Source of the DNA: an uncultured Thiothrix sp. | GTDB lineage: Bacteria > Pseudomonadota > Gammaproteobacteria > Thiotrichales > Thiotrichaceae | Direction of reading: 5' to 3' | Assembly (NCBI GenBank): GCA_964617055.1 | Contig: CAZTUZ010000002.1 | Coordinates: 9,729-73,728 of the forward strand | DNA: 64,000 bases | Part shown: piece by piece, positions 1 through 64,000 of the stretch | Numbering within the stretch: the stretch's first letter is position 1 | Layout of the letters: each line of letters starts with the position of its first letter | The notes under the pieces: model-generated | Told to the model about the DNA's origin: nothing | Seen by the model: only the letters and a program-made list of their open reading frames with translations | Databases searched by the model: none | Translations under genes and position numbers: made by a program

Positions 1-8
1 TCCAAGCT

Positions 9-698
9 TTAATCAGCATCCAATAAATTGCGTAAACCCTGAATATTACTAATGTGCAGGGTTTTACCTTCTTTCTTAATCAGGCCTTCGCGATCTAATA
101 ACGTTAGTGTACGCGAAATACTTTCACGAGTTGTTCCTAATAAAATAGCCAAGTCATATTGTGTTGGCATATTTTTAATGTGAATCGTTTGGCTTGTTTC
201 CATGTGTGGTGGAACTTGCGCTAGTAAATAGGCTGCTAAACGATTCGAGATATTTTGTTGTTGTAATACCATGCGGTGCAGGTTGTTTTTCCGAATGATA
301 CCTGCCATGTTTTGCATAATGCGTTGTGAAACTAATGGTACGGTATAAATCAAGGTTTCTGCATCTTTAGGGGCAATTGATAAAACATCACAACCGCTCG
401 TGGCTTGTACTGCTGCAGAACGTGGGTAGCCATCAATCACTGCCAGCTCACCAAAGTGTGTTGGACCATCAATAATCGCCAATGCCACTTCCTGACCTTG
501 ACGGTTGGTGGCTAACATGCGTACTTGCCCATTAAGCAAGAAGAATAAACGGCGCGAAGTGTCATTCTCCTCAATAATGTAGTCACCTTTATTGGCATGT
601 TCAAAGCGACATACCTTAGCCAGTGATGCTAAAAAGCTTTCTGGTAAACCTGCGAGTAATGGTATTTGTCCAAGTAGTTTGACATGCACCGCCTTCAT
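9..698 (-). CDS. Crp/Fnr-family transcriptional regulator (cNMP-binding domain plus C-terminal HTH)
   Basis: 229 aa ORF. It has the cNMP-binding signature FGELAVIDGYPRSAAVQA and a C-terminal HTH (TQYDLAILLGTTRESISRTL). There is no N-terminal Cys cluster, so it is not a canonical Fnr. Confidence 0.8.
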   Translation of the reverse strand: MKAVHVKLLGQIPLLAGLPESFLASLAKVCRFEHANKGDYIIEENDTSRRLFFLLNGQVRMLATNRQGQEVALAIIDGPTHFGELAVIDGYPRSAAVQATSGCDVLSIAPKDAETLIYTVPLVSQRIMQNMAGIIRKNNLHRMVLQQQNISNRLAAYLLAQVPPHMETSQTIHIKNMPTQYDLAILLGTTRESISRTLTLLDREGLIKKEGKTLHISNIQGLRNLLDAD

Positions 699-921
699 TG
701 CACTTATTCTCCTCCGTTGATAGCCAAATGCAGCTACAAACCCTTAAGACTAGCATAGCTGACACATTCTTCGTGTGGATTTACGAAGTGTAATACGAAT
801 TTCTGAAAAATGTGGCGTTCGTGTGTGGTTTAATGTGTATGACCAAGGTTATCTCGCAAGCTGTTTTACCTTGCATTAGACTGCAAAGTTTTTAATATGA
901 TTTTGTTAAATAGCGTATGGA

Positions 922-1896
922 ATGGTGCATAACCAAATGTTAATTAAACAACTGAGTTGCCATTTTGGGCAATATTGTTGGGTCGCGGCTTGGACTTTGC
1001 TGTGTGGATGTATGGTGATGACACCCGTTTCAGCCGCGCCACGACTGACGATACAAGATTCGTTCGTGATTCCCGCGCAAACTGTTAATGGGGTAAAATT
1101 GAGCGAATTGTCGGGTCTGGCGTGGGATCAAGATGAGCAATTGCTCTACGCTATTTCTGATAAAGGGCGGTTGTTTCACTTTCGGCTACGGTTGAGTGGT
1201 AACCAGTTAGAAGATGTTTCCCCCGTTTATGCGGCGTATTTAACGGATGTCGCGGGTGAACCTGTGAAAAAAGGCCGCCGCGATGCGGAAGGTCTGACGG
1301 TGATGAATGCCAATAATGGCAAACGTGGTGATACGCAGTTGGTGATCTCATTGGAAGGCGAACCACGCCTGATTCGTTTCACACCACAAGGACAAGCGAT
1401 TAAAAACATTACATTGCCGGAAATTTTGCGCCCGTGGCGAGCTTACCGTTCGCCAAATCGCAGTTTGGAAGCGGTGACATTTCATCCACGTTATGGGTTT
1501 CTGACCGCACCTGAATTGCCGTTACGCGCTCAATCAAACAACATGCACACCGTTTATGCAATGTCGGGAAAGCGTTGGTCGTTTCCCGTGTATCCTGAAG
1601 CGAAAAGCGGGATTAGTGCGATGGAGGCTTTGACCGACGGGAATTTGTTGGTCATGGAACGCGCATGGTCGGGAATGCTGAGTCCGCTGGTGGTCAGTTT
1701 GCGTTATGTGGATTTACAACACTGTTCGCCGTCAGGGGAGTGCCCTGTTACGGACTTACGGGTTATTTCCACTCATCTTTTTATTGATAACTACGAAGGC
1801 CTGACCCATATTAAAGGCAATCAGTATTTGATGGTCAGTGATGATGGCGATGAAAGTTTGTTGAATACCACGTTGACCTTGTTCACGTTAGATTGA
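922..1896 (+). CDS. secreted protein, phytase-like esterase family (tentative)
   Basis: 324 aa ORF with a hydrophobic N-terminal signal-like region (...MVMTPVSAAPR). SGLAWDQDEQLLYAISDKG and later repeats resemble the beta-propeller 'esterase-like activity of phytase' family. The family assignment is from memory. Confidence 0.45.
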   Translation: MVHNQMLIKQLSCHFGQYCWVAAWTLLCGCMVMTPVSAAPRLTIQDSFVIPAQTVNGVKLSELSGLAWDQDEQLLYAISDKGRLFHFRLRLSGNQLEDVSPVYAAYLTDVAGEPVKKGRRDAEGLTVMNANNGKRGDTQLVISLEGEPRLIRFTPQGQAIKNITLPEILRPWRAYRSPNRSLEAVTFHPRYGFLTAPELPLRAQSNNMHTVYAMSGKRWSFPVYPEAKSGISAMEALTDGNLLVMERAWSGMLSPLVVSLRYVDLQHCSPSGECPVTDLRVISTHLFIDNYEGLTHIKGNQYLMVSDDGDESLLNTTLTLFTLD

Positions 1897-1920
1897 ATTT
1901 TTCGCATGGAGTAGTTTGGT

Positions 1921-3033
1921 ATGGGTGCGAATCGAAGCCTAAAACAGTGGTGGTTAGTTGGTGTTTTATTGTCATTAGTGGTGGTGTGGTCGTCGTGGTC
2001 TGCTAATGCCAAAAGCACTATTGAACCGCGAGCCGTTAGCAGTCGCGGTGGGCTAACCGATGATGAACAAAGCACGATTCGCGTGTTTGAAAACAATAGC
2101 CCATCGGTAGTTTTTATTACCACAGTTGAGCGGGTGTTGGATGTGTGGACACGCAATGTCAGCGAAGTACCCAGTGGCACAGGCAGCGGTTTCTTATGGG
2201 ATGAGGAAGGGCATATTGTCACTAATAACCACGTTGTCGAAGGGCATCGTACTGCGAAAGTACGTTTATCCGACCAGCAAACCTTTGATGCTGTGGTGGT
2301 TGGCACAAGCCCCGAACACGATTTAGCGGTTTTAAAATTACAAAGCGTCAAAGACATACCACAACCCGTGCAAATTGGCAGTAGCAATGACCTCAAAGTC
2401 GGGCAAAAAGTTTTAGCGATTGGTAATCCGTTTGGTTTGGATCATACGCTAACCTCCGGCATTATTTCCGCGCTAAATCGTAGTATCGATGGCGAAAACG
2501 GTAAGGGGATGGAAGGTCTTATCCAAACCGATGCGGCGATTAACCCAGGTAATTCCGGCGGCCCATTATTGGATAGTGCAGGGCGTTTAATCGGCGTGAA
2601 TGTCGCTATTTACAGCCCATCGGGTGCATCAGCAGGGATTGGGTTTGCCATTCCCGTGGATACAGTGAATCGTGTTGTGCCGCGTTTAATCAAAGATGGG
2701 CGTTATACTCGCCCCGTATTGGGTGTAACGTCTGAAGATTCGGTCAGCCAACGCATTACCGAAAAGCTTGGTACGTTTGGTTTATTAGTCTTGAAAGTGT
2801 CATCCCGTTCGCCTGCCGAACAAGCGGGTTTGCGTGGCACACAAATCACGCCTAATGGGGAGTTAATCTTAGGGGATATTATTCAAAGCATTGATGGCAA
2901 GGAAATTCGTTCAGTCGACGATTTATCATCGGTACTAGACGCATACCCCGCTAACAGCACCGTTCGCATTCACCTGCTGCGCGATGGCAAAACCGCTGTA
3001 GATTTAACTGTCGAACTCAGTTTGTTGCGGTGA
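1921..3033 (+). CDS. S1C (DegP/HtrA-like) serine protease with one PDZ domain
   Basis: 370 aa with a signal/TM region. Catalytic motifs present are TNNHVV (His), DLAVLK (Asp) and GNSGGPLL (Ser). The C-terminal PDZ-like region is LVLKVSSRSPAEQAGLR...GDIIQSIDG. Confidence 0.85.
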   Translation: MGANRSLKQWWLVGVLLSLVVVWSSWSANAKSTIEPRAVSSRGGLTDDEQSTIRVFENNSPSVVFITTVERVLDVWTRNVSEVPSGTGSGFLWDEEGHIVTNNHVVEGHRTAKVRLSDQQTFDAVVVGTSPEHDLAVLKLQSVKDIPQPVQIGSSNDLKVGQKVLAIGNPFGLDHTLTSGIISALNRSIDGENGKGMEGLIQTDAAINPGNSGGPLLDSAGRLIGVNVAIYSPSGASAGIGFAIPVDTVNRVVPRLIKDGRYTRPVLGVTSEDSVSQRITEKLGTFGLLVLKVSSRSPAEQAGLRGTQITPNGELILGDIIQSIDGKEIRSVDDLSSVLDAYPANSTVRIHLLRDGKTAVDLTVELSLLR

Positions 3034-3042
3034 TGTGTGAGC

Positions 3043-3075
3043 AGATGCTCTCTCCAGTTAAGGTAGAGAGCATCT
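3043..3075. terminator. bidirectional hairpin between convergent protease gene and thiC
   Basis: Perfect 11-bp stem: agatgctctct (3043-3053) pairs with agagagcatct (3065-3075), with an 11-nt loop. It lies between two convergent stop codons. Confidence 0.55.
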
Positions 3076-3091
3076 CAGTGCCAACGCGACG

Positions 3092-4987
<1,896 letters not shown>

Positions 4988-5364
4988 TCACTCGGCTCTA
5001 CTATTAGCGGTCGATTACTGTAACAGATTCAGTAACACGCAGGTATAACTCGTCGTTTTGGTACTGAAATAGGGAGGCGAACATAGGGGGTATTGCGTAA
5101 TTTGTCTATACTCTGAGGAAAAAACAGGGATGATAACACTATGATAAAATGGTTGTTTACGCGATTAGTAGATATTTTAATCGTATTTTTGTTGGTGACG
5201 TTACTGTTGTGGTATGGCGCATCGCGTTACCCACAGTTTTTTCCGTCACCATTTTTCAGTTATTGGCAAGTGGCAAAGCCCCATACAGCAGTCTTGAATC
5301 CAGCTTCGACACCTTAACATCTCTAGGTGCAAGCCTGAGCGTAATCTGCTATTGTTGCGCCCCT

Positions 5365-5708
<344 letters not shown>

Positions 5709-5884
5709 TTTTCCTTTTACTACGACGTTAAAATTAAAATATCGCATGGTTTTACACGAGCGTAGAATACTATTTTTGATCCTACCCCAATGTTTTGAAT
5801 GAAAATTAATATACTTCAACCGTGATTTTGAATAGGGTAAAGGATTAAGTAATTGTCATATAACGCTATTTATTGATTAATTTA

Positions 5885-5914
5885 TTGACACTCTCCTATT
5901 GGTCTGCCTATATT
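5885..5914 (+). promoter_or_regulatory. candidate sigma70 promoter for the dcw cluster
   Basis: TTGACA (5885-5890), 18-nt spacer, TATATT (5909-5914), in the AT-rich stretch between rnpB and rsmH. Confidence 0.4.
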
Positions 5915-5922
5915 TCGATGGC

Positions 5923-5952
5923 AGTGGAAAAAAATAGGAAAAAGTGGGAAAA
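5923..5952 (+). promoter_or_regulatory. three 10-bp phased direct repeats (AGTGGAAAAA / AATAGGAAAA / AGTGGGAAAA), MraZ-box-like
   Basis: Read directly. The exact 10-bp register starts 9 nt downstream of the candidate -10 element. The repeats resemble the GTGGG-N5 repeats bound by E. coli MraZ. Phased A-tracts would also bend DNA. Confidence 0.35.
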
Positions 5953-5967
5953 TTTCCCAATAAATGC

Positions 5968-6189
5968 CTGTTAGGACATGCGACGTATGTCGAGCTGGAT
6001 GCAGTGTTATTACCCGCCCCTTTGTGCGATTACGCTGGTTTAGATAAACAAATGTATTAACCGGGCAAATTAACAAACTCGAATTATGGGATGCCGATAC
6101 TTGGAATACAGCGCGGGCGACAGACACGGTTGCAGACGGCGCACGAAGATGAGGCAGTCGATGATCTACTCAATCAGGTTTCCCTGTAA
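5968..6189 (+). pseudogene. mraZ: mraZ remnant (C-terminal domain only, two frameshifts)
   Basis: Hand translation gives three pieces. 5968-6057 reads LLGHATYVELDAVLLPAPLCDYAGLDKQMY*. 6054-6149 (shifted frame) reads VLTGQINKLELWDADTWNTARATDTVADGARR*. 6142-6186 reads [15 protein letters not shown], with TAA at 6187-6189 overlapping the rsmH ATG. There is no intact ORF. Confidence 0.6.
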
Positions 6190-7124
6190 TGGCAATAAAC
6201 GACTGGAAACACGACACAGTTCTCTTACATGAGGCTGTTGATGCTTTAAATATTCAGCCCTCTGGCGTTTACGTCGATGGTACTTATGGACGGGGTGGTC
6301 ATTCTGCATTGATTTTAGGTCAGTTGGGAATGCAGGGACATCTCGTCGTCACGGATAAAGATCCAACCGCGATTGCCCATGCGCGTGCGCAATACGCACA
6401 GGATGCGCGTGTGCATGTGTGGCACGGTTCTTTTTGTGAATTTCCTGAGGCATTAGCCGCTGCAAATCTGGGTAAACTGGATGGTTTACTGTTGGATTTG
6501 GGGGTTTCTTCGCCACAATTGGATGATGCAGAACGCGGCTTTAGTTTCATGCGTGATGGTCCTTTGGATATGCGCATGAATACAGCAGCAGGCGATAGCG
6601 CGGCGCAATGGTTGGCGCGTGCTTCCGAAACGGAAATCGCTGATGTGTTGTGGCGTTATGGTGAGGAGAAATTCTCACGGCAAATTGCGCGGAGAATCGT
6701 GGCAGTGCGTGGGCAAGTCCCTTTGCAGACCACTTTGCAATTGGCGGATTTAATTGCTGATGTGGTGCGCAAACGTGAAGTGGGTAAGCATCCCGCGACG
6801 CGCAGTTTTCAGGCAATTCGTATTAAAGTAAACCGTGAATTAGACGATGTTGAGCAGTGCTTACAGCAAGCGGTTGCACGTCTGGCGGTCGGTGGACGTT
6901 TGGTGGTGATTAGCTTCCACTCGTTGGAAGACCGTATCGTCAAACATTATCTGCGTGAAGTGTCTACACCACCCGTATTGCCTAAAGGTTTGCCCGTGAT
7001 GCCAGCACAGATTCAACCACCTATGCGTTTGCTGGGGAAGGCCGTGCGTGCTAGTGACTCGGAAGTGGCGGCGAATGTGCGTTCGCGAAGTGCGATTATG
7101 CGCATTGCGGAGCGTGTTACATGA
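6189..7124 (+). CDS. rsmH: 16S rRNA (cytosine1402-N4)-methyltransferase RsmH (MraW)
   Basis: 311 aa. Motifs [21 protein letters not shown] and [11 protein letters not shown] are present. It is the first intact gene of the dcw cluster. Confidence 0.95.
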
Positions 7125-7393
7125 GCCGTTGGCAAGTGCTAGGCTTATTGATTCTTTACCTGATGGTGTTGGGATTAGCCTTGTTGGTGGTGCATAACCG
7201 TCACCATGCACGTCAGTTGTTTGCTGAAATTCAAGAGCTGGAAAAAGAACGCGACGAAAAAAGCGCGGATTGGAGTCGGCTGAAGCTGGAACAAAGCGCA
7301 CGTCTTAGCCAGATTTTAGTGGAGTCACGCGCTAAACAGGAATTGGGTATGCAGAAACCTTCCGCAGATAATATCAAGGTTATACGCGAGTGA
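7121..7393 (+). CDS. ftsL: cell division protein FtsL
   Basis: 90 aa with a single TM followed by a coiled coil. Position is between rsmH and ftsI, with ATGA/GTGA overlaps to both neighbours. Confidence 0.8.
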
Positions 7394-9324
7394 AACGTCG
7401 GCAACTAACATCCCCCATCTTTCAAGGCAGACGTTTATTTTTGCTGGTGACATTGCTGGTACTCATCGGCGTTTTGTTGTTGCGAGCGGTTTGGTTAGAG
7501 GTATTTCAACAACAATGGCTGCAACAACAAGCGGATAAACGACAGATTCGTGTCGTGACCGTGCCCGCGTATCGCGGCATGATTTTGGATCGTAATGGCG
7601 ATCCTATGGCGATTAGTTCGCCTGTGGCATCGTTATGGTGTAATCCGCAAGATTTGCTCAAAGCGCGTGAAGAATTACGCCATCGTGCCGCACTCGCGCC
7701 CGATTCCCCCAAAACAGATGATAAAGACGAAAAGAAAACCGCTAACAATGAACCTGTATTGGATCATGAACAGGTGGTGAAGAATTATGCGCAACTGGAG
7801 TCAGGTTTAAAGCACATTGAGGAAGAGTTGGGCTTAAAAGACGGTGAATTGATTGAGCGTTTGGAAAAAGCCAGCGATAAACAGTTTTTTTACCTTGGAC
7901 GGCAATTACCACTCGAAGTGGCGGACGAAATCCTAGCCTTGGATTTACCCGGGGTGACTGTGACTCGCGAATACCGTCGTTATTACCCAATGGCAGAAAC
8001 CGCAGGGCATGTTGTCGGCATGACCAATATCGATGGCAATGGTATTGAGGGGATCGAAAAAGCTCGCAATGACACTTTAGCAGGTAAAAACGGTAAAACG
8101 CGTGTGATTCGGGATGCCAAAGGTAAATTGGTTGAAAGCGTGGTGCGCGTGGAGGAAATGCAACCTGGGCAGGATGTGCAACTCAGTATTGATCGTCGGA
8201 TTCAATACCTCGCTTACAAAGAACTCAAGACGCGTGTGTATGAACTGAATGCCAAAGCAGGCTCAGCGGTTGTGCTAGATGCCTACACAGGGGAAATCTT
8301 GGCAATGGCGAATGTCCCCTCATTTAACCCCAACAACCGCAAAGATATTGATGCAACATTGTACCGCAATCGTGCAGTAACGGATAAATCCGAGCCTGGC
8401 TCAACCTTAAAACCTTTAACCATCGCCGCAGCGTTGGAGGCACGGGCGTTAGGGGCAGATGTGGAGATCAACACATCCCCTGGGCAGATTAATTTCGGCA
8501 AGTATGTGGTGAAAGACCCTAAAGATTACGGTTCAATCAGTTTAGCTACCATTCTGGCCAAATCCAGTAACGTGGGGGCGAGCCGTGTGGCGTTGCTCAT
8601 GAGTGCGCGTGATCAGTGGATGTTTTTGAACCGCGTGGGGTTTGGGCGTGTGCCAGATGCTGGTTTTTCTGGGGAAACAGCAGGACAACTAACAAACTAC
8701 ACCACTTGGGGCAAGGTGGATCGTGCATCACATGGTTACGGATACGGTTTATCTGCCAGCCTGCTACAAATCACCCACGCTTATGCTGCACTGGCTGCAA
8801 ATGGTATGTCTGTACCCGCCACGATTTACAAGCTTGATAAACCCATCATTGGGCAACATGTGATGAGTGCCGATAATGCGCGTGCGGTGGTGCGTATGAT
8901 GGAAGCTGTTGTACAAAAAGGCGGTACGGGTGAAAAAGCAATGGTAGAAGGGTATCGCGTAGCGGGTAAAACCGGAACAGCGTACAAGTATATCGATAAT
9001 GCCTACCGTAATGACCGTTACCTAACCAGCTTTATCGGTGTTGCCCCTGCAAGCCGTCCGCGTTTAGTGGTCGCAGTGCAAATTGATGAACCTAAAATTG
9101 ATGACAGTGGTAGTCGTGCTGCTGCCCCCGTGTTTGCCAAAATCATGGGTGAAGCTTTGCGGCTGCTGGATATTCCACCTGACAACTTACCCGATGTGAA
9201 AACCGTGCAACAGCAACCATCAAATACAATAACGGTAAACGAACGTGCTGAAACTTTGCCCGCAACCAATGCGCCGCCTGCTAACCCAGCGGTAGTACCT
9301 GCAAAGGGAGGGGCTGTGGAATGA
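7390..9324 (+). CDS. ftsI: peptidoglycan D,D-transpeptidase FtsI (PBP3)
   Basis: 644 aa with a GTG start overlapping the ftsL stop. Motifs STLKP (SxxK), SSN and KTGT are present. It carries an extra acidic insert and a Pro/Ala-rich C-terminal tail. Confidence 0.95.
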   Translation: MKRRQLTSPIFQGRRLFLLVTLLVLIGVLLLRAVWLEVFQQQWLQQQADKRQIRVVTVPAYRGMILDRNGDPMAISSPVASLWCNPQDLLKAREELRHRAALAPDSPKTDDKDEKKTANNEPVLDHEQVVKNYAQLESGLKHIEEELGLKDGELIERLEKASDKQFFYLGRQLPLEVADEILALDLPGVTVTREYRRYYPMAETAGHVVGMTNIDGNGIEGIEKARNDTLAGKNGKTRVIRDAKGKLVESVVRVEEMQPGQDVQLSIDRRIQYLAYKELKTRVYELNAKAGSAVVLDAYTGEILAMANVPSFNPNNRKDIDATLYRNRAVTDKSEPGSTLKPLTIAAALEARALGADVEINTSPGQINFGKYVVKDPKDYGSISLATILAKSSNVGASRVALLMSARDQWMFLNRVGFGRVPDAGFSGETAGQLTNYTTWGKVDRASHGYGYGLSASLLQITHAYAALAANGMSVPATIYKLDKPIIGQHVMSADNARAVVRMMEAVVQKGGTGEKAMVEGYRVAGKTGTAYKYIDNAYRNDRYLTSFIGVAPASRPRLVVAVQIDEPKIDDSGSRAAAPVFAKIMGEALRLLDIPPDNLPDVKTVQQQPSNTITVNERAETLPATNAPPANPAVVPAKGGAVE

Positions 9325-10880
9325 TGCCTTTGCGTGACTTATTGGCGGGTGTCATGGCCGAAACAGTGGCTGTGCCAGACGTAACAATCACAGGTTTAAC
9401 TTTGGATAACCGTAAAGTGCGTATGGGCATGGCATTTATCGCCCTGCAAGGCACGCGTCAGCACGGTTTGACTTATGCAGCAGCGGCTGTGGAAGCAGGG
9501 GCGGCGGTGGGGTTATATGACCCCGTTGGCGTTTCCCCTAATGAGTTGCCACCACCACCGTTTCCGGTTGCGTGCTTGCCAGTGCCGCAATTACGCGAGT
9601 TATTGGGCGTGCTTGCCGACCGTTTTAACGCTGCTCCTAGTGAAGATTTATTCATGGTTGGGGTAACAGGGACGGACGGTAAAACTTCAGTCACGCATTT
9701 CATTGCTGAGGCGTTAAATGCCAAGCTGGATACCGATACGACCAAGGTGACAGCAGGTGTGATAGGCACGCTAGGCATTGGTTGTCCTGGGCAATTAGCT
9801 CCAGCGACGCACACCACGCCAGATGCGTTGACGGTGCATAGCGTATTGCGTGATTTGCATCAGCAAGGTTTACACAGTGTCGCGATGGAAGTGTCTTCAC
9901 ATGCCCTGGATCAGGGGCGGGTGAATGGCATTCGTTTTGATGTGGCGGTATTGACCAATTTAACCCGCGACCATTTGGATTATCACGGCACGGTGGAAGC
10001 GTATGCCGATGCCAAACGGCGTTTATTCCATTGGCAAGGGTTACGCGCTGTGGTGTTAAACCTTGATGATGCGTTCGGGCAGCAATTAGCCAAGGAAGTG
10101 GCAGAATCTGCACCAGATGTTCAAATCATTGGTTATGGTGTCGGCGACCCTGCTGTTTACCCCGCCGATACTTTGGTGGCAACGCAGGAGGTGTTTGATC
10201 ATAGCGGGATTCAGGCACAGATCATGAGTCCGTGGGGAACAGGAACGCTACAAGCTCCCGTATTGGGGCAGTTCAATCTACATAATTTGTTAGCCGCGTT
10301 AGGTGTACTGGTGGCAAAAGGCATTGCTCTACCAGAAGCGTTGCAACGCTTACAACAAGTTTGGGTGGTATCGGGACGTATGGAGCGTGTTACGGTTGCA
10401 AATTTAGCCGTTCAGTCAGGTGGGAATCATGCAAATGACGCTAAATTAGTGGTCGTGGATTACGCACATACACCCGCAGCACTGGCACAAGTATTGAAAG
10501 CCGTGCGCGTACACACGCGCGGACGACTGTTCTGTGTGTTCGGCTGTGGCGGGGATCGGGATCGCGGTAAACGCCCGATCATGGCGCAAACAGCGGAAAC
10601 AGCAGCCGATGTGGTAATTGTAACGGCGGATAATCCACGCACCGAACATCCACAACAAATATTCGAGGATATTATGCAGGGCTTTCACCATCCAAGTGCC
10701 GTCACGCTCGAACCTGACCGCGCTACTGCCATTCGTTATGCCATTTCCCAAGCGCAACCCAATGATACGGTATTAATTGCCGGAAAAGGGCATGAAACTG
10801 TGCAAATTCTGGCGACAGGTACGATTCCCTTTGATGATCGCGTGCAAGCTGCACAAGCGTTACAGGAGTGTGGCGCATGA
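9321..10880 (+). CDS. murE: UDP-N-acetylmuramoyl-L-alanyl-D-glutamate--2,6-diaminopimelate ligase
   Basis: 519 aa. The Mur ligase P-loop GVTGTDGKTS and the DNPR motif (TADNPRTE) are present. Position in the dcw cluster fits. Confidence 0.95.
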   Translation: MMPLRDLLAGVMAETVAVPDVTITGLTLDNRKVRMGMAFIALQGTRQHGLTYAAAAVEAGAAVGLYDPVGVSPNELPPPPFPVACLPVPQLRELLGVLADRFNAAPSEDLFMVGVTGTDGKTSVTHFIAEALNAKLDTDTTKVTAGVIGTLGIGCPGQLAPATHTTPDALTVHSVLRDLHQQGLHSVAMEVSSHALDQGRVNGIRFDVAVLTNLTRDHLDYHGTVEAYADAKRRLFHWQGLRAVVLNLDDAFGQQLAKEVAESAPDVQIIGYGVGDPAVYPADTLVATQEVFDHSGIQAQIMSPWGTGTLQAPVLGQFNLHNLLAALGVLVAKGIALPEALQRLQQVWVVSGRMERVTVANLAVQSGGNHANDAKLVVVDYAHTPAALAQVLKAVRVHTRGRLFCVFGCGGDRDRGKRPIMAQTAETAADVVIVTADNPRTEHPQQIFEDIMQGFHHPSAVTLEPDRATAIRYAISQAQPNDTVLIAGKGHETVQILATGTIPFDDRVQAAQALQECGA

Positions 10881-12235
10881 GTTGGTTAATGCTTTCCCAG
10901 ATTGCGCAGATGATAGGTGGAACATTACACGGTGCGGATGTGGCGATTGAACGCCTAGAACGCGATTCACGCCAAGTACAGGTGGGGGATTTATTCCTCG
11001 CGCTGCAAGGCGAGCGTTTCGATGCCCATGATTTCGTCCCACAAGTGGCAGGCAAAGCCAGTGCCGTTTTGGTTTCACGGCTTGTTGAGGCGGCAATTCC
11101 ACAGGTCTTGGTGGATGATGTGCGTTTAGCATTAGGGCGGTTGGCGGCGGTATGGCGACAACAATTTACCCAACCAGTCGTCGGCTTAACTGGCAGTAAT
11201 GGAAAAACCACACTAAAAGAAATGCTTACGGCGATTCTGTCGCAGCAAGGGCAAACCCTTGCAACCCTTGGCAATTTGAATAATGACATCGGAATGCCGC
11301 TGACCTTGTTGCGTTTGCGTGAGGCAGATCAATTCGCGGTGATTGAAATGGGCGCGAACCATTTTGGGGAAATCGCTTACTTAACCAACATTGTTCAGCC
11401 GAATGTGGCGATTTTAAACAATGCGGGTAATGCGCATTTGGAAGGCTTTGGCGATTTGGCAGGTGTGGCTCGCGCGAAAGGTGAAATCTTTGCTGGGTTG
11501 CGTGATGGCGGTGTGGCAATTATTAATGCTGATGATGCTTATGCGGATTATTGGTTAGGGCTGAATACACAGCGTCAAATCCTGCGCTTTGGTATGGAAA
11601 AGCCTGCCGATGTGCAAGGTTCGGTGGATGCTGCAAACCAATTCTGGATTCAGGCGCAAGGGCAAACCGTAGCGGTGAATCTGCCTTTATTGGGGCGGCA
11701 TAACCAGATGAATGCGCTGGCGGCAACAGCAGCAGCATTGGCGTTGGGGTTATCGCTGGAAACGATTGTCATGGGCTTGGCAACGTTGAAAGCAGTAAAA
11801 GGGCGGTTGTGCCCGAAACAGGGTAAACACGGCGGCATGGTGATTGATGATACTTACAATGCGAACCCGATATCGACTGCCGCTGCGGTGACGGTATTAG
11901 CAGGCGTACAGGGACGCAAAATCATGATATTAGGGGATATGGGTGAGCTAGGTGATGCTGGTTTGGTTTTACATGCTGCGATTGGGGAACAAGCCGCTAT
12001 GCAGGGTGTGGACGCGCTATTCACTTTGGGGAATTTGAGTGCGGCTGCTAGCCAGGCTTTTGCGCAAGCAAAAGGCAGTGTGGCGCAGCACTTTGGAGAT
12101 TTAACGGATTTATTAACCGTTCTGGGGCAAACATTGCAGCCGAGAACAACAGTGTTAGTCAAAGGTTCGCGTTCAGCACGCATGGAGCGTGTGGTGGAGG
12201 CTTTGACGGTAACTACCATGCAGGAGGCTGTTTAA
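10877..12235 (+). CDS. murF: UDP-N-acetylmuramoyl-tripeptide--D-alanyl-D-alanine ligase
   Basis: The ORF track starts at 10868. The ATG at 10877 overlaps the murE stop (ATGA) and is the more likely start. P-loop GLTGSNGKTT is present. Confidence 0.93.
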   Translation: MSWLMLSQIAQMIGGTLHGADVAIERLERDSRQVQVGDLFLALQGERFDAHDFVPQVAGKASAVLVSRLVEAAIPQVLVDDVRLALGRLAAVWRQQFTQPVVGLTGSNGKTTLKEMLTAILSQQGQTLATLGNLNNDIGMPLTLLRLREADQFAVIEMGANHFGEIAYLTNIVQPNVAILNNAGNAHLEGFGDLAGVARAKGEIFAGLRDGGVAIINADDAYADYWLGLNTQRQILRFGMEKPADVQGSVDAANQFWIQAQGQTVAVNLPLLGRHNQMNALAATAAALALGLSLETIVMGLATLKAVKGRLCPKQGKHGGMVIDDTYNANPISTAAAVTVLAGVQGRKIMILGDMGELGDAGLVLHAAIGEQAAMQGVDALFTLGNLSAAASQAFAQAKGSVAQHFGDLTDLLTVLGQTLQPRTTVLVKGSRSARMERVVEALTVTTMQEAV

Positions 12236-13318
12236 ATGTTGGTGTGGTTGTTTGATTTTTTGAGTCAGTTTTATAGTGGGTTTAATGTTTTCCAATACCT
12301 GACGTTGCGCGGGATTCTGGGATTATTGACAGCATTATTCATTGCCTTATGGACAGGGCCGATGATGATTCGCGCCTTGACAAGATTAAAAATTGGGCAG
12401 TATATTCGCGAAGATGGTCCTCAACACCAAATGAAAGCGGGAACGCCGACGATGGGTGGGGTCATGATTATTCTGGCGATTGCGGTTTCTACCCTGTTAT
12501 GGGCAGATTTAACCAATCGCTATGTGTGGGTAGTTCTAGGGGTCACACTAGGCTTTGGTTTAGTCGGGGGATTAGACGACTATATCAAGCTCAAAATGCG
12601 TCGTAATTTGGGGCTGACGGCACGGCAAAAAACCGTGGGATTGACTATCGTTGGGTTTGCGGCGGCACTTTTCTTATTTTTCACAGCACAAAGCGCGACA
12701 GAAACCACGCTTTACTTCCCTGTTTTTAAAGATGTGTTCTGGAATATGGGCTGGTTGTTTATCCCGTGGGTTTATTTTGTTCTTATTGGTTCGAGTAATG
12801 CAGTCAATCTGACCGATGGTTTGGACGGCTTGGCCATTATGCCAACCATTATGGTGGCGGGTGGTTTGGCTATTTTCTGTTATGTCAGTGGTCATGCCAC
12901 GATTTCGCATTATTTGGCCATGCCACATTTGCCACATGTTGGGGAAGTCATGGTGTTTTGTGCGGCGATTTTTGGTGCAGGTTTAGGTTTCTTATGGTTT
13001 AACGCTTACCCCGCGCAGGTTTTTATGGGTGATGTGGGCGCGTTGGCTCTAGGGGCTGCTTTAGGAATTGTGGCGATTGTGGTGCGCCAAGAAATCGTTT
13101 TAGCCATTATGGGTGGGGTGTTTGTGTTAGAAACACTGTCCGTTATTTTGCAAGTGAGTTACTTCAAAATGACGGGGGGAAAACGGATTTTCCGCATGGC
13201 TCCATTACATCACCACTATGAAAAAGTGGGTTGGCCTGAGCCGAAAGTGATTGTGCGTTTTTGGATTATCACTGTCATTTTGGTGATGGTGGGGTTATCT
13301 ACATTGAAAATCCGTTAA
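12236..13318 (+). CDS. mraY: phospho-N-acetylmuramoyl-pentapeptide transferase
   Basis: 360 aa polytopic membrane protein with [13 protein letters not shown] and HHHYE motifs. Confidence 0.97.
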
Positions 13319-13334
13319 TTGACCTGAGTGCGAG

Positions 13335-14687
13335 GTGAGCATGGCACAGCCAAATCAAACATGGACAACGTTGGTCGTTGGTTTAGGACAAACAGGCTTG
13401 TCCGTGGCGCGGTATTTGCGTAAACAGGGTATTGGGTTCGCTGTGGTGGATAGCCGCGTGAATCCACCAAGCAAAGATGCATTTTATGCGCAATACCCTG
13501 ATGTGCCTGCTCACTTCGGTGCATTTGCCCATGCACCCGAGTTGTTCGCCCATGCGCAAAGTTTGGTGGTTAGTCCTGGTATTGCGATTGCCACACCTGC
13601 AATCAAAGCGGCGGGCGAGCGTGGAGCGGAATTAATTGGCGACATCGAGCTATTTGTTCGTGCCGCAAAAGCTCCGATTGTGGCGATTACAGGTTCTAAC
13701 GGCAAAAGCACGGTCACCACGCTGGTGGATGTGATGGCAAAAACCGCTGGTATGGTGTCTTATGCGGGTGGGAATTTGGGGTTTAGTGCATTGGATTTGC
13801 TGGAACAACCCACACCCGATGTGTATGTGATGGAGTTATCCAGCTTCCAATTGGAAACCACGCATTCCTTGCACGCTGTTTCGGCGGTGGTATTGAATGT
13901 TAGTGAAGATCATTTAGACCGTTACGATTCTTACGCGCATTACGCTTCCTCTAAACAGGTGGTGTACCAGCATTGTGCTTGTGCGGTGGTAAATCGGGAT
14001 GACCCGATTGTGATGGCAATGCCAACGGATACTGCACAAAGCGTGGTCAGTTTCGGTTTGGACGTGCCTGCCGCAGGGCAATATGGTGTGTGCGAACACG
14101 AGGGTAAGCGTTGGCTGGCGAAAGGTGAGCAGTTGTTGTTGGCAACGGATGCAATGAAACTCCCTGGAGAACACAATATTGCTAATGCTTTGGCGTGTTT
14201 GGCATTGGGTGAAGCGGCAGGGATTCCACTTGCCGGAATGCTGGAGGCATTGCAAACCTTTACTGGTTTAGAGCATCGCACGCAATGGGTACGCGAACGC
14301 CAAGGTGTGAATTGGTACAACGATTCTAAAGGCACAAATGTGGGTGCGACATTGGCTGCGTTGGCGGGTTTGCCGAATAAAACGGTGTTGATCGCAGGTG
14401 GACAAGGTAAGGGTGCGGATTTTTCCCCTTTACGCGAAGTGGCAGCCGTAAAAGCACGCGCTTTGGTCTTAATCGGTGAAGACCGTGACAAAATTGCGGC
14501 GGTTGTACAAGGTTACGCGCCGTATGTGTTTGCCGATAGCATGGCGGAGGCGGTGCAATTGGCGGCAGATTTAGCGCAAGCAGGGGATAATGTATTGTTG
14601 TCGCCTGCTTGTGCCAGTTTCGATATGTTCAAAGGTTATGCGCATCGTGGTGACGTGTTTACGGCTGCGGTGAAGGAGTTGGCATGA
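13335..14687 (+). CDS. murD: UDP-N-acetylmuramoylalanine--D-glutamate ligase
   Basis: 450 aa. GLGQTG Rossmann motif, ITGSNGKSTV P-loop, and cluster position. Confidence 0.95.
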   Translation: MSMAQPNQTWTTLVVGLGQTGLSVARYLRKQGIGFAVVDSRVNPPSKDAFYAQYPDVPAHFGAFAHAPELFAHAQSLVVSPGIAIATPAIKAAGERGAELIGDIELFVRAAKAPIVAITGSNGKSTVTTLVDVMAKTAGMVSYAGGNLGFSALDLLEQPTPDVYVMELSSFQLETTHSLHAVSAVVLNVSEDHLDRYDSYAHYASSKQVVYQHCACAVVNRDDPIVMAMPTDTAQSVVSFGLDVPAAGQYGVCEHEGKRWLAKGEQLLLATDAMKLPGEHNIANALACLALGEAAGIPLAGMLEALQTFTGLEHRTQWVRERQGVNWYNDSKGTNVGATLAALAGLPNKTVLIAGGQGKGADFSPLREVAAVKARALVLIGEDRDKIAAVVQGYAPYVFADSMAEAVQLAADLAQAGDNVLLSPACASFDMFKGYAHRGDVFTAAVKELA

Positions 14688-15922
14688 CACCGAATCCACC
14701 TTTACCTGAAGCAGCCAATGGTTGGTCACGTTATGTTGATCGCGACTTGATGCTGGCGTTATTCGCTTTGATTGGTATGGGTGTGGTCATATTGGCTTCA
14801 GCTTCGTTATGGGTCGCGGAAAAACAATACCAAGACGCTTATTTTTATGTGAATCGGCAGATCATGTTCCTGACAATTGGGTTGGGGTTGGGGTTGGCGA
14901 TGTATCAAATTCGCCTAACTTTTTGGGAGCAATTGGGGGTGCGCCTGTTGCCGATTGTGATTTTGCTGCTGATTTTGGTTCTGATTCCTGGTTTGGGCAA
15001 AGAGGTTAATGGCAGTCGACGGTGGTTGAATTTGGTGTTTATGCCGATTCAAGTTTCCGAAATTGCTAAGCTGATTACATTACTCTACTTATCAGGGTAT
15101 TTGATTCGTCATGGGAAAAATCTTGCTACTTCACCCTCTTATCAGCCTCTATTGATTCCGTTAGTAGTGTTGGGGTTAATCGGGGGGTTGTTAATGCTTG
15201 AACCGGACTTTGGTTCAACGGTTGTCATCATTAGCACGGGTTTGGCGTTGCTATTTTTAGGCGGCATACCGTTGAAACGGTTAGGGATGCTATTGGGCGG
15301 TGCGGTATTGATTATGATTCCGTTATCGCTGATGGGTTATCGTGGACGGCGTTTGCAGGCGTATTGGAATCCTTGGGATTACCAATCTGACATCGGCTAT
15401 CAAGTCGTCAATGCACAAATGGCAATCGGTGACGGTGGTTGGTTTGGTGTTGGTTTGGGTGGCGGCGTTCAAAAGTTATTTTACTTACCCGAAGTGCATA
15501 ATGACTTTATTTTTTCCGTGATTGCCGAAGAATTTGGTTTTGTTGGCATGTTGGTTGTGCTGTGTTTGTACGGCTGGTTGGTGGCGCGTGCTTTTGTGAT
15601 TGGTTTTCAAGCGGATAAACACAATCTGCATTATGGTGCATACATCGCTTATGGTATTGGTTTTTGGATCGGTTTTCAGGTCATTATGCACATTGGGGTG
15701 AATTTGGCGATTGTGCCAAACAAGGGTCTTACTCTTCCCTTAATGAGTTATGGTGGCAGTAGTTTAATCATGACCCTAATCGCCATCGCGTTATTGATGC
15801 GAGTCTATCGCGAAACGCAAATTGCCCAGTTTGGTGTACCTGATCGTCGTTCCTCGGCACGCCCTTCGCTTTCAACTTCAACAAAACGTACAACAACAAG
15901 GAGAACAGCGCGTGGCGCATGA
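14684..15922 (+). CDS. ftsW: peptidoglycan glycosyltransferase FtsW (SEDS family)
   Basis: 412 aa polytopic membrane protein with SEDS blocks (PDFGS, HNDFIFSVI, GLTLPLMSYGGSS). Confidence 0.95.
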   Translation: MTPNPPLPEAANGWSRYVDRDLMLALFALIGMGVVILASASLWVAEKQYQDAYFYVNRQIMFLTIGLGLGLAMYQIRLTFWEQLGVRLLPIVILLLILVLIPGLGKEVNGSRRWLNLVFMPIQVSEIAKLITLLYLSGYLIRHGKNLATSPSYQPLLIPLVVLGLIGGLLMLEPDFGSTVVIISTGLALLFLGGIPLKRLGMLLGGAVLIMIPLSLMGYRGRRLQAYWNPWDYQSDIGYQVVNAQMAIGDGGWFGVGLGGGVQKLFYLPEVHNDFIFSVIAEEFGFVGMLVVLCLYGWLVARAFVIGFQADKHNLHYGAYIAYGIGFWIGFQVIMHIGVNLAIVPNKGLTLPLMSYGGSSLIMTLIAIALLMRVYRETQIAQFGVPDRRSSARPSLSTSTKRTTTRRTARGA

Positions 15923-17042
15923 TGCAAATAATGCTGGCCGTCCCGTTTTGATCACGGCGGGTGGCACAGGTGGGCATGTTTACCCTGGTTTAGCGGTGGC
16001 GCGTGCGTTAATCGCTCAAGGTATTCCAGTGGTCTGGATGGGGACACGCAAAGGCCTAGAAGCACGAGTCATTCCCGAAGCAGGAATTGAAATGGCATGG
16101 CTGGAAGTTAATGCCCTGCGTGGCAAAGGTCTGATGACGACCTTGCTCGCTCCTGTGAATTTGGTACGCGCCTTGTGGCAATCCTTCCAAATTATGCGGC
16201 GTTACCGACCTGCGGCTGTGTTAGGTATGGGCGGTTTTGTGGCAGGTCCTGGTGGTTTAGTGGCGGCATTAATGGGGATTCCTGTTGTAATTCATGAGCA
16301 AAATGCCGTGGCAGGTTTAACCAATAAGCTGCTGTCAAACGTGTGTCGTCGCATTTTGGAGGGTTTTCCCCATACTTTTCCTGTCAGTGCGAAAGTCATG
16401 GCGACGGGGAATCCGGTGCGTTTGGACATTGCCAATTTGCCCGAGCCAGCCGAACGTGCTGCTAGCCGAGCACACGAACCAGTCCATGTACTGGTGGTGG
16501 GTGGGAGTTTGGGGGCGCAAGCGTTAAACCAGATCGTGCCGCAAGCTTTGGCATTAATGCCGGAAGGACAACGCCCGATTGTGCGTCACCAAGCAGGGGC
16601 TAAAAACATCGACGATGCGCGTGAACAATACCGCAAAGCGCAAGTCATGGCGGATGTTACGCCATTTATCGAAGACATGGCTGCTGCGTATGCTTGGGCA
16701 GATTTGGTGATTTGTCGTTCGGGTGCGTTGACGGTCGCTGAATTGGCATCCGCAGGCGTGGCGGCGTTGTTAGTACCATTCCCCCATGCAGTTGATGATC
16801 ATCAAACTGCGAACGGTAAGTATTTAGCTGATCATGGCGCGGCATTATTGATCCAACAACGCGATTTAAATGCGGAAAAATTGGCGACGGTTTTAATAGA
16901 TTTGTGTACAAGCCGCGCAAAATTGCAACAAATGGGTACTGTCGCACGGCAACTGGCGAAGCCGTATGCCACAGCACAAGTCGCCGCCATTTGTGCAGCT
17001 TTTGCAGGTTATGATTTTGACAATAAAACGGGTAAGCAATAA
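15912..17042 (+). CDS. murG: UDP-N-acetylglucosamine--N-acetylmuramyl-(pentapeptide) pyrophosphoryl-undecaprenol GlcNAc transferase
   Basis: The ORF track begins at 15822, inside ftsW. The GTG at 15912 is preceded by AAGGAG and gives VAHDANNAGRPVLITAGGTGGHVYP, the normal MurG N-terminus. Confidence 0.92.
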   Translation: MAHDANNAGRPVLITAGGTGGHVYPGLAVARALIAQGIPVVWMGTRKGLEARVIPEAGIEMAWLEVNALRGKGLMTTLLAPVNLVRALWQSFQIMRRYRPAAVLGMGGFVAGPGGLVAALMGIPVVIHEQNAVAGLTNKLLSNVCRRILEGFPHTFPVSAKVMATGNPVRLDIANLPEPAERAASRAHEPVHVLVVGGSLGAQALNQIVPQALALMPEGQRPIVRHQAGAKNIDDAREQYRKAQVMADVTPFIEDMAAAYAWADLVICRSGALTVAELASAGVAALLVPFPHAVDDHQTANGKYLADHGAALLIQQRDLNAEKLATVLIDLCTSRAKLQQMGTVARQLAKPYATAQVAAICAAFAGYDFDNKTGKQ

Positions 17043-18473
17043 ATGAAAATAGGAAGTGACCAGCTCGCGCGTAAACGGATTAATCGCCTGCATTTCATTG
17101 GCATCGGTGGTGCTGGAATGGGCGGGATTGCCGAAGTGGTCGCCAATTTAGGTTATAGTGTTTCTGGGTCGGATTTGGCAGAAAACACCATGACACGCCG
17201 TTTACAATCATTGGGTGTGACCGTGTATAAAGGTCACACTGCGGAAAATGTCATGGGTGCGGATGTTGTCGTGGTATCCACGGCGATTGATAACAGCAAC
17301 CCTGAAATCATTCAAGCGCGTGAATTGCGTTTACCGATTGTTCGGCGGGCGGAAATGCTGGCGGAGTTAATGCGTTTTCGTCACGGGATTGCGGTGGCGG
17401 GTACACACGGCAAAACCACGACTACCAGTTTAACCACCAGTTTATTGGTCGAAGGGGGGTTAGACCCGACGTATGTTATCGGTGGCAAGCTCAACAGTTC
17501 AGCGAGTAATTCCAAACTCGGCACGGGCGAATATTTAGTCGCCGAAGCGGATGAAAGTGATGCTTCTTTCTTACACCTTCAGCCGATGATTGCTGTGGTG
17601 ACGAATATCGATGCTGATCACATGGATACTTATGGCGGCGATTTTGAACGTTTGAAGCAAACATTTGTCGAATTTCTACATCATCTGCCGTTTTATGGTT
17701 TAGCTGTGTTGTGTGTCGATGATGAGCATGTGCGAAGCATTTTGTCAGAAGTGAATCGTCCGATCATTACTTATGGTATTGATCAGGAAGCCGATGTGCG
17801 TGCTACCAATGTGCGTTATGTGGGAACGCAGAGCTTTTTTACTGTCGAATGTGCGCGAACGGGACTTTCTTTGGAGGTCGTATTGAACCTTCCGGGCCGT
17901 CATAACGTCTTGAATGCTTTGGCCGCATTAGCCATCGCCTCTGAGTTGGATGTGTCCGATGAAGCGATTCTGGCAGGTTTGCGCAAGTTCGATGGTGTTG
18001 GTCGGCGTTTCCAAATGTATGGTGATATTGATTTTGGGCGCGGTAAAGCAACTTTGGTGGATGACTATGGTCATCACCCGCGTGAAATGCAAGCGACGTT
18101 GAATGCAGTGCGTAATGCATGGCCTGAACGTCGTTTAGTGTTGGTCTTTCAACCGCACCGTTACACTCGTACTCGCGATTTGTTTGAAGATTTCGCACAG
18201 GTGCTTTCCGAAACGGATGTGTTGGTGTTGATGGATGTGTATGCCGCCAGCGAGAAGCCCATTGCGGGGGCGGACGGTCGTGCTTTAGCGCGGGCGATTC
18301 GTATTCGTGGGCGGGTTGACCCCATTTTTGCTGCTGATGTGGAAGATGTCCCAGGCATTCTGAAACACATTTTACAAGATGGTGATGTCATTTTAACCCA
18401 AGGGGCTGGTAGTGTGGGTGCATTGGCTACTAGTTTGCCCGAAGCTTTGAGTGTCAAAGGGGAATCCGTATGA
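17043..18473 (+). CDS. murC: UDP-N-acetylmuramate--L-alanine ligase
   Basis: 476 aa with [14 protein letters not shown] and [10 protein letters not shown] motifs. Confidence 0.95.
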
Positions 18474-19390
18474 GTATGGATGTTGCACGATTTGGCAAGG
18501 TAGCGGTGTTGTATGGCGGATGGTCAGCCGAACGTCCTGTTTCCTTGAAAAGCGGTGCGGCTGTCTTGAAGGCATTGCAAGACAGTGGTGTAGATGCACA
18601 TGGCATTGATGTTGATCGCAACATTATTCAAACCCTGCAAGCTGGGCAGTTTGATCGCGTGTTCAACATTCTGCATGGAGCAGGTGGTGAAGATGGTGTG
18701 GTGCAAGGTGCGTTAGAAATCCTTGGCTTGCCTTATACGGGTTGTGGGGTGATGGCTTCTGCTATCAGCATGGACAAACTGATGACCAAGCGCGTGTGGT
18801 TGGGTGCAGGTTTACCAACCCCAGCTTATCGTGAATTAACTGCCACCACGGATTTTGCTGCTGTGGTTGCCGAGCTGGGTTTGCCATTAATGGTTAAACC
18901 TGCAACAGAAGGCTCTAGTATTGGTTTAAGTAAGGTTAAAGTTGCTGAAGATTTACCCCAAGCCTATGCCAAGGCCGCACAATGCAGTAAAACTGTCATT
19001 GCAGAACAATGGATTACTGGTGGTGAATACACGGCTGGCATTGTTGCGGGTCAGTCCTTACCACTGATTCGCTTGGAAGTGCCTGGTGAATTTTACGATT
19101 ACGAAGCTAAGTACCTGCGTGACGACACACGTTACCATTGTCCTTGTGGACTGGCACAGGATGCAGAAAACACCATGCAGCAGCTTGCACAGCAAGCGTT
19201 TGCAGCGGTCGGTGGGCGTGGTTGGGGGCGTGTCGATATGATGCGTGATGCCGCAGGTAATGCATGGCTAATTGAAGTCAATACTAATCCTGGTATGACC
19301 GATCATAGCCTTGTGCCAATGGGGGCGCGAGCTATCGGGTGGGATTTTAATACGTTGGTGTTACGCATTCTGGAGACGACATTGTTATGA
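18470..19390 (+). CDS. ddl: D-alanine--D-alanine ligase
   Basis: 306 aa ATP-grasp protein (GGWSAEREVS-like N-terminus, EVNTNPGMT). Confidence 0.95.
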
Positions 19391-20220
19391 GTCCGCGCCG
19401 TCGACCGACCTCGCCTAAACACAAACGTCCTCAACAGTCGTGGCATTTACCGGACTATTCTCCGGCAATGTTGCGTCTGGCGACGGTTGGTGCGTTATGT
19501 TTGGTCGTGATCGGCGGCACGTTATTCACGCGAGCTGTGTTAAATAATCCAGAAAATTTGCGCATTAGTCAGATTGATATACAAGGTAGTCTACAATATG
19601 TAAAAGATACAGAGTTAAGAAAGGTCATTGAAAAATATAGCCAAACTAACCTGTATTTATTGGATGACGATGCATTAGAAGCAGACTTAGAACTACAACC
19701 GTGGGTACGTTCCATTAGTCTGCGTAAGTTATGGCCGACTCGTTTAGTGGTCGAGGTGGAAGAACAATCCCCAGTGGCATTTTGGGGTACGGATCGCCTG
19801 ATGAATCAATACGGTGAATTGTTCCAAGCTGATTTACCCGCTAAGCGCGGTATCTTCCCGCTGTTATATAGCCCTGAGGATAAGGGGCGAGAAATGGGAG
19901 AACGGTACTTAAAAATTCGGGATTGGTTTAAAGGTTTGCCATTAGAAATTGCTGAGTTGACTGAAGATGAAAGTAATGCGTGGCGAATCAAAATTAAAAA
20001 TGGTCCTGAGGTTTTGGTTGGTAATGATGATCAGGAACGCCGCATCCAGCGGTTTAAGGTTGGGTTTCAGCAAGAACTGGCCAGTAAGTTTAGCAATATT
20101 CGACGCATTGATTTGCGTTATACCAATGGGTTTGCCATTGAGTGGAAGCAGTCTCCTGTGAGTGGTCTAGGGGAAAGCGTGCGTCAACTCGGTATTGCTG
20201 GCGAAAGCCGCAGGAGTTAA
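19387..20220 (+). CDS. ftsQ: cell division protein FtsQ
   Basis: 277 aa with a basic N-terminus, one TM and a POTRA-like region. Position is between ddl and ftsA. Confidence 0.85.
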
Positions 20221-20223
20221 ACG

Positions 20224-21471
20224 ATGTCGAAAAAAACGGATCATAACATCATTGTCGCGCTGGATTTAGGCACGTCTAAAGTGGTCGCCTTGGTCGGTGA
20301 AATCAATGATAGTGGACGGCTAGAAATCATCGGATTAGGTTCATATCCTTCGCGTGGTATGAAAAAGGGCGTTGTGGTGAATATCGAATCCACCATTCAG
20401 TCGATTCAACGTGCTGTTGAAGAAGCAGAATTAATGGCTGGTACACAAATTCACTCCGTTTATGTGGGAATTGCTGGCAGTCATGTGCGTAGTTTAAATT
20501 CCCATGGTATTGTCGCAATTAAAGATAAAGAAGTAACAGATAGTGATGTCGAACGAGTGATGGATGCCGCTCGTGCTGTGGCAATTCCGGCTGATCAACG
20601 TATTTTGCATGTCCTACCCCAAGAATATGTGATTGACCAACAAGAAGGTATTCGCGAACCAGTGGGAATGTCCGGCGTGCGTTTAGAAGCACGGGTACAT
20701 TTAGTAACAGCCGCCCATAGTGCCGCACAGAATTTGGTAAAATGTGTTGAACGCTGTGGTTTAAATGTTGAAGATATTATTCTGGAGCAAGTTGCATCCA
20801 GTTATGCAGTTTTAGCAGAAGATGAAAAGGAATTGGGTGTATGCTTAGTGGATATTGGTGGCGGCACAAGTGACATCGCTGTTTTTATTAATGGTTCGAT
20901 CCATCATACCGCAGTGATTCCGATAGCTGGCGACCAAGTAACCAACGATATTGCGGTTGCTGTTAGAACCCCGACCCAACATGCCGAAGAGATTAAAATC
21001 AAGTATGGCCGAGCATTACGACAGTTAGTGACGGAAGATGATCTGATTGAAGTGCCTGGGGTTGGTGAACGTGAGCCGCGTAGTTTGTCAGTGCAAACAC
21101 TGGCCTCCGTGATTGAACCGCGTTATGAGGAGTTGTTTTCACTGGTGCTACAAGAGTTACGCCGCAGTGGATACGAAGAACGTATCGGAGCGGGGATTGT
21201 TTTGACTGGTGGGTCTTCTAAGATGAAAGGTGTGCGTGAATTAGCCGAAGAAGTGTTCCACATGCCAGTGCGAATTGGTATGCCACGGAATATTGGCGGT
21301 TTGCGTGGTGAAGTTGAAAACCCTATCCATTCCACTGGGGTAGGGCTGCTGTTGTACGGGATTACACAGCAGGCTTACGGGGCCAGACGCACTTATTACG
21401 CCACGACAACCAATGTTGCTTCAGATGGGTGGTGGGAGCGCTTGAAGTCTTGGTTTAACGGTAATTTTTGA
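20224..21471 (+). CDS. ftsA: cell division protein FtsA
   Basis: 415 aa actin-like ATPase ([19 protein letters not shown]). The C-terminal amphipathic tail is [13 protein letters not shown]. Confidence 0.95.
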
Positions 21472-21488
21472 CAGTTGGAGAGACGGGC

Positions 21489-22688
21489 ATGTTTGAATTA
21501 ATGGACAGTGCAGCTAAGGGAGCTGTGATAAAGGTCATCGGGGTCGGTGGCGGTGGCGGTAATGCCGTCAAAAACATGTTGGAATCGGGCATCGAAGGTG
21601 TCGAATACATTTGTGCCAATACCGATGCTCAAGCACTGCAAGGCATGGGTGTCAGAACCATGCTGCAATTGGGAAGCTCATTAACCAAAGGGCTGGGCGC
21701 GGGTGCGAATCCCGAAATCGGTCGTGAAGCAGCACTGGAAGACCGTGAACGTATCAAAGAGCTGGTGAGCGGTACGGACATGCTATTCATCACTGCTGGT
21801 ATGGGCGGTGGTACGGGGACGGGTGCAGCTCCTGTGGTTGCAGAAATTGCGCGTGACATGGGGATTTTGACGGTTGCAGTTGTGACCAAACCTTTTCCCT
21901 TTGAAGGTCCGAAACGCATGAAGGCGGCGGATTCAGGGATTGCTGAGTTAAGCAAGTATGTGGATTCCTTAATCACCATTCCCAATCAAAAGTTGCTGAC
22001 TTCTCTGGGAAAAAACGTATCATTACTGGATGCATTCAAAGCCGCAAACAACGTGTTGTTGAATGCCGTTCAGGGGATTGCTGAGTTGATCACCCGTCCA
22101 GGTTTGATCAACGTTGACTTCGCAGACGTGCGTACCGTCATGTCTGGCATGGGTGTTGCCATGATGGGGATGGGAAAGGCGCAAGGTGAAGACCGTGCTG
22201 CTAAAGCTGCCCAAGCGGCGATTTCTAGCCCATTACTGGAAGATATTTGTTTGGATGGCGCGAAAGGGATTCTGGTTAATATCACCGCTGGATTGGACAT
22301 GGGTATCCATGAGTTTGAAGAAGTGGGTGAAGTGGTGCGTCAATTTGCATCGCCAGAAGCTACCGTCGTCGTCGGAACAGTCATTGACCCAGAGATGCGT
22401 GATGAAATTCGCGTAACGTTGGTGGCAACAGGGCTGGAAGAAATGGGGGCTGTGAGTTCCACTCCACCAGCACCATTGCGTGCGGTTGAGCCTGTACAGT
22501 CGCGAGCTTCTCGTGAGAAAGAACGTGTGCGTCAGCTTCAACCTGTGCAATTGGAACCAATGCCAAAAGTGTCGGTCGGAAAGGGAGGCCGCTATGAAAA
22601 TGTGCTGGATGTGCCGCCGATTTACCGCCAAGGGGTATCAGAAGGTAACTTGGATATTCCAGCATTTTTGCGTAAACAGGCAGATTAA
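21489..22688 (+). CDS. ftsZ: cell division GTPase FtsZ
   Basis: The ATG at 21489 (MFELMD...) is preceded by GGAGAG; the ORF track start at 21468 overlaps ftsA. The tubulin signature [10 protein letters not shown] and the C-terminal peptide [11 protein letters not shown] are present. Confidence 0.97.
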
Positions 22689-22920
22689 GATTGCCAACCA
22701 GCCTTGTTCGTCATGCCCGTCAAGCGGTTAAGGTTTGATCTTTGACCGCTTTAAATCTGTCTCCTGAGTGTAATTAATTGAAAGTCAATGGTTATAAATA
22801 GATTTTCAAGAGATTTTTCGTAGCTGGACTAAAGTTTTATTCAGATTCTAATTAACAAAATCCATTAGAATTTGTCCACTGTAAGAAAAGTGATACGCCA
22901 GAACGAAAAGGGGGGACACC

Positions 22921-23838
22921 TTGTTAAGGCAACGAACACTAAAAGCAACCGTATCAACCGTTGGTATAGGTTTGCATTCGGGTAAAAAAGTCGCCATGAC
23001 TTTGCGCCCAGCACCATCAAATACAGGCATTGTTTTTCGTCGTGTTGACGTAACACCACCCACCTTGTTGGAATTACATCCAGAGCGTGTTGGTGAAACC
23101 ATGTTGTGCACCGCGCTTATTGATGGCAATACGAAAGTTGCCACAGTCGAGCATCTATTGTCCGCCTTAGCCGGACTGGGTATTGATAATCTCTATGTTG
23201 ATTTGGACGCGCCAGAAATCCCGATTATGGATGGCAGTGCTGCGCCGTTTTTATACTTATTACTCTCAACAGGGATTGAGGAGCTACTTGCTCCTAAACG
23301 CTTTATTCGTATCAAAAAACCGATTGAAGCGCGTAAAGGTGATGGATGGGCGCGACTCTCGCCCTACAATGGTTTTAAGGCCAGCTTTGAGATCGACTTT
23401 AACCACCCTGCGGTTAATGCAACAACGCAAAGTATCGAAATCGACTTTTCGCATCAAGCTTATGCCAGCGAGATTGCCCGTGCTCGGACATTTGGCTTCA
23501 TGCGTGATGTGGAGTTATTGCGTTCACGCAACTTGGGGTTAGGGGGGAGTCTGGAAAATGCCATTGTGTTGGATGAGTTTCGCGTCTTGAACCAAGATGG
23601 ATTGCGTTATAGTGATGAATTTATTCGCCATAAAATTTTGGACGCAATTGGGGATTTATACACTTTAGGGCACGGTATCATTGGGGCATTCCACGGCTAT
23701 AAGGCTGGTCATGCCATCAACAACCTACTGGCTCGCCAGCTCCTGCAACAACGTGAAGCGTGGGAAATGGTGACGTTGGACGAGAACCAACGTGAACAGG
23801 TGATTTTTGTGGATAACTACGCTCTGGTCGGATTCTAA
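22921..23838 (+). CDS. lpxC: UDP-3-O-acyl-N-acetylglucosamine deacetylase
   Basis: 305 aa with a TTG start preceded by AAAGGGGGG. The N-terminus [23 protein letters not shown] is colinear with E. coli LpxC. Confidence 0.95.
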
Positions 23839-23854
23839 TCTCATTGGATGAGTA

Positions 23855-24280
23855 TTAGGTGAAATGTGTTGAATCTGAGGCGGTGTGTGCCAATCGCATT
23901 ACTGCCTCGCGTAGTTCAGGGTCTTCGATATTGTGAGCAATGCTGCAAACCACGTTCGCGGCCTCGTTAGAAAACTGGAATCCGTTCGTTTTTTGCTCAA
24001 ACCTTGCCAGCGGTAGACTAATCACTTTAATATCTATGCCTCGGATTTTACTACCTAAGTGTTTGTTTATATGCTTACATAACATAATTTGTTGAAAGCG
24101 TAAGAGTGTCGCTAAATGCGTATCATCGGTCAGGAGTGTTAGACGTTGGTTCTGGAGTGTGAGCCACAGTCGATCGTCAAGAGGGATCTTCAAAAATTGA
24201 GCAATCACAGCAACCACAGCGTCTGCTCGCTGCAACCGTTCCGTCAGCCCACCCTGAATCAGTTTATTGATTTTTTTCAT
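23855..24280 (-). CDS. DUF721 (DciA-like) protein
   Basis: 141 aa. The block RLTLLTDDTHLATLLRFQQIMLCKHINKHLG..IRGIDIKV fits the DUF721 pattern. A gene of this family sits between lpxC and secA in Pseudomonas-type synteny. Both the family and synteny statements are from memory. Confidence 0.55.
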   Translation of the reverse strand: MKKINKLIQGGLTERLQRADAVVAVIAQFLKIPLDDRLWLTLQNQRLTLLTDDTHLATLLRFQQIMLCKHINKHLGSKIRGIDIKVISLPLARFEQKTNGFQFSNEAANVVCSIAHNIEDPELREAVMRLAHTASDSTHFT

Positions 24281-24364
24281 GTCTTCGTTAATCCACTCGA
24301 TGTCAACAAAGTGACAGCCCGTTATGTCTGTTGAGTCGAAGCAAAGCCCCCAGGAATGTAAACC

Positions 24365-25324
24365 ATGAAGGTCATTTGTTTAAGCGACGATGGTTCGCGT
24401 CGTGCTTCCTTTAACTTGCACCCGTGGAAGCACCTGATCATTCCGGCTAGTATCATTGCCCTGCTACTGGTCGGTTTGTCGGTCAACCAAATGTTGGGGC
24501 TGTATCGTCTCGATGAGATTCCCCAACAGAATACCGCATTATCCGAAGCAGAGGCGGGGAAAATTATCTCAGCATTGGAACAGCAAATTGCCACAGTTGA
24601 TCAAATTAAGAAAGCCTATGCCAACTATACGGTCGATGTTGATACCCTTTCGACCCGTTTAGGCACGCTAGAGGCAGAAATCGCGCGTCTGAACGCTTTG
24701 GCCAAGCGGGTCGCTAATAAGGCAAAATTAGACCCACAAGAGTTCTCGTTAGATGAGCAACCAGGGCGGGGTGGTGCTGACCCCGAATTGCTCACCGAAC
24801 ACCACACCTCACCATCCACGGCATTGCTGTCGGCCTTTCAGTCTGCTGAAGATAGTGTGGAACGTCAAAAAGGCATGTTGGCAACCTTGGAGAAGATTTT
24901 AGAAGGTATTACCTTGCAAGAGGAAGTGATGCCATCTGCCCGTCCGGTACACAGTGGTTATATCTCATCGCAATTTGGTTTCCGTCGAGACCCGTTCAAT
25001 GGCAATGTACGGATGCATAAGGGGATTGATTTTGCAGGCCCTATCGGCACTGAGATTTATTCTGTTGGCGGTGGTGTTGTCTCGTTTATGGGGGAGAAGT
25101 CTGGTTATGGTACAGCCGTTGAAGTTGATCATGGAGATGGTTTGATTAGCCGCTATGCGCATTTAAGCGCGGCAAAAGTAAACGAGGGTCAAGTGGTTAA
25201 AAAAGGCGATTTGGTCGCGCTGATGGGAAATTCTGGGCGTTCTACAGGGCCACATCTGCATTTGGAAGTGCTGAAAAATGGTGAGCAAGTTGACCCGCGT
25301 GAATACCTAGGTTATGAAGAATAA
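24365..25324 (+). CDS. M23 (LytM-domain) metallopeptidase with N-terminal TM and coiled coil
   Basis: 319 aa with HKGIDFAGPIGTEIY, DHGDGLISRYAHLS and GNSGRSTGPHLHLEV motifs. Confidence 0.88.
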   Translation: MKVICLSDDGSRRASFNLHPWKHLIIPASIIALLLVGLSVNQMLGLYRLDEIPQQNTALSEAEAGKIISALEQQIATVDQIKKAYANYTVDVDTLSTRLGTLEAEIARLNALAKRVANKAKLDPQEFSLDEQPGRGGADPELLTEHHTSPSTALLSAFQSAEDSVERQKGMLATLEKILEGITLQEEVMPSARPVHSGYISSQFGFRRDPFNGNVRMHKGIDFAGPIGTEIYSVGGGVVSFMGEKSGYGTAVEVDHGDGLISRYAHLSAAKVNEGQVVKKGDLVALMGNSGRSTGPHLHLEVLKNGEQVDPREYLGYEE

Positions 25325-25401
25325 TGAAAAAATGGTAATGCGCGTGTCTTCTAAAAATTCACCGTGTAGCCAGTTATTCCATATATAATACAATCGCATC
25401 G

Positions 25402-25447
25402 TCCGGTGTAGTGGTATGTGTGACATATTACGAGCACCGGATTTTTT
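25402..25447 (+). terminator. hairpin plus T6 between the M23 peptidase gene and secA (terminator or attenuator)
   Basis: tccggtg (25402-25408) pairs with caccgga (25435-25441), followed by tttttt (25442-25447). It ends 32 nt before the secA ATG. Confidence 0.45.
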
Positions 25448-25479
25448 CTGTTTGGAATGGATACAAGAGAGAAGAATAT

Positions 25480-28185
25480 ATGTTGGGTTCCGTCGCCAGA
25501 AAGATTTTCGGCAGCCGCAATGATCGACTGGTCAAAACTTACGCTAAGGTTGTCAAAAAAATCAATGCTTTGGAAGAAAAAAACCGTGCATTGTCGGATA
25601 CCCAACTCGCCGCAAAGACCACGGAATTTCGTGAGCGTTTAGCCAAAGGTGAAAACACCGAAGCCTTATTGCCTGAAGCTTTTGCCGTTGTGCGTGAGGC
25701 AGCGCGGCGCGTTTTAGGATTGCGCCATTACGATGTGCAGATGATCGGTGGGATGGTGCTGAATGATGGCAAGATTGCTGAAATGCGCACGGGTGAGGGT
25801 AAAACCTTGGTGGCGACAGCTTCTGCTTATCTGAATGCCTTGCCAGGGAAAGGCGTACATGTCATTACCGTGAACGATTACTTAGCACAACGCGATGCGG
25901 GTTTAATGTCGCGGGTGTACGGTTTCTTAGGGTTGAGTACAGGGGTGATCATCAATGGTTTAAACCAAGATCAACGTCGTGCTGCTTACGCTTCGGATAT
26001 TACTTACGGTACAAATAACGAATTTGGTTTTGACTACTTGCGTGACAACATGGCATTTCGCAAGGAAGAGCGCGTACAACGCCCGTTAAATTACGCGATT
26101 GTTGACGAAGTGGACTCCATCCTGATTGATGAAGCGCGTACCCCACTGATTATTTCCGGCCCTAGCCATGATGCATCCCAACTGTATGTGGCTATTGACC
26201 AAGTTATCCCGCATTTGGTGCGCCAACAGGAAGAGGAAGGCGCAGGTGATTACTCGGTTGATGAGAAAGCGCGTCAGGTATACTTAACGGAAGACGGTCA
26301 AGTTCGCGCAGAACAGTTATTGTGGGATGCGAACATTCTGCCGCAGGGTCAGGGTTTGTATGACACTATTAGTGTCAGCATTTTACACCATTTGAATGCT
26401 GCATTGCGTGCACATGTGCTGTTCCAACGCAATGTGGATTACATTGTGCGTGACGGCAAAATCATTATTGTCGACGAATTTACAGGTCGTACCATGCCTG
26501 GCCGCCGTTGGTCAGAAGGTTTGCACCAAGCGATTGAAGCTAAAGAACAAGTTGAAATTCAGGCCGAAAACCAAACATTGGCATCCATTACCTTCCAGAA
26601 CTATTTCCGCTTGTATAATAAATTGTCCGGTATGACGGGTACGGCGGACACAGAAGCCTTTGAATTACAACAAATCTACGGTTTGGAAGTGGTGGTTATT
26701 CCAACACACCGCCCAATGGTGCGCAAAGATGCCAACGATTTGGTGTTCTTAACCGCTGAAGAAAAATACGAAGCGATTATTCAAGAAATCCAACAAGAAG
26801 TGGAAAAAGGTCGTCCGGTACTGGTTGGTACTGCGTCGATTGAAACGTCTGAATTGGTGTCTGAGAAGCTGAAATCCTTGCGCATTCCGCATGAGGTGTT
26901 GAATGCTAAACAACACGAACGCGAAGCGCACATTATCGCCAATGCAGGTCGCCCAGGGGCGGTAACGATTGCCACGAACATGGCAGGGCGCGGTACGGAC
27001 ATTATGCTCGGTGGTTCGTTGGAAGAAGAGTTGCGCCAGCTTGGTGAGAACGAAACCCCTGAAGCCGTCGAGAAAATCAAAGCACTGTGGCAAAAACGTC
27101 ATGATGCGGTAGTTTCCGCAGGTGGTTTGCACATTTTAGGGACAGAACGTCACGAATCGCGCCGTATTGACAACCAGTTGCGTGGTCGGGCTGGTCGTCA
27201 AGGCGACCCTGGTTCTTCACGCTTCTTCTTGTCTTTGGAAGACAACCTGATGCGCATTTTTGCCTCAGATCGCGTTAAAGGCATGATGCAGCGTTTGGGG
27301 ATGGAACGCGGACAAGCGATTGAAGCGGGTTTGGTTTCTAAATCCATCGAGAACGCACAGCGCAAAGTAGAGGCGCATAACTACGACATTCGTAAACACT
27401 TGTTGGAATACGATGACGTTGCTAATGACCAACGTAAGGTTATCTATTCACAACGTAACGAGTTGTTGGAAGCTGAAGATATTCAAGAAATGATCGAATC
27501 CATCCGCACCGATGTGGTGGATACAATGATCAGTACCTACGTTCCCGCTGGCAGTGTGGAAGAACAGTGGAATATCGAAGGGTTGTACAAGCAGCTTTAC
27601 ACCGATTTTGGTTTGGATTTGCCATTAGCTGATTGGTTAAAAGAGAAAAATTTCTACGAAGAAACCCTGCGCGAGCGTATTCAGGCGCAAGTGGCGGCGG
27701 TTTTAACACAAAAAGAAGAGCTGATCAGTGCGCCGAACATGCGTCGTTTGGAGCGTGATGTCATGTTACACGTTCTGGATTCCGAATGGAAAGAACACCT
27801 CGCGGCGATGGATTATTTGCGTCAAAGTGTGGGTTTGCGTGGTTATGCTCAGAAAAACCCCAAACAAGAATACAAGCGTGAAGCGTTTGAAATGTTCGAG
27901 CAATTGCTGGAACGTGTCAAACACGATGTGATTGCCTTTTTGATGCGTATTCAGTTAGCAGAGCCGCAAAAGGCCATGCAGGAATTGGAAGAACATCCCG
28001 AACAGCCAATGGAATATTCGCACCCTGATGCTGATAGTGCGTTTGGTGATGAAGCAGAAGAAAGCCCAGCCGCAGCGGTTGCTCGCGCTACTTATCAACG
28101 TGACAATGACAAGACGGGACGTAATGACCCGTGCCCGTGTGGTTCTGGCAAAAAATACAAGCATTGCCACGGTAAATTGAGCTAA
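25480..28185 (+). CDS. secA: preprotein translocase ATPase SecA
   Basis: The ATG at 25480 gives [16 protein letters not shown], the canonical SecA N-terminus. [10 protein letters not shown], the DEAD-like [19 protein letters not shown], and the C-terminal zinc motif [14 protein letters not shown] are present. Confidence 0.97.
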
Positions 28186-28206
28186 TTGGAAGAACGAGGT
28201 AACAAC

Positions 28207-29415
28207 ATGGCAGTCAACTTACAAGCTCCTGACGTTTTATTACCCGTAGCAGGTGTGCGTTTAGCCTCTGTGAATGCAGGGATTCGCTACAAAAACCGCA
28301 ATGATTTGTTATTGATTGAACTCGAAAAAGGCAGCCACACCGCCGCTGTGTTTACGCGCAATGCGTTTTGTGCTGCTCCGGTGCAATTGTGTCGCCATCA
28401 TTTGCAGAACTCCAGCCCGCGTTACTTGTTAATCAATGCGGGTAACGCCAATGCGGGTACGGGTGAACAAGGGATGCGTGCGGCGCGTGAGTCGTGCGAG
28501 CAAGTTGCCGAGCAAGGTTCGTGTTGGGCGGAAGAAGTTTTACCCTTTTCCACTGGCGTGATTGGGATGCAATTACCCGTGGAAAAAATCACCGCAGCTT
28601 TACCGGAAGCCTTCAGCAAACTCCGTGCCGATGGTTGGTTGGAAGCATCACGCACCATCATGACTACTGACACGGTGGCAAAAGCGATTAGCAAGCAGGT
28701 CGAGATTTTTGGTGAAACCATCACCATTACGGGGATTGCCAAAGGTGCGGGAATGATTCACCCGAACATGGCGACCATGTTGGCTTATGTCGCAACCGAT
28801 GCGCTGATTGAAAAAGACAAGCTGCAAGATACGCTGAAAGCCGTCACCGAAGAAACGTTCAACTGCATTACCGTGGATGGTGATACTTCCACGAATGATT
28901 CACTGGTGGTGGTCGCAACAGGTAGTTCGGGCATTTATGTCGGTGGTGAGGCACTGCCATTATTCCAAGCGGCATTGCAAGAAATTTGCCTGTACTTGGC
29001 GCAAGCCATTGTGCGTGATGGTGAAGGTGCGACCAAATTCATTAGCATTGACGTGCAAGGGGCATTAACCCGTGCCGAAGCACGCATTGTAGGCAATACG
29101 GTTGCCTTGTCTCCATTGGTTAAAACGGCGTTATTTGCCAGTGACCCGAATTGGGGACGCATTTTAGCCGCCGTTGGACGTAGCCCGATTGATCATTTGG
29201 ATGTAGGGCGCATTACCATTTGGTTGGGCGAAACACTATTGATTGAGGACGGTGAGCCCGCTCCAACGTATCACGAGGCGTTAGGGCAAATTGAAATGAA
29301 ACGCGATGAAATCCTGATCCGCATTGATTTGGGGCGTGGTGATGCCAGTGCAACGACGTGGACGTGCGATTTCTCCTACGATTATGTGAAAATCAATGCC
29401 GAATACCGTAGCTAA
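28207..29415 (+). CDS. argJ: bifunctional glutamate N-acetyltransferase / amino-acid acetyltransferase ArgJ
   Basis: The ATG at 28207 is preceded by GAGGT. The autoprocessing site motif KGAGMIHPNMATML is present. Confidence 0.93.
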   Translation: MAVNLQAPDVLLPVAGVRLASVNAGIRYKNRNDLLLIELEKGSHTAAVFTRNAFCAAPVQLCRHHLQNSSPRYLLINAGNANAGTGEQGMRAARESCEQVAEQGSCWAEEVLPFSTGVIGMQLPVEKITAALPEAFSKLRADGWLEASRTIMTTDTVAKAISKQVEIFGETITITGIAKGAGMIHPNMATMLAYVATDALIEKDKLQDTLKAVTEETFNCITVDGDTSTNDSLVVVATGSSGIYVGGEALPLFQAALQEICLYLAQAIVRDGEGATKFISIDVQGALTRAEARIVGNTVALSPLVKTALFASDPNWGRILAAVGRSPIDHLDVGRITIWLGETLLIEDGEPAPTYHEALGQIEMKRDEILIRIDLGRGDASATTWTCDFSYDYVKINAEYRS

Positions 29416-30373
29416 TACGCAAAAAGCCTTACATGTCGTGGCAGCGGTGATTCGTGGTCACGGCACACAGCAGGGCAAGGTCTTTCTTGCCAAACGCCCC
29501 GCGCACATTTCCCAAGGCGGCAAATGGGAGTTCCCTGGTGGTAAGGTGGAAGCAGGCGAAACCCGTGAAGCCGCTTTAGCGCGTGAATTGCAGGAAGAAA
29601 TCGGTATTACCGTCTTAGCAGCACGCCCGTTACTGGCAGTGCGTCACCGTTATGTGGAACGGCTGGTGCATTTGGATGTGTGGGAAGTAACCGATTTCAG
29701 CGGTGAACCGCGCGGGAATGAGGGGCAAGAAACGGCATGGGTGGCGGAATCCGTATTGCGTACCTTGGCATTTCCAGCCGCGAATGCGTCAATCATTACT
29801 GCCACGCAATTGCCCGATACTTACCTCATTACTCCTGAACCCACTGATACCTACCTGTTTTTGCAGCAGTTACAATGCGCTTTGCAAGCGGGGGTGCGTT
29901 TGGTGCAATTCCGTGCCAAGACTTTGCCTGCTAATGCTTATACCGAACTTGCCCAAGCGGTTATTACGCAAGCGCATCAACAAGGGGCTAAGGTTTTGCT
30001 GAATGCTCCACCTGTGTGGTTGCCCGAAGCGGATGGATTGCATTTGACCAGTTCACAGTTGATGGCTGCCAAGGCAAGACCGGATTATTTGCAAGCACAC
30101 CAGTGGTTATCGGCATCTTGTCACCATCAGCACGATTTGCAAGCAGCGACAGCATTAGGTGTGGATTTCGCATTGCTTGCCCCCGTTTTGCCCACTCTAA
30201 CACACCCTAATGCTACGCCTTTGGGGTGGCAGTCGTTTGCACAACTGGTCAAAATGGTGAATTTTCCCGTTTATGCCTTGGGTGGTTTGCAACCCAAGGA
30301 TGTCAGCCTTGCACGCACAAATGGCGGGCAGGGTATTGCTGCCATGCGTGGTTTGTGGGATTCAGGCGTTTAA
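29396..30373 (+). CDS. Nudix (MutT-like 8-oxo-dGTP diphosphatase) fused to a ThiE/TenI-like domain
   Basis: 325 aa. The Nudix box is GGKWEFPGGKVEAGETREAALARELQEEIG. The C-terminal half is a TIM-barrel ThiE-like domain (...VYALGGL...GIAAMRG). A similar fusion follows argJ in pseudomonads (from memory). Confidence 0.8.
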   Translation: MPNTVANTQKALHVVAAVIRGHGTQQGKVFLAKRPAHISQGGKWEFPGGKVEAGETREAALARELQEEIGITVLAARPLLAVRHRYVERLVHLDVWEVTDFSGEPRGNEGQETAWVAESVLRTLAFPAANASIITATQLPDTYLITPEPTDTYLFLQQLQCALQAGVRLVQFRAKTLPANAYTELAQAVITQAHQQGAKVLLNAPPVWLPEADGLHLTSSQLMAAKARPDYLQAHQWLSASCHHQHDLQAATALGVDFALLAPVLPTLTHPNATPLGWQSFAQLVKMVNFPVYALGGLQPKDVSLARTNGGQGIAAMRGLWDSGV

Positions 30374-30565
30374 ATCGGGGATCAACTGACTACGCAAGCG
30401 CGTAATCATGTCTTTCAGTAGCAGCTTGCGTTTTTTTAGGCGAGTGACCATAAATTCATCACAACGTGCAACGGCACGCAACGCCTCGATCTGCTTATCC
30501 AAGTCTCGGTGTTCTTGAATAAGCAGTGCGAGTTTTTGATGTAGGGCTTCCGTCTCTGGGGTCAT
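30362..30565 (-). CDS. DUF465 (YdcH-like) small protein
   Basis: 67 aa with the pattern H..L...I..L......D...(L/V)..LKK.KL.LKD.I. Confidence 0.6.
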   Translation of the reverse strand: MTPETEALHQKLALLIQEHRDLDKQIEALRAVARCDEFMVTRLKKRKLLLKDMITRLRSQLIPDLNA

Positions 30566-30571
30566 GCATTA

Positions 30572-32224
30572 CTATTGGGTTAAAATACGACGCTTTTCTT
30601 TGTACCGGATCACGACCTTTTTGTCACCCTGCGTTTTGTCTGTTGCTGGTGCAGATTGGTAGTCTTGTTTCTTTTCCCACCCGCCAATTTCGTAAGAACC
30701 ACCTGTATCGCGGCGCATATTGGGGTTGTTGGGTGTGTAACCGTTACCCGTTCCACCGCCATTACCGTATTCGCGTTTGCGTTGCGCTCCACCGTGTAAA
30801 CGCCCATATGGCCCTTTGCGTTGGCGTGGGTCAGCATTTTTGTCGTCTTGCCAATTGTTGTTGGTATTGTCACGGTCACGCGGGGGGTAATTGCCATTGC
30901 CGCCGCCGCTATTTTGTTGCTGATGGCGTGGAGGGCGACTTTGTGCGTTGTATTGCCCTTGTTGCCCATTGTGATTGTTATTACGCCCGCCTTGACGTTC
31001 GTTACGTTCGCTATTGCGGTCACGATCTCGATGACCACCGCCTTTACGCGCATTACTGCCATTGTTGTTAGAGCGTGGTGAACGTACCGCAGGTGTGAAA
31101 CCAGAGGTGTGATGCAACGGTGCTAACCCAGGTAAGGTGCATTGCTCGATGGAATCGCCGAGGAAATCTTCGATTTTCTTCAGATTTTCCCGTTCACGCG
31201 GTAATACCACCGCAATAACAGCTTCTTCACGGTTATCGGTAGGCACGCTTTGTAGGCGCGTTTCGTAATCTTCAACTTTAGCGGGCAATTCAAAGTTGAT
31301 AATGTGTTCTTCGCCACTAAAATGCGGTTTGATACCATCTTGATCTGCGTAGATTAAGATAGAGCAGGTATCGTAATTGCGTTCAGACTCGTCCAATTCA
31401 CTGGCAAGTTCAGCGATATGCCCATGATTCGCTAGGCTTTCTGCCAAAGCCTTGGCGGTTTTGCTGCTGATAGTGAAAATACAGGTCGGTTCGCCGGAAA
31501 ACTCGTCTAAGAGGTGATCCATCAGGGCAATTTTATGCGTGTAATCGTCGGCAAGGTGCACGACTTGCGGCAATTGCAGTAACGGATTGCGATCATCTTC
31601 GATTTCAAGTTCTTCCGCGCCTGCGAAAACAGCACGAGCATAGGCTGAAATTTCGTCTTCTTGGCGCACGAATGCGACAACAGGACAGGCGGTGGAACGT
31701 TCCGCGAGAATTTTATTCACAAGACCGTGTAGGCCTTTGTGGTAAATCGCGCTGAGGTCGTCAATCACCAGCATTTCCAATTTGGAAAAGTCGGCTTTGT
31801 TATTGTCGACCAAATCGTTTAAACGCCCAGGCGTGGCAATCATTAAATCCAACGGGCGACGTAACAAGCGCATTTGTGGCTGATACGGTCGGCCGCTGAC
31901 AATAAAGCCGGAGCGAATTTGTTGATCATCGCCGAGTAAGCGTTTAATCGTATAGTTAATCTGATTAACACGATCACGACGTGAAGTCAGGATTAAGATA
32001 CGCGCATGGCGGTGTTCTTCAAGCGGATTACTCAGGATATAGTTAATCGCAGGTATCAGAAACGCACCTGTTTTACCCGACGCTGATTGTGTCCACACAA
32101 TAACGCTCTTGTTTTGCGTCATTAAAGGGATCAACTGCTTTTGCAGCTCGGTTGGATTTTCATACCCTGCGGCCTGAATTTTCGCCGCGAATTCTGGATT
32201 TAAGCCTAATTCTGAGAAAGACAA
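30572..32224 (-). CDS. DEAD-box-like RNA helicase homologue with degenerate motifs and R/G/N-rich disordered C-terminal tail
   Basis: 550 aa. The Q-motif/PTELQ and TPGRL are kept. Motif I reads TQSASGKT, motif II reads DDLS instead of DEAD, and the motif VI HRIGRTGR equivalent is ETRLQSV. The last 175 aa or so are low-complexity (RDRDRN, GGGNGN, NNN). Confidence 0.8.
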   Translation of the reverse strand: MSFSELGLNPEFAAKIQAAGYENPTELQKQLIPLMTQNKSVIVWTQSASGKTGAFLIPAINYILSNPLEEHRHARILILTSRRDRVNQINYTIKRLLGDDQQIRSGFIVSGRPYQPQMRLLRRPLDLMIATPGRLNDLVDNNKADFSKLEMLVIDDLSAIYHKGLHGLVNKILAERSTACPVVAFVRQEDEISAYARAVFAGAEELEIEDDRNPLLQLPQVVHLADDYTHKIALMDHLLDEFSGEPTCIFTISSKTAKALAESLANHGHIAELASELDESERNYDTCSILIYADQDGIKPHFSGEEHIINFELPAKVEDYETRLQSVPTDNREEAVIAVVLPRERENLKKIEDFLGDSIEQCTLPGLAPLHHTSGFTPAVRSPRSNNNGSNARKGGGHRDRDRNSERNERQGGRNNNHNGQQGQYNAQSRPPRHQQQNSGGGNGNYPPRDRDNTNNNWQDDKNADPRQRKGPYGRLHGGAQRKREYGNGGGTGNGYTPNNPNMRRDTGGSYEIGGWEKKQDYQSAPATDKTQGDKKVVIRYKEKRRILTQ

Positions 32225-32419
32225 GACACATACTCCCCGTCGTATAGTGGGTGAGAGTCATTAAAAAAAATGTCGAACTGGAGAGGGGATGCCAGCAATA
32301 ACGAACCCTCGACGCCGCCCGGAAACCGTATTTGTAACGTAAATTGCGTCTCGAACTAGTCGATAAAATTATTATATCCGTTGTACGGAGTCAACAATTA
32401 TACGTCAACTGTGGCGATT

Positions 32420-33781
32420 TTACATCATCATTTCAATCGCCTTCTCCAACCGTGCCACAGCAACCACTTTCATGCCCTCAATCGGGTGACGCGGTTTGTT
32501 GCCTTTTGGAACAATAGCCTGCTTGAAGCCATGTTTAGCAGCCTCACGCAATCGCTCCTCACCGTTTGGTACTGGGCGGATTTCTCCGGCTAGACCAACC
32601 TCCCCAAAAACCACTAAGTCGGCAGGCAAAGGATGATTACGAAAACTAGAGAGTGCTGCAAGTAACAATGGTAGATCAGCAGCGGTTTCTGAAATCTTAA
32701 CACCACCCACTACATTTATGAATACGTCTTGGTCAAACATCGAAATTCCACCATGACGATGTAATACGGCTAACAACATAGCGAGACGATTTTGTTCCAA
32801 TCCCAAGGTGACACGACGTGGTGCAGAACCATGACTGGTGTCGACCAATGCTTGCACTTCCACCATTAAGGGGCGTGTGCCTTCGCGCGTAACCATGACA
32901 ATACTGCCAGAAACCGCTTCTTCATGACGTGAAAGAAAAATGGCGGAAGGGTTACTCACCCCTTTTAAGCCTTGTTCGGTCATGGCGAATACACCAAGTT
33001 CGTTGACCGCACCAAACCGATTTTTTACCGCGCGTAAGATGCGATAACGTCCGCCTGGGTCGCCTTCAAAATACAGCACCGTATCAACCATGTGTTCCAG
33101 CACTCGCGGCCCGGCTAATGTGCCTTCTTTGGTGACATGCCCGACGATAAACAGTGCAGTTTGGGTTTGTTTGGCAAAGCGTACCAGTTTGGCGGCTGAT
33201 TCCCGAATCTGGCTGACTGAGCCAGGAGCAGATTGCAGTTGATCCGTGAAAATGGTTTGAATGGAGTCGATTACCATCAATTGCGGCTGTTCTTGAGAAG
33301 CCAGCGCGATGATATTTTCCACACAGGTTTCCGTCAGTAAACGTAAATGCTGGGTAGGCAGGCCTAAGCGTTTAGCGCGTAAGCCCACTTGTTGCAACGA
33401 TTCTTCACCTGTTACATACAGGCTCTTGAGGCTGTCTAGTTCGGTGAGGGTTTGTAACAAAATGGTGGATTTGCCGATACCTGGATCACCACCAATCAGC
33501 ACTACTGAGCCTGCAACCAAACCACCGCCGAGTACGCGATCCAATTCCGATTGGCGTGTAGGGATGCGCGGGTCTTCTGCAAGACTGACTTCGTGCAGGG
33601 AACGAATCGCCACTTGTTCACCTGCATAGCTACCACTGCGGGATGCGGTAGTTTTGCTAGTCGGGATGCTAATGCTTTCTTCTAACGTATTCCAAGCACC
33701 ACAGTCACCGCATTGCCCACTCCATTTGCTGTGTAGGCTACCGCAGGCGGTACAATAATATTGAATTTTAGTTTTGCTCAT
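32420..33781 (-). CDS. radA: DNA repair protein RadA (Sms)
   Basis: 453 aa. Zinc finger CTACGS...CGDCGAWNT, Walker A GGDPGIGKST, the KNRFG motif, and a Lon-like C-terminal domain are present. Confidence 0.95.
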   Translation of the reverse strand: MSKTKIQYYCTACGSLHSKWSGQCGDCGAWNTLEESISIPTSKTTASRSGSYAGEQVAIRSLHEVSLAEDPRIPTRQSELDRVLGGGLVAGSVVLIGGDPGIGKSTILLQTLTELDSLKSLYVTGEESLQQVGLRAKRLGLPTQHLRLLTETCVENIIALASQEQPQLMVIDSIQTIFTDQLQSAPGSVSQIRESAAKLVRFAKQTQTALFIVGHVTKEGTLAGPRVLEHMVDTVLYFEGDPGGRYRILRAVKNRFGAVNELGVFAMTEQGLKGVSNPSAIFLSRHEEAVSGSIVMVTREGTRPLMVEVQALVDTSHGSAPRRVTLGLEQNRLAMLLAVLHRHGGISMFDQDVFINVVGGVKISETAADLPLLLAALSSFRNHPLPADLVVFGEVGLAGEIRPVPNGEERLREAAKHGFKQAIVPKGNKPRHPIEGMKVVAVARLEKAIEMMM

Positions 33782-34685
33782 GCATTTCAGGACGTAGGCG
33801 TTGAATACGCGGGTGGATAATGAGTGTTTTTACCGCATTATTGCGCGTTTTACAAATTTCCAAGGGATAATCGTCAATTAATAATGTCATGCCAGGAACG
33901 GGTAATGATTCTAAGTATTCCAAGATTAAACCATTCATGGTGTTGGCAGATTGTACCGAAAAATGGCTATCAAGGTGACGGTTGATTTCACGGATGGGTG
34001 TTCGCCCATCTACCCAATAACCACCATTGCTTAATGCCTTGATTTCATAGGCTTGATCGCTCGGAGAGGTAGAGAACTCGCCAACGATTTCTTCGAGGAT
34101 GTCCTCAAGTGTTACTAAACCTAAAATTTCTCCGTATTCATCCACAACCAGTGCAATTCTGCGCGTTTCTTCCTGAAAATTCAGTAGTTGTTGGGTTAGG
34201 GTGGTAGTTTCAGGTGTGAAATAGGCTGGACGAATGCAGGTTTCAAAACGTTCCCGATTTAAATGCCCTTCGCGGAATAATGGTAATAATTTGCGCAAAT
34301 GAACAATCCCAATGACGTTATCCAAACTGCCACGATAAACGAGCAAACGTGTGAACTTGCTGTTGACGATTTGTATTTCGAGGTCGTTCCAGTCATCATC
34401 AAGATTAATCCCCGTCACTTGCTTGCGTGGAATCATAATATCTGCGACCGTGGTGGAGGCTAAATCCAAAACACTTAACAACATATCAGCATGATTAGAG
34501 GGTAAATGTGTTCGCGCCGCATCCACAATAGCGCGTAAGCTCTGAGAGGGTAGTCCGTCACGCGCTGATGCCGATGGTGCGGGTGGTTTGGTACGACTGT
34601 AAAGAATGCAAAACACCGCCGCCAATAGCATGGAAATCAGCACATTGACCAGCATAAAGCCAAACGGTGTCAGAGTGATATTCAC
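33768..34685 (-). CDS. CBS-pair / CorC_HlyC domain membrane protein (CorB/YfjD-like, short N-terminus)
   Basis: 305 aa with one N-terminal TM, a CBS pair and a C-terminal transporter-associated domain. It is translationally coupled to the upstream ypjD-like gene, as in the E. coli ypjD-yfjD pair next to ffh. Confidence 0.75.
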   Translation of the reverse strand: MNITLTPFGFMLVNVLISMLLAAVFCILYSRTKPPAPSASARDGLPSQSLRAIVDAARTHLPSNHADMLLSVLDLASTTVADIMIPRKQVTGINLDDDWNDLEIQIVNSKFTRLLVYRGSLDNVIGIVHLRKLLPLFREGHLNRERFETCIRPAYFTPETTTLTQQLLNFQEETRRIALVVDEYGEILGLVTLEDILEEIVGEFSTSPSDQAYEIKALSNGGYWVDGRTPIREINRHLDSHFSVQSANTMNGLILEYLESLPVPGMTLLIDDYPLEICKTRNNAVKTLIIHPRIQRLRPEMHEQN

Positions 34686-35491
34686 GCAGGATTTACCAAA
34701 AACTCCAGGACAAACTTACTGCCGAAAAACGCTAACATGAGCAAAAAGAAACCGCTTAGTGTCCAGCGGATAGCGATACGTCCGCGCCAACCATATTGCC
34801 AATGTCCCCATAACAAGGCACTGAACACGCACCACGCAATAATGGATAAAACCGTCTTGTGAACCAAGTGTTGGCTAAACAAGTTATCAACGTACAACGC
34901 ACCACTAAGCAATCCACCCGAAAGCAAAACCACCCCCAACACGATGAGTTTGAACAGCAAAGACTCCATATCCTGCAATGGTGGGAGGGTTTTAATTAAA
35001 CCGCCAGGGTGATGATTGTGCAAATGTTTGTTCTGCAACGCTAACAACAGTGCTTGCAACGCTGCCAGCGTCAACATGCTGTATGCTAATAAGGAGGTGA
35101 AAATATGAATCCCTAAACCCGTATTTAAACTCAGCGATGAACTGTGATGGGATTCCAATAACGGCATTAGCATAGCAGAGAGTGTGAAAGGCACGACCAC
35201 AATCCCCAATGTTTCCAGAGGGCGGTGCAGCATGGTGGCAAATAATAAACCATTACATAACCACATCACAACAGAGCTGGCCGTAGCAAAGTTAATCACA
35301 ATGCCAGACGGCTGCAAAACAGCAGCCAGTACCGCGCCACCGTGTAACAACAACGAACCCGACCACACACCAATGAGTAGTTGTCGATGTTGTGGGATGT
35401 TACCGCGCAATCGCTCGCGCAAGCGAGAGCTGATCAACCACCACGTTGTTAGCCATGCTGTTGTCGCCAACAGATTCAGCATTATTGTCAT
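34682..35491 (-). CDS. cytochrome c assembly family (YpjD/CcsA-like) inner membrane protein
   Basis: Polytopic membrane ORF divergent from ffh. The ORF track extends to 35548, but the ATG at 35491 (MTIMLNLL...) is the more plausible start. Confidence 0.65.
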   Translation of the reverse strand: MTIMLNLLATTAWLTTWWLISSRLRERLRGNIPQHRQLLIGVWSGSLLLHGGAVLAAVLQPSGIVINFATASSVVMWLCNGLLFATMLHRPLETLGIVVVPFTLSAMLMPLLESHHSSSLSLNTGLGIHIFTSLLAYSMLTLAALQALLLALQNKHLHNHHPGGLIKTLPPLQDMESLLFKLIVLGVVLLSGGLLSGALYVDNLFSQHLVHKTVLSIIAWCVFSALLWGHWQYGWRGRIAIRWTLSGFFLLMLAFFGSKFVLEFLVNPA

Positions 35492-35612
35492 TTTCAAACG
35501 GATTCTATACGTCGTTAAAAGTTGCGTGCCCCAATGGTGGAAACGCATTCGTTTTCACTTTTAATGCTATGATAGCAACTTGTGCCGCAATGGGACTAGA
35601 AAGAAGTCAAAC

Positions 35613-36998
35613 ATGTTCGAGAATTTAAGTGAACGTCTGTCGCAGACGGTAAAAAAATTACGCGGTCAAGCCCGTTTGACCGATGAAAACATTAAAGATG
35701 CGCTGCGTGATGTGCGTATGGCACTGTTAGAAGCTGACGTGGCTTTGCCTGTGGTTCGTGAGTTCACGAGTCGGGTGCGAGAGCGGGCAATTGGGCAGGA
35801 GGTATTGGAAAGTCTAACCCCAGGACAGGCATTCATCAAAGTGGTGAATGATGAGCTAGTTGCAATCATGGGTAAGGCCAACGAAACCTTATCGCTCAAT
35901 GCGCAACCACCTGCGGTTATCTTAATGGCGGGGTTACAAGGGGCGGGTAAAACGACCACCGTTGGTAAGTTGACACGCTTTTTAAAAGAACGCCAAAACA
36001 AGTCTGTTATGGTTGTCAGTTGTGACGTATACCGTCCTGCGGCGATTAAACAGCTCGAAACCATCGCAGGGCAAACAGGGGCAGTTTTTTTCCCCAGTGA
36101 AGCCACGCAAAAGCCTGTCGATATTGCCAATGCGGCGGTGGCGGAAGCCAAGCGCAAATACATGGATGTGTTGATTGTGGATACCGCTGGACGGTTACAC
36201 ATCGATGCGCAAATGATGCAGGAAATTCAAGTCGTTCATGCCGCGCTTAACCCCATTGAAACGCTATTTGTTGTGGATAGCATGACAGGTCAGGATGCAG
36301 CCAATACCGCAAAAGCGTTTGGCGATGCGTTACCACTGACAGGGGTTGTCTTAACCAAAGCGGATGGTGATGCGCGTGGTGGTGCGGCATTGTCGGTGCG
36401 TCAAATCACGGGAAAACCGATCAAGTTTATCGGTGTTGGTGAAAAGCTGGATGCGCTTGAACCCTTCCACCCAGATCGTATGGCATCGCGTATTTTGGGT
36501 ATGGGCGATGTCCTGAGCTTGATTGAAGAAGCACAACGCCAAGTTGACCATAAAAAAGCGCAAGCTCTTGCTAAAAAACTAAACAAAGGCAAAGGCTTCG
36601 ATTTTGAAGATTTACGCGACCAAATGCAGCAAATGCTGAAAATGGGTGGCATGAGTGCACTGATGGATAAATTACCTGGTATGGGTAACGTGCCAGCGCA
36701 TTTGAAAGAGCAAGCGAATGATAAAGAAGTTCGGCGCATGATTGCGATTATTAACTCCATGACATTGGAAGAGCGTCGTAATCCCGAGGTTATCAAGGCA
36801 TCACGCAAGCGCCGAATTGCAGCAGGCTGTGGTTTGCAAGTGCAAGATGTAAATCGTCTTCTTAAGCAGCATCAACAAATGAGCCGTGTAATGAAGCAGT
36901 TTTCAAAAGGTGGGGCTTTGCGCAAATTGATGGGCAAAATGAGTAATAAGATGCCACCAGGGGGTGGATTCCCTCCCATCGGCGGTTTTCCGGGGTAA
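35613..36998 (+). CDS. ffh: signal recognition particle protein Ffh
   Basis: The ATG at 35613 gives MFENLSERLSQTVKKLRG. GLQGAGKTTT, DTAGRL and TKADGDARGG motifs and a Met-rich M domain are present. Confidence 0.97.
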   Translation: MFENLSERLSQTVKKLRGQARLTDENIKDALRDVRMALLEADVALPVVREFTSRVRERAIGQEVLESLTPGQAFIKVVNDELVAIMGKANETLSLNAQPPAVILMAGLQGAGKTTTVGKLTRFLKERQNKSVMVVSCDVYRPAAIKQLETIAGQTGAVFFPSEATQKPVDIANAAVAEAKRKYMDVLIVDTAGRLHIDAQMMQEIQVVHAALNPIETLFVVDSMTGQDAANTAKAFGDALPLTGVVLTKADGDARGGAALSVRQITGKPIKFIGVGEKLDALEPFHPDRMASRILGMGDVLSLIEEAQRQVDHKKAQALAKKLNKGKGFDFEDLRDQMQQMLKMGGMSALMDKLPGMGNVPAHLKEQANDKEVRRMIAIINSMTLEERRNPEVIKASRKRRIAAGCGLQVQDVNRLLKQHQQMSRVMKQFSKGGALRKLMGKMSNKMPPGGGFPPIGGFPG

Positions 36999-37211
36999 TT
37001 TAATTGAGTTTTTAGGTATTTAATTGCGCATCTTTGATTATTTGTGATAATAGGGGTTTGCCTGTTCTTTTATCTAGTTGTATGATGCGCATCGTCCAGA
37101 GATTTCCGTGAGGCTGACGAACGGGGTCGATGCATTCAATCTCTTGGATGTTGGTACATAATTTGTGCTGATAAAGTTTCCCTTTCCTTATATCGTGAGA
37201 GAGTTTGAACT

Positions 37212-37499
37212 ATGAAAATGAAATCTCAATTAACTATCGCTGGTCTGTTGTTCGCTGGTTTGTTGGCAACTGGTTGTAGCCAACAACAAGCTGCTGGTGG
37301 TCAACAACAAACTGCTGCTCCAGAAACTCCTGCTGCTCCAGCTGCTCCAGCTGCTCCGGTTGCTCCAGCACACCCTGTTGCTCCAGTACGTCCAGCTCCA
37401 GCTCCAGTTGTGCCTAAAGTTAAAGCGAAAGGCAACTACAAAGGTCCAGTCGCAATGGATCCAGCTTCTAAAGCTGCTCTGCAACAATACCAAAAGTAA
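37212..37499 (+). CDS. small Pro/Ala-rich lipoprotein, paralogue 1
   Basis: 95 aa. Signal peptide plus lipobox LLATGC|S, a (PAA)n linker, and the C-terminal block PKVKAKGNYKGPVAMDPASKAALQQYQK. Own SD (GAGAG) and terminator. Codon choice (GCT/CCA/GGT/CGT) looks like that of highly expressed genes. Confidence 0.75.
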   Translation: MKMKSQLTIAGLLFAGLLATGCSQQQAAGGQQQTAAPETPAAPAAPAAPVAPAHPVAPVRPAPAPVVPKVKAKGNYKGPVAMDPASKAALQQYQK

Positions 37500-37555
37500 T
37501 GCTTGCATTGGTACACTAGTTCCCGCTTGATCTAAGTAGGAAATGGTTATCTGAA

Positions 37556-37586
37556 AGCCCCTCGTTATGACGAGGGGCTTTTTTTT
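37556..37586 (+). terminator. rho-independent terminator of lipoprotein paralogue 1
   Basis: agcccctcgt (37556-37565), loop tatg, acgaggggct (37570-37579), then T7. Confidence 0.85.
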
Positions 37587-37735
37587 GCCCAAACCTCACA
37601 AATCTCCTACCCATTCGTCGGCGTTTCTGTATGTTTTGTGCTACATAATGATAGGTAGCAATGATAGAGGCAACTCGATAAGGCTACACTGCAAAAACTT
37701 ACTGACTTTTTAGTGAATAAATTGAGGCTAAAGCC

Positions 37736-38047
37736 ATGGAAATGAAGTCCAAATTGACTCTTGCGGCATTGATTTGTGTTGGTTTGCTGGCAACAGGTTG
37801 TAGTCAACAACAAGCTGCGGGCAGTCAACAGGTTGCACAACAACAAAGTTGTAATTGCGAAAAAGAAAAACCTGTTACTCCGCCTCCTGCTCCTGTACAA
37901 CCGCCTGTCAAACGTCCTCCACCACCTGTCAAACCTGTCGTTCCGGTTGCACCTGTTGTTCCGCCTGTTAAAGCCAAAGGCAACTTCAAAGGTGCGGTGA
38001 AGATGGATGAGTCATCTAAAGCCGTGATGCAACAGTATCAACGTTAA
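37736..38047 (+). CDS. small Pro-rich lipoprotein, paralogue 2
   Basis: 103 aa. MEMKSKLTLAALICVGLLATGC|S, a CNC motif, a poly-Pro/Val linker, and the C-terminal block PPVKAKGNFKGAVKMDESSKAVMQQYQR. Confidence 0.75.
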   Translation: MEMKSKLTLAALICVGLLATGCSQQQAAGSQQVAQQQSCNCEKEKPVTPPPAPVQPPVKRPPPPVKPVVPVAPVVPPVKAKGNFKGAVKMDESSKAVMQQYQR

Positions 38048-38064
38048 TCGCTGAGCAACACGAC

Positions 38065-38104
38065 ACCGACCTTTACTTTATTTGGGGTAGGGGTCGGTTT
38101 TATG
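38065..38104 (+). terminator. imperfect hairpin after paralogue 2
   Basis: accgacc (38065-38071) pairs with ggtcggt (38092-38098), followed by tttta. This is weaker than the other two terminators. Confidence 0.4.
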
Positions 38105-38323
38105 GTTGCATTTCCTGCGAACTCGTTTTATTTTTGGGATGTGTTGTAAATTTGCACAACATGGACGTGTCTATCGTGATGTTATCACCGTGTCGCTGAG
38201 CAGTTTTTTAGGTAGATTCGTGTTAAATTGGTGCGGAGTGTTTTCCTAAAGCAATTTTGTGGTTGTTTTGCTACACTCTTTGAAATCAGTGCCTTCCCTT
38301 CAACAATGAAAGAGACCAAGACG

Positions 38324-38719
38324 ATGAAGATTAAATCCCCACTCGCAATCGCAGCTTTAATTATGGCAGGTATGTTCGCAACAGGTTGCCAACAAATGAG
38401 CCAGCAACAGACGGCTGCTCCTGCAACCACAACAACGCCTGCGACAGCTACAACAACTCCCGCTGCTGGTGGTTGTGATCCTAAAGCAGATAAAAGCTGC
38501 CATACTCATCCTCCTGTTCCAGCTTGCACGAACTCCATTACACATAGCCATCAGTTCACTGATCCAAGCCATACTCACCACTATAGCTGCAAACCTGGTA
38601 TTCCACACAAAGGTACTGGTCCTGTGATTCCAAAAGTAAAAGCAAAAGGCAATTTTAAAGGGCCAGTCAAGATGAACCAAACATCTCAGGACGCACTGAA
38701 GCAATATCAACAAAAATAA
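38324..38719 (+). CDS. small lipoprotein, paralogue 3, with Thr-rich and Cys/His-rich insert
   Basis: The start was chosen by analogy with the paralogues (MKIKSPLAIAALIMAGMFATGC|Q); the ORF track starts at 38228. The C-terminal block is IPKVKAKGNFKGPVKMNQTSQDALKQYQQK. Confidence 0.7.
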   Translation: MKIKSPLAIAALIMAGMFATGCQQMSQQQTAAPATTTTPATATTTPAAGGCDPKADKSCHTHPPVPACTNSITHSHQFTDPSHTHHYSCKPGIPHKGTGPVIPKVKAKGNFKGPVKMNQTSQDALKQYQQK

Positions 38720-38786
38720 GTTGATAGCTAATCCATGAGGCATTTCATTGTTAATCTTGTAAAAAGTTAGCAAATGCATTGTGTCG

Positions 38787-38820
38787 ATACCCAACCATTG
38801 CTCGGTTGGGTATTTTTTTG
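38787..38820 (+). terminator. rho-independent terminator of paralogue 3
   Basis: atacccaacc (38787-38796), loop attgctc, ggttgggtat (38804-38813), then T7. Confidence 0.85.
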
Positions 38821-38972
38821 GTTGAAATTCGGAATAAGGCAAATTACGCTAAGCGACATTGGGAACTTATGGGCATGTTCTCAAGTCAGGGCTATTAATA
38901 GGCGTGAACCTGACAGGTTGCATTTACCTATCGAGTGTTCTTCTGGTTTTAACTACATCAAGTGCAAGTTTC

Positions 38973-40220
38973 ATGAAAAAATTTTTTAGCCTAGTGCTTT
39001 TACTAACCGCTGCGACGTTTATGCCGTCGATGGCCTCCGCTGACGTATGGCCTAATGAGAACGCATGGGATGACACATGGGAAAGTCGTTACCATGATTG
39101 GGTGCGTACTAACTGGAAAGATGACATCTTTATGGATGCATCTAAGCCTATCTACTATCAGTTTGAAAATGACTGTGCTGACGCGGTTTACATGATGCGC
39201 TTGATTTTCGCGTATGAGAACCGTCTGCCATTCGTGATTAATAATCGCGATAAAGCGGGTAAACAGATTAGCAATAGCATGGGAACGTGGGATAATCTCG
39301 CGCCACCACAACGGGTTCGCCAGTTCATGAACTATGTGGCTGACATGACCAGTAGTGCATCCTTGCCAAACGATACTTACCCTGTAGCACTCAATGACAT
39401 TAAACCAGGTGATGTATATGTCGCCCCAGGGGTTCACTCTTACCAAATCGTGGAAGTGACAGATGCAGGTATCGCTGAAGTCATGGCTTCTACAACCCCT
39501 AAACAAGCGCGTTATTTGTTACGCACGCCATCGTTTCCTTTCTATGTGCCAGAAGACAAGCGCATGGGTGATGGTTATCGCCGTTTCAAACAACCACAAA
39601 ACATCATGAAGCCTGCCAGTGCCCAACCTGGGTATAGCGAAGAGCAATTCCAAGTGGCGGCGGAATTAGGTGGCGACTATGTAGCGTTTACGGACATTAT
39701 TTCTAAAAAGCTGGGTCATCGTGAAGAACGTCCAGATGAAAAAACCCAACGTTTATTATTGGCCTTGTGCATGTATGCTAATGATCGCAGCGTGTATGTT
39801 TACGATGCGTTGTACTATTTGCAAAAGATCCGCAATGAAGGTCGTCGTTGCATGAATGCAAAAGAATACGATGACCATTCAACGCCAGGTCGCGATAAAC
39901 GTTTGAATATGTTCTTTAGTTCCATTCGTCGTCATTTGGATCGCGTCGGACGTTTTGATCCGCGTTCGCAACCCGCGCGTTGGGCAAAAGCGGTATTCTC
40001 TAATGACCAGCCACCACCATCTGAAATGCAGAATCTAAATAATTTCTGCCAAGTTCAAATGACGTTGGTCGATGAGGGTGAACGTAATTACTACATGACA
40101 TTGCGTGAGTTGCGTCAAAATGTTGAAGCAGGTACGTTAAGTTCTGACCCACATGCGCCATTGGAATACCGTTGGGGTATTGCCAAACAGCCGTTTGTCT
40201 CGGACTGTCCAACGTATTAA
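38973..40220 (+). CDS. secreted protein of unknown function, possible papain-fold (NlpC/P60-superfamily-like) Cys/His hydrolase
   Basis: The ATG at 38973 gives MKKFFSLVLLLTAATFMPSMASA|DVW, a signal peptide. The motifs NDCADAVYMMRLIF and IKPGDVYVAPGVHSYQIV parallel GVCTDTVIRSY and YQPGDLVTW..EHIGIVV of the neighbouring DUF1287 protein. Confidence 0.5.
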   Translation: MKKFFSLVLLLTAATFMPSMASADVWPNENAWDDTWESRYHDWVRTNWKDDIFMDASKPIYYQFENDCADAVYMMRLIFAYENRLPFVINNRDKAGKQISNSMGTWDNLAPPQRVRQFMNYVADMTSSASLPNDTYPVALNDIKPGDVYVAPGVHSYQIVEVTDAGIAEVMASTTPKQARYLLRTPSFPFYVPEDKRMGDGYRRFKQPQNIMKPASAQPGYSEEQFQVAAELGGDYVAFTDIISKKLGHREERPDEKTQRLLLALCMYANDRSVYVYDALYYLQKIRNEGRRCMNAKEYDDHSTPGRDKRLNMFFSSIRRHLDRVGRFDPRSQPARWAKAVFSNDQPPPSEMQNLNNFCQVQMTLVDEGERNYYMTLRELRQNVEAGTLSSDPHAPLEYRWGIAKQPFVSDCPTY

Positions 40221-40300
40221 GCTGCATTCAGCTTAGGTTTTCCCCCATGCTTTTACGCTGGGGGAGACTGGCTGCATCAACATAACAATAATGATTGCTC

Positions 40301-40329
40301 TGACTATCGTGAATAGCATTCGGTATAAT
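40301..40329 (+). promoter_or_regulatory. candidate sigma70 promoter of the DUF1287 gene
   Basis: TGACTA (40301-40306), 17-nt spacer, TATAAT (40324-40329). Confidence 0.4.
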
Positions 40330-40425
40330 GCGCCTCGCGTAGATGACTTCAACGTATGTATGCAAATGGTTAAACGGGCTTTTCGGAGTTTAAGGATTTC
40401 TGTTGTTGAAACAGGAGTGGGGTAA

Positions 40426-41169
40426 ATGAGTAGTGTTCTGAGATTATCACGCTTAACGAGATTGAGTGTATTAGTCTATTTGGTTTCGGGTGTCGGCTTA
40501 AGTGGGTTGAGTGGTTGTTCTAGCCAATCGCAATCAACAGGGCAACAACAACAACAGCAAACCGTGCCGATGCAACGTTCAGGTACGGCGCGTACTAATG
40601 TTGCCACGCCAGAGCGTTTGTCTTACGCGGCTTTGGATCGCCTGCGTCACCGTGTGGTTTATAATGGCACATATGTGCCTATTGCTTATCCTAACGGAGA
40701 CGTACCCAGTAACATGGGAGTTTGTACCGACACGGTTATCCGTTCTTACCGTAAGCTAGGTGTTGATTTGCAACGCTTGGTTCACGAAGATATGGCACGG
40801 AATTTCTATGCCTATCCCAATTTGCCAAAATGGGGATTGAGTGCGCCAGACCCGAATATCGACCATCGTCGGGTGCATAACCTGAAAGCTTTCTTTACAC
40901 GTCGAGGGGCGCGTCTGCCCGTCTCTGGCGATCCGCGCGATTACCAACCAGGTGATTTGGTAACGTGGAATCTGGGTGGGGATCAAGAGCACATCGGTAT
41001 CGTTGTGAATCGCAAATCGACAGCAGACCCAGACCGTTACCTCATTGTGCATAACATTGGCGAAGGTGAAAAAATGGAAGATGTACTATTCCAAATGCCG
41101 ATCACCGGACATTACCGTTTCTTCCCCGGTTATGTGCCTTCTGCTGCACAATATGCGTCCGCTAACTAG
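40426..41169 (+). CDS. DUF1287-family lipoprotein
   Basis: 247 aa with lipobox LSGLSGC|S. The blocks VVYNGTYVPIAYPNGDVPSNMGVCTDTVIRSYRKLGVDLQRLVHEDM and PDPNIDHRRVHNL match my memory of DUF1287. Confidence 0.7.
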   Translation: MSSVLRLSRLTRLSVLVYLVSGVGLSGLSGCSSQSQSTGQQQQQQTVPMQRSGTARTNVATPERLSYAALDRLRHRVVYNGTYVPIAYPNGDVPSNMGVCTDTVIRSYRKLGVDLQRLVHEDMARNFYAYPNLPKWGLSAPDPNIDHRRVHNLKAFFTRRGARLPVSGDPRDYQPGDLVTWNLGGDQEHIGIVVNRKSTADPDRYLIVHNIGEGEKMEDVLFQMPITGHYRFFPGYVPSAAQYASAN

Positions 41170-41198
41170 TCAGTAAATGACGTTCCCATTCGCATGAT

Positions 41199-41227
41199 AA
41201 AAGCCTCCCCATCGTGGAGGCTTTTTG
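41199..41227 (+). terminator. rho-independent terminator after the DUF1287 gene
   Basis: aagcctcc (41201-41208) pairs with ggaggctt (41216-41223), followed by tttt. Confidence 0.7.
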
Positions 41228-41342
41228 TTATAAGCGGTGTAATCAATACTTCACTTTTTCTGAAATTAACGTACAATCTCGCGTTTACTTCGGGGTGGGG
41301 TAGTCTGCCCTGCGTTTACTGAATTTATTTTAAGGTTTTGCT

Positions 41343-41597
41343 ATGGTCAACATTCGTCTGGCTAGAGGTGGCGCGAAAAAGCGTCCTTTTTATCACATCG
41401 TCGTTAGTGATAAACGTAAACCACGTGACAGTGGCTACATCGAGCGTATCGGTTATTTCAACCCAGTTGCGCGTGGTCAAGAAGTGCGTCTGCACATCGA
41501 GCAAGACCGCGCTGACTACTGGTTAAAATGTGGTGCACAACCGACTGAGCGCGTGGCTAAGTTGCTGAAAGAAACAACGGAAAGCGCGGCAGTTTAA
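41343..41597 (+). CDS. rpsP: 30S ribosomal protein S16
   Basis: 84 aa: [21 protein letters not shown]... Confidence 0.97.
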
Positions 41598-41628
41598 GGC
41601 AAGTTAAGGTTACGACTGTTATTGACTT

Positions 41629-42147
41629 ATGACCCAAGCTAATACCTCCAACCAAATGATTACACTAGGAAAAATCGCTGGTGTTTTTGGCGTGAAAGGC
41701 TGGGTAAAAGTGTTTTCCCACACGGAACAGCGCGAAGCCATTTTGGACTACAGTCCGTGGTACTTGAGTGTGGCGGGTGAATGGAAAGCGTATAAAGTCA
41801 TAGCAGGTCAGGTGCAAAGCAAGGGCATTGTTGCTCAATTGCAAACGGTTAATGACCGTGATCAAGCACAAACCTTGATCGGCTGTACGATTGCTATTCC
41901 CCGTGAACAATTGCAGCCGTTGCGTCAGGATGAATACTACTGGGCAGATTTGCTGGGTATGGAAGTCATCAATCTGACAGGTTTTGTGTTTGGTAAAGTC
42001 GATTCCCTATTGGAAACAGGTGCAAATGATGTCGTGGTCGTGCGTGGTGATGAGGAACGCTTAATCCCTTGGATCATGCACGATGTCATTAAATCCGTTT
42101 CAGTAGATGAACGTCGTATCGTTGTGGATTGGGAGCCGGACTTTTAG
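41629..42147 (+). CDS. rimM: ribosome maturation factor RimM
   Basis: 172 aa with [15 protein letters not shown] and a PRC-barrel C-terminus. Operon position fits. Confidence 0.93.
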
Positions 42148-42149
42148 TC

Positions 42150-42899
42150 ATGCGCTTCGATGTGGTGACGCTTTTTCCCGAACTGGTAAACGCTGTTGTG
42201 CAAAGCGGTGTGACAGGTCGAGCGGTAAAGCGAGGCATCATTCAGTTGCAGCATTGGAATCCACGCGACTATGCGCAGGATGTACATCGCACTGTCGATG
42301 ATCGTCCTTACGGTGGAGGGCCGGGTATGGTAATGAAGGCGGAAACGCTATTACCCGCTATTCGTGATGCCCGCCAACACAATTTGGGTAAAGTCGTTTA
42401 CCTTAGCCCTCAAGGTGTACCACTAACGCAAGCTTTAGTTTCGGAGCTTGCCACAGAAGCAGGTTTGATTTTGCTCTGTGGGCGTTATGAAGGAATAGAC
42501 GAGCGCATTATTGCGTTGGAAGTCGACCTTGAATGCTCAATTGGTGACTATGTTCTCAGTGGTGGTGAATTAGGTGCAATGGTATTGATCGATGCCATTA
42601 CCCGTTTGTTACCCGAGGCTTTAGGACATAACGAATCCGCTGCGCAAGATTCATTTTGTGCCGGATTGCTGGATTGTCCGCATTATACCCGCCCAGAAGT
42701 GTTGGAAGGTTTGCCGATTCCCGCCGTATTGAAAAGTGGTAATCACGCGGATATTGCTCGTTGGCGACACAAACAAGCACTTGGCAGAACGTGGCAGCGT
42801 AGACCGGAACTATTGCAGGCAAAACACTTAACGGATACCGAGCGTGTGTTGCTGGCTGAATATATCAACGAATTTGACAGAAGTAGTGAACTTCAGTAG
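42150..42899 (+). CDS. trmD: tRNA (guanine37-N1)-methyltransferase TrmD
   Basis: The ATG at 42150 gives [20 protein letters not shown] and [12 protein letters not shown] motifs are present. Confidence 0.95.
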
Positions 42900-42908
42900 A
42901 GGATTATC

Positions 42909-43253
42909 ATGAACGCGATTATTCAACAACTTGAACAAGAACAAATGGGTAAAACCATTCCTGACTTCAACCCAGGCGACACAGTTATCGTTCAAGTGCG
43001 TGTTAAAGAAGGCGACAAAGAACGCCAACAGGCTTATGAAGGCGTGGTTATCGCTAAGCGTAACCGTGGTTTGAACTCATCTTTCACTGTACGCAAAATT
43101 TCCTACGGTGAAGGTGTTGAGCGTGTATTCCAAACTTACAGCAATAGCATCGCTGGTATCGAAGTGAAGCGTCGTGGTGATGTTCGTCGTGCAAAATTGT
43201 ACTACCTGCGTGGTCGTACAGGTAAAGCAGCGCGTATCAAAGAAAAAATCTAA
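42909..43253 (+). CDS. rplS: 50S ribosomal protein L19
   Basis: 114 aa: ...[37 protein letters not shown]... Confidence 0.97.
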
Positions 43254-43513
43254 TTGTCTGGCGACAGTTGATTACCAAGCCCGATACGCAACTTTGGGGT
43301 GTATCGGGTATCGCCGGATGCATCCAGTCGTTCGACTCTTCATATTTATTGTGAAGCTTTCTTGCTCGTACCCTGCATAAGGGGAAAATCCAGATTCTCG
43401 CCGTCAAACTCGACCGTTACTCTTTGAAAGCTGTACAGTATGTTGGGCAATGCATATGATTAGCAACGTGACAGCTTACTCAATAAAAATACCAAACAGG
43501 TCTGAGGGCTTAA

Positions 43514-45367
43514 GTGGGTAACTTTTTAGACTTTTCTTCACAAACACTGTTACCGTTGTATTTTTTACTAGCGGGTATTCTGTTGTTGCTCTTATTAGGT
43601 AGTTTGTTTGCGCGTCGTACCCGTCATAACGCGCGAAATCAAATATACCTTGCCCAACAAAACATGCTGGTATCTGCTTTAGCTGATGTGCAAGAGTTGG
43701 CAGTGTTAGTGGATGAAAAAGGCATTATTAGTTTTATCAACCCAGCGGCCGAGCGACTCTTAAAAACCAAGATGCGTAGCGCACGAGGTAGAGCGTGTGG
43801 ACAGTTTTTTACGCTCTTTGACCCATTAACTCGTACACCACTGCTATGGCTGGATCGGGCAAAATCCAATACCAATGAAAGGCTGGATATTCCTCTGGCT
43901 CTTTTGAGTGCAGGTGGTTTAAATGAATTGCGTGTGAGTTGTTCGGTGCAGTTACTGCAATATGAAGGTCATGATGGTTTCTACTTCATGTTGCTAATGC
44001 GTAATCAAACGGAATTACAAGAATTGCAAGTTCGAATGGAATATATCGGCTTGCATGATGCGCATACCAGCTTATTAAATCGTAAGGGTTTCGAGATTCG
44101 TCTGAAATTAGCTATCGATCAAGTTCGCCAACATGGTGTTAAACATTCATTTTGTTTAATTGCAATGGATCAATTTAAACTCGTGAATGATTCAATGGGG
44201 CATTCTGGCGGTGATGAGTTAATAAAACGTATTGCTAATTTATTGAAAGATGAAATTGATGCGAAGCGCGATATTTTAGCTCGATTAGGGGGTGATGAGT
44301 TTGGTATTTTGCTGCAAGAGGTTGAACCTTCCGTTGCTATTCAAGCAGTAGAGAGGATTTACAAAAAGTTATCGCAGTATAATTTCTTATGGAATGATAT
44401 GAATCAGCAGGTCACAGCTAGTATTGCATTCGTTCCATTCTATAAAGCCTTGGTATCCCCTAATAATCGTCAAATTTCAGTAAGCCGCATTTTATCAGTT
44501 GCTGATAATGCGTGCCGCGTTGCAAAAACTAAAGGTGGTAATCGGATTCATATTTATCGACCTAACGACCAAGAAGTTAATAAGCAACGTGGTAACTTAG
44601 TGTGGTTGGGACGTTTGAAAAAGGCATTTGAAGCGGGAAATTTCAGGTTAGTTGCTCAGCCTATTCAGTCTTTGGATGTTAAGGCGTTCAAAAAGCCATT
44701 TCATCATTACGAGGTATTAATTCGGTTGTATGATGAAGAGGAACAGCCAATTCCACCTGATGAGTTTATCCCTGCTGCTGAATACTTCTCTATGATGCCA
44801 CGCCTAGATCGTTGGGTAGTGCGCAAGTTATTGACTTCCTTACGCGACATTACACAACGTGTGCCATGCCCTGTTTTTGCGGTGAATTTGTCAGGACAAA
44901 GTTTGGATGAACCAGACTTTCTCCAATTTGTGCTGGATGAAATTCATAATGCTGGTATTAGTCCGGCTATGTTGTGTTTTGAGATTACGGAACGGGTGGC
45001 GATTCACAATTTGGAATTGGCTCACAAGTTTATCGAAACATTAAAAAATTTGGGCTGTAGTTTTTCATTGGATGATTTCGGTACAGGAGTTAGCTCGTTT
45101 TCGTATTTGAAGTCTTTGCCGTTGGATTATCTAAAAATTGATGGCAGTTTTATTAAAGATATTGCAACGGATACTGTCGCTGAGGCAATGGTGCGTTCAG
45201 TAAGTCAGGTCGGGCATTTAATGGGTGTCAAGGTGATTGCTGAATATGTCGAGAACGATCAGGTTATCCAAATCGTGCGCGATATTGGTGTAGACTATGG
45301 GCAGGGCTATGGTATTTCTAAACCCATTCCGCTGGAAGATGTTATTAAGCGTCATGTTTTACAATAG
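43514..45367 (+). CDS. membrane-anchored PAS-GGDEF-EAL c-di-GMP turnover protein
   Basis: 617 aa with an N-terminal TM. The GGDEF motif is RLGGDEFGILL. EAL-domain motifs are YEVLIRL, FAVNLS, EITE, DDFGTG and QGYGISKP. The gene is visibly more AT-rich than its neighbours. Confidence 0.9.
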   Translation: MGNFLDFSSQTLLPLYFLLAGILLLLLLGSLFARRTRHNARNQIYLAQQNMLVSALADVQELAVLVDEKGIISFINPAAERLLKTKMRSARGRACGQFFTLFDPLTRTPLLWLDRAKSNTNERLDIPLALLSAGGLNELRVSCSVQLLQYEGHDGFYFMLLMRNQTELQELQVRMEYIGLHDAHTSLLNRKGFEIRLKLAIDQVRQHGVKHSFCLIAMDQFKLVNDSMGHSGGDELIKRIANLLKDEIDAKRDILARLGGDEFGILLQEVEPSVAIQAVERIYKKLSQYNFLWNDMNQQVTASIAFVPFYKALVSPNNRQISVSRILSVADNACRVAKTKGGNRIHIYRPNDQEVNKQRGNLVWLGRLKKAFEAGNFRLVAQPIQSLDVKAFKKPFHHYEVLIRLYDEEEQPIPPDEFIPAAEYFSMMPRLDRWVVRKLLTSLRDITQRVPCPVFAVNLSGQSLDEPDFLQFVLDEIHNAGISPAMLCFEITERVAIHNLELAHKFIETLKNLGCSFSLDDFGTGVSSFSYLKSLPLDYLKIDGSFIKDIATDTVAEAMVRSVSQVGHLMGVKVIAEYVENDQVIQIVRDIGVDYGQGYGISKPIPLEDVIKRHVLQ

Positions 45368-45401
45368 CCATTGATTTAAAAAAAGGTTGGCAAGTTTACG
45401 C

Positions 45402-46754
45402 ATGAAAATTCATATTTTGGGTATTTGCGGTACGTTTATGGGCGGTATCGCATTGCTGGCACGCGCCAAAGGTCACACGGTAACGGGTTCGGATACCAAT
45501 GTTTACCCGCCAATGAGCACCATGTTAGTAGAGCAGGGTGTTGATATTACGCAAGGTTACGCGCCGCAGGATTTACCCAGTGACGTGGATGCTTTCGTGG
45601 TGGGCAATGTGATGAAACGCGGTTTGGATGTGGTGGAACACGTTTTGGATCGCAATTTACCGTACATTTCAGGACCGCAATGGTTGTATGAAAACATTTT
45701 GCGCGATAGTTGGGTCTTGGCGGTGGCGGGGACGCACGGTAAAACCACTACATCCAGCATGTTGGCGTGGATTTTGGAATACGCTGGCTTAAAACCGGGC
45801 TTTTTGATTGGCGGTGTGCCAGAAAACTTTGGCGTGTCGGCGCGTTTGGGTGAATCGCCATTTTTCGTGGTGGAAGCAGACGAATATGACACCGCGTTTT
45901 TCGACAAGCGTTCTAAATTCGTGCATTACCACCCGCGTACTGTGATTCTGAATAATCTCGAATACGACCACGCTGATATTTTCCCCGACGTGCAAGCCAT
46001 TAAAACCCAGTTTCACCATTTAATGCGTACCGTGCCGCGTTCCGGTTTGGCGGTGGTGAATGGTGCGGATCAGCATTTGCACGACACGCTGGCAATGGGG
46101 TGTTGGACTCCGGTGGAAACATTCGCGCAGGGTGATTGGCAAGCGGAATATTTACACGCTGATGGCAGCGCGTTTCGCGTGTTATTCAAGGGTGAAGTGC
46201 AAGGCGTGGTTGAATGGGATTTGCTCGGCGAACATAACGTGAATAATGCGTTGGCAGCGATTGCAGCGGCGCGTCACGTTGGTGTGCCTGTGGCACACGC
46301 GATTGCGGGTTTAGCGGAGTTCAAAGGCGTTAAGCGACGTATGCAGGTGCGGGGTACGGTGCGCGATGTCACCGTTTACGACGATTTTGCCCACCATCCG
46401 ACTGCGATTACCACCACATTGGCGGGGTTACGCGCTAAGGTTGGGCAAGCGCGGATTATTGCCCTGCTGGAGCCGCGTTCCAACACCATGCGTATGGGGA
46501 CGCACAAAGCATTGTTGGCGGAATCCTTGCAGGCAGCGGATAGCGTTTACCTGTACCAACCGCCGAATTTGGGCTGGGATTTGAGCGATGTGGTGGCGGA
46601 AATCGGTGCGAAAGGGCAATTGGTGCAAGACATTGAGCAACTCGCGGCAATAGTCGCTGCCCAAGCGCAAGCTGGAGACCATATTCTGGTTATGAGTAAT
46701 GGCGGTTTCGGGGGGATTCATGACAAGCTGTTAGCGGCATTAGCAAAACAGTAA
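45402..46754 (+). CDS. mpl: UDP-N-acetylmuramate:L-alanyl-gamma-D-glutamyl-meso-diaminopimelate ligase (murein peptide ligase)
   Basis: The ATG at 45402 gives MKIHILGICGTFMGGIA. The P-loop is [11 protein letters not shown]. Confidence 0.9.
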   Translation: MKIHILGICGTFMGGIALLARAKGHTVTGSDTNVYPPMSTMLVEQGVDITQGYAPQDLPSDVDAFVVGNVMKRGLDVVEHVLDRNLPYISGPQWLYENILRDSWVLAVAGTHGKTTTSSMLAWILEYAGLKPGFLIGGVPENFGVSARLGESPFFVVEADEYDTAFFDKRSKFVHYHPRTVILNNLEYDHADIFPDVQAIKTQFHHLMRTVPRSGLAVVNGADQHLHDTLAMGCWTPVETFAQGDWQAEYLHADGSAFRVLFKGEVQGVVEWDLLGEHNVNNALAAIAAARHVGVPVAHAIAGLAEFKGVKRRMQVRGTVRDVTVYDDFAHHPTAITTTLAGLRAKVGQARIIALLEPRSNTMRMGTHKALLAESLQAADSVYLYQPPNLGWDLSDVVAEIGAKGQLVQDIEQLAAIVAAQAQAGDHILVMSNGGFGGIHDKLLAALAKQ

Positions 46755-46764
46755 GGATGATTGC

Positions 46765-47379
46765 GTGAAAACCATTACGCTGATTATGACAGGGGCATCG
46801 GGTGCGCAATACGGTTTGCGTTTGCTGGAATGCTTATTACGCAGCGATTGTCGGGTGTATTTGTTGCTGTCGCGTCCGGCGCAAGTGGTGGTGAACATGG
46901 AAACCGACCACCGTCTACCGTCGCGTGCCAGCGAGATTCAAGCGTATTTCAGTGAACTGTACGGCGCAAAACCGGAACAGTTACAAGTCTTCGAGCGCGA
47001 ACAATGGATAGCCCCGATTGCCAGCGGTAGTGGTGTGGCGGATGCGACTGTGGTTTGCCCGTGTACTACCGGAACATTATCGGCGATTGCCTGCGGCAGC
47101 AGCCGTAACTTGATTGAACGTGCCGCTGACGTTGCTTTGAAAGAGCGCAAAAAGTTGATCTTAGTGATACGCGAAACGCCATTTTCCGAGATTCACTTAG
47201 AAAACATGCTGAAACTGGCGCGGATGGGGGCTATTATCATGCCCGCCAATCCAGGGTTCTACCAGCGTCCGCAAACACTTGGGGAATTGGTGGACTTTAT
47301 GGTGGCGCGGGTGTTGGATCATTTGGACATTCCGCAAACCTTAATGCCGCGTTGGGGTGAGCCGTTTGCGCAGGATTAA
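46765..47379 (+). CDS. ubiX: flavin prenyltransferase UbiX
   Basis: 204 aa with a GTG start and MTGASGAQYGLRLLE N-terminus. PCTTGTLSAIA and PFSEIHLENMLKL are present. Confidence 0.9.
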   Translation: MKTITLIMTGASGAQYGLRLLECLLRSDCRVYLLLSRPAQVVVNMETDHRLPSRASEIQAYFSELYGAKPEQLQVFEREQWIAPIASGSGVADATVVCPCTTGTLSAIACGSSRNLIERAADVALKERKKLILVIRETPFSEIHLENMLKLARMGAIIMPANPGFYQRPQTLGELVDFMVARVLDHLDIPQTLMPRWGEPFAQD

Positions 47380-47447
47380 GGCGGATACATTGGGCAACCT
47401 CCATGATTTGTTGTCCATTTCATTTACACAATAGATAGGAGATTGTC

Positions 47448-47819
47448 ATGGCAACTGAAGACATTACCTCACAAAGTTTTGAAGAAACCATTACCACTAA
47501 CGACATCGTGATTGTGGATTTCTGGGCACCGTGGTGTGGACCTTGCCGTTCTTTCGCGCCAACTTACGAGAAAGTTTCTGAAAATCACCCAGACATCGTG
47601 TTTGCCAAAGTGAATACGGAAGAAGAACAGGAATTAGCTTCGCATTTCCAAATCCGTTCCATTCCAACGCTGATGATTTTTCGCGAGCAAGTCGTATTAT
47701 TCGCCCAGCCTGGAATGCTGAGCGAAGGTCAATTGGAACAAGTGATTACGCAAGTTCGTAGCATTGATATGGCGAAAGTTCACGCAGAAATCGCCACACA
47801 AGAAGCGCAACAGCAATAG
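47448..47819 (+). CDS. thioredoxin
   Basis: 123 aa with the WAPWCGPC active site. Confidence 0.92.
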   Translation: MATEDITSQSFEETITTNDIVIVDFWAPWCGPCRSFAPTYEKVSENHPDIVFAKVNTEEEQELASHFQIRSIPTLMIFREQVVLFAQPGMLSEGQLEQVITQVRSIDMAKVHAEIATQEAQQQ

Positions 47820-47838
47820 TTTCCTGCTGCCATTATAC

Positions 47839-47866
47839 AAAGCCAGTCGCAAAGGCTGGCTTTTTG
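47839..47866. terminator. bidirectional terminator between thioredoxin and the convergent membrane protein gene
   Basis: aaagccag(tc) pairs with (ga)ctggcttt around 47839-47863 with loop gcaaa. T-runs lie on both strands. Confidence 0.65.
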
Positions 47867-47869
47867 CAT

Positions 47870-48487
47870 TTAGATAAGCCACAAAGCAAAGCAACTCAAT
47901 AAACCAATCATAACCAAGCTATACAGTTCGGTGCTTTGTTTGTTGCCCATAAAACGCAAGGGTTGGTTGGTGGTATTTTCCGCGTTGCCGTTGCTCGGTA
48001 GCTTTACACCGTCCAAGTCATCAAGCAGTAAATGCAGCAAGTAGCCAACTCCAGATGCGAGAAACCCAGGTACTGCCGCATCTGCGCCAGCCGTGAGATA
48101 GGCTATCCATGCAACACCTAACGACAGACACAATGCCGCCAAGACGGAATGCGTTTGTCCACCGCGTTCGACAATCTGGTGAAAGAGCTTCCAGAATTGC
48201 GTTACCAAAAACCACGCTAAAAAAATCGCGATAATCAAATCGGTTGGACGATAAAAAAACTGAATTGTCGGTACTGTTAATGCGGCTAGTCGTGTTAAAC
48301 GCTGAATAACACGATAGCTATTGGATTGTACATCATCAATCTCGGGTAAGAGTGCACCAACATAGCCACTAAGAAAAGTGGTTGCAATGACCCACAACGG
48401 TAATGATGGCGCGACGGCGGAAACGGTCGCCCCAGCTCCTAACCCTGTTGCCAATGCCGCCGCATGATAGGTTTTGTAATCTGCCAT
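47870..48487 (-). CDS. membrane protein, YdjM/DUF457-like metal-dependent hydrolase family (tentative)
   Basis: 205 aa polytopic protein. The motifs LLPEIDD, ERGGQTHS and HLLLDD resemble the LPDID / HRG.THS / H..D pattern of DUF457. Confidence 0.45.
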   Translation of the reverse strand: MADYKTYHAAALATGLGAGATVSAVAPSLPLWVIATTFLSGYVGALLPEIDDVQSNSYRVIQRLTRLAALTVPTIQFFYRPTDLIIAIFLAWFLVTQFWKLFHQIVERGGQTHSVLAALCLSLGVAWIAYLTAGADAAVPGFLASGVGYLLHLLLDDLDGVKLPSNGNAENTTNQPLRFMGNKQSTELYSLVMIGLLSCFALWLI

Positions 48488-48681
48488 AAGCCCTAGTCCC
48501 CATTGTGTTTTTTTGTTGCGTATTAATGACGTTTTAGTTTTTGTTTAGTAAAGGAAAAGGCTAGATAAGTTCCAGCCAATTCCGCCCCTGTTTTAAATTT
48601 TTCCATGTCACTGGGGGGTGAAATGGATTTCCTCACTTCGCGGTTTTTATTGAAATCGTTGCCAGTCTGCTGACTAACGCT

Positions 48682-48760
48682 AAAAAAAAGAGGGAACGGG
48701 CATCCCTCTTATCGGGCTTTTGCGTCTATTCTTTATCAACAGTTATTTTTATGATGGCGG
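48682..48760 (-). ncRNA. candidate small RNA (orphan promoter plus intrinsic terminator)
   Basis: On the minus strand: TTGAAC (48795-48790), 17-nt spacer, TAGAAT (48772-48767). About 60 nt further on is the hairpin gaggga/tccctc (48708-48690) followed by U8 (48689-48682). There is no ORF in between. Confidence 0.3.
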
Positions 48761-48854
48761 GATTGGATTCTATAGAAGAGTGATGATCTGTTCAATAACT
48801 ATACATCATGCAAACTACTGCTCAGGATTTTGAATTACTGCTACAATCCGCGTT

Positions 48855-49958
48855 ATGTCAGGAAATAGCTTTGGAAAACTTTTTACCGTGACCTCCTTCG
48901 GTGAGAGTCATGGACTCGCAATCGGCTGCATCGTGGATGGCTGCCCGCCCGGACTCGCCCTCACGGAAGCTGATATTCAAATTGACCTTGATCGGCGCAA
49001 GCCGGGGCAAAGCCGCCATACCACGCAGCGGCGCGAACCCGATGAAGTGCAGATTCTTTCCGGCGTGTTTGAAGGCAAAACCACGGGGACACCGATTGCC
49101 TTGATCATCCACAACACGGATCAACGCTCGAAAGATTACGGCGACATTCTGGATCGTTTCCGCCCTGGGCACGCGGATTACACCTACTACAAAAAGTACG
49201 GCCTGCGTGATTACCGTGGCGGCGGGCGTTCGTCAGCGCGGGAAACCGCGATGCGCGTAGCGGCGGGTGCAATCGCCAAAAAATGGCTGCACGAACGTTA
49301 TGGCGTGGTGATTCGCGGTTATTTGTCGCAACTAGGGCCGATCAAAGCGGAAACCTTGGATTGGGATGAAATCGCCAATAACCCGTTTTTCTGCCCTGAT
49401 GCGAGCAAAGTCGCGGCGATGGAAGCCTACATGGACGCGCTGCGCAAAGAAGGCAATTCCATCGGCGCGAAAATCACCACAGTGGCAAGTCATGTGCCCG
49501 TGGGTTGGGGCGAACCGATTTTTGACCGTTTGGATGCGGACATTGCCCACGCGATGATGTCGATTAATGCCGCGAAAGGCGTGGAAGTCGGTGCAGGTTT
49601 CGCCTGTGTGGAACAAAAAGGCACAGAACACCGCGACGAAATCACCATGCAAGGTTTCCTAAGTAACCACGCGGGTGGCATTTTGGGTGGGATTTCCTCA
49701 GGGCAAGACATTGTGGTTCACACCGCGTTCAAACCCACGTCCAGTATGCGTATTGCGGGGCAAAGCGTGAATTTGTCCGGCGAAGCGGTGGAAGTCATTA
49801 CCAAAGGTCGCCATGACCCGTGCGTGGGGATTCGTGCCACGCCGATTTGCGAAGCCATGTTAGCCATTACGCTCATGGATCACGCCTTACGCCATCGCGC
49901 CCAGAATGCTGATGTTGTTACCAGCCTACCCAATATTCCCGCCTCACCAACGGTATAA
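48855..49958 (+). CDS. aroC: chorismate synthase
   Basis: 367 aa. [20 protein letters not shown] is colinear with E. coli AroC. Confidence 0.97.
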
Positions 49959-49972
49959 TCCCTTGATTCAAC

Positions 49973-50003
49973 GCCCTTTCCCACAGCAGGAAAGGGCTTT
50001 CGT
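49973..50003 (+). terminator. terminator after aroC
   Basis: gccctttcc (49973-49981) pairs with ggaaagggc (49989-49997), followed by tttcgtt. Confidence 0.6.
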
Positions 50004-50072
50004 TCGGGAAATCGTTAACGGTTTGCTACAATAATGATGTGACATGCAAACGATAGCTGAGGAAACATTGCC

Positions 50073-50327
50073 ATGAAGCGCACGATTGAAATTGATTGTC
50101 CGCCGGAACTGCTGATTGGACTCCACCTAAATGCAGAACGTTTTGCTGAATACCTCAAACGGCAGGCAGCCATTAGCTTATTCAACGAAGGTCGGATCAG
50201 CTCTGGAACGGCAGCAACGTGGCTGGACATTTCTCGCGTTGAATTTTTGCATTTAGCATGGGAAGCAGGGGCTGTTTTGTTGGAGGATTCCAGTGACGAT
50301 TGGGAACGGGAAACGGCTTTGTTATGA
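50073..50327 (+). CDS. UPF0175-family antitoxin-like protein
   Basis: 84 aa. The pattern IEI..PELL..L.L....F......A...L...G.IS.G.AA..L..SR.EF..L is typical of UPF0175 (COG2886). Confidence 0.75.
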   Translation: MKRTIEIDCPPELLIGLHLNAERFAEYLKRQAAISLFNEGRISSGTAATWLDISRVEFLHLAWEAGAVLLEDSSDDWERETALL

Positions 50328-50800
50328 GTATCGTGTTCAGTAATACCACGCCATTTATTGCGCTCGCCAGTATTGATCGCCTTGATCTTATGTTTCGCTG
50401 TTTTGGTAATGTCCATGTCGTGACGGAAGTGCTGGACGAATGTGCAGTTGGTGGCAGAATCAAAGTCCCTAATTTGCGCCTTTTGGATTGGATTATTCCT
50501 GTAGATTCATTGCCTGTGGTACACACCACGGTGTTATTAGAGTTGGATAAAGGCGAGAAGCACACGATTGACATGGCAAAGCGCAGTGCTGCGGATTGGG
50601 TCATTATTGATGAAAAAATAGGGCGTAATTTGGCGGAATACCTTGGGTTGCGCGTCACAGGAACGCTAGGTATCTTGTTGAAAGCGAAACAACAGGGCTG
50701 GCTTGATTCGTTTGTGGATGCCGTGTACGCCATGCAGCAATGTGGTATTCGTTATCATCCTGATTTGGTCAGAAAACTCGCCAAGCAGGTGGGTGAGTAA
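50324..50800 (+). CDS. DUF3368-family PIN-like toxin-like protein
   Basis: The ATG at 50324 overlaps the antitoxin stop (ATGA). MSIVFSNTTPFIALASIDRLDLM...LDKGEKHTIDMA...GTLGILLKAKQQG fits DUF3368 (COG2405). Confidence 0.75.
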   Translation: MSIVFSNTTPFIALASIDRLDLMFRCFGNVHVVTEVLDECAVGGRIKVPNLRLLDWIIPVDSLPVVHTTVLLELDKGEKHTIDMAKRSAADWVIIDEKIGRNLAEYLGLRVTGTLGILLKAKQQGWLDSFVDAVYAMQQCGIRYHPDLVRKLAKQVGE

Positions 50801-50816
50801 CGCCCACCCACAAGTT

Positions 50817-53480
50817 TTACATCGGTAGCGTTGTCAAAAACGCGCTGACGCTGGCGGCGGCAGACATCAGCCAAGTAATGGTTTCGCTGGCTTCTTTGAT
50901 GTCTTTGCCGAGCGTGATTGCGCCGAGTGTGCCGTCTTTCATATTGGTTAGGAGTTGGGATAATTTGCCGCGTGTTTCGGGGCTGGCGGTTTCGAGGTTT
51001 TCCAGATGCTCCCGAATTTGTTTCAGCTCCCCATACGCATTGGCTTTGATTTCAAAGTCTGCATCGTGATTTTGCACCTGTTTCATTAACGTCGTTAAGG
51101 CGTTTTGGAAGTCGGTAATCCGTTGTTTGTCATGCTGATTAATAACTACTTTTCCTGAAACGGTTTGATAATGACCCGACCCGCCAATTGCGCCGACGGG
51201 AGCGTGGACATTAATCGTTTGGTGAGTCACGTTGGCGGTTTCTTGCTGCTGTTTCTCTGCTGTCATAATAAACCCCATAATTTTGGTTAAGTCGTAATCA
51301 ATGCCCGTGTCAGAACTGGTAATGGTTTGCCGACGTGCGGCTTCTTTGATGAGGCGATTATACGGGGCTGTTTCCCGTTGTGCTTTGTGTGCGATAAAAC
51401 CTAACTGGTCGCGTCGGGCAAAATCTGGCAAAACCACGTTTTCGGTGAAGCTCAACCCTTTCATGGGTTCTAATAAGCGGCGAATTTCGTCGCGTAAGAC
51501 GGCTAAATATTCGCGTAATGCACCACCTTGCACCCATAAAGACAAACGCCGTTGGGTGTAATCAACCTGCAAACGCGCTTTGGCTTGATACAGTTGGTTA
51601 CGGAGAATCACACCTTGTTGCCAAACCAATTGTTGGTGCTGTTGGTTTTCCAATATTTCTTTATGCCGTGACACAATCAAATTGGGCATTAAACTGCGTG
51701 GCAATAAACCGTCAAAATCAAACTCAAAAGCAACGGTATCCGGTGTTTCTTGGAAGTAACCGCGTAAATCGGGCTGGTTTTCAGGGAGTTTATCGGGGAT
51801 AACCAACCGTTTTTGGTGCTGTTGAGTTTTATCGTGCATTTCGTAACACAAACCGAACCGCGACATGGCATCCACAATAAAACGGCATTTGGCGGTGGGG
51901 TAAGTCAATACATTACCCAGCTCGTCCACGACTTGTTCAGCTTGCAAAATACTTCGCACATCATTATCACACAGTAAACCCCATTGCCTTGCCGTTGTCT
52001 CAGCGTAAAGCAGGGTATAAACGCCGTAGGTGAGCCAACGCGGATTGAGCACATACGCCTCTGACCATGCCAAATCAGGAAAATGCACGATTTCGCCCAA
52101 ACTATCCAATAAACCCAAAAACGCGGTTTTATCCAGCCCGACTTGACCAATCTCGTGTTCACCACACAGCTTATCAAAGGCTTCATCATCTAAAAACGCA
52201 CTGTGGCGCGAACGCTCCCGCAGTGTTTCCAGCATGGTGAATTGTTGTGGGGTAAACATGACTTGGTGCGTATCTACCCGCTTTAGATTTTCCACCAAAT
52301 CATCGTGAAAAGTCTGAAAACGGTTACGGTAGCTTTGTTCGGTTGCGGTGCAAGAAATGGCGTAAAAATCGAGAATATTCGGGTATTTTTCGCGTAAGGC
52401 ATTCATGTCCAGATTAACGCTGGCTTTGTCGGCTTTATTGCCGACCAGCATCACGGGTGCTGCATTACCAAAGGCTTTAATGTGTTCCAACCAATAGGCG
52501 GCGCGGTCATTGGCGGTCATGTGTTCGCGTTTTTCGCGTTCTGAACCCGCATCCACCAACAAAATGTATAAACAGCGTTCACGCAGGAAAAATTGGTGCA
52601 TGGCGTGTGACATGACTTGTCCGCCGAAATCCCAAAAGCGGGCTTTAATTGCGCTGTTGGGTAAACACCACTGCTTGATTTCAATACCAGCGGTCATGCT
52701 TTCTTGATCTTCAATGACTGCCTCACCGTGCAAGCGTCGAATGAGCGAGGTTTTGCCAACTGCGCCATCACCAATGAAAATTGCCCTCACCAAATTCAGC
52801 GGCGATAACGCAGGTACAAACAAACTCATGAAATACGCATTAGTTGCTTTTGCCCCTTGCACCAAAATCTCATCTGGAATACTAAACCACTTAGCTTCTA
52901 CTTCAGGGGCTAGCGGTTTGCCATTGATACGATCCTCATACCAATCTAGCCAATGTTCAAAACCCTCGTCTAACTCCAGAACCGCTTGCCGAAAACGTTG
53001 GTAAAGAGCTTGCCATTCCTCAGGAATACCCTCTGACCATAATGGCAGTGCAGCGAATTGTTGTGCCGATGATATTTGTTTCGTCTGTGAGGGCAATTGA
53101 AGGCGTTGCAAATCCAGCTCAATGGCTACGGTTATCGTGGTTTGTTTAGCGGCATTGGCGGCGACATAGGCTCTAGCAGAGGTATAGGCAGCAGTGCCTC
53201 TGATGGTGGCATTGGCTCTGGAGGAGGCAGTGCTAGCAGCACCAGAAGTAACGTAGACGGCATAGGTGGCGGAATCGTCTCTGATGACAGAGGTATCGGC
53301 GGCTCTGGCGGCTTTATAGGCGGCATCGGCGGCTTTTTCGGTATAGGCGGCGGCTTTGGCATTCACTGCGTAACGCAGCGCGTTCCAGACCGCCAATAAG
53401 TGCTTGCTACGTTCTGTTTTTTTCCAATAGCTAAAATTGCCATGCTTATTATCGTGGATCAACAGTGGCAATACGCGCAA
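50817..53480 (-). CDS. Roc-COR (ROCO-type) GTPase with unassigned N- and C-terminal modules
   Basis: 887 codons from the TTG at 53480. G1 is GDGAVGKTS, G3 WDFGGQ, G4 GNKAD and G5 SCTA. These are followed by COR-like blocks (YVLNPRWLTYGVYTLLY, FIVDAMSRFGLCYE, LVIPDKLPENQP). An SD plus ATG at 53561 is in the same frame but is separated by a TAA at 53513-53511. Confidence 0.8.
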   Translation of the reverse strand: MRVLPLLIHDNKHGNFSYWKKTERSKHLLAVWNALRYAVNAKAAAYTEKAADAAYKAARAADTSVIRDDSATYAVYVTSGAASTASSRANATIRGTAAYTSARAYVAANAAKQTTITVAIELDLQRLQLPSQTKQISSAQQFAALPLWSEGIPEEWQALYQRFRQAVLELDEGFEHWLDWYEDRINGKPLAPEVEAKWFSIPDEILVQGAKATNAYFMSLFVPALSPLNLVRAIFIGDGAVGKTSLIRRLHGEAVIEDQESMTAGIEIKQWCLPNSAIKARFWDFGGQVMSHAMHQFFLRERCLYILLVDAGSEREKREHMTANDRAAYWLEHIKAFGNAAPVMLVGNKADKASVNLDMNALREKYPNILDFYAISCTATEQSYRNRFQTFHDDLVENLKRVDTHQVMFTPQQFTMLETLRERSRHSAFLDDEAFDKLCGEHEIGQVGLDKTAFLGLLDSLGEIVHFPDLAWSEAYVLNPRWLTYGVYTLLYAETTARQWGLLCDNDVRSILQAEQVVDELGNVLTYPTAKCRFIVDAMSRFGLCYEMHDKTQQHQKRLVIPDKLPENQPDLRGYFQETPDTVAFEFDFDGLLPRSLMPNLIVSRHKEILENQQHQQLVWQQGVILRNQLYQAKARLQVDYTQRRLSLWVQGGALREYLAVLRDEIRRLLEPMKGLSFTENVVLPDFARRDQLGFIAHKAQRETAPYNRLIKEAARRQTITSSDTGIDYDLTKIMGFIMTAEKQQQETANVTHQTINVHAPVGAIGGSGHYQTVSGKVVINQHDKQRITDFQNALTTLMKQVQNHDADFEIKANAYGELKQIREHLENLETASPETRGKLSQLLTNMKDGTLGAITLGKDIKEASETITWLMSAAASVSAFLTTLPM

Positions 53481-53584
53481 AGCACAACGAGCCGCAAAAA
53501 TGGTACACAGTTAAGGGTCAATACCCTGTAATCGTTGCTCAATTTCTTCCCGTGTCAGCATGTTGCTCTCTCCGCTTGCACCGT

Positions 53585-53604
53585 CAATATTGCGCAATAT
53601 TGCG
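53585..53604. promoter_or_regulatory. tandem 10-bp repeat caatattgcg x2 (each contains the palindrome CAATATTG) at the ROCO gene promoter
   Basis: Read directly. The repeats sit between a minus-strand TATAAT (53612-53607) and the GGAGAG SD of the ATG at 53561. Confidence 0.4.
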
Positions 53605-53728
53605 TCATTATAGGGTAAAGCGTGGCAATTAAGCAGGATAATGAGAGCCGCTAATCCTCGCGCTGCTGTGTTCAAACGCGCTGTGGTAGTATGCGGGGCT
53701 TTCCATTACCGCGCTATCGTTTCACGTT

Positions 53729-54913
53729 ATGACATCACCATCCTCAATATCCGCGCCCGTCAAGCCGCCGTATGTGCGGCTTTCGACGTTTTATTTCGTG
53801 TATTTTCTAGCGTTGGGGGTATTTGTTCCGTATTGGTCGTTGTATTTGCAGCACGTCGCACAGTTTTCGCCTGCGCAAATCGGCGAGTTAATGGCGGTGT
53901 TCATGGCATCGAAAGTGGTCGCGCCGTTTGCGTGGGGTTGGTTGGCAGATTACACAGGGCAGCGATTACGCATTATCCGGTTGGCGAGTTTCTTGGCGAC
54001 GCTGTGTTTTGCGGGGATGTATTGGCAGCAAACTTACGCTTGGGTGTTGGTGGTGATGGCGGGGTTTGGGTTTTTCTGGAATGCGTCATTGCCGCAGTTT
54101 GAAGCCTTGACGCTGGCGCATTTGGGCGCGGAGGTGCGGCGTTACAGCGCGATTCGTTTGTGGGGTTCGATTGGGTTTATTGTGATGGTGTTGTGGTTGC
54201 CGACGTGGTTAAACGGGCAATTCGCGCCTTTATTGAATGTGTTATTGCTGTGTTTTGCGGCGATTTGGTTATCGACGTGGTTGGTGCGCGACAAGCCGCA
54301 AACCTTCGCCGCCCCTGCTCGTGGTGAATTGCGCCAAGTGTTGAAACATTCTGGCATTGGCATGTTATTGCTGGCGTGCGCGTTGCAACAAGCCAGCCAC
54401 GGGGTTTATTACACGTTTTTCAGCATTTATTTGGAAGATCACGGTTATTCGCTGGGTTTTGTGCGTTGGATGTGGGCATTGGGTGTGATTGCTGAAGTGA
54501 TATTATTCGTGTTCATGCACCGTTTGATTCAACGCTTTGGCGCGAGCCGTTTGTTTATACTGGCGTTGTTTTTAACAGGCGTGCGCTGGATTTTATTGGG
54601 GAAATACGTCGATGTATTGCCGATGTTGTTGCTGGCACAGGTATTACACGCGGCGACTTATGGCTTATTCCATGCGGCGGCGATTCATTTAGTGCATCAT
54701 GTGTTTAGTGGACGTTTGCAAGGACGTGGGCAAGCGTTATATTCCGGTGTCAGTTATGGCTTAGGTGGCGCGGTGGGGAGTTTACTCAGCGGTTACAGTT
54801 GGCAATGGTTCGGCGCGGAACAGACGTTTTTCATTGCCACGGTGGTGGTGAATGTGGGGTTATTCGTGAGTTTGAAAGCTTTGTTGGAATTGGGGAGGAA
54901 ATATGCAGACTGA
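53729..54913 (+). CDS. MFS transporter (HcaT/PPP-like family, tentative)
   Basis: 394 aa with 12 predicted TM-like hydrophobic segments. N-terminal motif YFVYFLALGVFVPYWSLYL...WGWLADYTGQR. Confidence 0.8.
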   Translation: MTSPSSISAPVKPPYVRLSTFYFVYFLALGVFVPYWSLYLQHVAQFSPAQIGELMAVFMASKVVAPFAWGWLADYTGQRLRIIRLASFLATLCFAGMYWQQTYAWVLVVMAGFGFFWNASLPQFEALTLAHLGAEVRRYSAIRLWGSIGFIVMVLWLPTWLNGQFAPLLNVLLLCFAAIWLSTWLVRDKPQTFAAPARGELRQVLKHSGIGMLLLACALQQASHGVYYTFFSIYLEDHGYSLGFVRWMWALGVIAEVILFVFMHRLIQRFGASRLFILALFLTGVRWILLGKYVDVLPMLLLAQVLHAATYGLFHAAAIHLVHHVFSGRLQGRGQALYSGVSYGLGGAVGSLLSGYSWQWFGAEQTFFIATVVVNVGLFVSLKALLELGRKYAD

Positions 54914-55685
54914 TGCGTTAGATGCCAGCCAGATTCACGCGGCATTATCGCCCGCCGCACAAGCAGCGGTGGCAGCGATTCACGTTTTCCCTGAACTGGA
55001 TTCCACCAATCGCTGGGCATTGGAACACGGGCAATGTGGCGAGGTGTGTTTAGCCGAACAGCAAACCGCCGGACGCGGACGGCGTGGGCGACAATGGCAA
55101 TCACCGCACGGTTTGAACGTTTACTTATCATTGCGTTGGTGTTTTCCGAGCGTGCCGCAACAATTGCCGTTATTGAGTTTGGTCACGGGCATGGCGGTGG
55201 CAGAAGCCTTGCACGACTGCGGCATACGCGGACACGGTTTGAAATGGCCGAATGACATTTACCACGCTAACCAAAAATTGGGCGGTATTTTATTGGAAGC
55301 GGTGGGTTCGTTGCAGCAAGTGGTGCTCGGTATTGGGTTGAACGTGAATATGCTACCCGACGCGACGACTGCTAGCATCGACCAGCCGTGGACGAGTTTA
55401 CGCACTTTGCACGGTAAGCATGTCGAACGTAATAGCTTGGTGGCAGCCATCTTGCAGCGTTTGTTGGAGCATTTACAAGCGTTCCCGAACTTGGATAATA
55501 CAGCCTTCCAACGCGCATGGCAGGATTGGGACATCTTGGCGCAACGCCCAGTGCGGGTGATTGCGGGGCAAACAGTCTGGGATGGGCTGGCGGAGGGAGT
55601 CGATAGTCAAGGACAATTACGACTAAAATTAAGCGATGGATTATTGAAAGTTTTTTCTTCAGCGGATGTATCGGTGCGGATGTGA
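54903..55685 (+). CDS. birA: biotin--[acetyl-CoA-carboxylase] ligase (no N-terminal HTH)
   Basis: 260 aa with the GRGRRGRQWQSP motif and KWPNDI. Confidence 0.9.
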   Translation: MQTDALDASQIHAALSPAAQAAVAAIHVFPELDSTNRWALEHGQCGEVCLAEQQTAGRGRRGRQWQSPHGLNVYLSLRWCFPSVPQQLPLLSLVTGMAVAEALHDCGIRGHGLKWPNDIYHANQKLGGILLEAVGSLQQVVLGIGLNVNMLPDATTASIDQPWTSLRTLHGKHVERNSLVAAILQRLLEHLQAFPNLDNTAFQRAWQDWDILAQRPVRVIAGQTVWDGLAEGVDSQGQLRLKLSDGLLKVFSSADVSVRM

Positions 55686-56446
55686 CAATTTTGCTGGTAG
55701 ATGCAGGCAATTCACGCCTGAAATGGTCGGAACTGGACGCAACGGGTAATACATCGGTGCAGCAGGCGCGTGCTTATGCGGGTCAACCGCCGTTAGCGAG
55801 CTTTCTAGCCTTGTTGGATGCTTACCCCACGATTCGCCACATTACCTTGGTGCATGTTTTAACGCCGTTCTTTGCCGAAAGCGTGGAGCATTTGTGCCAA
55901 GAACGCGGGATTCAGTTACGCATTGCGCGTTCGGTGGAACACGCTTATGGCATTACTTCCGGCTATCAACAACCGCAGAGTTTGGGTGCGGATCGTTTTG
56001 TCGGTTTGGTGGCGGCACGGCAATTAGCCCAACAAGCCGCGAGTATTGTGATTGATTGCGGTACGGCGGTGACGATTGATGCGATTGATGAACACGGGCG
56101 ACATTGGGGCGGTACGATTCTGCCTGGATTGCAATTGTCGGCAGATGCCTTAATCGCACGAGCACAAGGCAAACTCAGTGTCGCGTTTGACGAACCCAGC
56201 GTGTTTGCCGATGGCACGAGTCGTGCGATTGGTGGCGGGTGTTTATTCGGTTTAATTGGCGCAATCGAAGGCATTTGTGCGCGGATTCAGCAGACGATGG
56301 CAGTACCTTTGGTGCGTATCATTACGGGCGGTGACGCTGAACGGTTATGCACATGGTTGCAAGGGGATTATGTGGTACAGCCCGATTTACTCATGCAAGG
56401 TCTGCGCTACATCACGCAGCAGGATAACGCATGTATCCCTTGTTGA
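55682..56446 (+). CDS. coaX: type III pantothenate kinase
   Basis: 254 aa with LLVDAGNSRLKW and DCGTAVTID motifs. It is coupled to birA. Confidence 0.93.
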   Translation: MTILLVDAGNSRLKWSELDATGNTSVQQARAYAGQPPLASFLALLDAYPTIRHITLVHVLTPFFAESVEHLCQERGIQLRIARSVEHAYGITSGYQQPQSLGADRFVGLVAARQLAQQAASIVIDCGTAVTIDAIDEHGRHWGGTILPGLQLSADALIARAQGKLSVAFDEPSVFADGTSRAIGGGCLFGLIGAIEGICARIQQTMAVPLVRIITGGDAERLCTWLQGDYVVQPDLLMQGLRYITQQDNACIPC

Positions 56447-57075
56447 TTGCGTTGGTATTGCTGAATGTATCGTTATTGGCATGGAACGTGGTGTTATCGC
56501 CTGATGCGGATTATGCACGTCCGGCATTGACCGAGCCGAATATCCCCACGCTGGAACTGCGACAGGATGTTTCCAATATTGCGTATCAAAGCGTTCAAGG
56601 TAATACGCAAAGCAGTTGTTACACGCTAGGGCCTTACAATAGCGAACGTGCCGCGCAATTGGTGGCGGGTAAGATTCGCGGCTTTGGTTTGGCGGTAACG
56701 ATTCGCGCTATGCAAAGTTTAGAAACCTTAAATTTTCTGGTGTACATTCCACCGCAGGCGGATTATGCCGCTGCCGATAAGATTGCGCACGATATTGCTC
56801 AAGCCGATGTGCCAGATGTGGTGATTATCAACGATGGTCCATACAAAAACGCCATTTCATTGGGGTTCTTCAATAATTTGAATAAAGCCAAACGCCATGC
56901 CGAATACATTCGTTATTTGGGCTACGACGCGCAATACACCGAACAACAAGCCCCGCGTGAAGTATTTTGGCTGGATTATGACGAACCATTTGGCAGTAAC
57001 GCGCCCGTGCAAGCGTGGAGTGCTGCGATTGATGCCACTTCGGAAGTGCAACGCATTCCGCGTGCTTGTGGTTAA
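56431..57075 (+). CDS. membrane-anchored protein with SPOR-like repeats (tentative)
   Basis: 214 aa with an N-terminal TM and two segments resembling SPOR domains (CYTLGPYNSERAAQLVAGKIRGFG; ISLGFFNNLNKAKRHAEYIRYLGY). A SPOR gene commonly follows birA-coaX. Confidence 0.45.
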   Translation: MYPLLIALVLLNVSLLAWNVVLSPDADYARPALTEPNIPTLELRQDVSNIAYQSVQGNTQSSCYTLGPYNSERAAQLVAGKIRGFGLAVTIRAMQSLETLNFLVYIPPQADYAAADKIAHDIAQADVPDVVIINDGPYKNAISLGFFNNLNKAKRHAEYIRYLGYDAQYTEQQAPREVFWLDYDEPFGSNAPVQAWSAAIDATSEVQRIPRACG

Positions 57076-57084
57076 GGAGTTCTC

Positions 57085-57516
57085 ATGCAAGCTTTGTTAA
57101 TCATTGCCCACGGTAGTCGCCGTGCGGAATCCAATGCTGAAATCCGTGCGCTTGCCGCACACATTGCGGCATTATCGGGTAATCGTTACGGTTTTGTGGG
57201 TAGTGCGTTCTTGGAATTAGCCGAACCGTCGATCCCCGATGGTATTCAACAATGTGTGAATGCGGGGGCGACGACTATTACCATTATGCCGTTTTTCTTA
57301 TCAGCAGGGCGGCATGTCGTGACGGATGTGCCGCAACAGGTACACGAAAAATTGCAAGCGTTCCCGCAGATTGGGGTTAAGTTCGCACCGTATTTGGGGG
57401 TGTCGCGTTTAATGCCAAGCTTGATTTTGCAGTCCGCGCAAGCGGCTTGTGATTGTCAGCAAGGGCAGTGTCGTTATCCGGCATGTTTGCCCGCGCAAGC
57501 TGTTGGCGAGGTGTAA
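57085..57516 (+). CDS. CbiX/SirB-type sirohydrochlorin chelatase (short form)
   Basis: 143 aa. MQALLIIAHGSRRAESN...MPFFLSAGRHV is typical of the CbiX(S) class. A Cys-rich C-terminus is present. Confidence 0.75.
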   Translation: MQALLIIAHGSRRAESNAEIRALAAHIAALSGNRYGFVGSAFLELAEPSIPDGIQQCVNAGATTITIMPFFLSAGRHVVTDVPQQVHEKLQAFPQIGVKFAPYLGVSRLMPSLILQSAQAACDCQQGQCRYPACLPAQAVGEV

Positions 57517-57522
57517 AAGAGG

Positions 57523-57712
57523 GGGGACACGCTCCAAAATATCGTGGAGAACTTCGACCTTGAACCAATGGTTCAAGTGGGTGCGGTGAGTGTATATCAG
57601 GCTTACCGTCTTGCGGTCATGCACACCAAGACACTACAACCACTCCCGGGGTAAGTAATTAGGCTCAAGGATAATACCCATCCTCTCACGAGTGCCCCAG
57701 AGGTGTCCTTGA
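57523..57712 (-). ncRNA. ssrS: 6S RNA
   Basis: Located directly downstream of zapA on the same strand, as in E. coli. The minus strand contains CCUUGAGCCUAAUUACUUACC and CACUUGAACCAUUGGUUCAAGG, matching E. coli CCCUGAGCCGAUAUUUCAUACC and CACCUUGAACCAAGGGUUCAAGG. A long imperfect closing helix pairs GGACACC (57708-57702) with GGAGCGUGUCC (57535-57525). Confidence 0.85.
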
Positions 57713-57759
57713 ACCCATACTATTACATTTGTGTGTCGGGGGGAAGAATTGACAAATGC

Positions 57760-58071
57760 TTAACGTTTGTGCCTTTCCAGTGTTTCCTCAACGCGCTGCT
57801 GTAATTTCTCCATTTTTTCAAGGGGTTCACTTAAGTTAAGTGCGGGGGCGGCGGAAGGTGGGTTATGCAGTAATTCGTGTGCGAGGTTTAATGCTACCAT
57901 CACGGCAATGCGATCCGTGCCTAATACTTTGCCTGTTTCGCGGATACGACGCATTTCTTTATCTACCCGTTTAGCCGCAGCGACTAACGCGCCTTGTTCT
58001 CCTTCGGGGCAGGCGATAACGTAATCCTTATCGAGAATACGAACCGTAACGGGTTTGATCGTTTTTTCCAT
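57760..58071 (-). CDS. zapA: cell division protein ZapA
   Basis: 103 aa: VTVRILDKDYVIACPEGEQGALVAAAKRVDKEMRRIRE... Confidence 0.9.
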   Translation of the reverse strand: MEKTIKPVTVRILDKDYVIACPEGEQGALVAAAKRVDKEMRRIRETGKVLGTDRIAVMVALNLAHELLHNPPSAAPALNLSEPLEKMEKLQQRVEETLERHKR

Positions 58072-58099
58072 TGTCTGTCGCGTGTGGTGTGGTAAGGTC

Positions 58100-58336
58100 T
58101 TAAGGTGTTTTTACCGTATAGCTTTTTAGGCGGCTAATGGTCGCTTCTAATTGTGCGCGTGCTTTATCATGGCGTTGGCGCAGCAGGTCGCATTCGGCTT
58201 GTAATGCTTGTTCGCGTTGCTTTAGCTCGCTATTTTCTGTTGATAAATGTTCAACAAGTGCAAGCAGCCGTTCAATGCCTTCTTCAAAGGCATTTAGCTG
58301 ATTTTTTAGTGTAATGTCCGGGGCTTGTGCATTCAT
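58100..58336 (-). CDS. coiled-coil protein upstream of zapA (ZapB-like / TIGR02449-like)
   Basis: 78 aa with heptad-rich sequence. Its position immediately upstream of zapA matches pseudomonads. Confidence 0.5.
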   Translation of the reverse strand: MNAQAPDITLKNQLNAFEEGIERLLALVEHLSTENSELKQREQALQAECDLLRQRHDKARAQLEATISRLKSYTVKTP

Positions 58337-58410
58337 GCGATAATGTTAGTAAAGACTGCTGAATGTGGTCAATCATCTCATAATATGGATTTGTAACGGA
58401 GAAGAAAGTT

Positions 58411-58977
58411 TTGCAAGACGCATTATCCTCACAACCGGATGCTTATTCGCACCTTGAACAAGCTCTGTCGCGCATTGATTGCGATTATTCACCCGCTGAG
58501 GCGCACGGCATGGCCTGTGGTTTATTGGTGATTAATCAAAGTGTTGACCCCGCTGTGTGGTTGAAAACGGTTGTAACAGGCGACCCGAAAGATTTTTATG
58601 TGCAAGAAGCTAAACAATTATTACGCGATCTATTTAATACCACCCGTCAGCAGATGAATGGCGAGGATTTGGATTTTGCGGTGTTTTTACCCGAAGCAGC
58701 CGATTTAGCGTTACAAGTTTATGCCATGCAAGCTTGGTGTCAGGGATTTGGTTTAGGGTTAGCTCAAGCGGGCATTAAAGACCTGAAAAAATTACCCACC
58801 GACTCACGCGAATGGGTCGAAGACGTGGTGAATATTGGCGCGTCGGGTGAATTGGATTTGGACGAACAGGAAGAATCCGAAACCGCGTTTATGGAGTTGG
58901 TTGAATATTTGCGCGTCGGCATATTAATGATGAACGAAGAAATGCAGCCGTTGAAAACATCACCACAGGTACATTGA
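58411..58977 (+). CDS. ygfB: UPF0149 family protein YgfB
   Basis: 188 aa with a TTG start. AEAHGMACGLL and WCQGFGLGL motifs are present. It lies upstream of pepP, as in E. coli and Pseudomonas. Confidence 0.8.
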   Translation: MQDALSSQPDAYSHLEQALSRIDCDYSPAEAHGMACGLLVINQSVDPAVWLKTVVTGDPKDFYVQEAKQLLRDLFNTTRQQMNGEDLDFAVFLPEAADLALQVYAMQAWCQGFGLGLAQAGIKDLKKLPTDSREWVEDVVNIGASGELDLDEQEESETAFMELVEYLRVGILMMNEEMQPLKTSPQVH

Positions 58978-58979
58978 TT

Positions 58980-60332
58980 ATGCAAACACCGCTGATTCCC
59001 GCCACTGAATACGCCGCGCGTCGCCGTCGGCTGCTCGATCAACTGGGTAACGATGCGATTGCCATTGTGCCATCCGGCAGTTTGAAAGTGCGCAACCGCG
59101 ATGCCGAATACCCGTTTCGCCAAGATAGCGATTTTCACTATTTGACCGGATTTAACGAGCCGGAAGCGGTGGCGGTATTCGCGCCTAACCGTGAAGATGG
59201 TGAATTTGTATTATTTTGCCGCGAGAAAAATCCGGCAATGGAACGCTGGACGGGATTGCGTGCGGGATTAGAGGGGGCGCAAGCCTTGCACGGTGCGGAT
59301 GTGGCGTACCCGATAGCGGAGTTGGCAGCGATCATGCCGCACTTGCTCACGGGGCGCGATCAGGTGCATTACGATTTGGGCGCGAACCCCGAATTTGATC
59401 AGCAGATGATTGGCTGGATTAACCAATTGCGTGCCAAAGCGCGGGCGGGGATTCGTGCGCCACACGCGATTGTGATGTTAGACCGCATTTTACACGACAT
59501 GCGCTTGTTCAAATCCGAGGCGGAAATTGCCGTGATGCGTTACGCCGCGCAAGTGTCCGCGCAAGCCCATACCCGCGCTATGCAGGTGTGTCAGCCAGCC
59601 ATGTTCGAGTACCAAATCGAGGCGGAATTTCTGCACATTTTCCGCCAGCATCGCATGGATTGCGCTTACACCACGATTGTGGGCGGCGGCAAAAATGCCT
59701 GCATTCTGCACTACATCGAAAATAACGAAGCTTTGCGCGATGGCGATTTATTGCTGATTGATGCAGGGGCAGAACACGACAATTACGCGGCGGATATTAC
59801 CCGCACTTTTCCCGTGAATGGCAAATTCAGCCCAGAACAACGCGCCCTGTACCAGTTGGTATTGGATGCGCAAAAAGCTGCTATCGACCAAGCCGTTGCA
59901 GGTAAAACGTGGGATGACCCGCACCAAGCAGCGGTGAAAGTATTAGCGCAAGGCTTAATCGATTTGGGGATTTTAAGCGGCACGTTAGAAGCAGCGATGA
60001 CCGCGCCGCCTGTAGTTGAGGGTGAACCACCGCAAGAAGCCCCGTATCGGCAGTTTTACATGCACAAAACCGGACACTGGTTAGGCATGGACGTACACGA
60101 TGTCGGTGATTACAAAATCGGCGATGCGTGGCGCACCTTGGAAGCGGGAATGGTGCTCACCGTTGAACCGGGTTTGTACATTTCCCCAGCGGAAAATGTC
60201 GACCCGAAATGGTGGAATATTGGCATTCGCATTGAAGACGACGTGCTGATTACCGCAGAAGGTAATGAAATCCTCACCCGCGACGTGGTGAAAGAAATTG
60301 CCGACATTGAAGCATTAATGGCGAACCACTAA
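58980..60332 (+). CDS. pepP: Xaa-Pro aminopeptidase
   Basis: About 450 aa. Metal ligand blocks DAGAEHDNYAADITRT, HKTGHWLGMDVHD and GMVLTVEPG..IRIEDD are present. Confidence 0.93.
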   Translation: MQTPLIPATEYAARRRRLLDQLGNDAIAIVPSGSLKVRNRDAEYPFRQDSDFHYLTGFNEPEAVAVFAPNREDGEFVLFCREKNPAMERWTGLRAGLEGAQALHGADVAYPIAELAAIMPHLLTGRDQVHYDLGANPEFDQQMIGWINQLRAKARAGIRAPHAIVMLDRILHDMRLFKSEAEIAVMRYAAQVSAQAHTRAMQVCQPAMFEYQIEAEFLHIFRQHRMDCAYTTIVGGGKNACILHYIENNEALRDGDLLLIDAGAEHDNYAADITRTFPVNGKFSPEQRALYQLVLDAQKAAIDQAVAGKTWDDPHQAAVKVLAQGLIDLGILSGTLEAAMTAPPVVEGEPPQEAPYRQFYMHKTGHWLGMDVHDVGDYKIGDAWRTLEAGMVLTVEPGLYISPAENVDPKWWNIGIRIEDDVLITAEGNEILTRDVVKEIADIEALMANH

Positions 60333-60470
60333 GCGTTTCTAGTGGCGAGTCGATTGGGCGAGGATGCGGATTATTACTGCGTCCGTCGTCGAATGATGGA
60401 ATGGCCTCCACGGGTACAGCACGGCATCATAGTGCCACCCAAATCACTGCAAACACCGAGGAGGCCAAGC

Positions 60471-61502
60471 ATGAAAAATACCATCATCACCATTGATCTT
60501 GCAAAGTCCGTATTCGAGTTGGCGGTAGCCAACGCCCATTACCGTATCACCCTGCGCAAACGGCTCGACCTGGCAGGGTTTACGGAATTCATGCACCAGC
60601 AGGAACCCGCCACCGTTGTGATGGAAGCCTGCGGCACTGCCCACCACTGGGGACGGCAATTCCGTGCTGCGGGGCATGAAGTGGTGCTGTTGCCCGCGCA
60701 ATACGTGCGCCCTTACCGCCGCCGCAATAAAACTGACCGTGCCGACTGCGAAGCCCTGCTGGAAGCCTTCCGCTGTGACGGGTTGAAACCTGTCGCGCTG
60801 AAAAGTCTGGAACAGCAGGAACTGCAACACATGCACCGCCTGCGTGAACAGTGGAAACAAACCCGGCAGAAACGGATGAACTTCCTGCGGGGCGTTTTCC
60901 GTGAGCAGGGTATCCCGTTGCCGCTGGGCGACGCCGAAGCATTGCGCGAAGCCAATACCCATGTGGAAACACTGTCATCGCTGACCCTGCACCTGCTCCA
61001 GCCACTGCTGGACGAACTGAAGGGGCTGGAGGAGTCCATGCACACCCTGGAACAACAAATCGTCCAGGCCACCCGGCATAACGAAGCGGTTGCCTGCTTG
61101 CAAACCATCCCCGGTATTGGCCTGATCACCAGCACTGCCCTGGTGGCGGCGATTGGCAAACCGGAACAGTTCAAATCGGGTCGGCAACTCGCCTGCTGGC
61201 TGGGCATCACCCCGCGTGAAAGCAGCAGCGGCAACCGGCGTCATTTGGGCAGCATCACCAAAAAGGGGAATGTCTATTTGCGCACCTTACTGATTCACGG
61301 CGCACGTTCTGCGCTGGTGTCGGCCAAGCGGCTGGCGAAAGCGGGCAAACTCCCCAGCCGCCTGCAACAATGGGCTATCCAGCTCGAACAGCGGATAGGG
61401 CACAACAAAGCTACCGTGGCACTGGCTAACAAGTTGGCGCGGATCGTCTGGGCGTGCTGGAAAAGCGGCACGCCGTACCAGCCGGGGCATTGCCCGGCCT
61501 GA
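60471..61502 (+). CDS. IS110-family DEDD transposase/recombinase
   Basis: The ATG at 60471 is preceded by GAGGAGG. The N-terminus is MKNTIITIDLAKSVFELAV...VMEACGTAHHW. The C-terminal Transposase_20-like block is IPGIGLITSTALVAAIG...FKSGRQLACWLGITPRESSSG. Confidence 0.9.
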   Translation: MKNTIITIDLAKSVFELAVANAHYRITLRKRLDLAGFTEFMHQQEPATVVMEACGTAHHWGRQFRAAGHEVVLLPAQYVRPYRRRNKTDRADCEALLEAFRCDGLKPVALKSLEQQELQHMHRLREQWKQTRQKRMNFLRGVFREQGIPLPLGDAEALREANTHVETLSSLTLHLLQPLLDELKGLEESMHTLEQQIVQATRHNEAVACLQTIPGIGLITSTALVAAIGKPEQFKSGRQLACWLGITPRESSSGNRRHLGSITKKGNVYLRTLLIHGARSALVSAKRLAKAGKLPSRLQQWAIQLEQRIGHNKATVALANKLARIVWACWKSGTPYQPGHCPA

Positions 61503-61888
61503 CAAGGTTTTTCCCTTCCTGATCTTGCGTTGACGGTACAACGTTCATGGTTTGACAGGTTAAACCAGTAGCAGGACAAGCCGGTAACAAGTTTGGCGCG
61601 TCATAGCCCGCTCGAATGAAAGGCACCTGCTACGCGGTTTCCATGATGGCCCGAAGGCAAATGCCTTCCCGAAAGAGGCCGGATATATGAATGCATTTGA
61701 TCTGTTCAACACCTGTCCGTGGATCGAAGGCCAGAAAAGGGCAACATCAGGGATCATACAATTGAGGATAACAAGCCCCGGAACAGGATGCCTTCCACTC
61801 CGGCATTGTCAAGGAGCTTCCCTGCGGGACTCCTCCTTGACAATCCCTCCGTTACAGGCGGATGGGTTGGCATGGGTTTGTTGCATCA

Positions 61889-61911
61889 AAAGGCAAACGC
61901 CGTTTGCCTTT
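61889..61911. other. near-perfect palindrome aaaggcaaacg-c-cgtttgccttt
   Basis: Read directly. It could be a weak terminator for either the IS transcript or the convergent 216-aa ORF. The U-tracts are short. Confidence 0.35.
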
Positions 61912-61960
61912 ATGGAAAACTATTGCTTGGGGGTTGACTGTGGAGGCCATATATGATTTG

Positions 61961-62611
61961 TTAGGCAATTGTTTTTTTTGGCTGTGGTTGTAATGCGTCA
62001 TTTTTATCTTTTAAGTGCTTTATAAAAGCATCAATTGCAGGAAATGATGCTTTGCCAGCCATTGCCTTTCTTAAGTTACCAAGCACAAAGTGTCCTTCAT
62101 CATCAAGTCTAACTAAATATTTGAATTGTTCTTCGATGATTTCTCTGTCAGCAACGCCATTTAACCATGATAATAAAGCAACCTCTAATCCATTTAAGTG
62201 CTTTATCGCAAGTGCTAGTAACTGAGAAAGATGTTTTTGATTAAGATGAATCTTATCATCTTTAATATTTAAATCATCTTCGCTGTCTAATATCTCATGT
62301 AGAGCATGAGTTAGTAATAATTTATGTCGAGATGAAACATCAAATGGTTCTCTTAATACTAGACATTTGCACTGTTCTAACGATAACTCTTGTATAAAAG
62401 CCCTTGCAGCAGGAAGTGATTTATCTAATGAATCAGACCATCGCCTAACAACATCAATAGCATGTTCACGTCTGGATCGTTCATGGTCAGCAGCTAATTC
62501 TCTCTGAGAGTGCTTTAATTGATCTGCTGCAAACTTAACCTGTAAAGCAACAAATATAACACCTAGTGCAGTAATGAATGAAGAAATTGCACTAATCCAT
62601 TCTGGGGTCAT
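61961..62611 (-). CDS. hypothetical membrane-anchored protein (AT-rich, no family recognised)
   Basis: 216 aa. AGGAGA SD, an N-terminal TM (WISAISSFITALGVIFVALQV), then a helical soluble part. It is markedly more AT-rich than its surroundings. Confidence 0.6.
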   Translation of the reverse strand: MTPEWISAISSFITALGVIFVALQVKFAADQLKHSQRELAADHERSRREHAIDVVRRWSDSLDKSLPAARAFIQELSLEQCKCLVLREPFDVSSRHKLLLTHALHEILDSEDDLNIKDDKIHLNQKHLSQLLALAIKHLNGLEVALLSWLNGVADREIIEEQFKYLVRLDDEGHFVLGNLRKAMAGKASFPAIDAFIKHLKDKNDALQPQPKKTIA

Positions 62612-63049
62612 TGGGTGTTTCTCCTATTTTGCCTAACAGTTTATTAAACGGAACACTGGAGTATTGGGATTACAGCTTGTGTTTAATCAATGAACACGCT
62701 CCGTCTATTGGGTTCGTTGAGTGCTTGGAATGTGACATGGCGTTTAGGCGGTGATCTAAAACCCGTGCCAATGCTACCGCCCTGATTCGTCAATCAAGAC
62801 ACTCGGTATATCCATTCAGATAAACGGTATTAATTTACCTGATCCTGTAATTAATTACTAGGTTTTATGCTGGATAAATGACGCGATTTTTAGACGCTTG
62901 TTGTAATGCGCAAGCTGGATAACTATGCGTAGCGAGCCGTGCCGACGGTGTTGTCAGCCGCGATATGATTGATTAATGGAATATGCCCTGATATTCGGTA
63001 GTATACTTCCCAATATTAGGTAGTTTTAGCGAAATAGCAAACGTGAAGG

Positions 63050-64000
63050 GGAGTTGTCATGTTTGATGTCCTGATTGTTGGCGGCGGTATGGTGGGCGCG
63101 AGCCTTGCGGTGGCATTAAAGCCGTTGCGTTTGAAAGTGGGTTTGATTGAGGCATTTAACTTCGGCGTGGCGGAACAGCCGAGTTACGATGACCGTTCGA
63201 TTGCCTTGTCGTATGGTTCGAGCCGCATTTATCAGGGCATGGGGCTGTGGGATAAGCTGCGCGAGGGCGTGGAAAGCATTCAGCACATTCACATTTCTGA
63301 CCGTGGGCATTTTGGTGCAACGCGCTTGGATGCCAAGCAAGAAAACGTGCCAGCGTTGGGGTATGTGGTGGAAAGTCGCGTGCTGGGCAAGGTGTTGTAC
63401 GAAGCCTTGCAAGACAGCGCGGTGGCATTGTTTGTGCCAGCCAAAGTTTACGCGGTGGAACAGACTGCTGACTACGCCACCGTGCAAATCGACCGCGACG
63501 GCGTGGTGGATAGCGTGCAAACCCGTTTATTGGTGGTGTGTGATGGCACGCAGTCCAGCGTGCGCGAGATGTTAGGCATTGCGGTCAAGCGCAGTGATTA
63601 TCACCAAACCGCGTTAATTGCGAATGTTTCGACCAGTGAACCGCATCGCCACACCGCTTACGAGCGGTTTACCAGCAATGGTCCATTAGCCTTGTTGCCT
63701 TTGACGCAAGGGCGTTATTCCTTGGTGTGGACGCATCAAAGCGGCGAAGAAACCGCGACAATGGCATTGGACGATACGGCATTCTTAGCGAAATTACAGC
63801 AAGCGTTTGGTTATCGGCAGGGCGAATTTGTTAAAGTGGGGCAGCGTGCGACTTACCCATTAGTGTTGCAAAAGTCGGAACGTGAAGTGGCAGGGCGTGC
63901 TGTCGTGATGGGTAATGCATCCCACGCGTTGCACCCTGTTGCTGGACAAGGCTTGAATTTGGGTTTGCGTGATGTGGCAATAATGGCGGATTTACTAGCA
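63050..64000 (+). CDS. ubiH: 2-octaprenyl-6-methoxyphenol hydroxylase (UbiH family), 3-prime end outside the window
   Basis: Not in the ORF track because it runs off the window. The ATG at 63050 is preceded by GAAGGGGAG. MFDVLIVGGGMVGASLAVAL is a FAD-binding GxGxxG motif. Later blocks LLVVCDGTQSSVRE and GNASHALHPVAGQGLNLGLRD are present. Synteny with pepP fits. Confidence 0.85.

Follow-up and report, generated by a model that had tools for sequence, protein, structure and literature searches.

A family of predicted lipoproteins from Thiotrichaceae with a proline-rich spacer and a C-terminal block that appears to derive from PG_binding_1: candidate outer membrane-peptidoglycan tethers

Three small genes of an uncultured Thiothrix sp. 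encode predicted lipoproteins, T1, T2 and T3, that may well be Thiotrichaceae-specific periplasmic tethers, anchored in the outer membrane and docking on peptidoglycan non-covalently through a tail derived from PG_binding_1. We hold this reading with moderate confidence. The genes lie in the window (the whole stretch of 64,000 nucleotides that was analysed), where a sequence-only reading had reported three tandem ORFs of 95, 103 and 131 aa; all three are present as it described. It had also placed them in an insert between ffh and rpsP, which are usually neighbours. The insert measures 4344 bp, and the two genes are indeed adjacent in E. coli K-12, where ypjD and yfjD lie on the far side of ffh/rpsP, the same as in the window. 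The gene order ffh, array, sec415, DUF1287, rpsP is kept in about 40 genomes. An Rfam scan of 36900-41400 gave no match near threshold. The features of the locus are as follows:

37058..37086, plus strand: putative promoter-like site for T1 (TTGCCT-17-TATGAT), just past the ffh stop, from a consensus scan
37212..37499, plus strand: T1, predicted lipoprotein of 95 aa with signal peptide and lipobox LLATGC (Cys22), ending QYQK
37413-37496, plus strand: T1 C-terminal block (residues 68-95), after a 46-aa linker that is Gln-rich, then (PAA)n/PV
37553..37587, plus strand: intrinsic terminator after T1, 13-bp GC-rich stem and T8 (-25.6 kcal/mol, z -6.3)
37639..37649, plus strand: putative T2 promoter box TGCTACATAAT, extended -10-like, upstream of the gene
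37736..38047, plus strand: T2, predicted lipoprotein of 103 aa, signal peptide and lipobox as in T1, ending QYQR
37961-38044, plus strand: T2 C-terminal block (residues 76-103), after a 54-aa linker with a Cys pair (SCNCE) and poly-Pro/Val
38065..38102, plus strand: intrinsic terminator after T2, hairpin and T-run (-27.5 kcal/mol, z -6.2)
38269..38279, plus strand: putative T3 promoter box TGCTACACTCT, extended -10-like, at about -50 and conserved between species
38324..38719, plus strand: T3, predicted lipoprotein of 131 aa with an 81-aa linker that includes a Thr-rich segment, ending QYQQK
38474-38590, plus strand: T3 Cys/His module, one copy (C51-C89), C..C-HTHP..P.C..S.THSH....P.HTH.Y.C
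38630-38716, plus strand: T3 C-terminal block (residues 103-131)
38786..38821, plus strand: weaker intrinsic terminator after T3 (-16.6 kcal/mol, z -2.5)
38973..40220, plus strand: sec415, uncharacterised secreted protein of 415 aa with weak DUF4846 similarity
40426..41169, plus strand: DUF1287 lipoprotein (Pfam DUF1287, 219 bits) with lipobox LSGC and Gln-rich N-terminus

A longer start for T3 (MKETKT, ATG at 38306) was rejected: other species have ACG or CTA at this codon, and the start is therefore placed at 38324.

The paralogues had been described as sharing a signal peptide with lipobox and a C-terminal block, joined by a different linker in each. Alignment of T1-T3 bears out the N-terminal part, with M1, K4, S5, A-T-G-C22 and Q24 invariant; residue +2 is Ser in T1 and T2 and Gln in T3, and the last residues are K, R and K. 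The block motif stands as an invariant core, P..VKAKGN.KG.V.M...S....QYQ, while its proposed element 'S..A(L/M)' misfits T2, which has SKAVM. The linkers (46, 54 and 81 aa) are mutually unrelated, as claimed. Pairwise blastp E-values among the three proteins range from 4e-14 to 5e-19. At the DNA level the genes align at their two ends only, with 77% identity in the first 95 nt and roughly 72% in the last 90 nt.

T1 has the lipoprotein signal MKMKSQLTIAGLLFAGLLATG-C, in which a basic n-region and a hydrophobic core lead to a lipobox of the pattern [LVI][ASTVI][GAS]C; T2 and T3 have its counterparts. Across 58 aligned homologues, G21 and C22 do not vary. By the E. coli rule, a protein with Ser or Gln at +2, not Asp, is expected to reach the outer membrane by Lol-dependent sorting. 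The AF2 model of T1 is a disordered Pro-rich chain with a helix only at residues 84-94 (11 residues), the confidence for this tail being only 70-80. The earlier description of lipoproteins with a long Pro-rich spacer and a conserved C-terminal module is thus upheld for what are, as read from sequence, predicted lipoproteins. In Pfam and NCBIfam, T1-T3 had only sub-threshold matches (PhiKZ_gp35, Resistin, New_glue and LpoB at 12 bits), which we regard as noise. A PDB sequence search with the full-length family profile gave no real match. The block profile likewise had no real match in the PDB; its sole 'hits', designed DPBB proteins, share KG.V.MD.ASR.

Each gene appears to be equipped with its own expression signals, as the sequence-only reading proposed: the terminators fold, and the upstream boxes, which are putative promoters, are conserved. 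At more than 12 Thiothrix loci the box 'tagTTGTATGATgcgc' is kept ahead of the T1 orthologue, and the T1 upstream box 'TTGTATGAT' is conserved across species. T2 and T3 have in common a 'TGCTA(C)ATAAT' box near -97, conserved across species, and, near -50 relative to the ATG, a GCTACACT box conserved in orthologues. The upstream boxes of T1-T3 may act as promoters, these calls being at consensus level; in a consensus promoter scan of the whole region, the number of sites was not above chance. The predicted fold of the T1 5'UTR does not surpass that of shuffled sequence (z -0.3). T1 also has the strong codon bias attributed to it, using GCT for 19 of its 23 Ala residues, against a background of 21%, CCA for 10/14 Pro, ACT for 4/4 Thr and CAA for 10/10 Gln. 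The bias is kept in orthologues of 12 species, where GCT accounts for a fraction of 0.56-1.0 of Ala codons vs 0.11-0.38 in neighbouring genes. T1 is probably an abundant protein.

The family is restricted to the Thiotrichaceae, with 166 hits in 5.8 billion proteins and, in a second search, 63 family representatives in 1.84 billion proteins. Three candidates of the representative search (P0162, P0167 and P0173) were rejected as chance matches to KTK.N.KG..MM. Family loci are confined to genomes of Thiothrix, Thiolinea, Thiofilum and Cocleimonas and to related metagenome-assembled genomes. Some homologues carry the JGI labels 'LpoB' and 'Lpp', which no profile supports. Members of the Cocleimonas type have the same CSQQQ N-terminus, signal peptide, His/Cys modules and sec415 neighbour. 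No description of the T1-T3 family was found in the literature on PG_binding_1 lipoproteins, on Thiothrix lipoproteins and peptidoglycan, or on outer-membrane tethering systems.

The Cocleimonas-type members provide the connection to a known family. Their tail, ...VDV.ALQRKLKAKGYYKGPIDGVVG..TR.ALK.F.NR, scores 27-43 bits against Pfam PG_binding_1 (gathering score 23), and precomputed PF01471 annotations are present on all of them. The tails cover profile positions 3-39 of 57, ending at 37-39, and their alignment matches peptidoglycan-binding domains in the PDB (SleB, E 2e-10; SltB3, E 6e-6). The Thiothrix/Thiolinea block in turn matches the Cocleimonas-type tail in hhalign with a probability of 97.7% (E 2e-12, 28 columns). 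An HMM built from Thiothrix-type blocks alone recovers Cocleimonas-type tails among 14,371 ORFs at E 5e-5 to 5e-3; the full-length family profile finds Cocleimonas-type members database-wide (E 1e-7 to 6e-4), and the reverse search from these recovers T1 of the window. T1-T3 themselves gave no hit to Pfam PG_binding_1 at E<=1. Direct hhalign of the block with the SleB fragment gave the right register at a probability of 2.4%, which is not significant, and the link between block and PG_binding_1 therefore rests on intermediates. The block thus appears to be a reduced PG_binding_1 derivative, its homology transitive through the Cocleimonas-type tails.

The reduction is extensive. About 28 of the 57 PG_binding_1 positions are kept. 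With helices 1 and 3 lacking and an eroded DG..G..T motif, the block alone could not form a three-helix fold; the complete three-helix bundle is absent from the window block and from its Cocleimonas-type relatives. The block may have acquired another partner instead. The sequence-only reading had allowed for a block from a known family with a different role. The first half of this applies, the family being PG_binding_1; the second does not, as the role of that family, non-covalent wall binding, is near the one proposed.

A fourth paralogue, T4, offers a separate view of the block. It lies outside the window, elsewhere in Thiothrix genomes; its Sec signal and short N-terminal module with two Cys lead through a Pro linker to the same block. 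In 9/10 Thiothrix loci it is followed by an adjacent twin with an OmpA peptidoglycan-binding domain (88 bits) in place of the block. T1-T3 have no Pfam hit to OmpA_C (PF00691); the OmpA domain occurs only in the T4 twin at other loci. The swap between T4 and its twin points to peptidoglycan as the target of the block. Taken together, the swap and the homology to a truncated PG_binding_1 tail point to the peptidoglycan layer as that target. The original tether idea is retained in its peptidoglycan target, and is modified in its mode of attachment, from an Lpp-type bond to a non-covalent remnant.

The proposed tether would be built in three steps. The Sec/LspA signal and lipobox LLATGC would give a lipidated Cys, and Ser or Gln at +2 would direct the protein to the inner leaflet of the outer membrane. 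A Gln-rich segment would then lead into the Pro-rich extended linker of 46-81 residues, whose composition and disorder are evident; fully extended it would span 14-25 nm, presumably long enough for the peptidoglycan layer. Finally, the strongly basic 28-aa tail, comprising a KVKAKGNYKGPV turn and a short helix S..A.QQYQ, would dock on peptidoglycan non-covalently. The spacers would differ in length and chemistry, that of T1 being plain, that of T2 having a Cys pair and that of T3 a His/Cys module that is probably metal-binding. T4 would present the same tail joined to its two-Cys N-terminal module, with no lipid.

The genes downstream of the array encode conserved partners of the lipoproteins, possibly wall-modifying enzymes. 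At every locus sec415 lies after or among the lipoprotein genes, also at Cocleimonas-type loci, whose genomic context differs, and in another lineage the lipoprotein-sec415 pair adjoins lptD-surA. Its product is 58-89% identical across the family, with invariant C68 (at a helix N-terminus) and H155 (in a strand; AF2 pLDDT 85), placed as in papain or NlpC/P60 folds. No PDB sequence matched sec415, and Foldseek found no PDB structure within E<=0.001, with NlpC/P60 chains only at E ~3. The DUF1287 gene is kept between array and rpsP in about 35 loci, and its product has weak Pfam hits to CHAP, Amidase_6 and NlpC/P60, which are families of cell-wall hydrolases.

These partners leave some room for the best-surviving alternative, which we consider fairly unlikely, that T1-T3 are adaptors of the LpoA/LpoB/NlpI kind whose block binds and regulates a periplasmic wall enzyme (sec415, the DUF1287 lipoprotein or a PBP), not peptidoglycan. 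The strict linkage to sec415 in two genomic contexts, the retention of DUF1287 at the ffh-rpsP locus, the strong conservation of sec415 with its weak DUF4846 and NlpC/P60-like signals, and a block too small for a complete PG_binding_1 fold are all consistent with it, as is the LpoB-like architecture of lipid anchor, long disordered linker and small C-terminal module. However, LpoB is not a homologue (TIGR02722 scores 12.3 bits vs a cut-off of 110.55), the NlpC/P60 fold match of sec415 is not significant, T4 loci have no sec415 nearby, and the T4/OmpA swap points to peptidoglycan itself.

The sequence-only reading had compared the family with Lpp and OprI. This analogy does not hold up: T1-T3 have no hit to Pfam LPP (PF04728) at E<=1, the AF2 model of T1 has no coiled coil, and the C-terminal Lys is unconserved. 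Only 39% of 299 distinct family proteins end in Lys. T2 orthologues always end in R or H (Lys in 0/14), and Lys is terminal in 5/75 short-block (Thiolinea-type) and 7/61 Cocleimonas-type proteins, compared with 59/70 of T3-like proteins and 10/13 of T4. In a mechanism of the Braun/OprI type, an L,D-transpeptidase would join the C-terminal Lys of T1, T3 and T4, by its epsilon-amino group, to meso-DAP of peptidoglycan, with a Pro-rich rod replacing the coiled coil. The Lys endings of T1, T3 and T4 would suit it, some orthologues end in YKK, as does Dickeya Lpp, and the docking remnant just upstream would set the Lys beside stem peptides. A single C-terminal Lys is the one necessary feature of the Lpp box and suffices for attachment, and many substitutions in the box are tolerated (PMC12274547). 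Terminal Lys is nevertheless weak evidence, because it is the last residue of more than 20% of the periplasmic proteins and lipoproteins in E. coli (PMC12274547). The terminal residue varies while the block just upstream is nearly invariant, which, with the missing LPP match and coiled coil, makes this mechanism quite unlikely. We see an equally slim prospect for a dual-mode tether independent of Lpp, in which the remnant would dock on a stem peptide and an L,D-transpeptidase or sec415 would then covalently fix a terminal or internal invariant Lys; the polyproline linkers would be 'rulers' that set the width of the periplasm, covalent in the K-ending T1, T3 and T4 and non-covalent in the R/H-ending T2.

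It is very unlikely that T1-T3 are metal/redox (or sulfur-globule-related) periplasmic proteins in which the T2 Cys pair and T3 His/Cys module are functional and the tail is a localisation signal: the T3-type module (H.HP..P.C..S..H.H...H.H.Y.C) is conserved and numbers 0-3 per protein in relatives, 'DCSKC' or CxC pairs are widespread, and the hosts are mostly sulfur-oxidising filamentous bacteria, but T1, with the strongest expression signature, is without any Cys or His module, the tail is the sole element common to all members, and profile scans matched no known metal-binding family.

The non-covalent tether is thus the reading that we prefer. Outside four other gammaproteobacterial orders, Lpp is reported to be missing (bioRxiv 10.1101/2021.05.31.446380), and how the outer membrane is fastened to the wall in most other Gram-negative bacteria is still being worked out. 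The family would add a tether design of lipid anchor, proline-rich rod and 28-residue peptidoglycan-binding remnant, in three or four versions. Should the tail alone bind peptidoglycan, it would be among the smallest natural wall-binding modules and a case of a folded domain reduced to a short linear motif. The scope is one bacterial family, with function inferred. The T4/OmpA gene pair is a natural experiment on the equivalence of the two modules, and sec415, very well conserved and uncharacterised, deserves study.

The proposed tether shares features with several known systems. In PG_binding_1 (PF01471; SleB N-terminal domain, 6tci and 4fet; SltB3 C-terminal domain, 5ao8), the block aligns to L.a.GYY.G.iDG..G..T..A...FQ, and it keeps K/L-A-K-G-x-Y-K-G-P-V/I, the S/T and the A-L/M-x-x-Y/F-Q helix. 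It differs in being about half of the 57 residues, with a Pro-rich linker in place of helix 1 and a DG..G loop 2-3 residues shorter; it terminates a lipoprotein spacer and is not on a hydrolase, and T1-T3 fall below every Pfam threshold. T1-T3 resemble LpoB in having a lipid anchor and a long disordered linker that would cross the periplasm to a small C-terminal module, but they are non-homologous to it and their module is different and much smaller.

T4 and its twin are like the OmpA proteins of the RmpM (Neisseria)/PapA type, in architecture only, with a Sec signal, a two-Cys N-terminus, a Pro-rich hinge and a wall-binding C-terminus; T4 differs in having the 28-aa block, not OmpA_C. By architecture, the N-terminal module of T4 may resemble the putative porin-associating region of RmpM. 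The region at the N terminus of RmpM is thought to associate with porins (PMC3084935).

With Lpp and OprI, T1 has in common that it is a small, probably abundant predicted outer-membrane lipoprotein with a presumed role in linking outer membrane and wall, and T1 and T3 end in Lys with a Tyr near the end; T1-T3 differ in lacking sequence homology and a trimeric coiled coil, and their attachment is probably non-covalent. Like the Pal/OmpA-C tethers, T1-T3 are predicted to be anchored in the outer membrane and to bind the wall non-covalently by a module on a flexible linker. Their module, however, would be a 28-aa PG_binding_1 remnant instead of the ~100-aa OmpA_C fold, and no TolB partner is implied.

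Between ffh and rpsP the window carries five genes on the + strand, in a stretch of 4344 bp. In E. coli K-12, ffh is adjacent to rpsP, with ypjD and yfjD on the far side, and ypjD and yfjD homologs are found at matching positions in the window; relative to the E. coli K-12 order, the stretch is therefore an insert between usually adjacent genes, as the sequence-only reading had claimed.

Features of the ffh-rpsP region in the window
35613-36998, ffh
37212-37499, + strand, T1 lipoprotein
37736-38047, + strand, T2 lipoprotein
38324-38719, + strand, T3 lipoprotein
38474-38590, Cys/His module of T3 (residues 51-89), found also in loci L016, L025, L037, L041 and others
38973-40220, + strand, sec415, a secreted 415-aa protein
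40426-41169, + strand, DUF1287 lipoprotein
41343-41597, rpsP

The order ffh, lipoprotein array, sec415, DUF1287, rpsP, rimM is kept in about 40 genomes, and the DUF1287 gene lies between the array and rpsP in about 35. The insert is a conserved envelope gene set, at least one gene of which resembles a wall hydrolase. Elsewhere in the window (6189-23838) there is an apparently complete dcw (division/cell-wall) cluster, extending from rsmH over the mur and fts genes as far as ftsZ and lpxC, and followed by secA and argJ-like genes. Read from N-terminal sequences and gene order of the ORFs alone, this cluster appears to be ordinary and unconnected with the lipoproteins.

The paralogs T1, T2 and T3 can be aligned at both ends only (pairwise blastp E 4e-14 to 5e-19), which confirms the earlier description of common ends joined by unlike linkers. 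They have in common an N-terminal signal peptide and lipobox (M.[MI]KS.L..A.L...G...ATG-C), followed by S/Q and a Gln-rich stretch, and a 28-aa C-terminal tail (P.VKAKGN[YF]KG[PA]V.M[DN]..S....[QK]QYQ). The linkers are mutually unrelated: T1 has a (PAA)n/PV linker of 46 aa, T2 one of 54 aa with SCNC and poly-Pro/Val, and T3 one of 81 aa that combines a Thr-rich stretch with the Cys/His module. DNA identity (about 72-77%) is likewise confined to the two ends, so the triplication is old. An upstream ATG (MKETKT) was ruled out as the T3 start because it is not conserved between species, which places the start at 38324. T1-T3 had no match in Pfam, NCBIfam or PDB sequences, and AF2 predicts a disordered chain whose sole helix is formed by 11 residues at the extreme end (tail pLDDT 70-80).

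A hairpin and T-run follow each of the three genes, in agreement with the proposed terminators. The proposed promoter-like elements fared less evenly: a TTGTATGAT box 3' of ffh and two upstream boxes common to T2 and T3 are kept between species, but a sigma-70 consensus scan of the whole region gave no enrichment over shuffles. The codon use of abundant proteins noted for T1 was borne out (Ala GCT 19/23 vs 21% background, Pro CCA 10/14, Thr ACT 4/4), and orthologs in 12 species retain the bias despite differing linkers; it fits high expression, without proving it. The 5' leaders of T1 (37175-37211) and T3 (38287-38323) share a 'TTTCCCTT(T)CC' element that is conserved; 15-25 nt further 3' comes a Shine-Dalgarno-like, purine-rich sequence ('GAGAGAG' or 'AAGAGA'). 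Pairing of the two could mask the ribosome-binding site; the T1 leader folds no better than shuffles.

A profile of T1-T3 found 166 relatives among 5.8 billion proteins, labeled 'hypothetical' or 'lipoprotein' and without a precomputed Pfam domain; the minority with a named organism are all from Thiothrix or unclassified gammaproteobacterial MAGs. Searched exhaustively with HMMER, 1.84 billion cluster representatives gave only 63 matches at E<=1e-3, the few from outside the family looking like chance. A genome search covering one genome per GTDB species yielded 54 loci, all in Thiotrichaceae (Thiothrix, Thiolinea, Thiofilum, Cocleimonas and related metagenome-assembled genomes), the nearest being an uncultured Thiothrix sp. 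at 95% identity. T1, T2 and T3 each have separate orthologs across Thiothrix. In Thiolinea, sec415 is located within the array; some Thiolinea-type linkers (L047 10140-11060; database protein P0140) carry 2-4 copies of a CWHGRN.KGQCNP.P repeat, replacing the His/Cys module. One database protein, P0143 (93 aa), joins a ribosomal protein L7/L12-like N-terminus to a T1-type linker and tail; this is in all likelihood a chimera created during assembly or gene calling. Searches of the literature on PG_binding_1 lipoproteins, Thiothrix lipoproteins or peptidoglycan, and outer-membrane tethering turned up no description of the family.

A scan of all loci for the KAKG.YKG core brought out more distant family members, found in Cocleimonas and further marine Thiotrichaceae. 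They share the lipobox, with SQQQ after it, and carry 1-3 copies of the T3-type His/Cys module; a sec415 homolog (59% identity) lies immediately 3' of the lipoprotein gene. Their tails (...VDV.ALQRKLKAKGYYKGPIDGVVG..TR.ALK.F.NR) score 27-43 bits against the Pfam PG_binding_1 gathering score of 23, and span positions 3-39 of the 57 in that profile, i.e., the first two of three helices, without the third. PF01471 is precomputed on all 60-odd Cocleimonas-type proteins, some of which NCBI names 'peptidoglycan-binding protein'. In the PDB, the profile of their tails hit the peptidoglycan-binding domain of SleB (E 2e-10) and that of SltB3 (E 6e-6). When 51 Thiothrix/Thiolinea blocks were compared with these tails profile to profile, the probability was 97.7% (E 2e-12), with KVKAKGNYKGPVA--MDPASKAALQQYQK of the former opposite KLKAKGYYKGPIDGVVGPGTRGALKKFMNR of the latter. 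Among 14,371 six-frame ORFs, an HMM built solely on Thiothrix-type blocks picked up the PG_binding_1 tails with E-values of 5e-5 to 5e-3; among the matches listed, the higher-scoring ones that lack the exact core motif are family members too. The block profile alone found no real match in the PDB, and direct comparison with a SleB fragment gave the same register, but not significantly. The homology between the block and PG_binding_1 is thus transitive, via intermediates clearly of the same protein family. In our reading of these alignments, the tail would be a reduced PG_binding_1 domain that may have lost helix 3 in the whole family; in the Thiothrix/Thiolinea branch, helix 1 would have been replaced by the linker and the DG..G loop shortened.

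Some loci match the tail alone, and encode a fourth paralog, T4. Its ordinary Sec signal lacks a lipobox; a short two-Cys N-terminal module (..VKNS.GEC....YG..PEGCE), a Pro/Ala linker and the same 28-aa tail come after it. These loci are from Thiothrix genomes and lie outside the window. The next gene in 9 of 10 loci (L018-L024, L026, L031, L033; e.g., L020 7614-8093 and 8226-8957) encodes a twin with the signal and module of T4 and a Pro linker, and with an OmpA domain (88 bits) instead of the tail. The tail occupies the exact place of a known peptidoglycan-binding domain in a paralog. This evidence is independent of the PG_binding_1 homology, and both point to peptidoglycan.

From homology, architecture and synteny, we consider there to be about an even chance that T1-T3 are Thiotrichaceae-specific tethers or spacers between outer membrane and wall. 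Each protein would consist of a lipid anchor, an extended Pro-rich linker, which at full stretch would measure 14-25 nm, and a small basic tail that binds peptidoglycan and derives from PG_binding_1. In this reading T1 would be the plain, abundant form; T2 carries a Cys module and T3 a His/Cys module.

The proteins might instead be LpoB-like adaptors for sec415 or other wall enzymes, which we regard as rather unlikely.

The sec415 gene, very strongly conserved (58-89% identity across the family), is always beside or within the array, also in a second genomic context: in an uncultured Thiotrichaceae (L032 5619-14829) the order is metG, lipoprotein, sec415, lptD, surA, pdxA, where the lipoprotein has a PG_binding_1 tail and the pair adjoins outer-membrane biogenesis genes. 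In the sec415 AF2 model (pLDDT 85), an invariant Cys68 stands at a helix start and an invariant His155 at a strand start; this placement, with a DUF4846 match below threshold, gives only a hint that sec415 may be a papain- or NlpC/P60-like enzyme. Foldseek found no significant relative in the PDB (NlpC/P60 chains at E ~3 only). The DUF1287 lipoprotein has weak CHAP, Amidase_6 and NlpC/P60 similarity, and, as in T1-T3, its lipid Cys is followed by Gln-rich sequence (CSSQSQSTGQQQQQQ).

It is improbable that the Lys-ending members are attached covalently in the manner of Lpp, as the Lpp/OprI analogy first drawn would have it. For attachment by L,D-transpeptidases, one Lys at the C-terminus is both necessary and sufficient, and the 'Lpp box' is otherwise tolerant (PMC12274547), so this residue is the one to examine. 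In a set of 120 close homologs, Lys is last in 29/46 T1-type and 53/60 T3-type proteins, and in none of 14 T2-type, which all end in R or H. Only 39% of 299 distinct family proteins end in Lys: 59/70 T3-like, 10/13 T4, 36/80 T1/T2-like, 7/61 Cocleimonas-type (mostly R) and 5/75 short-block Thiolinea-type (mostly Q or Y). K71, K73, G74, G78 and Y93 (T1 numbering) are invariant or almost so; the family is thus not defined by its terminal Lys. T1-T3 had no LPP profile match in Pfam, and the AF2 model has no coiled coil. The analogy is not supported for the family as a whole. Some members have YKK as their last residues, as does Dickeya Lpp, and covalent linkage would be favored by a docking motif beside the Lys. 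A metal or redox role is very improbable. The Cys/His module spans about 35 aa ((W).H.HP..P.C..S..H.H....N.H.H.Y.C) and is present 0 to 3 times per protein in the family; it matched no Pfam family and is probably a metal-binding or disulfide-stabilized mini-domain.

The two-Cys module of T4 and its twin may resemble the N-terminal sequence of RmpM. RmpM has the same layout as the twin (short N-region, hinge, OmpA). Its N-terminal part is believed to interact with porins (PMC3084935). Lpp is reported solely from four other gammaproteobacterial orders (bioRxiv 10.1101/2021.05.31.446380), and a different tether in Thiotrichales is therefore plausible.

What the first reader, a model, noticed from the sequence alone, without database searches (positions are those of the whole stretch)
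50817..53561. Stand-alone Roc-COR GTPase with unassigned flanking modules in a small insert: candidate conflict/defence NTPase
Seen in sequence: the 887-codon minus-strand ORF has a Ras-like G domain with GDGAVGKTS (aa 237-245), WDFGGQ (283-288), GNKAD (347-351) and SCTA (376-379). COR-type blocks follow directly: LGEIVHFPDL, YVLNPRWLTYGVYTLLY, CRFIVDAMSRFGLCYE and LVIPDKLPENQP. I see no LRR, ankyrin, kinase or TPR part. Instead there is a roughly 225-aa N-terminal region with Ala/Tyr-rich repeats followed by a Trp-rich helix (EEWQALYQRF...HWLDWYEDRINGKPL...AKWFSIPDEIL). There is also a roughly 150-aa helical C-terminal region ending in a hydrophobic tail (TWLMSAAASVSAFLTTLPM). Established knowledge: Roc-COR modules define ROCO proteins, and NTPases with variable sensor and effector ends have been proposed as cores of prokaryotic conflict systems. 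Inference: the gene shares a roughly 3.6-kb insert with a TA pair, between aroC and an MFS/birA-coaX housekeeping block. It could therefore be a single-gene sensor-switch-effector, with the C-terminal helical or membrane-active tail as effector.
Basis: partly seen in the sequence, partly recalled or inferred. Interest (0 to 1): 0.75.

Follow-up and report, generated by a model that had tools for sequence, protein, structure and literature searches.

The report
Stand-alone Roc-COR GTPase, candidate defence switch
This is a real bacterial relative of the LRRK2-type Roc-COR GTPases, sitting in a small accessory insert with a toxin-antitoxin pair; comparative evidence suggests a one-protein sensor-switch-effector immune gene, but this copy carries an early stop codon and nothing has been tested experimentally.

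Summary
The minus-strand ORF 50817..53480 (887 aa) carries Roc, COR-A and COR-B, and every quoted motif is at the stated position. It has no LRR, kinase, ankyrin or TPR part.

Orthologues start 27 residues earlier, and this copy has an in-frame TAA at codon 17 where they have AAA or AAT. It is therefore a truncated or recently inactivated allele, or a sequencing error.

The gene belongs to a large family of ~900-aa proteins with three parts:
- **N-terminus:** an all-alpha domain with no fold match, holding a hypervariable Ala/Tyr-rich heptad insert.
- **Core:** a Roc-COR tandem close to the archaeal and Chlorobium Roco proteins.
- **C-terminus:** an undescribed ~140-aa module, a Gly/Asn/Val-rich segment plus a helical bundle.

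In a few relatives TIR or transmembrane tails replace this module. It also ends LRR-Roc-COR, P-loop ATPase, kinase and EAD11 proteins.

The aroC-MFS interval is empty in 14 Thiothrix-group genomes. It is filled with different toxin-antitoxin cargo in four.

The best reading is a variant of the predicted "AP-GTPase" conflict systems of Kaur et al. 2021. No experiment supports this, and PADLOC gives no hit.

The parts
50817..53561 (-). Whole Roc-COR gene as defined by orthologues. It has 915 codons, including the in-frame stop at codon 17 and the terminal stop.
   Evidence: Homologues align to residue 1 of the 887-aa ORF at their own residue ~28. The upstream frame reads MLTREEIEQRLQGIDP*LCTIFAARCA.
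53511..53513 (-). Premature TAA stop at codon 17 of the ancestral reading frame
   Evidence: DNA alignment: the window reads GAC CCT TAA CTG, L021 reads GAC CCC AAA CTA and L022 reads GAT CCC AAT CTA.
53478..53480 (-). TTG that opens the 887-aa ORF. It encodes Leu in orthologues and is only a possible re-initiation codon. No Shine-Dalgarno-like sequence is evident just upstream.
   Evidence: The public record P0001 uses the same start.
53559..53612 (-). Native expression signals: TATAAT at 53607-53612, GGAGAG at 53568-53573 and ATG at 53559-53561.
   Evidence: A TATAAT-like -10 hexamer (TATAAT in the window and L021, TATACT in L022) and a purine-rich stretch upstream of the shared ATG recur in the window, L021 and L022. 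The consensus promoter scan did not call it.
53361..53561 (-). Conserved N-terminal 'head' helices (..EI...L..VDP.LC..FA.RC.LRVLPLL....F.YW....R..LL). The stop removes the first 27 residues.
   Evidence: Family consensus. pLDDT is 87-93.
53061..53360 (-). Hypervariable Ala/Thr/Ser/Tyr-rich insert (aa 41-140), built on degenerate 21-nt heptad repeats (AADAAYK)
   Evidence: Identity to 7 orthologues is 11-23% here, against 70-95% across most of the rest of the protein. TRF finds a period of 21. Ala is encoded by GCC in 23 of 29 codons here, against 27 of 68 elsewhere. pLDDT is 53-70.
52785..53060 (-). Conserved Trp-rich alpha module (aa 141-232; PLW..W..GFE.WLDWY.DR..G.P). Its last ~30 residues are the pre-Roc linker shared with LRR-type Roco proteins.
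   Evidence: pLDDT is 92-97. The PDB alignments to 4WNR and 6HLU begin at residues 200-202.
52281..52784 (-). Roc G domain (aa 233-400) with G1 GDGAVGKTS, switch-II DFGGQ, G4 NKAD and G5 SCT
   Evidence: PF08477, E 4.3e-23. Motif positions. 4WNR matches at E 1.9e-59.
51792..52235 (-). COR-A (aa 416-563)
   Evidence: PF16095, E 1.6e-19
51309..51734 (-). COR-B (aa 583-724)
   Evidence: PF25497, E 3.7e-19
51138..51308 (-). Low-confidence linker with a Gly/Asn/Val-rich extended segment (..NVTHQTINVHAPVGAIGGSGHYQTVSGKVVIN..). It forms the first part of the C-terminal module.
   Evidence: pLDDT is below 50. It corresponds to the INIG..A.I.APV.IAD.I.NSFN segment of the main subtype.
50820..51137 (-). 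C-terminal helical bundle (aa 782-887, five modelled helices), ending in WLMSAAASVSAFLTTLPM
   Evidence: AlphaFold2 gives pLDDT 87-92. Foldseek returns only generic four-helix bundles, with E >= 0.29 against the PDB and >= 0.02 against BFVD. The module lies at or within a few residues of the C-terminus in nearly all of the 150 listed of 637 cluster representatives.
50073..50327 (+). UPF0175 antitoxin gene, a co-resident of the insert
   Evidence: PF03683, E 1.3e-14. PADLOC PDC-S70, E 1.3e-06.
50324..50800 (+). DUF3368/COG2405 PIN-like toxin gene. Its ATG overlaps the UPF0175 stop (ATGA). It converges on the Roc-COR gene with 16 bp between the stops.
   Evidence: PF11848, E 2.2e-10. PADLOC PDC-S70, E 6e-37, with the match starting at residue 9 of the TTG ORF. 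PMC5499597 classifies it as a toxin-antitoxin toxin.
49998..53676 (.). Accessory insert of about 3.7 kb, between the aroC terminator (49973-49997) and the conserved MFS upstream block (from about 53677)
   Evidence: Alignment with the empty site in L002, the terminator scan and synteny. There is no tRNA, no flanking direct repeat, and no integrase or transposase.

Best explanation
**What it is.** The gene encodes a single-chain ROCO-type GTPase of an accessory, conflict or defence-type family.

**Shown**
- A bona fide Roc-COR-A-COR-B core with intact G motifs.
- A family-specific all-alpha N-terminal domain whose middle is hypervariable.
- A C-terminal module in a position where some relatives carry TIR or membrane-spanning tails instead.
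- Presence or absence of the gene at a hotspot with changing toxin-antitoxin cargo.
- A nonsense codon near the start of this copy.

**Inferred mechanism**
- The N-terminal domain plays the part that LRRs play in other prokaryotic Roco proteins. It senses a trigger and holds the protein off.
- Trigger binding changes the nucleotide-dependent monomer/dimer state of Roc-COR.
- That change brings the C-terminal modules together and activates them.
- The outcome is growth arrest or death of the infected cell.

**Least certain step.** The idea that the helical bundle acts on the membrane is the weakest inference, at roughly 0.25 on its own.

**This copy.** As sequenced, it makes either no protein or an N-terminally truncated one.
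For: **Core**
- Pfam gives Roc, COR-A and COR-B.
- The best solved relatives are M. barkeri Roco2 RocCOR, 4WNR (E 1.9e-59), and C. tepidum Roco, 3DPU/6HLU/8R4B (about 1e-51).

**Accessory status**
- aroC and MFS are adjacent (gap 0-610 bp) in 14 Thiothrix-group loci. These include the nearest scorable relative, L002, with aroC 96% and MFS 81% identical.
- The site is filled in the window, L021, L022/L023 and L115.
- The companions differ:
  - UPF0175/DUF3368 lies on either side of the gene, and is decayed in L021.
  - Uma2 is the extra gene in L022.
  - MazE-like and TumE-type genes accompany it in L115.

**Wider contexts**
- L024 has flanking transposases.
- L026 is a HigB/HEPN-MNT/PemK island.
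- L028 is an insertion inside a V-ATPase operon.
- Among 150 non-redundant neighbours of about 75 metagenome and look-up loci there were 148 Pfam families and no conserved partner. PIN was the commonest family.
- About 8-10 of those neighbours hit PADLOC models such as JetA, HEC-02, REase_II, ThsB-like, AriA and NsnB.

**Effector slot**
- Of 113 C-terminal tails, 108 are the helical module, 3 are TIR and 2 are transmembrane tails.
- The module lies at or within a few residues of the C-terminus in nearly all of the 150 listed of 637 cluster representatives.
- It follows several kinds of protein:
  - LRR-Roc-COR
  - a Walker A/B ATPase
  - a REC-kinase (TCAD9)
  - EAD11, in an operon with an EAD11-ABC ATPase

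**Sensor-like N-terminus**
- Identity across aa 61-140 is 11-23%, against 70-95% across most of the rest of the protein.

**Precedent**
- Kaur et al. 2021 predicted bacterial AP-GTPase-COR proteins with N-terminal LRRs and at least 24 alternative C-terminal effectors, TIR among them (PMC8195603).
Against: - No experiment supports defence by any Roc-COR protein (literature searches).
- The protein has no hit in PADLOC or PHROGs, and the family is absent from viral contigs.
- Many homologues sit among ordinary metabolic genes.
- The hypervariable insert could be an unconstrained, slippage-prone linker rather than a selected sensor surface. It is unalignable, so dN/dS cannot be computed.
- The helical bundle matches only generic four-helix bundles, and no pore-forming domain.
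- The hydrophobic tail is not conserved across subtypes.
- Roc-COR divergence between the filled genomes (70-73%) is similar to that of the flanking MFS gene (71-73%). Long vertical residence with losses is therefore as likely as mobility.
- This copy has a premature stop.
Confidence: 0.5

Rival explanations
1. The C-terminal module is not an effector. It is an adaptor or oligomerisation domain, like an EAD or Death-like domain. Through it the Roc-COR switch would recruit a separately encoded partner carrying the same module.
For: - The module is small, alpha-helical and at or within a few residues of the C-terminus in nearly all listed hits.
- It occurs on many unrelated proteins, including apparently stand-alone forms of ~120-170 aa.
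- Kaur et al. list 'different EADs' among the C-terminal domains of bacterial AP-GTPase proteins.
- One 35-member group joins it to a domain annotated Gasdermin_protease. There the protease is the more obvious effector.
Against: - No second copy of the module lies in the 64-kb window.
- None lies beside any of the Roc-COR homologue loci examined.
- In the 250-aa EAD11-module proteins, the module is the only non-adaptor part.
- TIR, an enzyme, occupies the same slot in relatives.
- At least one short hit proved to be a fragment of a frameshifted Roc-COR gene (P0123/L109). The short hits are therefore not firmly stand-alone.
Confidence: 0.17
2. It is an ordinary signalling GTPase with no role in conflict, for example in regulating cell-cell or filament biology of Thiothrix-like bacteria. 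Its position next to toxin-antitoxin genes is incidental.
For: - Bacterial Roco proteins have no established function. Those studied so far, such as CtRoco, are used as LRRK2 models.
- PADLOC gives no hit.
- Most neighbours of homologues are housekeeping genes.
- The divergence of the gene matches that of its flanking genes.
Against: - The gene is missing from the same site in 14 related genomes.
- TIR and transmembrane variants exist.
- The C-terminal module is shared with EAD11- and TCAD9-type proteins.
- Split or decayed copies are frequent: L109, L111, L112 and this window.
- Several copies are named from Methylovulum psychrotolerans records: P0069, P0071, P0074, P0077 and P0132.
Confidence: 0.15
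3. UPF0175, DUF3368 and Roc-COR form one three-gene system. The PIN-like toxin would be the effector or a safeguard controlled by the GTPase.
For: - UPF0175/DUF3368 pairs lie beside Roc-COR genes of three distinct lineages: the window clade, L028 (TIR variant, 42% identical) and L033.
- PADLOC lists the pair as the candidate system PDC-S70.
Against: - The orientation differs between loci. It is convergent in the window and L021, divergent in L022, and co-directional in L028 and L033.
- DUF3368 is decayed in L021 while Roc-COR is intact.
- The orthologue in L115 has MazE-like and TumE-type genes instead.
- Only 5 of about 85 loci carry the pair.
- The pairs of the two clades are only ~27% identical, so they were acquired separately.
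- The published three-component COG2405 systems involve HTH and DUF955, not GTPases.
Confidence: 0.08

Closest known systems
Prokaryotic Roco proteins with solved structures: Methanosarcina barkeri Roco2 RocCOR (4WNR) and Chlorobium tepidum Roco (3DPU, 6HLU, 8R4B)
   Same: - Roc-COR-A-COR-B tandem with all G motifs.
- The alignment covers residues 200-686 at E 1e-51 to 2e-59 and includes the short pre-Roc linker.
- A nucleotide-dependent monomer/dimer cycle is presumably shared. This is established for CtRoco (PMC5714945, PMC11052575) and inferred here.
   Different: - There are no N-terminal LRRs. Instead there is an all-alpha domain with a hypervariable heptad insert and no fold match.
- An extra C-terminal module follows COR-B.
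Bacterial AP-GTPase (Roc)-COR 'counter-invader' systems predicted by Kaur, Iyer, Burroughs and Aravind, eLife 2021 (PMC8195603)
   Same: - Single polypeptide with a variable sensor end, a Roc-COR switch and a swappable C-terminal slot that can hold TIR.
- The C-terminal module of this protein also ends classical LRR-Roc-COR proteins.
- The family occurs in filamentous bacteria (Thiothrix, Leucothrix).
   Different: - The defining rapidly evolving LRR array is absent.
- The C-terminal module has no Pfam model and was not identified by name in the passages I read.
- That system is itself only a computational prediction.
Single-gene STAND NTPase defences (Avs, bNACHT and similar)
   Same: - The logic is the same: one protein combines a sensor, an NTP-dependent switch and an effector that oligomerisation activates. 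This comparison rests on my own knowledge.
- The same C-terminal module follows a Walker A/B ATPase in P0167.
   Different: The switch is a Ras-like GTPase with a COR dimerisation device, not a STAND ATPase. There is no sequence relationship.
Four-helix-bundle executioner domains (MLKL 4HB, fungal HeLo, plant CC-NLR)
   Same: A small helical bundle at a protein terminus, attached to an NTPase switch, with a moderately hydrophobic terminal helix. This is an analogy only.
   Different: - The listed Foldseek matches (PDB top 50 of 314; BFVD top 50 of 408) and the PDB sequence-profile hits include no such domain.
- The module sits at the C-terminus, not the N-terminus.
- The hydrophobic helix is not conserved across subtypes.
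- No membrane activity has been tested.
LRRK2, LRRK1, DAPK1 and MASL1 (eukaryotic ROCO proteins)
   Same: Roc-COR homology, at E about 2e-12 over residues 218-492.
   Different: There are no kinase, LRR, ankyrin or WD40 domains. The protein is bacterial and the gene is accessory.

Membership tests
ROCO (Roc-COR) proteins | Ras-like Roc G domain with G1-G5 motifs | tested here: met
   PF08477, E 4.3e-23. GDGAVGKTS, DFGGQ, NKAD and SCT are at the expected spacing.
ROCO (Roc-COR) proteins | COR-A and COR-B directly C-terminal to Roc | tested here: met
   PF16095, E 1.6e-19, and PF25497, E 3.7e-19. Alignment to CtRoco covers residues 200-686.
ROCO (Roc-COR) proteins | GTP binding and hydrolysis coupled to dimerisation | not testable with these tools
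   Only inferred, from intact motifs and homology to CtRoco and MbRoco2.
AP-GTPase-COR conflict systems (Kaur et al. 2021) | AP-GTPase with associated COR domain | tested here: met
AP-GTPase-COR conflict systems (Kaur et al. 2021) | [quoted passage not shown] | tested here: not met
   No LRR hit at E <= 0.1. The N-terminus is modelled as 12 helices. A hypervariable non-LRR insert takes the analogous place.
AP-GTPase-COR conflict systems (Kaur et al. 2021) | Variable C-terminal effector position that includes known effectors such as TIR | tested here: met
   Three TIR and two transmembrane variants among 113 tails. P0047 and P0052 carry PF13676/PF01582.
AP-GTPase-COR conflict systems (Kaur et al. 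2021) | Several paralogues with different effectors in one genome; bias towards multicellular or filamentous bacteria | tested here: inconclusive
   Hits come from Thiothrix, Leucothrix and Methylovulum (several entries). There is only one copy in this 64-kb window. No whole genomes were examined.
Catalogued anti-phage defence systems (PADLOC-DB 2.0) | Match to a defence-system protein model | tested here: not met
   0 families for the Roc-COR protein at E <= 0.1. DefenseFinder was not available.
Type II toxin-antitoxin pair COG2405(DUF3368)/UPF0175 = PADLOC candidate PDC-S70 (the neighbouring pair) | Adjacent, overlapping antitoxin-toxin genes matching both families | tested here: met
   PF03683 and PF11848. 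PDC-S70 at 6e-37 and 1.3e-06. ATGA overlap at 50324-50327. [quoted passage not shown]
EAD / Death-like adaptor domains | A second copy of the same domain on a neighbouring gene (homotypic coupling) | tested here: not met
   A six-frame profile search of the window and 115 loci found the module only inside the Roc-COR genes. There is no Pfam EAD or EACC1 hit.
Pore-forming four-helix-bundle executioners (MLKL 4HB, HeLo, CC-NLR) | Structural or sequence similarity to these domains | tested here: not met
   Foldseek against the PDB gives a best E of 0.29, to generic bundles. The PDB profile search finds only coiled coils.
Pore-forming four-helix-bundle executioners (MLKL 4HB, HeLo, CC-NLR) | Membrane permeabilisation on activation | not testable with these tools
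   Needs liposome leakage, dye uptake or toxicity assays.
Diversity-generating retroelement target | Template repeat and reverse transcriptase near the variable region | tested here: not met
   No second copy of 53061-53360 in the window (best match 20 nt). No reverse transcriptase lies among the insert genes.

The most novel reading that the evidence does not exclude
The family is a bacterial ROCO immune receptor. A hypervariable alpha-helical N-terminal domain senses an invader. The Roc-COR GTPase cycle converts that into oligomerisation. The undescribed C-terminal module (extended Gly/Asn/Val-rich segment plus helical bundle) is a new cell-killing executioner, probably acting on the membrane. 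That executioner would also be shared by LRR-Roco, P-loop ATPase, kinase and EAD11-coupled systems. If so, the LRRK2-type Roc-COR switch would have an ancestral immune role, tractable in a single gene.
Probability: 0.2. Interest if true: 0.8.

Novelty: new variant of a known kind. Interest (0 to 1): 0.55.

Why it matters
The papers held here contain no experimental test of a Roc-COR protein in bacterial immunity. The only claim is a comparative-genomic prediction for LRR-type versions.

This family offers a compact, single-gene test case with natural controls:
- TIR-bearing and membrane-tail relatives
- empty and filled alleles of one chromosomal site
- a natural N-terminal nonsense allele

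It also defines two uncatalogued modules:
- **A non-LRR sensor-like domain.** It carries a heptad-repeat hypervariable insert.
- **A C-terminal module.** It is found on at least six kinds of conflict-associated proteins (637 cluster representatives).

Showing what that module does would annotate hundreds of proteins. It would also show how a Roc-COR switch drives an output domain, a question of direct interest for LRRK2 biology.

If the gene turns out to be an ordinary signalling GTPase, the value is much smaller.

Tried and rejected
**Rejected hypotheses**
- **Mobile element.** There is no tRNA, no flanking direct repeat, and no integrase or transposase in or beside the insert.
- **Phage origin.** No relative lies on IMG/VR contigs, and PHROGs gives no hit.
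- **Diversity-generating retroelement as the cause of the hypervariable insert.** The Ala/Thr/Ser/Tyr/Asn/Asp composition and the NNC codon bias looked suggestive. However, the window holds no template copy, and Ala dominance with a 21-nt repeat fits slippage better.
- **EACC1.** Described as a single conserved transmembrane helix, so it is not this module. The protein has no Pfam EAD hit.
- **Death-like, CARD or pore-former fold for the module.** The listed Foldseek matches (PDB and BFVD) and the PDB profile hits show only generic bundles or coiled coils.
- **A known fold for the N-terminal domain.** The best Foldseek E against the PDB is 5.
- **A conserved operon partner.** 150 deduplicated neighbours fall into 148 Pfam families.
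- **An amyloid-signalling motif.** The Gly/Asn/Val-rich segment resembles such motifs (from memory, the BASS/HET-s type). I could not test this and do not claim it.

**Searches that led nowhere or were limited**
- The look-up of P0001 found no contig on record.
- The word-indexed profile searches with the C- and N-terminal modules returned short proteins without Pfam domains. The three whose contexts I looked up are pieces of split family genes.
The wider distribution of the N-terminal domain therefore rests on the weaker search alone.
- The local Pfam copy lacks PF27061 (Gasdermin_protease). That label for the P0180 group rests on the precomputed annotation alone.

Full report
**1. The observation**

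The minus strand carries one long ORF, 50817..53480, of 887 aa with a TTG start. Pfam assigns Roc (234-351, E 4.3e-23), COR-A (416-563, 1.6e-19) and COR-B (583-724, 3.7e-19). It gives no LRR, ankyrin, kinase or TPR hit. NCBIfam adds only a sub-threshold small_GTP match, and PADLOC returns nothing for this protein.

The closest solved structures are Methanosarcina barkeri Roco2 RocCOR (4WNR, E 1.9e-59) and Chlorobium tepidum Roco (3DPU/6HLU/8R4B, about 1e-51, residues 200-686). LRRK2 follows at about 2e-12. The Roc-COR call is secure.

**2. The gene is interrupted in this window**

Nearly all full-length homologues align to residue 1 of the ORF at their own residue ~28. Translating further upstream gives MLTREEIEQRLQGIDP*LCTIFAARCALRVLPLL. 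Orthologues read MLTKEEIEAKLKGVDPKLCAIFAARCSLRVLPLL.

At the DNA level the window has GAC CCT TAA CTG. L021 has GAC CCC AAA CTA and L022 has GAT CCC AAT CTA. A TATAAT-like -10 hexamer and a purine-rich stretch recur upstream of the shared ATG at 53561.

The finding's end coordinate is therefore the ancestral start, and codon 17 is a stop. The TTG at 53480 encodes Leu in relatives and has no evident Shine-Dalgarno sequence. The remaining 887 codons are intact. The lesion is therefore recent, or a sequencing error, or tolerated through weak re-initiation. The public protein record P0001 uses the same TTG start.

**3. N-terminal region (aa 1-232)**

With a 96-sequence alignment, AlphaFold2 gives an all-alpha model of 12 helices, with mean pLDDT 80.7 and pTM 0.76. 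Foldseek finds nothing in the PDB; the best E is 5. The region has three parts:
- **A conserved head.** The stop codon truncates it here.
- **A hypervariable insert (aa 41-140).** Identity to seven orthologues is only 11-23% over aa 61-140, while most of the rest of the protein is 70-95% identical. Its length and sequence differ completely even between 70-73% orthologues.
- **A strongly conserved Trp-rich module (aa 141-232, pLDDT 92-97).** Its last ~30 residues are the pre-Roc linker also present in LRR-type Roco proteins.

The insert is Ala/Thr/Ser/Tyr-rich. It contains a 21-nt (heptad, AADAAYK) tandem repeat. Its codon usage is peculiar: GCC encodes 23 of 29 Ala here against 27 of 68 elsewhere, and third-position G is 8%. 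This points to repeat slippage.

I found no template-repeat copy in the window, so a diversity-generating retroelement is not supported. Whether the variability reflects selection or relaxed constraint cannot be decided here.

A profile of the conserved N-terminal blocks found only short proteins without Pfam domains. The two whose contexts I looked up, in L111 and L112, are the N-terminal pieces of split family genes. The exhaustive search could not be run on this module.

**4. C-terminal region (aa 722-887)**

The first ~55 residues are modelled with pLDDT below 50. They contain a Gly/Asn/Val-rich extended segment. Residues 782-887 form a confident helical bundle with pLDDT 87-92. Foldseek against the PDB and BFVD, and a profile search of PDB sequences, return only generic four-helix bundles or coiled coils. 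None is significant.

The terminal helix WLMSAAASVSAFLTTLPM has a Kyte-Doolittle mean of 1.36, below a typical transmembrane score. It is not conserved in the other subtypes of the module.

**5. The C-terminus is a swappable slot, and the module travels**

Among 113 tails of family members, 108 carry the helical module. Three carry TIR (P0047, P0052, P0059) and two carry membrane-spanning tails (P0053, P0119).

An exhaustive profile search of 1.84 billion cluster representatives found 637 proteins at E <= 0.001. In nearly all of the 150 listed, the module lies at or within a few residues of the C-terminus. Apart from this family, it follows:
- classical LRR-Roc-COR-A-COR-B proteins (P0172, P0211, P0239, P0253), and P0254, which also has YukD and PT-HINT;
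- a Walker A/B ATPase with a weak AAA_35 match (P0167);
- a receiver plus kinase-like TCAD9/APH protein (P0266);
- EAD11 in ~250-aa proteins (the P0160 group);
- a 35-member group of mostly ~460-525-aa proteins (P0180), whose precomputed annotation is PF27061 Gasdermin_protease.

P0160 sits in an operon made of an EAD11-ABC ATPase, a 465-aa protein and the EAD11-module protein. In the EAD-coupling scheme of Kaur et al. 2020 this is the place of an effector (PMC7159879).

No second copy of the module occurs in the window or beside any Roc-COR homologue. This argues against a homotypic adaptor role acting in cis. The module has no Pfam model in the local copy. The precomputed annotations, which include newer families, list no extra domain for these proteins either.

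**6. Genomic context**

The window comes from a Thiothrix-like gammaproteobacterium. The nearest MFS, birA and coaX relatives are Thiothrix metagenome-assembled genomes.

In 14 loci from related species, aroC and the MFS gene are adjacent, with a gap of 0-610 bp. This holds for L002, the closest relative whose aroC-MFS interval could be scored (aroC 96% and MFS 81% identical).

The interval is filled in four genomes, each differently:
- **Window and L021:** aroC, UPF0175, DUF3368, then the convergent Roc-COR gene. DUF3368 is decayed in L021.
- **L022/L023:** Uma2 on the aroC side, and the toxin-antitoxin pair on the MFS side.
- **L115:** a 76-aa gene plus a TumE-type gene on the aroC side, and a MazE-like gene on the MFS side.

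Alignment with the empty site puts the insert at about 49998-53676, or ~3.7 kb. It lies between the aroC terminator and a conserved MFS upstream block. There is no tRNA, no flanking repeat and no recombinase.

More distant homologues sit in varied places:
- between transposases (L024);
- in a HigB/HEPN-MNT/PemK island (L026);
- inside a V-type ATPase operon, again next to a different UPF0175/DUF3368 pair (L028; also L033).

Across about 75 metagenome and look-up loci, 150 deduplicated neighbours fall into 148 Pfam families. PIN is the commonest with 5. About 8-10 match PADLOC models: JetA, HEC-02A/B, REase_II, ThsB-like, AriA, NsnB and PDC candidates. The gene is therefore autonomous, often but not always in toxin-antitoxin or defence-rich surroundings.

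Split or decayed copies are common: L109, L111, L112 and this window.

**7. What is known**

Kaur et al. 2021 (PMC8195603) describe bacterial 'AP-GTPase' (Roc) plus COR proteins. These have rapidly evolving N-terminal LRRs and at least 24 alternative C-terminal domains (TIR, caspase, trypsin, FGS, GT4, EADs). The authors present them as predicted counter-invader systems.

Full-text searches found no experimental demonstration of defence by a Roc-COR protein.

[quoted passage not shown] PADLOC lists the pair as candidate PDC-S70.

**8. Mechanism**

Shown:
- a Roc-COR core with intact G motifs;
- a hypervariable N-terminal domain;
- a C-terminal slot that can be TIR;
- an accessory, hotspot location.

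Inferred:
- The N-terminal domain replaces the LRR as sensor and auto-inhibitor.
- The Roc-COR nucleotide cycle, which in CtRoco switches between monomer and dimer (PMC5714945, PMC11052575), couples sensing to clustering of the C-terminal modules. This fits the need of TIR effectors to oligomerise, a point I take from my own knowledge.
- The helical module then executes growth arrest or death.

That it acts on the membrane is only an analogy with four-helix-bundle executioners. It has no structural support.

Rivals are listed separately:
- an adaptor role for the module;
- a non-conflict signalling GTPase;
- a three-gene system with the toxin-antitoxin pair.

**9. Verdict**

The interpretation points the right way but remains unproven, and it overlooked the premature stop.

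The protein is a member of the ROCO family. It is a variant of the predicted AP-GTPase conflict systems, not a strict member, because the defining LRR array is absent. The non-LRR sensor-like domain and the widely shared, uncatalogued C-terminal module are the new elements.

Interest is moderate (0.55). The concept is published and this copy is damaged, but the family would make a clean first experimental test of Roc-COR immunity in bacteria.

Noticed in passing
window 53585-53604: Two tandem copies of CAATATTGCG lie between the -10 hexamer and the Shine-Dalgarno sequence of the Roc-COR gene. Each holds the palindrome CAATATTG, so this could be an operator. The site is not conserved in L021 or L022.
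   Followed up: partly
window 50073-50800: The UPF0175/DUF3368 (COG2405 PIN-like) pair has an ATGA start/stop overlap. It matches the PADLOC candidate system PDC-S70 (6e-37). It converges on the Roc-COR gene with only 16 bp between the stop codons and no terminator-like site between them.
   Followed up: partly
L028:2817-6726 and L033:140-3069: A TIR-ending family member (L028) and a further Roc-COR lineage cut by the contig end (L033) each sit directly downstream of a UPF0175/DUF3368 pair. These pairs are only ~27% identical to the window's pair. In L028 the three genes interrupt a V-type ATPase operon. The two pairs are 68-81% identical to each other, although their Roc-COR genes are only 46% identical.
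   Followed up: partly
L115:2126-5942; L022:9066-13346: The same aroC-MFS hotspot carries other small cargo around the orthologous Roc-COR gene: MazE-like and TumE-type genes in L115, and Uma2 in L022. Toxin-antitoxin cargo turns over quickly at this site.
   Followed up: partly
L113:175-3911: Three-gene operon: an EAD11-ABC ATPase, a 465-aa protein with no Pfam hit, and an EAD11-plus-C-terminal-module protein. It looks like an undescribed EAD11-coupled system that uses the same module.
   Followed up: partly
L114:8001-9578 (P0180 and 34 relatives): Proteins of mostly ~460-525 aa whose N-terminal ~380 residues carry the precomputed label PF27061 Gasdermin_protease, followed by the same C-terminal module. 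No gasdermin gene lies next to P0180. The local Pfam copy lacks this family.
   Followed up: partly
L109:3605-6480; L111:5001-7543; L112:5001-7788; L021:12779-13061: Several family members are split by frameshifts or partly deleted, and DUF3368 is decayed in L021. Either these genes decay often or the assemblies contain errors.
   Followed up: partly
P0254 (1033 aa): Architecture: YukD, PT-HINT, LRR, Roc, COR-A, COR-B and the C-terminal module. It combines secretion and pretoxin-type domains with a Roco core.
   Followed up: no
window 43514-45367: G+C across this GGDEF-EAL gene is 0.37-0.43 from 44000 to its end (the part covered by the profile), well below the ~0.5 of its neighbours. Even so, a GGDEF-EAL gene occupies the same syntenic position in L021 and L115.
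   Followed up: no
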